From contig JABUBF010000008.1 of the NCBI GenBank assembly GCA_013306035.1, forward strand, positions 44,457-60,901: DNA of 16,445 nt, read 5' to 3'. Positions 1-16,445 of this stretch are shown here, one piece after another (positions within the stretch are counted from its first letter, which is position 1; every line of letters starts with the position of its first letter). The notes below the pieces were generated by a model. That model was given only the letters and a program-made list of their open reading frames with translations. It made no database searches and had not been told where the DNA came from. This DNA comes from Nitrososphaerota archaeon (GTDB lineage Archaea; Thermoproteota; Nitrososphaeria; Nitrososphaerales; UBA57). A program made the translations under genes and the position numbers.

Positions 1-491
1 GAAGCACCTTCTTCAATTCTACGCAGTGCCTGACCAAGATTCTTAGCTCCATCAACAAACGGAGTAGTGAAATCCCATTTCCATATATGAGAAGATTCGT
101 CGGCAGGAGTTAAAACTTCAGATTCATCAATCATATCAACGCCTGAATTTTCTAATACCATTGCTTCAGAAATATGACCAATCCGACATTTTGCCATTAC
201 AGGAATAGATACATTATTAACAACATCTTGGATTATCTTCATGCCAGCAGTACGAGCAACTCCACCTGATTGTCTTACTTCAATAGGTAATTTATCAAGA
301 ACCATAACTGCTACAGAGCCAGCCTCTTCTGCAATTTGAGCTTGATTGACGTCAGTAACATCCATAATAACTCCATGTTTAAGCATATGAGCAAAACCTC
401 GTTTTAGTAATATAGTACCTGTTTTAGAATCAATATTGCTAGAGATTTGTCTGGAGAGTAAGGGGTTTTGATGTCCGATTAATGAAATCAT
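1..491 (-). CDS. pdxS: Pyridoxal 5'-phosphate synthase lyase subunit PdxS (Pdx1/SNZ family). N-terminal part only; the C-terminus lies beyond the left edge of the window.
   Basis: My own reverse-strand translation from the ATG (rc of 489-491) reads [164 protein letters not shown]. It contains the conserved PdxS blocks ([40 protein letters not shown]). It is absent from the ORF track because it runs off the window. Confidence 0.9.
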
Positions 492-596
492 GTTATTCAA
501 TATTTATTATATATAGATAAGTAAAAAGTTTTTTTATTCTAGAAGTGAATGACTAACTAAATCACGAGTGTATTAATTTAAGTATCAGCAACAGGG

Positions 597-1691
597 TTAG
601 AATTTTTCAGTTTTTTCCCATGGTACATTCTTATCGCCAAAATGTCCATATACACAATTTTTTGAATATTCAGTAAAATTGAAAAGATCAAACTTTCGAA
701 TTATGCCAAAAGGTGTAAGATCTTGTGAATCACGGATTAAAGAGGCAATCGATTGATTATCTCCATTAGAATCAACATAGAGAGAAGTGGGCTCTTTAAC
801 ACCAATTGCATAACTTAATTGGATGCTACACCAATCTGCAAGCTTGTTAAGAACGACATTCTTTGCAAGCCACCGAGCCATATACGCGGCGGATCGATCG
901 ACCTTGCTAGGGTCTTTACCTGAGAATGCACCACCGCCGTGCGGGGCATATCCTCCATATGTATCTACAATAATTTTTCGTCCAGTTATTCCAGAATCTC
1001 CTTCGGGTCCACCTATAACAAAGTTTCCTGTTGGATTAATGAAAAATTCAGTATTATTATTAATAAGTTCCCCACAAGCTTCATGAATTGCAGTTTCAGC
1101 TAGTTCTCTGGCAGAATTATTTTCATTAACAGAATGTTGAGTTGAGACTACTACCTTGTCAATGAATTTAGGAATATTATTTTCATAAACTATGCTCACT
1201 TGGCTTTTTGAATCAGGGCCCAATATATCAAGATTTTTATCTCTAATAGATCGTAAATGTTTCAGAATTTCATGTGAATAATGTATAGGTGCAGGAAGAA
1301 GAGAGGGAGTTTCTTTACATGCATAACCAAACATCAAACCTTGATCGCTTGCACCAAAGTCATCTGTGCCTAATGCGATATCAGCAGATTGATTGTGTAA
1401 ACGATTATCAATGTTCAGATGTTTCCAGTGAAAGCCATCTTGTTCATAACCAATTTCGCGAACTTTATTACGAATAATAGATTCAACTTCTTCAGAAGTA
1501 GGAAGAAAGTTTTTAGTCTCTCCAAATACTAATACATAATTAGTAGTATTAGCAATTTCAATACCACATCGAGTAGTTTCATCACCGGCAGAAAGAGCAG
1601 CGTCAACTAGTGCGTCACTAATTTGATCGGCAACTTTATCTGGATGTCCAGAAGACACTGATTCAGAAGTAAAAGTAAAGTCATTAGTCAT
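597..1691 (-). CDS. metK: S-adenosylmethionine synthetase (methionine adenosyltransferase), bacterial/eukaryal MetK type.
   Basis: ORF-track protein contains SGHPDKVADQISDA, GASDQGLMFGYA and GGGAFSGKDPSKVDRSAAYMARW, the classic MetK signatures. The track ORF starts at a TTG (1718). The in-frame ATG at 1689-1691 (MTNDFTFTSESV...) gives the usual MetK N-terminus, so I place the start there. Confidence 0.9.
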   Translation of the reverse strand: MTNDFTFTSESVSSGHPDKVADQISDALVDAALSAGDETTRCGIEIANTTNYVLVFGETKNFLPTSEEVESIIRNKVREIGYEQDGFHWKHLNIDNRLHNQSADIALGTDDFGASDQGLMFGYACKETPSLLPAPIHYSHEILKHLRSIRDKNLDILGPDSKSQVSIVYENNIPKFIDKVVVSTQHSVNENNSARELAETAIHEACGELINNNTEFFINPTGNFVIGGPEGDSGITGRKIIVDTYGGYAPHGGGAFSGKDPSKVDRSAAYMARWLAKNVVLNKLADWCSIQLSYAIGVKEPTSLYVDSNGDNQSIASLIRDSQDLTPFGIIRKFDLFNFTEYSKNCVYGHFGDKNVPWEKTEKF

Positions 1692-1780
1692 TTTGAAATT
1701 ACCGAAGTTTATCAACAATCCATGTATTGAAAAGGATTAATAATTGAATACAAGGAATTGCAGGTAGAATTCAATAAATG

Positions 1781-2050
1781 TCACATCAAGATATCAGGTT
1801 TAATATTAATAAATAAAACATTATTTCCACGTATAACAACTTTGCCATAATTTGCAGATAATGTTCCATCTGCATATTCTTCTGCGTCGTTAAGAATAAC
1901 ATTCATGTAAGCATCTACATTTGTCATTTTTCCTCGATATTCAATATCATTTTTCAGTCTGATCATAACGTTCTTGTTAATAGACCTTTGTAACTTATTG
2001 AGAGGTTTTATGATTTTCAGATCAAAGTTGTCATTAAAGTTGTTACTCAT
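1781..2050 (-). CDS. Sm-like (LSm / SmAP) RNA-binding protein.
   Basis: 89 aa. Sm1-like block VMIRLKNDIEYRGKMTNVDAYMNVILNDAEE and Sm2-like block GKVVIRGNNVLFI. ATG start, with a T/A-rich box about 27 nt upstream. Confidence 0.85.
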   Translation of the reverse strand: MSNNFNDNFDLKIIKPLNKLQRSINKNVMIRLKNDIEYRGKMTNVDAYMNVILNDAEEYADGTLSANYGKVVIRGNNVLFINIKPDILM

Positions 2051-2070
2051 CTAAGAAAAAAAGGCGTAAA

Positions 2071-2102
2071 CAAAAATAAAAAGCTTGGTATTGTATAAAA
2101 AA
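2071..2102. promoter_or_regulatory. Divergent promoter region with two TATA-like boxes, one for the LSm gene (minus) and one for the RadB-like gene (plus).
   Basis: The minus-strand reading of 2071-2083 is CTTTTTATTTTTG, centred about 27 nt upstream of the LSm ATG (2050). TATAAAAAA at 2094-2102 is centred about 27 nt upstream of the ATG at 2125. This spacing fits archaeal TATA-to-TSS distance for leaderless mRNAs. Confidence 0.4.
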
Positions 2103-2124
2103 GGTATATTTAAGGAAGATTCAG

Positions 2125-2916
2125 ATGAATAGCAATTTTACCAATATAGATGAATTCAGCAGATTTGATAATTTCATAACAGGGACAAATAAGAATGACA
2201 TGGAAAGGATATTTGGCGGATTCGATTTATTAGATGAAGATAGACATAGAAGAATAACAAAGCATGAAACTGGTGTAAGGGAACTTGATTTAGTCACATA
2301 TGGTTTTCCAACTGGAACAATTACAGATTTATTTGGGCCAAATTCGTCAGGGAAATCACAAATTTTATTCCAGATTGCGGTAAATACATCAATTAAGAAA
2401 CAAAAAATTCTTTTCATTGACTCGTCTGGAAACTTCCGTCCTGAGAGAATTGTTCAATTAAGCCATGCAAAGAAACAAGAATCAAAAAATATCTTAGACA
2501 ATATCTATACAAGTAGATGTAATTCTTTAGATAGTCAATTAGAAACAATTTCAAAGATTGAACAATTTATTAAAAATAATAATATCACATGTGTAATGAT
2601 AGATGACATAACAAGAAATTTTACTGAACATCAATTTGAATTAAAGAACGAAATGATGGACATATTAATAGAATATGTAAGAGAATTATCTAATTTAGCA
2701 TGGAATAAGAATATTGCAATAATAACAACAAACACAGTACGGGCAAGAATAGATGATTCAAATATGAAAGAAAGAGAAACATATGATTTCTTAATAAATA
2801 GATTAATACATCTAAAAGTGAGTTTAAAAAGAATGAATAACTTATGGTTAGCAAGAAATAACGATGGAAACCAATGTATTTTTAATATTTCTGAAGACGG
2901 AATAGGTAGAGTGTAA
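2125..2916 (+). CDS. RecA/RadA-superfamily ATPase, RadB-like RadA paralogue with a roughly 45-aa N-terminal extension.
   Basis: 263 aa. ETGVRELDLVTYGFPTGTITDLFGPNSSGKSQILFQIAV matches the RadA/RadB pattern (G-x-x-LD ... G-x-x-T-x-x-x-G-x-x-x-x-GKS/T, Walker A at residues 71-78). A hydrophobic-D Walker B candidate is ITCVMIDDI. There is no N-terminal HhH domain as in bona fide RadA. Confidence 0.75.
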   Translation: MNSNFTNIDEFSRFDNFITGTNKNDMERIFGGFDLLDEDRHRRITKHETGVRELDLVTYGFPTGTITDLFGPNSSGKSQILFQIAVNTSIKKQKILFIDSSGNFRPERIVQLSHAKKQESKNILDNIYTSRCNSLDSQLETISKIEQFIKNNNITCVMIDDITRNFTEHQFELKNEMMDILIEYVRELSNLAWNKNIAIITTNTVRARIDDSNMKERETYDFLINRLIHLKVSLKRMNNLWLARNNDGNQCIFNISEDGIGRV

Positions 2917-3296
2917 TGACAAAAGAAGCGATTAATGAATGTGTAGAAAAAATAATTGCAAAGGATTTTACTAAGGCAAAAGTAATAATAGCTGAACATC
3001 TGAAAAATTCTCCGAATAATAAAATTATTGGATCAGTTTTTGCTCTTGAAGGAATTATAGCAAAATATTCGCCCAAAAATGTGGACATGAATGATTCAAT
3101 AGACGATTTTAAGATGATGAAAAAAAGTATTAATTCTAAGTTATCTTCGGTTTGGATTGATGATTTTGAGAAAGGCTATTTTTCAGTATGGAAAGTATTT
3201 ACAAAAAATGCAATAGAAAAATTAGATAAAGAAGGTATTGTAGATAATCCAGCTGAAAAGGAACAAGCCAATGAAGCTTCCCACACCAGTATATGA
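2916..3296 (+). CDS. Hypothetical small, predicted helical protein, start-stop coupled to the RadB-like gene.
   Basis: 126-aa ORF whose ATG (2916-2918) overlaps the upstream TAA (2914-2916) as TAATG. I recognise no family motif. The last 75 nt overlap the convergent membrane-protein ORF. Confidence 0.5.
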   Translation: MTKEAINECVEKIIAKDFTKAKVIIAEHLKNSPNNKIIGSVFALEGIIAKYSPKNVDMNDSIDDFKMMKKSINSKLSSVWIDDFEKGYFSVWKVFTKNAIEKLDKEGIVDNPAEKEQANEASHTSI

Positions 3297-3539
3297 TAGC
3301 TTAAGACGTTCATCTTCTTTAATCTTTGAATAATACATCTGACGTACAAGTGCCAAAGTAAAAAGATACATTGATATTCCAAATAATATGCCTAAATTAG
3401 CATTGGGATTATTAGATGTGAAACCTAGTAAACCAGCAGAGAAACCAGAAATTATGCCGAAAGCGACTCTTATCCAAAAGATGGTATTAAATATAAATTT
3501 AGAGTCAGACACGGTTAACAATTTAATATAAAAATACAA
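3222..3539 (-). CDS. Small integral membrane protein with about 3 predicted TM helices. Start codon uncertain.
   Basis: 105-aa ORF with hydrophobic stretches IFWIRVAFGIISGFSAGLLGF, LGILFGISMYLFTLALV and VGSFIGLFLFSWIIYNTFF. There is no N-terminal ATG. Candidate starts are TTG (3539 or 3521) or GTG (3512). Confidence 0.5.
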   Translation of the reverse strand: MYFYIKLLTVSDSKFIFNTIFWIRVAFGIISGFSAGLLGFTSNNPNANLGILFGISMYLFTLALVRQMYYSKIKEDERLKLSYTGVGSFIGLFLFSWIIYNTFFI

Positions 3540-3581
3540 GAAGATATAAAACTATATGAATAATGTTATTTGGGATTTAAA

Positions 3582-5477
3582 ATGGAATTATCGTCTATTG
3601 AAATATTCAAGATAATTTCAGCATTGAATAAAGAAATAGAATCAGACAGCATTTATTTGAATAATATCTACCAAGTGATGAATGATTCGTATTTATTCAA
3701 GTTACATCAAGTAGGTAAACCAAAGAAATACGTAATGGTAAATCCAAAAATTGGAATATGGGCTTCAAAATACGACATAGATAAAGATGAATCTATTGGA
3801 TATGTGACCGCATTAAGAAAGAATTTGCTAAGAGCAAAATTAATCAAGTTTGAACAACCTCCAGGAGAAAGAATATGCATCATTCACTTTGAAACTAAAA
3901 AAGGACTGAGAAAGATAATTTGTGAATTTTTTAGAGGAGGAAATATCATAGTTATAGATGAAAATAATAAGATTTTATCGTGTTTAAAGAAATTAAAAGT
4001 GCGGCATAGAGAAATATTTCCTGGCAGCATATATAAATTTCCGCCATTAAAAGCAACCAGCATAGAGAACTTTCAAAAAGATGATTTAAAAAATATCAAT
4101 GAAACAGAATTAGAAATAGCAAAATGGATTGGAAGAAATTATTCAATATCAAAAAAGTATATTGAAGAAATACTTAAAAAAATAGAAATAGAAAAAGAGA
4201 GAAAATGTAATACTTTATCAGACGAAGAAATAGAGAATCTAGAAACAGAGATAATAGGATTAATTAAAATAATGAAATCCGATGATATGAGTGTATGGAT
4301 TGCAAGAGATGGAGAAATAATCGATGATATTTCTTTGATGAATTTGGGTATTAGTAAAGAAAAGACATATCATAAATCAGAATCGCTAATGAGTGAACTA
4401 GATAATTATATTACATTGAATTTGTCAAGAGTTCAAACTACCAACAAACAGAAACCATTAAAAAATAAGATAATCGAGTTAGAGAAATCAATCAAATTGC
4501 AAGAGGAAGCCTATAATAATAATAAGAATAAAGCTATAGAATTAAGAAATATAGCAACAGAATTGAGTAAAGCAAACAGCTATATAGAAATATTAAAAGG
4601 GAAAAACATCGAAATAATAAAATATAGAAATAACGTTATTAAAATCCCATTCATTGATTCGGAAAAAGAGTTAGAAGAGAATATTGCACCTATAAAATTA
4701 TCATCTTTATGTTTTGATTATGCGAAAAAGATGGAAAAGAAAATAAAAGCAATTGAGATTGCGTCAAATAAACTAAAAGGGGATTTAGAAAAGATTAGAA
4801 ACAAGATAAATGAACGTGAAGAGATGAAGTCCACAATAAAAGTAAAAGAAGAGATGTTATGGTTTGAGAAATTTAGATGGTTCATATCGCCAGAGGGAAT
4901 ATTAGTAATAGGTGGAAGAGATGCACAGTCAAATGTGAATATAATAAAGAAATATGCAAAACAAAATGATTTAGTTTTTCATTCAGACATAGTGGGATCG
5001 CCTTTTTTTATAATAAAAGATGGAATAAGTGAAATTTCAATTGCTGAAATTGCAACAGCTACTGCATCATTTAGCAGAGCATGGAAAACACAAACTTCAG
5101 TAAATGTATATTATGTAAAATATGAACAAGTAAAGAAAGGCGCGCCAAGTGGTATGTCCATGTCAAAAGGAAGTTTTATGATTGAAGGTAAAAAGAACAT
5201 ATTGAAAAATGTAAAACTGGAACTTGCGGTAGGAGCAGTAAAATATCAAGACAAATATACAATAATGAGTGGTCCTGTAGAAGCATTAACGAGAGAATCT
5301 TTAGCATGGGTAAGAATACAACCAGGTAAAGGAAAATCTTCAGATATTGCAAAATCGATTAAGAACAAACTTATTTCAAAATTAAATAATGATATATCCG
5401 AAATATACAAAGGAAAATCAATTGATGAATATTTACGAGTGCTACCGCCTGGAGGATCAGAAATACTAGATAAGTAG
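3582..5477 (+). CDS. NFACT-family protein (archaeal homologue of Rqc2/NEMF/RqcH, also called FbpA-like): NFACT-N, a long coiled coil, and NFACT-R (DUF814).
   Basis: About 631 aa from the ATG at 3582 (the track begins at a TTG at 3570). N-terminal block LIKFEQPPGERICIIHF resembles the RqcH/Rqc2 IEQ-x-x-x-DRI-x-x-x-h segment. The middle is Lys/Glu-rich and heptad-like. C-terminal WFISPEGILVIGGRDAQSNVNIIKKYAKQNDLVFHSDIVGSPFFIIKDG is a typical NFACT-R/DUF814 core. Confidence 0.85.
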   Translation: MELSSIEIFKIISALNKEIESDSIYLNNIYQVMNDSYLFKLHQVGKPKKYVMVNPKIGIWASKYDIDKDESIGYVTALRKNLLRAKLIKFEQPPGERICIIHFETKKGLRKIICEFFRGGNIIVIDENNKILSCLKKLKVRHREIFPGSIYKFPPLKATSIENFQKDDLKNINETELEIAKWIGRNYSISKKYIEEILKKIEIEKERKCNTLSDEEIENLETEIIGLIKIMKSDDMSVWIARDGEIIDDISLMNLGISKEKTYHKSESLMSELDNYITLNLSRVQTTNKQKPLKNKIIELEKSIKLQEEAYNNNKNKAIELRNIATELSKANSYIEILKGKNIEIIKYRNNVIKIPFIDSEKELEENIAPIKLSSLCFDYAKKMEKKIKAIEIASNKLKGDLEKIRNKINEREEMKSTIKVKEEMLWFEKFRWFISPEGILVIGGRDAQSNVNIIKKYAKQNDLVFHSDIVGSPFFIIKDGISEISIAEIATATASFSRAWKTQTSVNVYYVKYEQVKKGAPSGMSMSKGSFMIEGKKNILKNVKLELAVGAVKYQDKYTIMSGPVEALTRESLAWVRIQPGKGKSSDIAKSIKNKLISKLNNDISEIYKGKSIDEYLRVLPPGGSEILDK

Positions 5478-5489
5478 GAATGAATTGAA

Positions 5490-6755
5490 ATGAATCTAAA
5501 TATAATAAATGGAAGAGTGTGGATAAACAGTAATCTAGAAGATATTATAATATCAATTAAAGATGGAAAAATATCAAAACTGGCAAATCAGGACAACATT
5601 CCTGAAGCGGATGTTTCGATAGATGTAGAGAACAACATTGTATTTCCTGGATGCGTAGATGTGCATTCGCATTTAAGAGATTCAGAATTTTCATATAAAG
5701 AAGATTTTATTTCAGGAACGCAGGCAGCAGTGGCAGGAGGATTTACAACTGTATTAGATATGCCGAATACAGATCCACCCATAATTAACGTAAAAGAATT
5801 AAAAAAACGACAAAATAATGCGAAAAATAGAATTTTTTGTAATGTTGGATTCTATAGTTCGCCTATCAAATCTGAGGATGTAAATCAATTAAGATTATCA
5901 AATGCAATTGCATTCAAGATATATTTACATAAACCATTCGAGGAACAGGATTTATCAGATGTAAATTTGATTAGAATTATGAATAGAATAAGTGAATGTG
6001 ATTCAATATTAGCAGTGCATGCAGAAGATCGCCAACTATTTGATCAAAATAACAACCATACAACCGAATCAGAAGTTCATGCCATAAATAGAATTATAAA
6101 ACTAGCAAAACAGACAGATTGTAAGATACATTTTGTACATGTTTCAACAAAAGAAGGTATTGAAGCGATTAAGAATAACAAGTCGATTGTAGACATATCA
6201 TGTGAAGCAACGCCACATCATATGATTTTGAATACAGAAAAAATAAATAGTGAAAAACATTACTGTGAGCCTCCTTTAAGGGATAAAGAAAATCAGGAAG
6301 CAATATTTAACAGCGTAGTGGATGGGGAAATTGATATTATAGGAACTGATCATGCTCCACATTCATTAAGAGATAAAGATGAAGGAAAACCAGGTTTTCC
6401 AGGTCTAGAAATAACTCTGCCCTTGATGATTGATTTGTATATGAAAAATAAGATTACGCTACAGAGAATATATGAAATATTGGTAGATAATCCAATCAAA
6501 AGATTTGGATTAAGAAATATTGGTCAGATTAAAGAGGGGTATAATGCAGATTTGATAGTGATTAATGAGAATAAGATGAATACAATAAATGTTAATAATT
6601 TTTTGTCTAAAGCAAAGAATTCACCATTCGATGGCAATCAGATTTTAGGAGTAGTTACAAAGACAATAATTAATGGTCAAGTAGTATTTGATGGAAAAAA
6701 GATAATAGCTAGTCCTGGAACTGGCAGAGTGTTAGAAAAAGAAGTCGACTTTTGA
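5490..6755 (+). CDS. pyrC: Dihydroorotase (cyclic amidohydrolase superfamily).
   Basis: 421 aa. Metal-binding VDVHSHLRD (HxH), AFKIYL (candidate carboxylated Lys), AVHAED, HFVHVST and GTDHAPH motifs. Other cyclic amidohydrolases (allantoinase, dihydropyrimidinase) cannot be fully excluded by eye. Confidence 0.8.
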   Translation: MNLNIINGRVWINSNLEDIIISIKDGKISKLANQDNIPEADVSIDVENNIVFPGCVDVHSHLRDSEFSYKEDFISGTQAAVAGGFTTVLDMPNTDPPIINVKELKKRQNNAKNRIFCNVGFYSSPIKSEDVNQLRLSNAIAFKIYLHKPFEEQDLSDVNLIRIMNRISECDSILAVHAEDRQLFDQNNNHTTESEVHAINRIIKLAKQTDCKIHFVHVSTKEGIEAIKNNKSIVDISCEATPHHMILNTEKINSEKHYCEPPLRDKENQEAIFNSVVDGEIDIIGTDHAPHSLRDKDEGKPGFPGLEITLPLMIDLYMKNKITLQRIYEILVDNPIKRFGLRNIGQIKEGYNADLIVINENKMNTINVNNFLSKAKNSPFDGNQILGVVTKTIINGQVVFDGKKIIASPGTGRVLEKEVDF

Positions 6756-6773
6756 TAATCTTGGGATGATAAC

Positions 6774-7922
6774 GTGTTGAAAAAGAAAGTATATTTTCCT
6801 ATATATGGATCAGGAGTAGGACATGCAAATAGAACATCATTAATTGCAAGTTCATTGAATAAAGACTTTACATATACATTCAGTTCATTCAAAGATGGTT
6901 ATGAATTTTTAGTGGCAAATAAATTTCAATGTAAAAAAATTCATCCATTAGATATATCTTGGAAAGACAATGGAACAGTATCAACGACAAGAACAATAAT
7001 TAGACTTCCAATATTAGCAGGAACTTTTTTATATCATCTAGAAGAAGAATTGCGATTCTTGAAAAAATATAAACCAGATATAGTATTTAGTGATTCAAGA
7101 CTATCTCCGGTTTTGTGTGCGAATAAGCTGGGAATACCATCAATTGTAATTCTTAATCAGATCAAATTATTAGTAGAAATCAGGAATACACGTAAAAGAA
7201 GATTAGAGAAAATCAATGGACAGTTATTAGCCCATTTCTGGAATTATGCAGACGAGATATTTATTCCAGATTTACCGCCTCCTTATACAATATGTAAGGA
7301 GAATATAGAAGGAATAGACTCAATAAAAACTAAATTAAGATATATTGGATTTCTAGCCAAAGAATTAGATGAAAAAAGAAAGAAATCAATAATTAATGAG
7401 TTGAAGATAGATGGAAAAAAGAGTACAATATACGTACAAGTAAGTGGACCAAAACAATCAAGATTAAGTGCATATAATAGAATTATTGAACAGATTAAAT
7501 CAATAAAAGACGAGTATAATATTATAATTTCCAAAGGCGATCCAAATGGAGAACCTATACCAAAAAAGAAAGAGTATTGGACTGAATTTGAATGGTGTCC
7601 TTGGAGAGAGATGTTCGATATATCTGACTGTGTAATAATACGAGGAGGTCATTCGAGTATAGGGAATGCAGTATCTTTAGGAAAACCATCAATAATAATA
7701 CCAATAAAAGGACAAAGCGAACAGATACAAAATGCAAGGAGAATTGATGAACTAAATTTAGGAATACATATGGAAGAAGACGATTATTCATTAGTTGAGA
7801 ATGTTAAATCAGTATTAAACGATGGTAAATTTTTAAAGGCTACAAATAATTTTAGAAAACTAACTTCTAGATACAATGGAATAGAGATTTGTAAAGAGAA
7901 GATTCAAGAATATATAAAATAA
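6774..7922 (+). CDS. GT-B fold glycosyltransferase (GT1/GT28-like, MJ1255-type).
   Basis: 382 aa. N-terminal YGSGVGHANR glycine loop and C-terminal IIRGGHSSIGNAVSLGKPSIIIPIKGQSEQIQNA resemble the MurG/UDP-glycosyltransferase donor-binding region. GTG (6774) or TTG (6777) start, preceded by GGGATGAT. Confidence 0.7.
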   Translation: MLKKKVYFPIYGSGVGHANRTSLIASSLNKDFTYTFSSFKDGYEFLVANKFQCKKIHPLDISWKDNGTVSTTRTIIRLPILAGTFLYHLEEELRFLKKYKPDIVFSDSRLSPVLCANKLGIPSIVILNQIKLLVEIRNTRKRRLEKINGQLLAHFWNYADEIFIPDLPPPYTICKENIEGIDSIKTKLRYIGFLAKELDEKRKKSIINELKIDGKKSTIYVQVSGPKQSRLSAYNRIIEQIKSIKDEYNIIISKGDPNGEPIPKKKEYWTEFEWCPWREMFDISDCVIIRGGHSSIGNAVSLGKPSIIIPIKGQSEQIQNARRIDELNLGIHMEEDDYSLVENVKSVLNDGKFLKATNNFRKLTSRYNGIEICKEKIQEYIK

Positions 7923-8798
7923 TTATTTTCTATTAGATAATTTCTTTTCTAATTTAATCAAATCGTCGTGATTAACGAGTTGATTGAATTTATCAAAGGT
8001 AATTAATTGATCTTCAATACCAAGAGAGGTTTGGTGTTTCTTTAGATAAGACAAAGAATCAAATACAGCCTTAGTAGATGCGTAAAGAGAGGTCAAGGGA
8101 AATAAGATAATTTTAAAACCGATTGTTTTTGCTTTTTTCATAGAGATTAAAGGAGTGCGTCCTCCTTCTAATTGGTTTAATAATAATGGAAGTTTCACTT
8201 GTTTTGCAATAATTTCTAGTTCGTCGACTTTGTTAGGAGCTTCTATAAATAAAATATCTGCGCCAGCTTTACTATATCGTTTAACTCTATCAATAGCCAT
8301 ATCTATTCCTTCGACTGCTAAACTATCAGTACGTCCTACAATCACCAAATCTGATTTTTCTTCTTTTCGACTTTGTGCAGCGGCAATTATTTTTGATTCC
8401 ATCTCATCGATGGGAATGACTAATTTTCCTTTCATATGTCCGCATTTTTTTGGCCATACTTGGTCTTCAAGAATAAGTCCTGCTGCGCCTGAACGAATAT
8501 AATCTTTGACAGTCCTCATAGTATTCAGAGAATTACCGTAGCCAGTATCTGCATCAGCAATTACAGGAATATCAATAGAATTACAAATATTAGAAACTCT
8601 TTCTTTCATTTCCGAAAAACTTACAAGACCAATGTCAGGAACGCCAAGTAAAGTTGCGGCAGTTCCATATCCCGTATGAAAAACTGCATCGAATCCTACT
8701 TGTTGTGCGATTTTTGCACTTAATGCGTCATATATTCCAGGTACAAAGATAGTTTTGTTTGTTTCGAGAAGTTTACGCAGAGACTTGGATTTATCCAT
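7923..8798 (-). CDS. Isocitrate lyase / PEP mutase superfamily enzyme (methylisocitrate-lyase or carboxy-PEP-mutase-like).
   Basis: 291 aa. DADTGYG metal-binding block and EDQVWPKKCGHMKGK, which matches the K-[KR]-C-G-H lyase-family signature with the catalytic Cys. Confidence 0.8.
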   Translation of the reverse strand: MDKSKSLRKLLETNKTIFVPGIYDALSAKIAQQVGFDAVFHTGYGTAATLLGVPDIGLVSFSEMKERVSNICNSIDIPVIADADTGYGNSLNTMRTVKDYIRSGAAGLILEDQVWPKKCGHMKGKLVIPIDEMESKIIAAAQSRKEEKSDLVIVGRTDSLAVEGIDMAIDRVKRYSKAGADILFIEAPNKVDELEIIAKQVKLPLLLNQLEGGRTPLISMKKAKTIGFKIILFPLTSLYASTKAVFDSLSYLKKHQTSLGIEDQLITFDKFNQLVNHDDLIKLEKKLSNRK

Positions 8799-8820
8799 AA
8801 TTTACAATATTATTGGTCAC

Positions 8821-8860
8821 TATTAATTATAACACAGTAATAGACTAATATTTTATAATA
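8821..8860. promoter_or_regulatory. Divergent promoter region between the ICL-family gene (minus) and the rhomboid gene (plus).
   Basis: TATTAATTAT (8821-8830) is centred about 27 nt upstream of the minus-strand ATG (8798). TTTTATAATA (8851-8860) is centred about 27 nt upstream of the ATG at 8883. Confidence 0.4.
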
Positions 8861-8882
8861 CAAGAATTATAAGTAGATAGAT

Positions 8883-9506
8883 ATGGAATTCAATGAGAAT
8901 AGTTATAGACAGCCAAGGATTACACAGGCAAAATGGACTCTGAGGTTTATTGGAATATCAGTTATATTTTTTATATTTCAAAATATTCTTGGCCCAGAGA
9001 TTTGGCAATATTTTGCATTTTTCCCTGCACTGGCAATAAAATGGCCATGGACTTTAATAACTTCAGTATTTCTTCATGCAGATTTTAATCATTTATTGTT
9101 CAATATGTTTGCATTATTTTTCTTTGGGTCATATTTAGAAAGATTGTTGGGAAGTAACAGATTTTTGATAATATTCATATCTGCTGGAATAGTTGGGAAT
9201 ATAGGATATTTTGTGACTGCATCAAACAACATGATACCAGCAATAGGCGCGTCTGGTGCAGCTTATGGGCTAATGGGTACATTGGTAGTTCTAGCTCCAT
9301 TTATGTCGGTATATATTTGGGGACTATTACCTGTGCCAATGATAATATTAACTGCAGTATATGCGTTCATTGACGTTATTGGATTGTCTGCCCCTTCAGG
9401 AATAGCACATGGCGCACACTTAGCAGGATTAATTGTAGGAATAGTATTTGGATTGTATCTAAGACCGTATTTTGGCTACAAAAGAAAAAGAGATATAGAT
9501 CTATAA
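8883..9506 (+). CDS. Rhomboid-family intramembrane serine protease.
   Basis: 207 aa and multi-TM. Contains HADFNHLLFNM, the catalytic-Ser block GASGAAYGLMG (GxSG) and the catalytic-His block AHGAHLAGL. Confidence 0.85.
   Translation: MEFNENSYRQPRITQAKWTLRFIGISVIFFIFQNILGPEIWQYFAFFPALAIKWPWTLITSVFLHADFNHLLFNMFALFFFGSYLERLLGSNRFLIIFISAGIVGNIGYFVTASNNMIPAIGASGAAYGLMGTLVVLAPFMSVYIWGLLPVPMIILTAVYAFIDVIGLSAPSGIAHGAHLAGLIVGIVFGLYLRPYFGYKRKRDIDL
9480..9489 (-). terminator. Candidate oligo-T termination tract for the GT2 gene, embedded in the rhomboid C-terminal codons.
   Basis: Plus strand AAAAGAAAAA reads TTTTTCTTTT on the minus strand, 18-27 nt downstream of the GT2 stop codon. Archaeal terminators are typically oligo-T runs. 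Confidence 0.3.
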
Positions 9507-10652
9507 TTATTTTTTTGTATAGGCACGTCCACGCCAAACAAATGAAGAATTTGAATATATTTTAAAGACTGAAAGAATCATACAGTAAAAGAATATCAGA
9601 TTAGTAATTGGTTGAAAGAGTATATACAACTTAGAATGATTAATATCAACAAATTCGATAAGATACGATATTCCCATAAAAGTTATAGTGAGAAGAATTA
9701 AGACAGAATATAAAATTTCTAATGAAGTTACAAAAAAGATTAGAAAATAAGGAAGTACAAGACCTATAAACGCGAGAAAGATAGATATTAATCCAAGAAA
9801 CAAATGAGATTCTATAAATGATGCAGATGTTGCACGTTGTACAGCATCAATATTATTGGTAAAGCCAGTATTAGAATAGGTTGTAACAAAATCACCAGAA
9901 CGTATCAGTTTTAGATTATAACCAGATTTTTTAAGACGTTCGCCAAGAGATTTATCTTCAACAAAGGATGATTTTATACTTTCATGACCGCCAACATCAT
10001 CATATATCTGTTTTTTAATTAAAATAAAACCACCAACAAGATAAGCAATAGATGTACTTTTTGAGTTTAATAATAAAGGAGAATACAATATATTAATCAT
10101 AGAAATCAAGATAGGCAAAATAAGTTTCCCCCAAAAGTCAGAACATGTTAATTGAGGAAACATAGTAAATACGTCAAGATTACTATTTTGCATATAGGAT
10201 AAAGAAGATTTGATTGAATGAGTTTGATGTTCCGTATCAGCGTCGATAAATAATAATAATGAACCATTGGATATTTTAGATCCTTCATGACATGCACGGT
10301 TTTTTCCAACCCAAGTTTTATCATCATTATTTAATTTTAAAAGTGAGAATCTATCATTATTCTGACAAAACTGGTTGGCAATATGGTATGTATCGTCAGT
10401 AGAATTATCGTCTACAACAATTACCTCAAAATTACTATAAGTTTGTTTCTGTATGGATTCTAAACAACGAAGGATATTTAATTTTTCATTTCTAGCGGGA
10501 ATGATAATTGAGATTAACGGATTATGCAAAGGGTTTTCGTCTAAACTTAATTTATCTATATTGAAAAAACTGAATATTCGGAAAAGAAGAATAATAAACC
10601 AAGATAATGCCAGTATCGGAATAATAATTTCCAATAATGTATAAAATATCAC
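9507..10652 (-). CDS. Family-2 glycosyltransferase with one N-terminal TM helix and several C-terminal TM helices.
   Basis: 381 aa. ISIIIPARNEKLNILRCLESIQKQTYSNFEVIVVDDNSTDDT is the canonical GT2 (GT-A) N-terminal block, followed by the FIDADTE (DxD) motif and a hydrophobic C-terminal third. There is no ATG at the N-terminus; the start is apparently GTG (rc of 10650-10652). Confidence 0.8.
   Translation of the reverse strand: MIFYTLLEIIIPILALSWFIILLFRIFSFFNIDKLSLDENPLHNPLISIIIPARNEKLNILRCLESIQKQTYSNFEVIVVDDNSTDDTYHIANQFCQNNDRFSLLKLNNDDKTWVGKNRACHEGSKISNGSLLLFIDADTEHQTHSIKSSLSYMQNSNLDVFTMFPQLTCSDFWGKLILPILISMINILYSPLLLNSKSTSIAYLVGGFILIKKQIYDDVGGHESIKSSFVEDKSLGERLKKSGYNLKLIRSGDFVTTYSNTGFTNNIDAVQRATSASFIESHLFLGLISIFLAFIGLVLPYFLIFFVTSLEILYSVLILLTITFMGISYLIEFVDINHSKLYILFQPITNLIFFYCMILSVFKIYSNSSFVWRGRAYTKK
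9510..9516 (+). terminator. Candidate oligo-T (T7) termination tract for the rhomboid gene, embedded in the GT2 C-terminal Lys-Lys codons.
   Basis: TTTTTTT lies 4 nt after the rhomboid TAA. On the other strand the same bases encode the last Lys-Lys of the GT2 protein. Confidence 0.4.
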
Positions 10653-10669
10653 AGTATTATCTGGGTTTT

Positions 10670-10700
10670 AGGTTATTTATCTAACAAGGTTTATTTATTA
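10670..10700. promoter_or_regulatory. Divergent promoter region with two directly repeated AGGTT(T)ATTTAT boxes.
   Basis: AGGTTATTTAT (10670-10680) lies about 24 nt upstream of the GT2 start (10652, minus). AGGTTTATTTAT (10687-10698) lies about 25 nt upstream of the PAS ATG (10720). Confidence 0.35.
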
Positions 10701-10719
10701 CCATAGTTGAGTGGTAATT

Positions 10720-11055
10720 ATGAGTGAAGATAAATTTCCAGTATCAGGAATAGCATGTGATTTACAAGGAAATATAACCGAATTCGGCAAAGGTGCTGAA
10801 GAATTATTCGGATATACGAGAGACGAATTAATAGGCAAAGGAAATGTAGGAATGTTTCATATCGAAGCAAACTTACAAACTTTAGTCCCGTCATTACTCC
10901 AAACCGCTTCAGAGAAAGGTGAATGGGAAGACATAGTAGAATTAGTACGAAAAGACGGATCACATTTCAAAGGAAAATTAAATGTTAAACCATTGATGCA
11001 AGATGGTCAACAAATTGGCTTCATGGGAAAAACAGAGTTTATTGAGAATATCTAG
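10720..11055 (+). CDS. Stand-alone PAS-domain sensor protein with no output domain.
   Basis: 111 aa from the ATG at 10720 (the track starts at a GTG at 10711). GIACDLQGNITEFGKGAEELFGYTRDELIGK ... VRKDGSHFKGKLNVKPL matches the PAS-fold pattern. Confidence 0.7.
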   Translation: MSEDKFPVSGIACDLQGNITEFGKGAEELFGYTRDELIGKGNVGMFHIEANLQTLVPSLLQTASEKGEWEDIVELVRKDGSHFKGKLNVKPLMQDGQQIGFMGKTEFIENI

Positions 11056-11064
11056 AGAAAAATA

Positions 11065-11070
11065 AGGTGA
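11065..11070 (+). promoter_or_regulatory. Shine-Dalgarno-like motif AGGTGA upstream of the TTG start of the prenyltransferase gene.
   Basis: AAGGTGATTAATTG: GGTGAT is complementary to the conserved 3' end of 16S rRNA (..GAUCACCUCC..) and sits 4 nt before the TTG at 11075. Confidence 0.4.
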
Positions 11071-11074
11071 TTAA

Positions 11075-12025
11075 TTGAAACTAGAAGTCTGGGCAAAAGA
11101 ATTAAGAATTCCATTTCTCAGTCTTCCAGCAATTTTTGTGCCACTTGGAATAACTGTCGCTTTACTAGATGGATATTTCAATCTAGTACATGGCATATTA
11201 ACACTAATTGGAATTGTATGTATACATGCAAGTGTTAATGTCTTAAATGATTATTTTGATTTTAAGAGTGGAATAGATACAGCTACCACACCAACACCAT
11301 TTAGTGGAGGAAGTAGAGTGCTTCCAGAAAATCTTTTAACTCCGAGAAGTGTTTTGATTGGAGGAATAATACTACTTGCAATCGGATCTTTGATAGGATT
11401 ATATTTTCTTTATATATTTAATTTTCCGCCATTATTAATTGCATTAATTTCAATTGCAATAATTACATCGGTTGCATATTCGCCAGTGCTATCAAAAATT
11501 GGGGTAGGAGAAGTTTTTGTATTTTTGAATTTCGGTCCATTGTTATTCACAGGTGTATATTACATTCAAAGTGGTGGTTTAATCAGTACAGAAGCAATAG
11601 TTGTTGGATCAATAGTAGGATTAATGACTACAGGAATACTGTACATTAATCAATTTCCAGATACAGATGCAGATAAATCAAAAGGAAGATTTCATTTAGT
11701 TGCAAGATTAGGAAAAAAACGTGCTGCAGGAATATACAAGTATATAGTTAATGCTAGTTATGTCATAATAATACTTGGAATAGTTACATTTACAATACCG
11801 CCAACAACAATAATTGCACTAATCACTATTCCGAAATTCAGAGTTGCAAATACCATATTACAGAAAGAATATGAAAAAATCATGGAATTAATTCCTGCAA
11901 TGGGAAACACTGTAATGGGAACAATACAAAGTGGAATATTATTATTGGTAGGGTATTTAATTTGGTATTTCTTATCAATATATTTCCCCGGAGTGACAAC
12001 AATTCTTCCTGAAAATATCAGCTAA
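11075..12025 (+). CDS. menA: UbiA-family aromatic prenyltransferase, MenA-like (1,4-dihydroxy-2-naphthoate polyprenyltransferase).
   Basis: 316 aa with about 8-9 TM helices. First Asp-rich motif NVLNDYFDFKSGID (NDxxDxxxD) and second motif YINQFPDTDADKSKGR, with overall MenA-like spacing. TTG start preceded by an SD-like motif, 19 nt after the PAS gene. Confidence 0.75.
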   Translation: MKLEVWAKELRIPFLSLPAIFVPLGITVALLDGYFNLVHGILTLIGIVCIHASVNVLNDYFDFKSGIDTATTPTPFSGGSRVLPENLLTPRSVLIGGIILLAIGSLIGLYFLYIFNFPPLLIALISIAIITSVAYSPVLSKIGVGEVFVFLNFGPLLFTGVYYIQSGGLISTEAIVVGSIVGLMTTGILYINQFPDTDADKSKGRFHLVARLGKKRAAGIYKYIVNASYVIIILGIVTFTIPPTTIIALITIPKFRVANTILQKEYEKIMELIPAMGNTVMGTIQSGILLLVGYLIWYFLSIYFPGVTTILPENIS

Positions 12026-12080
12026 TTTTCTATAAAAGCTAACAACAAAGATTATATCGAAGAATGCTTTTCTTATTATC

Positions 12081-12362
12081 ATGAGACAGTTTAAAATTAT
12101 AGCAGAACAATCTAAAAAAGTATTTGAAGAAGAATTAAATAAATTATCAGAAGATGGATGGGAGATAATTCATTATGGTAGTTCAGTAAGTATTGGTTCA
12201 ACACGTTCAAATACAGTGGCATTATTCAGTGCTGTATTAGAAAAAGAAAAAGCTGTTTCAATAAAAAAGAAAACAAAAACAGATAAGAAAAAATCATCTA
12301 CAGTAGCAAGAAAAACTACTGAAAATTCAATTTCAAGCACAAATGATTTTCAATTAAATTAG
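12081..12362 (+). CDS. Small DUF4177-like protein with a Lys-rich C-terminal tail.
   Basis: 93 aa. N-terminal MRQFKIIAEQ...ELNKLSEDGWEIIHYG resembles the DUF4177 pattern (x-YK-h-h ... LN-x-x-x-x-x-GWEL-h). The tail KKKTKTDKKKSS is low complexity. Confidence 0.55.
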   Translation: MRQFKIIAEQSKKVFEEELNKLSEDGWEIIHYGSSVSIGSTRSNTVALFSAVLEKEKAVSIKKKTKTDKKKSSTVARKTTENSISSTNDFQLN

Positions 12363-13162
12363 CTTTCAACAGGAAGATTGTCGCGAGTACTCCAATCAGC
12401 AAATGAGCGATCGTAAATTTTAACATTATTGTATTCACAAAGTTGTAATGCAACAAATGTATGAGATGCTCTTTCTCCTACTTGACAATAACAAATTATT
12501 TCTTTATCTTTTGTAATACCAAATTTTTCAAATAGATTATTTAGATTTTCAATGGTTTTAAAGATGTAACCATCATCTCCAACTGCCAATTCCCAGGGAA
12601 AGTTTTTTGAATTTGGGATTCTACCGGATTTTGGTCCAGCGGCAATAATTCCATTGAACTCATCAGGACTACGAGTATCTAGTAAGATTGAACCAGAGTC
12701 ATCAAGTTTGGATAATACATATTCATGATCAACTTTGAAATCAAGTTTAGATTGAGTTATAACAAAATCGGTATTATTAATTGCTTCAACTTTATCAGTA
12801 ACAGGATAACCTATGGACATCCATTTAGAGAAACTGAGATCAAGATATTTTACTTTAAGACCATAATATGTTAATGACCAAAATAGACGTGAAGCAGTTG
12901 TGCCACCACGATCGCCGCAAATTACAAGAACAGAATCATTTTTAACTCCAAGAATACTAAGCAACTCTTCGATTTTTTCCTTAGGAGCGATGTCAAAATA
13001 CGAAGAATCTGCATTAAAGTCTAAGATTTTATCGTATGGAACGAGCTTGGAATTAGGAATATGTGCTGAACTATATTCTCTAGGAGATCGAATATCAAGA
13101 ACAACAACATTAGAATCAAGAAGATTGTCTTTTAGCCATTCGGCGTTTAACAAAATAGACAT
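12359..13162 (-). CDS. Tandem-rhodanese sulfurtransferase (thiosulfate / 3-mercaptopyruvate sulfurtransferase type).
   Basis: 267 aa with two rhodanese repeats. The N-terminal domain appears inactive (VLDIRSPREYSSAHIPNS ... GDRGGTTASRLFW). The C-terminal domain appears catalytic, with the active-site loop CYCQVGERASH (C-x4-R-[ST]). The ATG overlaps the stop of the upstream TusA gene (TAATG). Confidence 0.85.
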   Translation of the reverse strand: MSILLNAEWLKDNLLDSNVVVLDIRSPREYSSAHIPNSKLVPYDKILDFNADSSYFDIAPKEKIEELLSILGVKNDSVLVICGDRGGTTASRLFWSLTYYGLKVKYLDLSFSKWMSIGYPVTDKVEAINNTDFVITQSKLDFKVDHEYVLSKLDDSGSILLDTRSPDEFNGIIAAGPKSGRIPNSKNFPWELAVGDDGYIFKTIENLNNLFEKFGITKDKEIICYCQVGERASHTFVALQLCEYNNVKIYDRSFADWSTRDNLPVES

Positions 13163-13389
13163 TATTTTTTCCTCAAAATAAATTTCAGATGATTATTTTC
13201 TTCTTTAATTTCAATTATTTCATGTCCGACACGATTAGCCCACGCAGGTATATCTTCTTTAGAAGCTGGATCAGTAGCAGATATTTCAAGAACCTGTCCA
13301 CTTTCCATCTTGGAAATAAATTGTTTAGTCTTAAGAACGGGAATTGGGCATACAAGTCCTTTTACATCAAGTGATTGATCTATTTTCAT
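13162..13389 (-). CDS. tusA: TusA/SirA-family sulfur-carrier protein (paralogue 1).
   Basis: 75 aa from the ATG at 13387-13389 (the track starts at a TTG at 13401). LDVKGLVCPIPVLKTKQ contains the CPxP persulfide-carrying Cys motif, and SATDPASKEDIPAWANRVGHEI is a typical TusA core. Confidence 0.8.
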   Translation of the reverse strand: MKIDQSLDVKGLVCPIPVLKTKQFISKMESGQVLEISATDPASKEDIPAWANRVGHEIIEIKEENNHLKFILRKK

Positions 13390-13393
13390 AAGA

Positions 13394-13399
13394 ATCACC
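13394..13399 (-). promoter_or_regulatory. Shine-Dalgarno-like GGTGAT upstream of TusA paralogue 1.
   Basis: The minus strand reads TTGGTGATTCTTATG, so GGTGAT sits 4 nt before the ATG. This supports the ATG at 13389 as the start and internal translation initiation within a polycistronic mRNA. Confidence 0.4.
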
Positions 13400-13409
13400 A
13401 AGAAATAAT

Positions 13410-13649
13410 TTAGTTATTATTGTTTTTTATGGAAATCTTGAAAACACCTTCGTCGGTTTCTTCGGAACTGAGAACCTCGTGTCCGTCTTTTTTAACTGCT
13501 GAAGGAATATTTATTGTAGAAGGTAAGTGATCAACAATAACTTCTAAGACTTCTCCGTCTTCTAATGTTTTTAGTTCTTTAAGAGTGAAGATAACTGGCC
13601 ATGGGCATACTTGTCCAATGAGATCGAGTTTCTTACTTTGTTGTTGCAT
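13410..13649 (-). CDS. TusA/SirA-family sulfur-carrier protein (paralogue 2, divergent).
   Basis: 79 aa. LDLIGQVCPWPVIFTLKE keeps the CPxP Cys motif. The downstream core is divergent (VDHLPSTINIP rather than the TDP-x-S-x-x-DI of paralogue 1). The ATG lies 3 nt after the stop of the SelD-like gene and is preceded by GGAGTGGA. Confidence 0.75.
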   Translation of the reverse strand: MQQQSKKLDLIGQVCPWPVIFTLKELKTLEDGEVLEVIVDHLPSTINIPSAVKKDGHEVLSSEETDEGVFKISIKNNNN

Positions 13650-13652
13650 TAA

Positions 13653-15083
13653 TCATTCCACTCCTATATTTAATTGATTTAACAAGATATCTGATGTAAT
13701 CATATCATTTACATCTTTCGAGATGTTGACTGTTCCATTTCCTTTACCTAGAACAGTGCCAATAATATGTGGGTCATAACCTGCAGATTTTAAATCAGAA
13801 CTAATATTTGCAATTATATTAGGAGAAGCAATTACTGCAACTGCGCCATTAGTACCTGCAGTAGCATTATCCATAAGGAAATTCTCAGTAGCATATTTAA
13901 CAAATTCAGGATAACGGAGGGGAAGATTATCTAGAGATATATCCACTTGTGCATTATCTGCATGTTCTTTAAAGATCATTATACCTGGTCCAGACAAGTC
14001 GCCCGTTGCAAGAACATGTTCATTAATATCAAATGAATTGCCAAATTCGGGCAAATACTTGTTAATTATTTCTGCAACCTTCAAATTTGGTTCATTCATA
14101 GTACTAATAACAGAATTTTTAGCATTTTCAACATCTTTGAGTGTATAACCAGTTTTTTCCAAGTCTTGTAAAAATGTTTCGTCTGCAACGCAGGATAAGA
14201 AGACATTAATTGGAGCTAGATCGCCAAATGGACGAGTAACCAAAATCTGCATACCAGTATTTAGAAGGTTTAATTTAGTAGGAGGTTCTTTCCTAAGAGT
14301 TCCAAACATAGTAGCGCCAATCAGTAATTTTCCACGCTGAGGTGATTCAGATGTTAGAAGTTCAATATTATATTTGTTTGCAAAAGTTTCCATATTTTTA
14401 GAAATATTATTTTTAATTTCTTCATTAGGTGCATCAACAACAGGTAAAACTTTTAGTTCTTCGAAACAACCAAGAGAAATTAAATCATTTAGAGAATTGG
14501 AGATGGCGACATTTGTTTGCTGTTCAGATGAAGGATCTGCAGTAGGATCAATAATTTGAATTGTATCATTATTTGATAAACACCAACCGTCAGATCTACC
14601 TTCTTCATAGGATATGAAATCAAACAATGCAAATTCTGCTTCTGGAAAACCGGTAATGATCGAATGGCCTTTACCAACAGTAAAATGAACGTCAGATTTA
14701 GAAATAGATGAATAAAGTGTATTCAATAATGCTTGAAACTTTTCTTGCTTCTCAGCATTTTTCTGAAAGACTTGCAATAAAGAGATTGCACGTTTTGGAT
14801 TAATCTTTTTTAAATCGTCAAGATCAATTTCAGGATTAGAAGGATTATAGATTCTACGAGTTATTACTGGACCATTTTCAGTTAATGGAAATATATCGGC
14901 ATCAACCCTCTCCCCTAAAGAGATTCCCATCTGTTTCAGACTAGGTTTTAAGTTATGCAAACTAGGATATACTACTGTATTTAAATCAACTTTCACGGCA
15001 CAGCCTGCTACCCACCTTAACGGGTCCATGCCCATTTCTCTATATTTGGAGACGTTGTCCCAGAATTCTTGTTTTGTGCTCAT
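13653..15083 (-). CDS. Selenophosphate-synthetase-like (SelD-like) PurM/AIR-synthase-superfamily ATP-dependent enzyme, unusually long at 476 aa.
   Basis: Hand alignment to E. coli SelD, recalled from memory. VAGCAVKV (res 25-32) aligns with GAGCGCKI (the Cys17/Lys20 loop). [43 protein letters not shown] aligns with [56 protein letters not shown] aligns with [17 protein letters not shown] with MTDVTGFG, and GAVAVIASP...HIIGTV with GGLLLAV...AIGELV. About 100 extra residues sit between the N-terminal loop and the core. Confidence 0.7.
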   Translation of the reverse strand: [476 protein letters not shown]

Positions 15084-15111
15084 AAGTGAAACAATTAATC
15101 AAATGTCGAAA

Positions 15112-15146
15112 AGTATATAAATATAACGGCATTATAAAATAGGGAG
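15112..15146. promoter_or_regulatory. Shared divergent control region between the SelD-like operon (minus) and the Tat beta-propeller gene (plus).
   Basis: The 70-nt spacer contains a near-palindromic TATATAAATATA (15114-15125), a second box TTATAAAAT (15132-15140) and an SD-like GGGAG (15142-15146) 7 nt before the ATG at 15154. Confidence 0.4.
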
Positions 15147-15153
15147 AATAGAA

Positions 15154-16344
15154 ATGTCAAACATAAACGTAAATCGAAGAGATTTTATCAAATATATCGG
15201 CGGAGCAGCTGTCGGTTTAGGGATTGGAGGAGCAGGTTATCTGTCTGCCAACTCTCAAGTTGGTACAGTAACAAGTGAACTTGAACAGGTAAAAGAAGAA
15301 CTAAAAGGAAGAGGACATTTAGGATATGTCTTTGGTGCGGAAGGATCAATTGCGACAATTGACCTATCTCGTGGAAAAGTCTTAGCATCATCAGGACCTA
15401 CATGGATTGCGGAAGCAGGCAGTATAGACTGGTGTAACCATTATCCGGATGCAAATGGAAATGTATGGGGGCTAGTAAGAAAATCAGGGCAAATAGGATC
15501 GACAATTGGAGTAAATCCAGCAACTAATGAACTAGTTCATGATGTTCCATTAGATGGAAGATGGAGAATAAGATTAGGAGAAACAGACACAGAAGGAAGA
15601 TACGGATATATGTTGAATGGATATATTGCAGATAAATATGATTCAGAAAAATTCAATGCTTCTAGAGACGAATTTGAAATTCCATATAAAGACATTGATC
15701 CAGGAGTAATTCACAAAGTAGATCTTCTTAGTGGAAAAGTAGTTGATAAATTAGAAGTTCCAAAGTTCTGTTGTGATGTGGCGATTGCACCTGATGGTAG
15801 ATTGTGGCTTGCAAATCAATTAGAGAGTTTGTTAACTGTAGTCGATACAAATAGCTTTACAATTGAAGAGCATTTAGCTACAGAATACTTTGACTATGGT
15901 GCAAGTATGGTAACTATTTCTCCTAACAATGATGTTGCTTTCATTGAAGTAAATTCAGCAGGAAATTGGTCAAATGCAGCAGGATTTAAGAATTTGGATC
16001 CAATTGAAATGGTATGGGACATTCAAGCAAAAGAAATGGTTAAAGAGTTTCCATTAGAATCAGGTCCACGTACAAGTGAATTCACACCGGATGGAAAATA
16101 CTGCATTGTAAGAACTAGACCAGCGTCAATAGTATATGATGTAGATAGCTTGACTGAAGTTACAAAGATAGAAATCGAGAATACAGGACATCCTGCATTT
16201 AGTCCAGATAGCAGTCTTGCATATATACCAAATCCAGGAGACAGTTCAGTTGATGTGTTCGAGGTAGGCTCGTTTAAGAAAGTAGATAGTCTGAAACTAC
16301 CTTATTCGCCATCAAAAATTATTCCAATAAATACAAACAATTAA
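15154..16344 (+). CDS. Tat-signal secreted beta-propeller repeat protein (YVTN-like).
   Basis: 396 aa. N-terminal NRRDFIKYIGGAAVGLGIGGAG is a twin-arginine signal (RR-x-F-h-K plus a hydrophobic region). A strand motif h-h-x-h-h-D-x-x-x-x-K/E-h-h recurs: SIATIDLSRGKV, IHKVDLLSGKVV, LLTVVDTNSFTI, MVWDIQAKEMV, SIVYDVDSLTEV, SVDVFEVGSFKKV. PDG turns also recur (IAPDGRLW, FTPDGKY, FSPDSS). Confidence 0.7.
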   Translation: MSNINVNRRDFIKYIGGAAVGLGIGGAGYLSANSQVGTVTSELEQVKEELKGRGHLGYVFGAEGSIATIDLSRGKVLASSGPTWIAEAGSIDWCNHYPDANGNVWGLVRKSGQIGSTIGVNPATNELVHDVPLDGRWRIRLGETDTEGRYGYMLNGYIADKYDSEKFNASRDEFEIPYKDIDPGVIHKVDLLSGKVVDKLEVPKFCCDVAIAPDGRLWLANQLESLLTVVDTNSFTIEEHLATEYFDYGASMVTISPNNDVAFIEVNSAGNWSNAAGFKNLDPIEMVWDIQAKEMVKEFPLESGPRTSEFTPDGKYCIVRTRPASIVYDVDSLTEVTKIEIENTGHPAFSPDSSLAYIPNPGDSSVDVFEVGSFKKVDSLKLPYSPSKIIPINTNN

Positions 16345-16356
16345 TAAGTGGAATAG

Positions 16357-16445
16357 TTGTCAGAACAAAACAATCAGAGATTTCTATTAGTTAGCGTAAT
16401 AATAACTGCTCTAATAATAGGTTTTTTGATTGGAGGAACTTTTGT
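16357..16445 (+). CDS. Possible start of a membrane protein, partial and running off the right edge.
   Basis: My own translation from the TTG at 16357 reads (M)SEQNNQRFLLVSVIITALIIGFLIGGTF, a short polar head followed by a TM-like helix. It has only 29 codons and a non-ATG start, so it is weakly supported. Confidence 0.25.
   Translation, partial: MSEQNNQRFLLVSVIITALIIGFLIGGTF

Follow-up and report, generated by a model that had tools for sequence, protein, structure and literature searches.

A SelD-like protein encoded with TusA and rhodanese sulfur carriers in a predicted operon of a heterotrophic marine thaumarchaeon

Results

Minus-strand positions 12359–15083 of the window (the whole stretch of DNA analysed, 16,445 nt of contig JABUBF010000008.1 from a Nitrososphaerota archaeon) hold a four-gene block encoding a 476-aa relative of SelD, two TusA proteins and a tandem rhodanese. 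The open reading frames lie exactly where an earlier sequence-only reading of the same DNA had placed them, and its assignments of two TusA proteins and a tandem rhodanese agree with Pfam. The features of the locus are:

12359..13162, minus strand: tandem-domain rhodanese sulfurtransferase, 267 aa (PF00581)
13162..13389, minus strand: TusA paralogue 2, 75 aa from ATG, GLVCPIPVLK (PF01206)
13410..13649, minus strand: TusA paralogue 1, 79 aa, Cys15 in GQVCPWPVI (PF01206)
13653..15083, minus strand: SelD-like protein, 476 aa (NCBIfam NF038049)
14586..14885, minus strand: predicted extra A' domain (residues about 67–166), a second PurM-superfamily N-domain in the beta1–beta2 hairpin
14661–14675, minus strand: GKGHS motif (residues 137–141), invariant, inside the A' domain
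14985..15005, minus strand: predicted mobile catalytic loop, residues 27–33 (G-C28-A-V-K31-V-D), equivalent to Cys17/Lys20 of E. coli SelD
15084..15153, no strand: divergent intergenic region, 70 nt, with A/T-rich TATA-like boxes
15154..16344, plus strand: YVTN-type beta-propeller protein with Tat signal, 396 aa (TAT_signal_seq model, weak beta-propeller models)

The tight layout, proposed earlier as a single transcription unit, was confirmed on reading the junctions. The SelD-like and TusA 1 genes are joined by TGA-tta-ATG (3 nt), TusA 1 and TusA 2 by TAA, 20 nt and ATG, and TusA 2 and the rhodanese gene by TAATG, a 1-nt overlap; Shine-Dalgarno-like motifs (GGAGTGGA, GGTGAT and GAGG) lie 5–10 nt 5' of the three internal starts. 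A TTG at 13401, upstream of the ATG, is an alternative start that would lengthen TusA paralogue 2 to 79 aa. The four genes appear to constitute one polycistronic operon of a heterotrophic marine thaumarchaeon, in which translation of TusA paralogue 1 is predicted to be coupled to that of the SelD-like gene. Room for a promoter exists in the block only at 15084..15153, where TTTATATA at 15114–15121 ends 30 nt before the SelD-like ATG; judged by archaeal TATA-box spacing, this region is a candidate promoter. Selenophosphate consumer genes (SelA or PSTK/SepSecS with SelB, SelU, YqeB/YqeC, SenA/SenB) and tRNA genes (including tRNA-Sec), searched for across the 16.4-kb window, were not found, in agreement with the sequence-only reading, which had seen no consumer of the product there.

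The relationship of the large protein to SelD, also part of that reading, is borne out by NCBIfam, by PDB profile search and by fold search alike. The protein matches NF038049 (“SelD-related putative sulfur metabolism protein”) at 555.1 bits against a cut-off of 250 bits, the alignment being full-length (residues 6–472 onto model positions 2–464 of 465). The true-SelD model PRK14105 gave 38.8 bits (cut-off 291) and aligned with residues 174–459 only, and a Pfam search at E<0.01 returned no match, AIRS and AIRS_C included. The best PDB profile match was human SEPHS1 (E 3.6e-7). With an AlphaFold2 (AF2) model of high confidence (pLDDT 92.6), the top 14 Foldseek matches were all selenophosphate synthetases, which outrank HypE, ThiL and PurM in both the profile and the predicted-fold searches. 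Assignment as a true SelD was rejected on the curated-model score, far under its cut-off, and on the 476-residue architecture, which is not of the two-domain kind. By these profiles, the protein is a member of an already described SelD-like family, not an undescribed enzyme.

The predicted architecture comprises an N-terminal Cys/Lys loop, the extra A' domain, a canonical PurM-type A domain and a B domain. The loop is conserved: G27, C28 and K31 are invariant across an alignment of 109 family sequences, in which the active-site position is always Cys and never Sec, and the Cys-x-x-Lys loop is also kept by more distant long relatives. Within E. coli SelD, the top hit of an N-terminal HMM of the family falls precisely on GAGC17GCK20, and hhalign aligns the loop with E. 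coli SelD once the A' domain is deleted. In the AF2 model, pLDDT falls to 62 in the N-terminal loop block. The Asp/Asn ligands are conserved as well, with D61, N196, D200 and D362 invariant in the 109 sequences and D173 kept in at least 90% of them. With the insert removed, hhalign gives the equivalences C28~C17, K31~K20 and D61~D51 with E. coli SelD; N196~N87, D200~D91 and D362~D227 come from a separate alignment with it, and D173 probably corresponds to D68, by inspection only. Altogether the alignment has 39 invariant columns, all catalytic positions among them.

According to structure prediction, the additional stretch of roughly 100 residues is a second N-domain of PurM type, inserted within the hairpin of the SelD core. 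Residues 60–178 folded alone with a pLDDT of 91.6, and the 24 best Foldseek PDB matches of the modelled A' domain were all N-domains of HypE, ThiL, SelD or PurM, with HypE the best. Removing the insert makes the alignment with SelD contiguous. The GGHS-type motif is missing at its canonical position in the core, and in hhalign GKGHSI of the insert aligns with GGHSI of E. coli SelD, though weakly (E 0.035). With the canonical GGHS moved to the extra domain, the active site may be unlike SelD's.

Both TusA paralogues are far above the PF01206 cut-off of 28.6 bits (74.5 bits for paralogue 1, 86.6 bits for paralogue 2). The best NCBIfam model was YedF for paralogue 1 (59 bits, cut-off 79) and TusA for paralogue 2 (65.6 bits, cut-off 78), and the equivalog models TusA, YedF and YeeD were all under cut-off for both. 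A CPWP-type TusA lies directly 3' of the SelD-like gene in all tabulated Thaumarchaeota-type loci and in one further locus (L012). The CPIPVLK-type TusA (paralogue 2) is kept throughout the clade, with a GGTGA motif 5' of its start in most members.

The rhodanese matches PF00581 over two stretches (110.7 bits). Cys226, in the CQVGERA loop of domain 2, is kept in 25 of 27 orthologues, and in most relatives Tyr replaces Cys82 of domain 1; Cys226 is probably the catalytic residue and domain 1 probably inactive. This is the layout of TST/MST-type tandem rhodaneses, with the catalytic Cys in the C-terminal domain. Both TusA proteins and domain 2 of the rhodanese have a carrier cysteine. The active-site loop CQVGERA fits neither of the loop motifs CRKGVTA and CG[ST]GVTA. 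Assignment as a 3-mercaptopyruvate sulfurtransferase (SseA) was rejected (98.8 bits against a cut-off of 250).

Synteny in relatives had been suggested as a check on the operon, and both gene order and junctions recur in eight related genomes (L001–L007 and L009), so that the order SelD-like, TusA, TusA, rhodanese is kept in nine loci, the window counted. The SelD-like proteins of these relatives are 63–98% identical to that of the window, and their junctions measure +3/−4, about 16–28 and −1 to +2 nt. At about 58–61% identity the cluster is rearranged, with the genes still adjacent. The four-gene arrangement is far beyond chance.

Of 78 SelD-like loci, 64, spread over many archaeal orders, have a TusA gene no more than 5 kb away; a YeeE-type Sulf_transp gene is present in 29, a tandem rhodanese in 28 and an acylphosphatase in 36, directly 3' of the SelD-like gene; SelD-like genes are statistically linked to all four. 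ThiF/MoeB adenylyltransferases are neighbours in six loci, and other neighbours are cysteine-synthase-like PLP enzymes (CysK/M-like), an SQR-like flavoprotein, DsrE and a MetE-like protein. The acylphosphatase is fused to the SelD-like protein in Vulcanisaeta, and such a fusion was reported for Thermoproteales (Li et al., 2014). No acylphosphatase gene was found fused or next to the operon in the window or the marine clade, and no ThiF gene next to it in this lineage. The acylphosphatase partner (36 loci elsewhere, absent in this lineage) is not accounted for by a simple thiophosphate model.

The divergent 396-aa propeller has generic closest solved relatives (the S-layer YVTN propeller, 1L0Q, and hydrazine synthase beta). 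Its gene is a conserved neighbour within the marine clade; that it is part of the system is uncertain. In L002–L007 it is followed by a second propeller gene and then a YeeE gene, after which L002 and L004–L006 also have a TusA gene. Just past the position of the window's end, relatives have a gene for a YeeE-type transporter and a third one for TusA. The relatives' YeeE-type protein scores 166 bits with the YedE/FdhT model and 136 bits with TsuA, falling short of the cut-off in each case. The closest curated models for this protein and for TusA 1 are the selenium-associated YedE and YedF, at sub-cut-off scores, an observation that runs against a sulfur reading.

Discussion

The sequence-only reading had recognised no described system of this kind, and on this point it does not stand. 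A long SelD-like family was described by computer analysis in Sulfolobales and Thermoproteales (Li, Jiang, Ni, Liu and Zhang, 2014, BMC Genomics 15:908, PMC4210487), together with its TusA/SirA and rhodanese neighbours and a proposal of thiophosphate synthesis, and it is curated as NF038049 (“SelD_rel_HyperS”). Reviews of 2022 and 2026 still treat the function as speculative, and our literature search on the family found no biochemical or genetic characterisation of any member. The 2014 account gives the family as absent from bacteria and Desulfurococcales; in our genome scan, members turn up in Desulfurococcales, Nitrososphaeria, Hydrothermarchaeales, metagenome-assembled halobacterial genomes and a few such genomes of Bipolaricaulota and Fraserbacteria.

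Shared with the crenarchaeal family (PMC4210487) are the conserved Cys-x-x-Lys and Asp/Asn residues, the SirA/TusA and rhodanese neighbours, hosts without known selenium traits and the thiophosphate proposal. The host here is, however, a marine, low-GC, small-genome heterotrophic thaumarchaeon instead of a hyperthermophilic member of the Sulfolobales or Thermoproteales, the operon has neither an acylphosphatase (fused or adjacent) nor a Prx/DsrE-like neighbour, and the order SelD-like, TusA (CPWP), TusA (CPIP), tandem rhodanese is fixed. New here are this gene-cluster variant in small-genome heterotrophic marine archaea of a Thaumarchaeota lineage and the predicted nested N-domain, which goes beyond the 2014 family account in its accessible part. 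The YeeE-type and third TusA genes of relatives, the proximity of TusA in 64 of 78 loci and the few metagenome-assembled bacterial members are likewise additions.

By sequence profile and fold, the closest characterised enzyme is SelD/SPS (selenide, water dikinase). It shares the flexible N-terminal Cys/Sec-x-x-Lys loop and the equivalents of D51, D68 (by inspection), N87, D91 and D227, and carriers of persulfide or perselenide are believed to supply it too. However, SelD is a two-domain (A-B) protein of about 330–390 residues, and the A-type domain predicted to be nested in the beta1–beta2 hairpin makes the SelD-like protein about 130 residues longer; GGHS has left its usual site and appears as GKGHS within the insert, genes for selenium consumers are not found nearby, and the substrate is likely sulfur. 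The large PurL (FGAM synthetase) is a pseudo-dimer in which PurM-type domains are likewise duplicated in one chain, but PurL duplicates both domains in tandem (A1-B1-A2-B2), whereas the models suggest that only the A-type domain is duplicated here, nested in the other A domain. Such duplication would allow intramolecular pairing of two N-domains.

Comparable carriers occur elsewhere. Relatives of the window encode a Sulf_transp protein and a CPYP-type TusA-like protein resembling the YeeE/YeeD (TsuA/TsuB) thiosulfate pair (PMC11073785) and the YedE/YedF selenium pair, but the Sulf_transp protein falls below the cut-offs of both the TsuA and YedE models, and the pair is about 3.5 kb upstream, outside the window's span; in hyperthermophiles it directly precedes the SelD-like gene. 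The rhodanese/TusA/DsrE cascades that feed sHdr or Dsr (PMC11094781; PMC4175335) use the same carriers in stepwise persulfide transfer to a cytoplasmic acceptor. Here, in contrast, the acceptor would be an ATP-dependent PurM-superfamily enzyme and no oxidoreductase, the host is not a known sulfur oxidiser, and no hdr, dsr or lbpA genes were found near the operon.

We tentatively propose, at somewhat short of an even chance, that the operon couples a persulfide relay to an ATP-dependent, sulfur-activating SelD-like enzyme. A chalcogen relay feeding a SelD-type enzyme had been suggested from the sequence, and it fits the gene identities, the predicted operon and the conserved SelD residues. The source would be sulfane sulfur, probably derived from thiosulfate that enters through the YeeE/TusA pair encoded in relatives. 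Cys226 of the tandem rhodanese would take it up in persulfide form and hand it to the TusA proteins, one canonical (CPIP) and one coupled to the SelD-like gene (CPWP), which in turn would deliver it to Cys28 in the flexible N-terminal loop of the SelD-like protein. Reasoning from SelD, the terminal sulfur would then be phosphorylated at the expense of ATP. The product, an activated donor of sulfur for biosynthetic reactions, would be thiophosphate (with AMP and Pi) or a phosphorylated persulfide still bound to the enzyme or to a carrier. To our knowledge, thiophosphate is not an established natural metabolite and has no identified consumer, which counts against this sulfur-activation reading.

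The fold also admits another chemistry. The enzyme might act on a protein-bound or acyl group, by HypE-like ATP-dependent activation or dehydration on a carrier cysteine, or by forming an acyl phosphate that sulfur then attacks to yield a thiocarboxylate, with TusA as substrate or carrier. HypE, which works with HypF in [NiFe]-hydrogenase maturation, shares the PurM-superfamily fold and performs ATP-dependent chemistry on a Cys-bound group of a flexible terminal segment. In fold and sequence it ranks second among the matches of the whole protein, and it is the best match of the extra domain. The acylphosphatase directly 3' in 36 of the 78 loci, or fused in Vulcanisaeta and Thermoproteales (Li et al., 2014), recalls how HypE is paired with the acylphosphatase domain of HypF, ThiF/MoeB adenylyltransferases adjoin in six loci, and the GGHS motif is relocated. 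We nevertheless regard this as unlikely: at every level the models of SelD score above those of HypE, the invariant Cys-x-x-Lys loop is specific to SelD, being reported by Li et al. (2014; PMC4210487) as absent from the superfamily's other families, and acylphosphatase and ThiF genes are missing beside the operon in this lineage. HypE also differs in having its reactive Cys at the C-terminal end, that of the SelD-like protein being N-terminal as in SelD, and hydrogenase maturation genes are absent here.

Also to be weighed is a genuine selenium module, making selenophosphate for an ‘orphan’ selenium trait, in which YedE-like, YedF/TusA-like and rhodanese proteins would import and deliver selenium. 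All SelD catalytic residues are kept, TusA 1 and the relatives' YeeE-type protein are best matched by YedF and YedE/FdhT (166 bits against 136 for TsuA), the co-occurrence of YedE, YedF and SelD is a published bacterial selenium signature, and rhodanese can feed selenium to SelD in vitro. Yet these YedF and YedE/FdhT scores are all under the curated cut-offs, the family lies far from true SelD (38.8 bits, cut-off 291), the active-site residue is never Sec in the family alignment, and neighbours elsewhere are sulfur genes (SQR-like, DsrE, CysK/M-like, MetE-like and ThiF). The Sulfolobales and Thermoproteales hosts, moreover, have no known selenium traits according to the 2014 account (PMC4210487), none being reported in Crenarchaeota, and we consider a selenium module quite improbable.

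That the genes are merely adjacent sulfur-housekeeping genes without joint function, the SelD-like protein being a decayed, non-catalytic relic, would agree with its lack of a Pfam AIRS/AIRS_C match, but is already disfavoured and very improbable given order and junctions conserved from 98% to 63% SelD-like identity, adjacency persisting at about 58–61%, TusA adjacency in 64 of 78 loci across phyla, the 39 invariant columns with all catalytic positions, the confident structure prediction and retention of the operon in genomes of about 1 Mb.

Genomes of the host lineage, of about that size, are reported to lack sulfite reductase and other sulfur-metabolism genes. For the proposed sulfur-activating relay, retention in such a genome suggests that the module may provide a needed route to reduced sulfur.

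Organization of the operon

Re-reading of the sequence gave exactly the ORF positions that the sequence-only reading had assigned to four coupled minus-strand genes, which are flanked by two plus-strand ORFs:

12081–12362, plus strand: small lysine-rich ORF, converging on the 3' end of the operon with a 4-nt overlap
12359–13162, minus strand: tandem rhodanese gene, 267 aa
13162–13389, minus strand: TusA paralogue 2, 75 aa from ATG or 79 aa from an upstream TTG at 13401
13410–13649, minus strand: TusA paralogue 1, 79 aa
13653–15083, minus strand: SelD-like gene, 476 aa
15154–16344, plus strand: YVTN-type beta-propeller with a Tat signal, divergent from the operon

The junctions read TGA-tta-ATG (3 nt), TAA followed by 20 nt and ATG, and TAATG (1-nt overlap), and the proposed ribosome-binding motifs GGAGTGGA, GGTGAT and GAGG were found 5–10 nt 5' of the three internal starts. 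Within the block, room for a promoter exists only in the 70 nt between the divergent genes (15084–15153), where TTTATATA ends 30 nt short of the first ATG; judged by archaeal TATA spacing, this region is a putative promoter. A sigma-70 promoter and terminator scan, unsuited to an archaeon, performed no better than on shuffles, and tRNA and Rfam scans of the whole window gave no matches. The convergent ORF at 12081–12362 encodes 93 aa, lysine- and serine-rich with weak similarity to DUF4177, overlaps the rhodanese stop codon and is kept at the same position in eight related loci.

Identity of the encoded proteins

In Pfam searches the two small proteins matched TusA (74.5 and 86.6 bits, cut-off 28.6) and the 267-aa protein contained a pair of rhodanese domains, both as had been called. 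The 476-aa protein gave no Pfam match at all and was identified only by NCBIfam and structure-based searches. It is a full-length equivalog match to NCBIfam NF038049 (555 bits against a cut-off of 250), with the true SelD model at 38.8 bits against a cut-off of 291 and the HypE model at 22 bits (NCBIfam). The protein is by these scores a member of the known SelD-like family and falls outside SelD proper. When a profile of 109 family members was compared with all PDB sequences, human SEPHS1 was the best match (E 3.6e-7), followed by HypE (1.3e-4). An AlphaFold model built from the same alignment (pLDDT 92.6, pTM 0.91) was submitted to Foldseek, where the 14 best matches were all selenophosphate synthetases (E down to 2.4e-16), ranking ahead of HypE, ThiL and PurM, with approximately 314 of the 476 residues aligned.

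In the rhodanese, Cys226 of domain 2 (CQVGERA) is kept in 25 of 27 orthologues and Cys82 of domain 1 is variable, as expected of an inactive N-terminal domain. The TusA types can be separated by motif into CPWPVI (coupled to the SelD-like gene), CPIPVLK (canonical) and CPYP[VQ]I (beside YeeE).

A predicted nested domain in the SelD-like enzyme

Residues invariant or nearly so across the 109 sequences are G27-C28-x-x-K31, R59/D61, G137-K138-G139-H140, N171-N172-(D173)-T174, D179, N196/D200, D362-x-x-G365-x-G367 and T408-x-x-T411-N412-G413. Against E. coli SelD (reference sequence from NC_000913), N196, D200 and D362 correspond by alignment to N87, D91 and D227. The whole-family profile aligned with E. 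coli SelD only over residues 192–390, leaving out the Cys/Lys loop, and the extra length falls between the equivalents of D51 and D68. The GGHS motif is missing from its canonical place. Residues ∼67–166 are weakly similar to the SelD N-domain, GKGHSI pairing with GGHSI (hhalign E 0.035), and are in register with the protein's own core (E 0.099). Modelled alone, residues 60–178 reached a pLDDT of 91.6, and the 24 best PDB fold matches of this 119-residue segment, spanning 102–124 columns, were all N-domains of the PurM superfamily (HypE at 7.7e-5, ThiL, SelD and PurM).

Deleting the extra segment in silico produced a contiguous profile alignment of residues 21–390 with E. coli SelD 10–258 and bettered its score (E 3.5e-6, probability 87.6, against 3.2e-5 and 72.6). 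With the nested domain removed, AGC28AVK31 pairs with AGC17GCK20, as does R59-x-D61 with R49-x-D51. An HMM of the N-terminus only found its best match in SelD exactly on this loop, weakly (E ∼0.05–0.13), and pLDDT falls to 62 in the Cys28 loop block. From these alignments and models we conclude that the predicted order is Cys/Lys loop, an extra A-type domain nested in the beta1–beta2 hairpin, canonical A and then B. The nucleotide site of SelD reportedly lies at the homodimer interface in the Aquifex structure, so the extra domain may provide, inside one chain, the interface that SelD makes as a homodimer; this predicted intramolecular interface could guide structural work.

A second tier of long SelD-like proteins (P0149–P0208 of the profile search; loci L082–L084), of 430–517 aa and scoring 150–260 bits, retains a CGCG[VI]K or CGCAGK loop and may be an undescribed sister family. 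Their contexts are unrelated and lack TusA, for example beside a phosphoglycerate-mutase-like gene, and therefore provide no functional clue.

Gene neighbourhood

All ORFs within 5 kb of the SelD-like gene were clustered over 78 loci, including the window, and the recurrent clusters were annotated.

Recurrent neighbours of the SelD-like gene (loci of 78)
TusA: 64
Acylphosphatase, directly downstream: 36
YeeE/YedE-type Sulf_transp membrane protein: 29
Tandem rhodanese: 28
Cysteine-synthase-like PLP enzyme: 11
ThiF/MoeB: 6

Sporadic neighbours are an SQR-like flavoprotein, DsrE, a MetE-like protein, OsmC and a Cys-based phosphatase. The commonest order in hyperthermophiles is YeeE > TusA > SelD-like > acylphosphatase (> TusA). 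The expected synteny was found in every locus of the marine clade (the window, L001–L007 and L009), all of which have the order SelD-like > TusA > TusA > tandem rhodanese, with junctions of +3/−4, ∼16–28 (mostly with GGTGA) and −1 to +2 nt. Groundwater Thaumarchaeota (∼58–61% identity) show a rearranged form, rhodanese < TusA < | SelD-like > TusA.

On the divergent side of L002–L007, the gene after the first propeller encodes another beta-propeller, anchored in the membrane, and the next a YeeE-type protein; L002 and L004–L006 then have a third TusA gene of the CPYP type. This second propeller/YeeE stretch starts immediately beyond the window's right end, and the propeller/YeeE block is kept in the marine clade. 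The propellers match generic models only (S-layer 1L0Q, hydrazine synthase beta, lactonase-type NosZ), the 15154–16344 product matching generic YVTN propellers alone.

Acylphosphatase is fused to the SelD-like protein in Vulcanisaeta and adjacent to it in loci ranging from L012 to L080 (for example L023, L029, L052 and L069). A Cys-based phosphatase of dual-specificity type comes after it in Pyrodictiaceae and in one Desulfurococcales genome. The marine-clade loci have neither of these two phosphatases. Adjoining the SelD-like gene in Acidilobales, Caldisphaera and Bipolaricaulota (L045, L052, L056, L058, L059, L072, L073, L075, L077, L079 and L080) is the gene of a PLP enzyme that resembles cysteine synthase and is extended by ∼90 aa at its N-terminus; this enzyme may consume an activated sulfur donor.

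Relation to the published SelD-like family

The sequence-only reading was wrong in holding that no such system had been described: the SelD-like family and its gene associations were published by Li et al. (2014; PMC4210487). They describe the family from Sulfolobales and Thermoproteales as a branch of its own beside SelD in the PurM/PurL/ThiL/HypE superfamily, with SelD's catalytic Cys and its Asp/Asn ligands retained. Its listed neighbours are SirA-like (TusA), Prx-like (COG2210), rhodanese PspE and DSR genes, with an acylphosphatase-domain fusion in Thermoproteales, and they propose that the enzyme makes a thiophosphate compound out of ATP and sulfide. The sulfur counterpart put forward in the sequence-only reading therefore repeats this hypothesis, which reviews of 2022 and May 2026 still treat as speculation. 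Literature searches for experimental work on the family brought up nothing but the 2014 paper and these two reviews, neither review reporting more than speculation on its function. The operon represents a known gene association in a form specific to this lineage, carried by a new host of wide ecological distribution; it restates a published hypothesis there and is not a new kind of system. What it adds is incremental: a host among marine heterotrophs, a four-gene order that does not vary and contains two TusA types separable by motif, a YeeE/TusA pair linked to it in relatives, a wider range including bacteria and the predicted nested second N-domain.

Distribution and host

The family is small, with 96 proteins at E ≤ 1e-30 and 209 at E ≤ 1e-3 among 1.84 billion representative proteins, and relatives occur in 111 of 185,579 species genomes. 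Most of these 111 are Thermoproteota (Sulfolobales, Desulfurococcales, Acidilobales, Pyrodictiaceae, Thermofilaceae and Ignisphaera), including non-ammonia-oxidising Nitrososphaeria. The family also turns up in Hydrothermarchaeales, in assembled genomes that carry a Halobacteria or Methanobacteriota label, and in a small number of bacterial assembled genomes (Bipolaricaulota, Fraserbacteria). This range is broader than that given by Li et al. (PMC4210487), who state that the family is absent from bacteria. The bacterial-labelled MAGs (L056, L060, L072, L076 and L077, with L012; Bipolaricaulota/Acetothermia, Fraserbacteria and Acidobacteriota) may include binning errors.

The G+C content of the window is ∼31%. 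An NCBI entry from a Nitrososphaerales metagenome-assembled genome matches the SelD-like protein at 100% identity, and identity is 98–80% with proteins of the marine thaumarchaeal MAGs Langseth_MAG_00051, ASW8_bin1, ALOHA_A2.5_79, UBA223, ASW2_bin45 and SAT139; no cultured ammonia oxidiser is among the matches listed. ASW8 and SAT139 belong to heterotrophic marine Thaumarchaeota/Nitrososphaerota, with genomes of ∼1 Mb, no ammonia oxidation and, reportedly, no sulfite reductase or other sulfur-metabolism genes (PMC7300363, PMC13374868). The operon genes go unmentioned in these two papers, and the available part of the supplement gives, of these genes, only TusA and rhodanese clusters.

Proposed mechanism

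We propose that the tandem rhodanese would mobilise sulfane sulfur as a Cys226 persulfide, the sulfur plausibly coming from thiosulfate imported by the neighbouring YeeE/TusA pair, YeeE/YeeD being an established thiosulfate uptake system (PMC11073785). The two TusA paralogues would relay it to Cys28 on the flexible N-terminal loop, where the SelD-like enzyme, by analogy with SelD, would phosphorylate it with ATP, and the product, thiophosphate or a bound equivalent, would serve as an activated sulfur donor. With every chemical step inferred, we put this model tentatively, at somewhat short of an even chance.

A simple thiophosphate model leaves the recurrent phosphatase link unexplained. A non-chalcogen chemistry, in which the enzyme would act as HypE does or form an acyl phosphate on a carrier, would suit both the relocated GGHS motif and the acylphosphatase found at 36 loci, but the SelD-type loop is invariant, and we consider this alternative improbable. 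More improbable still is a selenium module, towards which point TusA1, scoring best on the selenium-associated YedF model, and the relatives' YeeE-type protein, scoring best on the selenium-associated YedE model, both below cut-off. Sulfur is favoured over selenium because the hosts reportedly lack selenium traits (Li et al., PMC4210487, give the known ones as lacking in all sequenced Crenarchaeota), because the recurrent neighbours are sulfur genes and because the family is very far from true SelD. That the operon genes have no joint function is scarcely credible. The probability left over by these four readings was assigned to mechanisms outside them.

A link to the SelB-like factor aSelBL, suggested by its presence in Sulfolobales, some Thermoproteales and Thaumarchaeota, was set aside because aSelBL is missing from Pyrobaculum, in which Li et al. 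(PMC4210487) report SelD-like genes, and because those authors detected neither SepRS nor SepCysS in the family's hosts.

Possible significance for archaeal sulfur metabolism

The biochemical role of the family has been a standing question since 2014. Were it to make thiophosphate, central metabolism would gain a new activated-sulfur metabolite, and the divergence of the selenium and sulfur activation machineries could be traced. The locus is a compact, conserved version of the system, with enzyme, two carriers and sulfurtransferase on one predicted mRNA. Its hosts are mesophilic, globally distributed deep-ocean archaea; since their published metabolic reconstructions list no sulfur metabolism, it suggests that this lineage may acquire sulfur by a route that has been overlooked. 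A bolder conjecture, which we think rather unlikely, is that these streamlined marine archaea take in inorganic reduced sulfur mainly through the operon and the YeeE/TusA pair and that thiophosphate is a real ATP-activated sulfur currency there. Thiophosphate would then feed cysteine, Fe-S, thionucleoside or thiocarboxylate synthesis in archaea in place of cysteine-desulfurase-derived persulfide, as selenophosphate serves selenium.

Other genes of the window

The remaining genes are housekeeping: SAM synthetase, LSM, RadA/B-like, NFACT, amidohydrolase, glycosyltransferases, a PEP-mutase-family protein, rhomboid, PAS and UbiA. The S-adenosylmethionine synthetase (597–1718, minus strand) matched the three Pfam domains S-AdoMet_synt N, M and C, a trio that we take to be typical of bacterial/eukaryotic MetK and not of the archaeal-type enzyme; if confirmed, such a MetK would be unusual for an archaeal genome. 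Between the glycosyltransferase genes, 7923–8798 (minus strand) encodes a member of the PEP mutase/isocitrate lyase family (PF13714, 163 bits), which might point to phosphonate or methylisocitrate chemistry.

Follow-up and report, generated by a model that had tools for sequence, protein, structure and literature searches.

Within the 16,445-nucleotide stretch of DNA that was analysed (the window, GC ~31%), which is 98% identical to a marine Nitrososphaerales metagenome-assembled genome (MAG), a SelD-like protein is encoded at the head of a tightly packed operon of the order SelD-like / TusA / TusA / rhodanese. The genes are separated by gaps of 3 and 8 nt, and the start of the rhodanese, the last gene of the operon, overlaps the stop of the second TusA gene by 1 nt. 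The features of the locus, in the order of transcription, are the following:

15084..15153: divergent intergenic region of 70 bp; a TATA-like, A+T-rich element, TTATATTTATATA, precedes the SelD-like ATG by ~30-45 nt; read from the sequence as a candidate promoter
13653..15083, reverse strand: SelD-like open reading frame, 476 aa plus stop
13410..13649, reverse strand: TusA paralogue 1, 79 aa, Cys-Pro-Trp-Pro, following the SelD-like stop codon after 3 nt (Pfam TusA, E 6e-21)
13162..13401, reverse strand: TusA paralogue 2, Cys-Pro-Ile-Pro, likely start ATG at 13389 (Pfam TusA, E 1e-24)
12359..13162, reverse strand: two-domain rhodanese, 267 aa, active-site CQVGERA (Pfam Rhodanese, E 5e-32, two stretches)

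A SelD-related family beyond its original hosts

The SelD-like open reading frame is real, and its product matches the curated NCBIfam model NF038049 (SelD_rel_HyperS, "SelD-related putative sulfur metabolism protein") end to end, residues 6-472 covering model positions 2-464 of 465 with a score of 555.1 bits against a curated cut-off of 250 (E 9.9e-167). The SelD equivalog model PRK14105, by comparison, has a cut-off of 291 bits and scores 38.8, over residues 174-459 only. No Pfam family was matched by the whole protein at E<=0.01, and a single-sequence search of the PDB (phmmer) returned no match, SelD included. The same layout is found in 116 homologues of 449-581 aa. NCBI already lists an identical protein, as 'selenide, water dikinase [Nitrososphaerales archaeon]', and names thaumarchaeal members of the family.

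The family was described in silico by Li et al. (2014, BMC Genomics 15:908, PMC4210487), including its conserved Cys-x-x-Lys, Asp and Asn residues and the activity-type pattern that they form. The protein is typical of a family that had both a paper and a curated model beforehand, and the finding is mostly a rediscovery of it. The length class, the invariant Cys-x-x-Lys/Asp/Asn residues, the TusA (SirA-like) and rhodanese neighbours and the proposed thiophosphate synthesis are all shared with the published description, whereas the host here is a mesophilic marine ammonia oxidiser rather than a hyperthermophilic sulfur reducer, and the operon in the window carries two TusA genes and a two-domain rhodanese, without acylphosphatase or DsrE. 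The host thus falls outside the original circumscription (hyperthermophilic sulfur-metabolising Crenarchaeota), which is a matter of circumscription and not of homology. The family was also said to be absent from Bacteria (Li et al. 2014, PMC4210487); a GTDB scan places it in Bipolaricaulota and other bacterial MAGs, as well as in marine Nitrosopumilales and several euryarchaeal lineages. Taken as a whole, the explanation that we favour, with rather better than even confidence, is that the gene is an ordinary, apparently functional NF038049 member in a marine Nitrosopumilales-type ammonia oxidiser, with the doubled N-like domain and the sulfur relay set out below. The literature yielded no biochemical or genetic work on any member of the family, and its role is still 'speculated' in a 2026 review.

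Domain layout and catalytic residues

The protein is ~130 aa longer than Escherichia coli SelD (Ec below), and ~95-105 of these residues lie in its N-terminal half. All segments below are on the reverse strand:

14985..15083, residues 1-33: N-terminal helix (3-16) and mobile loop G27-C28-x-x-K31; Cys28 codon 15000-15002, Lys31 codon 14991-14993
14598..14984, residues 34-162: apparent first AIRS-type N-like domain (N1; hhalign, AF2 model, Foldseek), with motifs R59-x-D61 (Ec R49, D51; D61 codon 14901-14903), R76 and, at 14661-14675, G137-K-G-H140-S141 (Ec GGHS 138-141)
14289..14597, residues 163-265: apparent second, partial N-like domain (N2; hhalign, PDB profile search against 3u0o, conservation, secondary structure), with motifs N171-N172-D173 (Ec T-T-D68; D173 codon 14565-14567), N196 (14496-14498) and D200 (14484-14486)
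13719..14288, residues 266-455: AIRS_C-type C-domain (profile alignments, Foldseek), with motifs H356, D362 (Ec D227; codon 13998-14000), G365-P-G367 and T408-x-G-T-N412-G
13656..13718, residues 456-476: C-terminal tail, ~20 aa past the end of SelD

A sequence-only reading of this locus had paired Cys28, at codon 15000-15002, and Lys31 with the essential Cys17 and Lys20 of E. coli SelD, and both the codon and the pairing were borne out. In a profile-profile alignment A-G-C28-A-V-K31 faces Ec G16-C17-G-C-K20; the alignment of the loop is weak (E 3e-4), yet it holds under a shuffle control. As a query, E. coli SelD retrieved near-identical enterobacterial sequences only, and the diverse SelD alignment was drawn from plasmid-borne selD genes instead. 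G27, C28 and K31 are invariant in the 116 homologues, and C28 and K31 are present in 59/65 cluster representatives of the wider family. The same loop has the lowest pLDDT of the predicted structure (59) and almost no regular secondary structure.

The five metal-ligand correspondences proposed earlier fared unevenly. N196 (N87), D200 (D91) and D362 (D227) stand, all three within the strong alignment of residues 191-455 to Ec 82-345 (hhalign, prob 99.5, E 3e-23), whereas D165 and D179 had to be replaced. D165, put forward for D51, lies in a hairpin turn and is variable (D/N/E/Q/I/T/gap); D61 appears to be the better equivalent, with R59-x-D61-A set against R49-D-D51-A in a collinear alignment. 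D179, put forward for D68, is Pro in a divergent subgroup, and D173, located in the NND motif at the C-terminal end of strand 167-175 and present in all apparently intact members, is the better equivalent on grounds of conservation and strand position. Sequence alignment has zero confidence between residues 160 and 190, where global and greedy hhalign runs over 145-190 gave mutually inconsistent placements of D173 and D179, and the PRK14105 coordinates are too imprecise to place either residue. Every apparently intact member also has an acidic residue (D/E) at position 155, which could itself be the first ligand in place of D61. E150, which lies across from the NND strand, was weighed as a match for D51 and rejected, position 150 being variable in the wider family.

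With these assignments, the loop Lys is separated from the first Asp by 30 residues (K31-D61) against 31 in E. coli SelD, and not by ~134 as had been supposed, while the spacing from first to second Asp is 112 against 17. With D61 and D173 taken to correspond to D51 and D68, the extra segment, of about the size first proposed (~100 aa), falls between the first and second Asp rather than ahead of the first. At the other end of the chain S455 corresponds to Ec 345 of 347, which reduces the C-terminal extension from the ~35 residues first suggested to ~20.

Among the 116 homologues D61, N196, D200 and D362 are invariant and D173 nearly so, and R76, GKGH and NN(D)T are also kept. Across a family diverged to <40% identity, the retained set comprises the Cys-x-x-Lys loop, D61, R76, K138-G-H140, D/E155, N171, D173, N/H196, D200, H356, D362, T408 and N412. 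This retention and the confident predicted fold support the earlier view of an active enzyme over a decayed paralogue. A non-catalytic role, for example as a scaffold or regulator, is scarcely credible for a protein that, like its 116 close relatives, keeps every catalytic-type residue, although a few distant relatives (P0252, P0261, P0263, P0267, P0268 and P0272) do look decayed, with K31 replaced by Glu and several ligands lost. The corrected residue map (C28, K31, D61, K138/H140, D155, D173, N196, D200, D362), together with the N-N'-C layout described below, can guide the choice of mutants.

An apparently duplicated N-domain

The AF2 model of the whole monomer is confident (pLDDT 92.6, pTM 0.91) and returns SelD/SEPHS structures as its best PDB matches. 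The first of these is 3fd5_B (E 1e-15, 316 columns); SEPHS1/SelD entries (E 1e-15 to 1e-13) are followed by HypE and ThiL, and the top 50 Foldseek matches (E 1e-15 to 1e-9) are all of SelD, HypE, ThiL or PurM type, 2yxz/tt0281 being described by locus name only. These matches, along with the hhalign probability of 99.5 to SelD, place the protein in the PurM (AIRS) superfamily. With SelD/SEPHS (EC 2.7.9.3; PDB 3u0o, 2yye, 3fd5, 5l16) it shares the superfamily fold, the mobile N-terminal Cys-x-x-Lys loop, equivalents of D51, D68, N87, D91 and D227, and a TusA/YedF-type neighbour. It differs in having ~130 extra residues and what appears to be a second N-like domain, with motifs split between the halves, in falling far below the SelD model cut-offs, and in a substrate that is probably sulfur.

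What was taken for an insert of ~100 residues seems to be a repeat, in degenerate form, of the N-terminal domain of the enzyme itself. Instead of a SelD with an inserted linker, the architecture appears to be N-N'-C, that is, two tandem AIRS-type N-like domains followed by one AIRS_C, whereas SelD consists of one AIRS N-domain and one AIRS_C in ~340 aa. Residues 19-161 align with Ec 8-161, collinear over the whole N-domain (hhalign, E 3.3e-4, prob 38%), so that SelD 82-161 is matched twice, by the non-overlapping segments 19-161 and 191-455; the observed collinear pair of matches was reached by 0/1000 shuffles. Modelled alone, residues 1-162 give a pLDDT of 92, and the top 18 PDB matches all belong to the PurM superfamily, HypE, PurM, ThiL and SelD being the best, with E values down to 1.8e-4 and modest Foldseek TM-scores (0.40-0.45). 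The order of strands and helices in N1 is that of an AIRS N-domain. A direct profile comparison of N1 with N2 is in register and not significant (E 0.2), ten N1 segments matched no Pfam family at E<=10, and a PDB search with a 40-sequence profile gave marginal matches only.

The two copies appear complementary in their motifs. The first N-like domain, counted from residue ~19, carries the mobile Cys28-x-x-Lys31 loop and the R-x-D and GGHS-type motifs and has no equivalents of D68, N87 and D91 (Y79 occupies the D68 position), while N2 lacks the first strand and has LTSESPQ in place of the GGHS motif. Strand 63-66, immediately after D61, is formed only when residues 163-476 are present, as judged from the full and 1-162 models, which suggests that it pairs with the second half of the protein. 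The segment had been described as helical and rich in Lys and Gln; in the model, residues 54-158 form 6-7 strands and 3 helices, and the Lys/Gln richness is a trait of the low-GC lineage, the family consensus having Arg at those positions.

The proposal that a canonical SelD core has acquired a non-catalytic, helical insertion of ~100 aa, set between mobile loop and core, as a docking surface for TusA is, accordingly, very improbable. The extra length of the protein speaks for it, as does TusA being the most constant neighbour of the gene, and TusA might still dock at some site in the N-terminal half. Against it, the segment is alpha/beta, and the 'core' that would be left lacks a canonical GGHS motif, and the Lys31-D61 spacing equals that of SelD. 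Given its invariant R59, D61, R76 and GKGHSI residues, its alignment to the SelD N-domain and a predicted fold of the same kind, the segment resembles a piece of the catalytic core more than an accessory surface, and it may contact TusA as well. The residue map and the N-N'-C architecture warn against truncating the 'insert'. Neither the extra segment nor a domain duplication is mentioned in the description of the family (Li et al. 2014, PMC4210487).

In SelD the ATP pocket sits between both chains of the homodimer (PMC7595633). The N-domains of that homodimer form an 8-stranded barrel; in the SelD-like protein the second N-domain may be supplied by the same chain, and we infer that one complete SelD-type ATP/Mg site is probably assembled from both N-like halves within one chain. 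A precedent is found in PurL, the large FGAM synthetase, in which duplicated AIRS-type domains (A1-B1-A2-B2) allow one chain to mimic a homodimer, with one site catalytic. Unlike PurL, the SelD-like protein, known here from sequence and model, would have duplicated the N-type domain only, and that partially, with no second C-domain. It is possible, as a tentative reading, that this partial duplication lets one chain build the inter-subunit nucleotide site of SelD, with the catalytic motifs partitioned between the copies, and that the enzyme so formed turns TusA-bound persulfide sulfur into thiophosphate in abundant marine ammonia-oxidising archaea, thermophiles and some bacteria; thiophosphate would then be a sulfur donor in nature.

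Probable sulfur activation and the competing chemistries

By analogy with SelD, and from the gene context, the most likely function of the protein would be the ATP-dependent activation of sulfur delivered by a relay. Sulfane sulfur would be mobilised by the rhodanese, and the persulfide would then pass via both TusA proteins to Cys28. That the substrate is sulfur rather than selenium, which way the relay runs and what is made are all inferred. Should the family make thiophosphate, it would constitute a route of sulfur activation parallel to selenophosphate synthesis, through a metabolite not yet known in cells; to our knowledge, thiophosphate has never been demonstrated as a natural sulfur donor in biology. 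The occurrence of the family in marine Nitrosopumilales, euryarchaeal lineages and bacterial MAGs would mean that such a route is not a curiosity of hot-spring Crenarchaeota. Thiophosphate synthesis as the family role is the hypothesis of Li et al. (2014, PMC4210487).

The neighbourhood of the gene across genomes is dominated by sulfur carriers. TusA lies <=450 bp from the SelD-like gene in 63/80 GTDB species and a rhodanese lies within 4 kb in 27/80; DsrE, a YeeE-type transporter, ThiF with cysteine desulfurase, sHdr/LbpA genes and sulfite reductase recur there as well. Canonical selD genes likewise adjoin TusA/YedF and YedE. The YedE-YedF-SelD and TsuA/TsuB (YeeE/YeeD) systems resemble this arrangement in that a gene for a TusA-fold protein, sometimes accompanied by one for a YedE/YeeE-type transporter, adjoins that of an ATP-dependent activating enzyme; they differ from the relay of the window, which consists of a rhodanese and two TusA proteins with no transporter.

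This resemblance also favours a genuine selenophosphate synthetase of unusual architecture, to which TusA and rhodanese would deliver selenium for an unrecognised selenium trait. The loop and ligand set are those of SelD, SelD/SEPHS are the best structural matches, and one relative is encoded behind a YedE/YeeE-type transporter and TusA. We nevertheless regard selenium as a distinctly unlikely substrate: the score against the SelD model is a small part of its cut-off, none of the selenium-trait genes sought (SelA/SepSecS with SelB, MnmH/YbbB, YqeB/YqeC) occurs within the 16.4-kb window, and the neighbours elsewhere (sHdr, DsrE, sulfite reductase and cysteine desulfurase) belong to sulfur oxidation and assimilation. 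The family also forms a clade of its own, and the organisms that carry it have no genes for Sec, selenouridine or a Se cofactor (PMC4210487).

A further alternative to sulfur activation retains the superfamily chemistry and changes the substrate. An oxygen-containing group on a carrier protein or small molecule would be converted to an acyl- or carbamoyl-phosphate-type intermediate, in the manner of HypE/HypF or ThiL, and sulfur from TusA would displace the phosphate to give a thiocarboxylate or similar product. This is rather unlikely, if less so than selenium; in its favour, an acylphosphatase is found fused or adjacent in 37/80 GTDB species. HypF, the partner of the PurM-superfamily enzyme HypE, also has an acylphosphatase domain, and after SelD the closest structural matches are HypE and ThiL. 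One relative has ThiF and cysteine desulfurase genes alongside, and a divergent subgroup is found among phosphomutase, cytidylyltransferase and phosphatase genes. The HypE-HypF pair of hydrogenase maturation, in which an ATP-dependent PurM-superfamily enzyme cooperates with an acylphosphatase-fold domain, differs from the present system: HypE has no Cys-x-x-Lys loop and uses a C-terminal Cys, and the window has no hydrogenase genes or acylphosphatase. Against the alternative chemistry, thaumarchaeal operons, the present one included, almost never carry an acylphosphatase (1/15 thaumarchaeal loci), and the operon encodes no candidate acceptor. The loop itself is specific to SelD within the superfamily (PMC4210487) and invariant in this protein and its 116 homologues.

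A 93-aa open reading frame beside the rhodanese was considered as a hidden acylphosphatase and rejected, having no motif and no Pfam match and being conserved only in the marine clade. An acylphosphatase partner, common in Crenarchaeota, is missing from the window, so lineages may differ in their pathway. In Thermoproteales, the acylphosphatase domain is fused at the site of the C-terminal tail, as seen in P0099 and L018.

The SelD-related family and its range

The minus-strand ORF at 13653-15083, confirmed here along with its Cys-x-x-Lys loop and extra length, encodes a SelD-like protein of 476 residues that matches the NCBIfam family NF038049 ("SelD-related putative sulfur metabolism protein") from end to end (E = 1e-166; 555 bits, cut-off 250). 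Canonical SelD models remain far under threshold (38.8 bits vs 291). NCBI already lists an identical protein under the name "selenide, water dikinase". The family was described, in silico only, by Li et al. (2014; PMC4210487), who reported a Cys matching the SelD Sec/Cys in alignment, the Cys-x-x-Lys motif, four Asp and one Asn, as well as neighbouring SirA/TusA, DsrE-like and rhodanese genes and an acylphosphatase fusion in Thermoproteales. That study nowhere mentions an insertion, an extension, a duplication or Thaumarchaeota, and considered the family confined to two crenarchaeal orders and absent from Bacteria. Its members now include those of marine ammonia oxidisers, of several euryarchaeal lineages and of some MAGs labelled bacterial. 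The family is small: 209 of 1.84 billion representatives match at E <= 1e-3, and 185,579 GTDB species genomes gave 116 confirmed matches.

MAGs labelled Bipolaricaulota/Acetothermia, Fraserbacteria and Acidobacteriota carry full-length SelD-like genes (38-55% identity), as do Methanobacteriota, "Halobacteria", Hydrothermarchaeales, Baldrarchaeota and Methanomethylicia (GTDB loci L036, L081, L085, L097, L101 and L102). The distribution also overlaps the disjunct one of aSelBL, an enigmatic SelB-like elongation-factor paralogue of Thaumarchaeota, Sulfolobales and some Thermoproteales, all without selenocysteine (PMC3037878).

The extra N-terminal segment

Alignments drew on a set of 116 homologues and 59 further divergent cluster representatives, and were compared with 15 SelD sequences, that of E. 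coli and those of diverse selD genes carried on plasmids. In hhalign, residues 191-455 correspond to E. coli SelD 82-345 (probability 99.5, E = 3e-23). This strong match fixes N196, D200 and D362 (the Asp of ATGDLSGPG) as SelD N87, D91 and D227, as the sequence-only reading had proposed; it stops at S455, equivalent to residue 345 of the 347 in E. coli SelD, which leaves a C-terminal extension of about 20 residues rather than the 35 first estimated. A second, non-overlapping match places residues 19-161 collinear with E. coli SelD 8-161, the full N-terminal loop and AIRS N-domain (E = 3.3e-4).

Residues of the SelD-like protein and their E. coli SelD equivalents in the hhalign match over 19-161
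C28: C17
K31: K20
G57: G45
R59: R49
D61: D51
G137-K-G-H-S141: G-G-H-S 138-141

By this collinear alignment, Lys31 and Asp61 are 30 residues apart, compared with 31 in E. coli, and the additional 95 or so residues sit in the stretch from the first Asp to the second (112 vs 17). The insert had been placed between the loop Lys and the first core Asp (about 134 residues against about 31); by this alignment it follows the first Asp, D61. With a smaller profile, this alignment, which spans the first N-like domain (N1, residues 34-162), splits into two collinear pieces. When the columns of the SelD N-domain were shuffled 1000 times, the pair's summed score (47.1 observed; null maximum 37.3) was never reached, and the single-piece score was reached only 8 times. 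SelD 82-161 is matched twice, by residues 87-161 and by 191-266. The second copy carries LTSESPQ at the GGHS position, while the first has Tyr79 at that of D68 and an occupant of the N87 position that differs between alignments. The sequence signal of N1 is weak: it has no Pfam match, and its direct comparison with the second, partial domain (N2, residues 163-265) gives E = 0.2.

Modelling with AlphaFold2 and the 116-sequence alignment gave a pLDDT of 92.6 and a pTM of 0.91, the least confident part being the Cys-x-x-Lys loop. The best Foldseek matches of the full model in the PDB are human SEPHS1 and the SelD proteins of E. coli, Leishmania and Aquifex (E = 1e-15 to 1e-13, about 316 of 476 columns), followed by HypE and ThiL. 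The SEPHS AIRS N-domain comprises a six-stranded sheet with two helices and a third, short one (PMC7595633). Residues 54-158, where a helical insert had been read, are predicted to run strand-strand-helix-strand-helix-strand-strand, the order of an AIRS N-domain. When residues 1-162 were modelled alone (pLDDT 92.0, pTM 0.77) and searched against 350,542 PDB chains, the best 18 matches were all of the PurM superfamily (HypE, AIR synthetase, ThiL and SelD; E from 1.8e-4, TM 0.33-0.45 and mostly at least 0.40, 110-165 aligned columns), with FtsZ and other unrelated folds scoring clearly poorer. The strand at 63-66, just past D61, forms only in the full-length model, which suggests pairing with the protein's second half.

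For the extra segment, the best explanation is a degenerate second AIRS N-domain that holds part of the catalytic set, a feature new here; its proposed role as a TusA docking surface is not favoured. Owing to the double SelD match, the split motifs and the predicted folds, the protein is read as N-N'-C (C-domain, residues 266-455), arising from a partial internal N-domain duplication with complementary motif loss. A single SelD-type site would probably be assembled from both N-like halves. PurL is a pseudo-dimer, and the proposed one-chain site would parallel that of PurL. It would likewise parallel the SelD pocket, which lies between two dimer chains (PMC7595633).

Two further proposed ligands require reassignment. 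D165 falls in a variable hairpin turn and thus cannot be a ligand, and D179, proposed as SelD D68, is invariant among the close family and Pro in a divergent subgroup. Instead, every apparently intact member has D173, the Asp of N-N-D-T that ends strand 167-175, at the position where D68 ("T-T-D") closes SelD strand beta-2; conservation, motif and strand position are the basis for this equivalence, as the alignment of 160-190 is unreliable. Altogether, 59 of the 65 full-length representatives retain C28, K31, D/E61, R76, K138, H140, D/E155, N171, D173, N/H196, D200, H356, D362, T408 and N412; the N-N'-C reading does not account for the acidic residue 155. The protein of the window retains the entire set, which supports a probably active enzyme rather than a decayed paralogue, as already published for the family. 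In the six exceptions many conserved residues are lost together.

These full-length proteins (P0252, P0261, P0263, P0267, P0268 and P0272) have Glu for Lys31 and lack most ligand positions (KGH, NND, N196, D200 or D362), P0268 also lacking Cys28. Judged by sequence, they are probably real decayed paralogues inside the family; one cluster of degenerate relatives is labelled Thermoproteota.

Gene neighbourhoods and proposed chemistry

The SelD-like gene is the first of a tightly packed operon, with intergenic gaps of 3 and 8 nt and a final overlap of 1 nt.

Operon of the SelD-like gene
13653-15083, minus: SelD-like protein, 476 aa
13649-13410, minus: TusA, CPWP motif
13401-13162, minus: TusA, CPIP motif
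13162-12359, minus: two-domain rhodanese, active-site CQVGERA

At 80 loci, one per GTDB species, ORFs were searched with HMMs made from genes that neighbour SelD-like genes at individual loci.

Neighbours of SelD-like genes in 80 species
TusA within 450 bp: 63/80; Thaumarchaeota 14/15
Acylphosphatase, adjacent or fused: 37/80; Crenarchaeota 32/40, Thaumarchaeota 1/15
Rhodanese within 4 kb: 27/80; Thaumarchaeota 10/15

Individual loci also carry DsrE genes, ThiF with a cysteine desulfurase, sHdr/LbpA/lipoate-ligase genes, or a YeeE/YedE-type transporter immediately 5' of TusA. Because of these sulfur-gene neighbourhoods, ATP-dependent sulfur activation is the best-supported function, although we infer its every chemical step. 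Rhodanese would supply sulfur as a persulfide, which would pass through TusA to Cys28, and ATP-dependent activation of the delivered sulfur would yield thiophosphate or a related S-P species. Thiophosphate synthesis was hypothesized in PMC4210487, and the role is still "speculated" in the words of a 2026 review. Alternatively, selenium may be the true substrate. Canonical selD genes, too, are flanked by TusA/YedF and YedE. The acylphosphatase partner suggests another rival, HypE/HypF-like acyl-phosphate chemistry.

A groundwater Thaumarchaeota MAG (L013, 7936-9858) encodes a 640-aa NIR_SIR-type (sulfite/nitrite) reductase of assimilatory type just 3' of SelD-like-TusA, which hints at a link with assimilatory sulfide production in Thaumarchaeota. 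In Sulfolobus sp. E5-1-F (L015, 7600-11186), the SelD-like gene is followed directly, on the same strand, by those for the FAD, 2Fe-2S and Moco subunits of a CutABC/xanthine-dehydrogenase-type molybdenum hydroxylase, recalling SelD-dependent selenium-molybdenum hydroxylases; one idea from this adjacency is that activated sulfur might be used for the Mo=S ligand. A divergent two-N-domain subgroup (P0292; L023, 3406-7252) keeps C28, K31, D61, KGH, D173, D200 and D362, with N-V-D-V-P and H196. It lies between genes for a cytidylyltransferase, a histidine phosphatase and a phosphomutase-type metalloenzyme, and an acyl-CoA dehydrogenase gene is found upstream. Acyl-CoA dehydrogenase and cytidylyltransferase genes also flank a canonical Rhodococcus plasmid selD (L006). 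These surroundings suggest a different, non-TusA pathway.

The surrounding window

The window has a G+C content of about 31%. A marine Nitrososphaerales MAG encodes a protein 98% identical to the SelD-like protein, and synteny of the region is common to seven marine Nitrosopumilales-type MAGs. Divergent from the SelD-like gene, a plus-strand gene (15154-16344) encodes a beta-propeller protein of 396 aa that bears a twin-arginine signal; its synteny holds in all seven marine relatives (L025-L031). Two bacterial MAGs (L085, 6348-6938; L102, 5673-6359) have weak homologues (24-31% identity, E ~1e-6) directly 3' of their SelD-like genes, and a functional link is possible. In six of the marine relatives (L026-L031), a third gene of the TusA family (E = 1e-9 to 1e-14) is located beyond the beta-propeller gene, some 3.5 kb 5' of the SelD-like gene and on the opposite strand; the equivalent position here falls past the end of the window. 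Convergent with the rhodanese gene, a plus-strand ORF of 93 aa (12081-12362) with a Lys/Ser/Thr-rich tail and without any family match is kept at the same position (64-89% identity) only in the seven marine relatives. Ordinary archaeal housekeeping genes occupy 597-11055, encoding SAM synthetase, an LSM protein, a RadA/KaiC-like ATPase, an NFACT (NEMF-like) protein, an amidohydrolase, glycosyltransferases, a PEP mutase/isocitrate-lyase-family protein, a rhomboid protease, a PAS-domain protein and a UbiA prenyltransferase.
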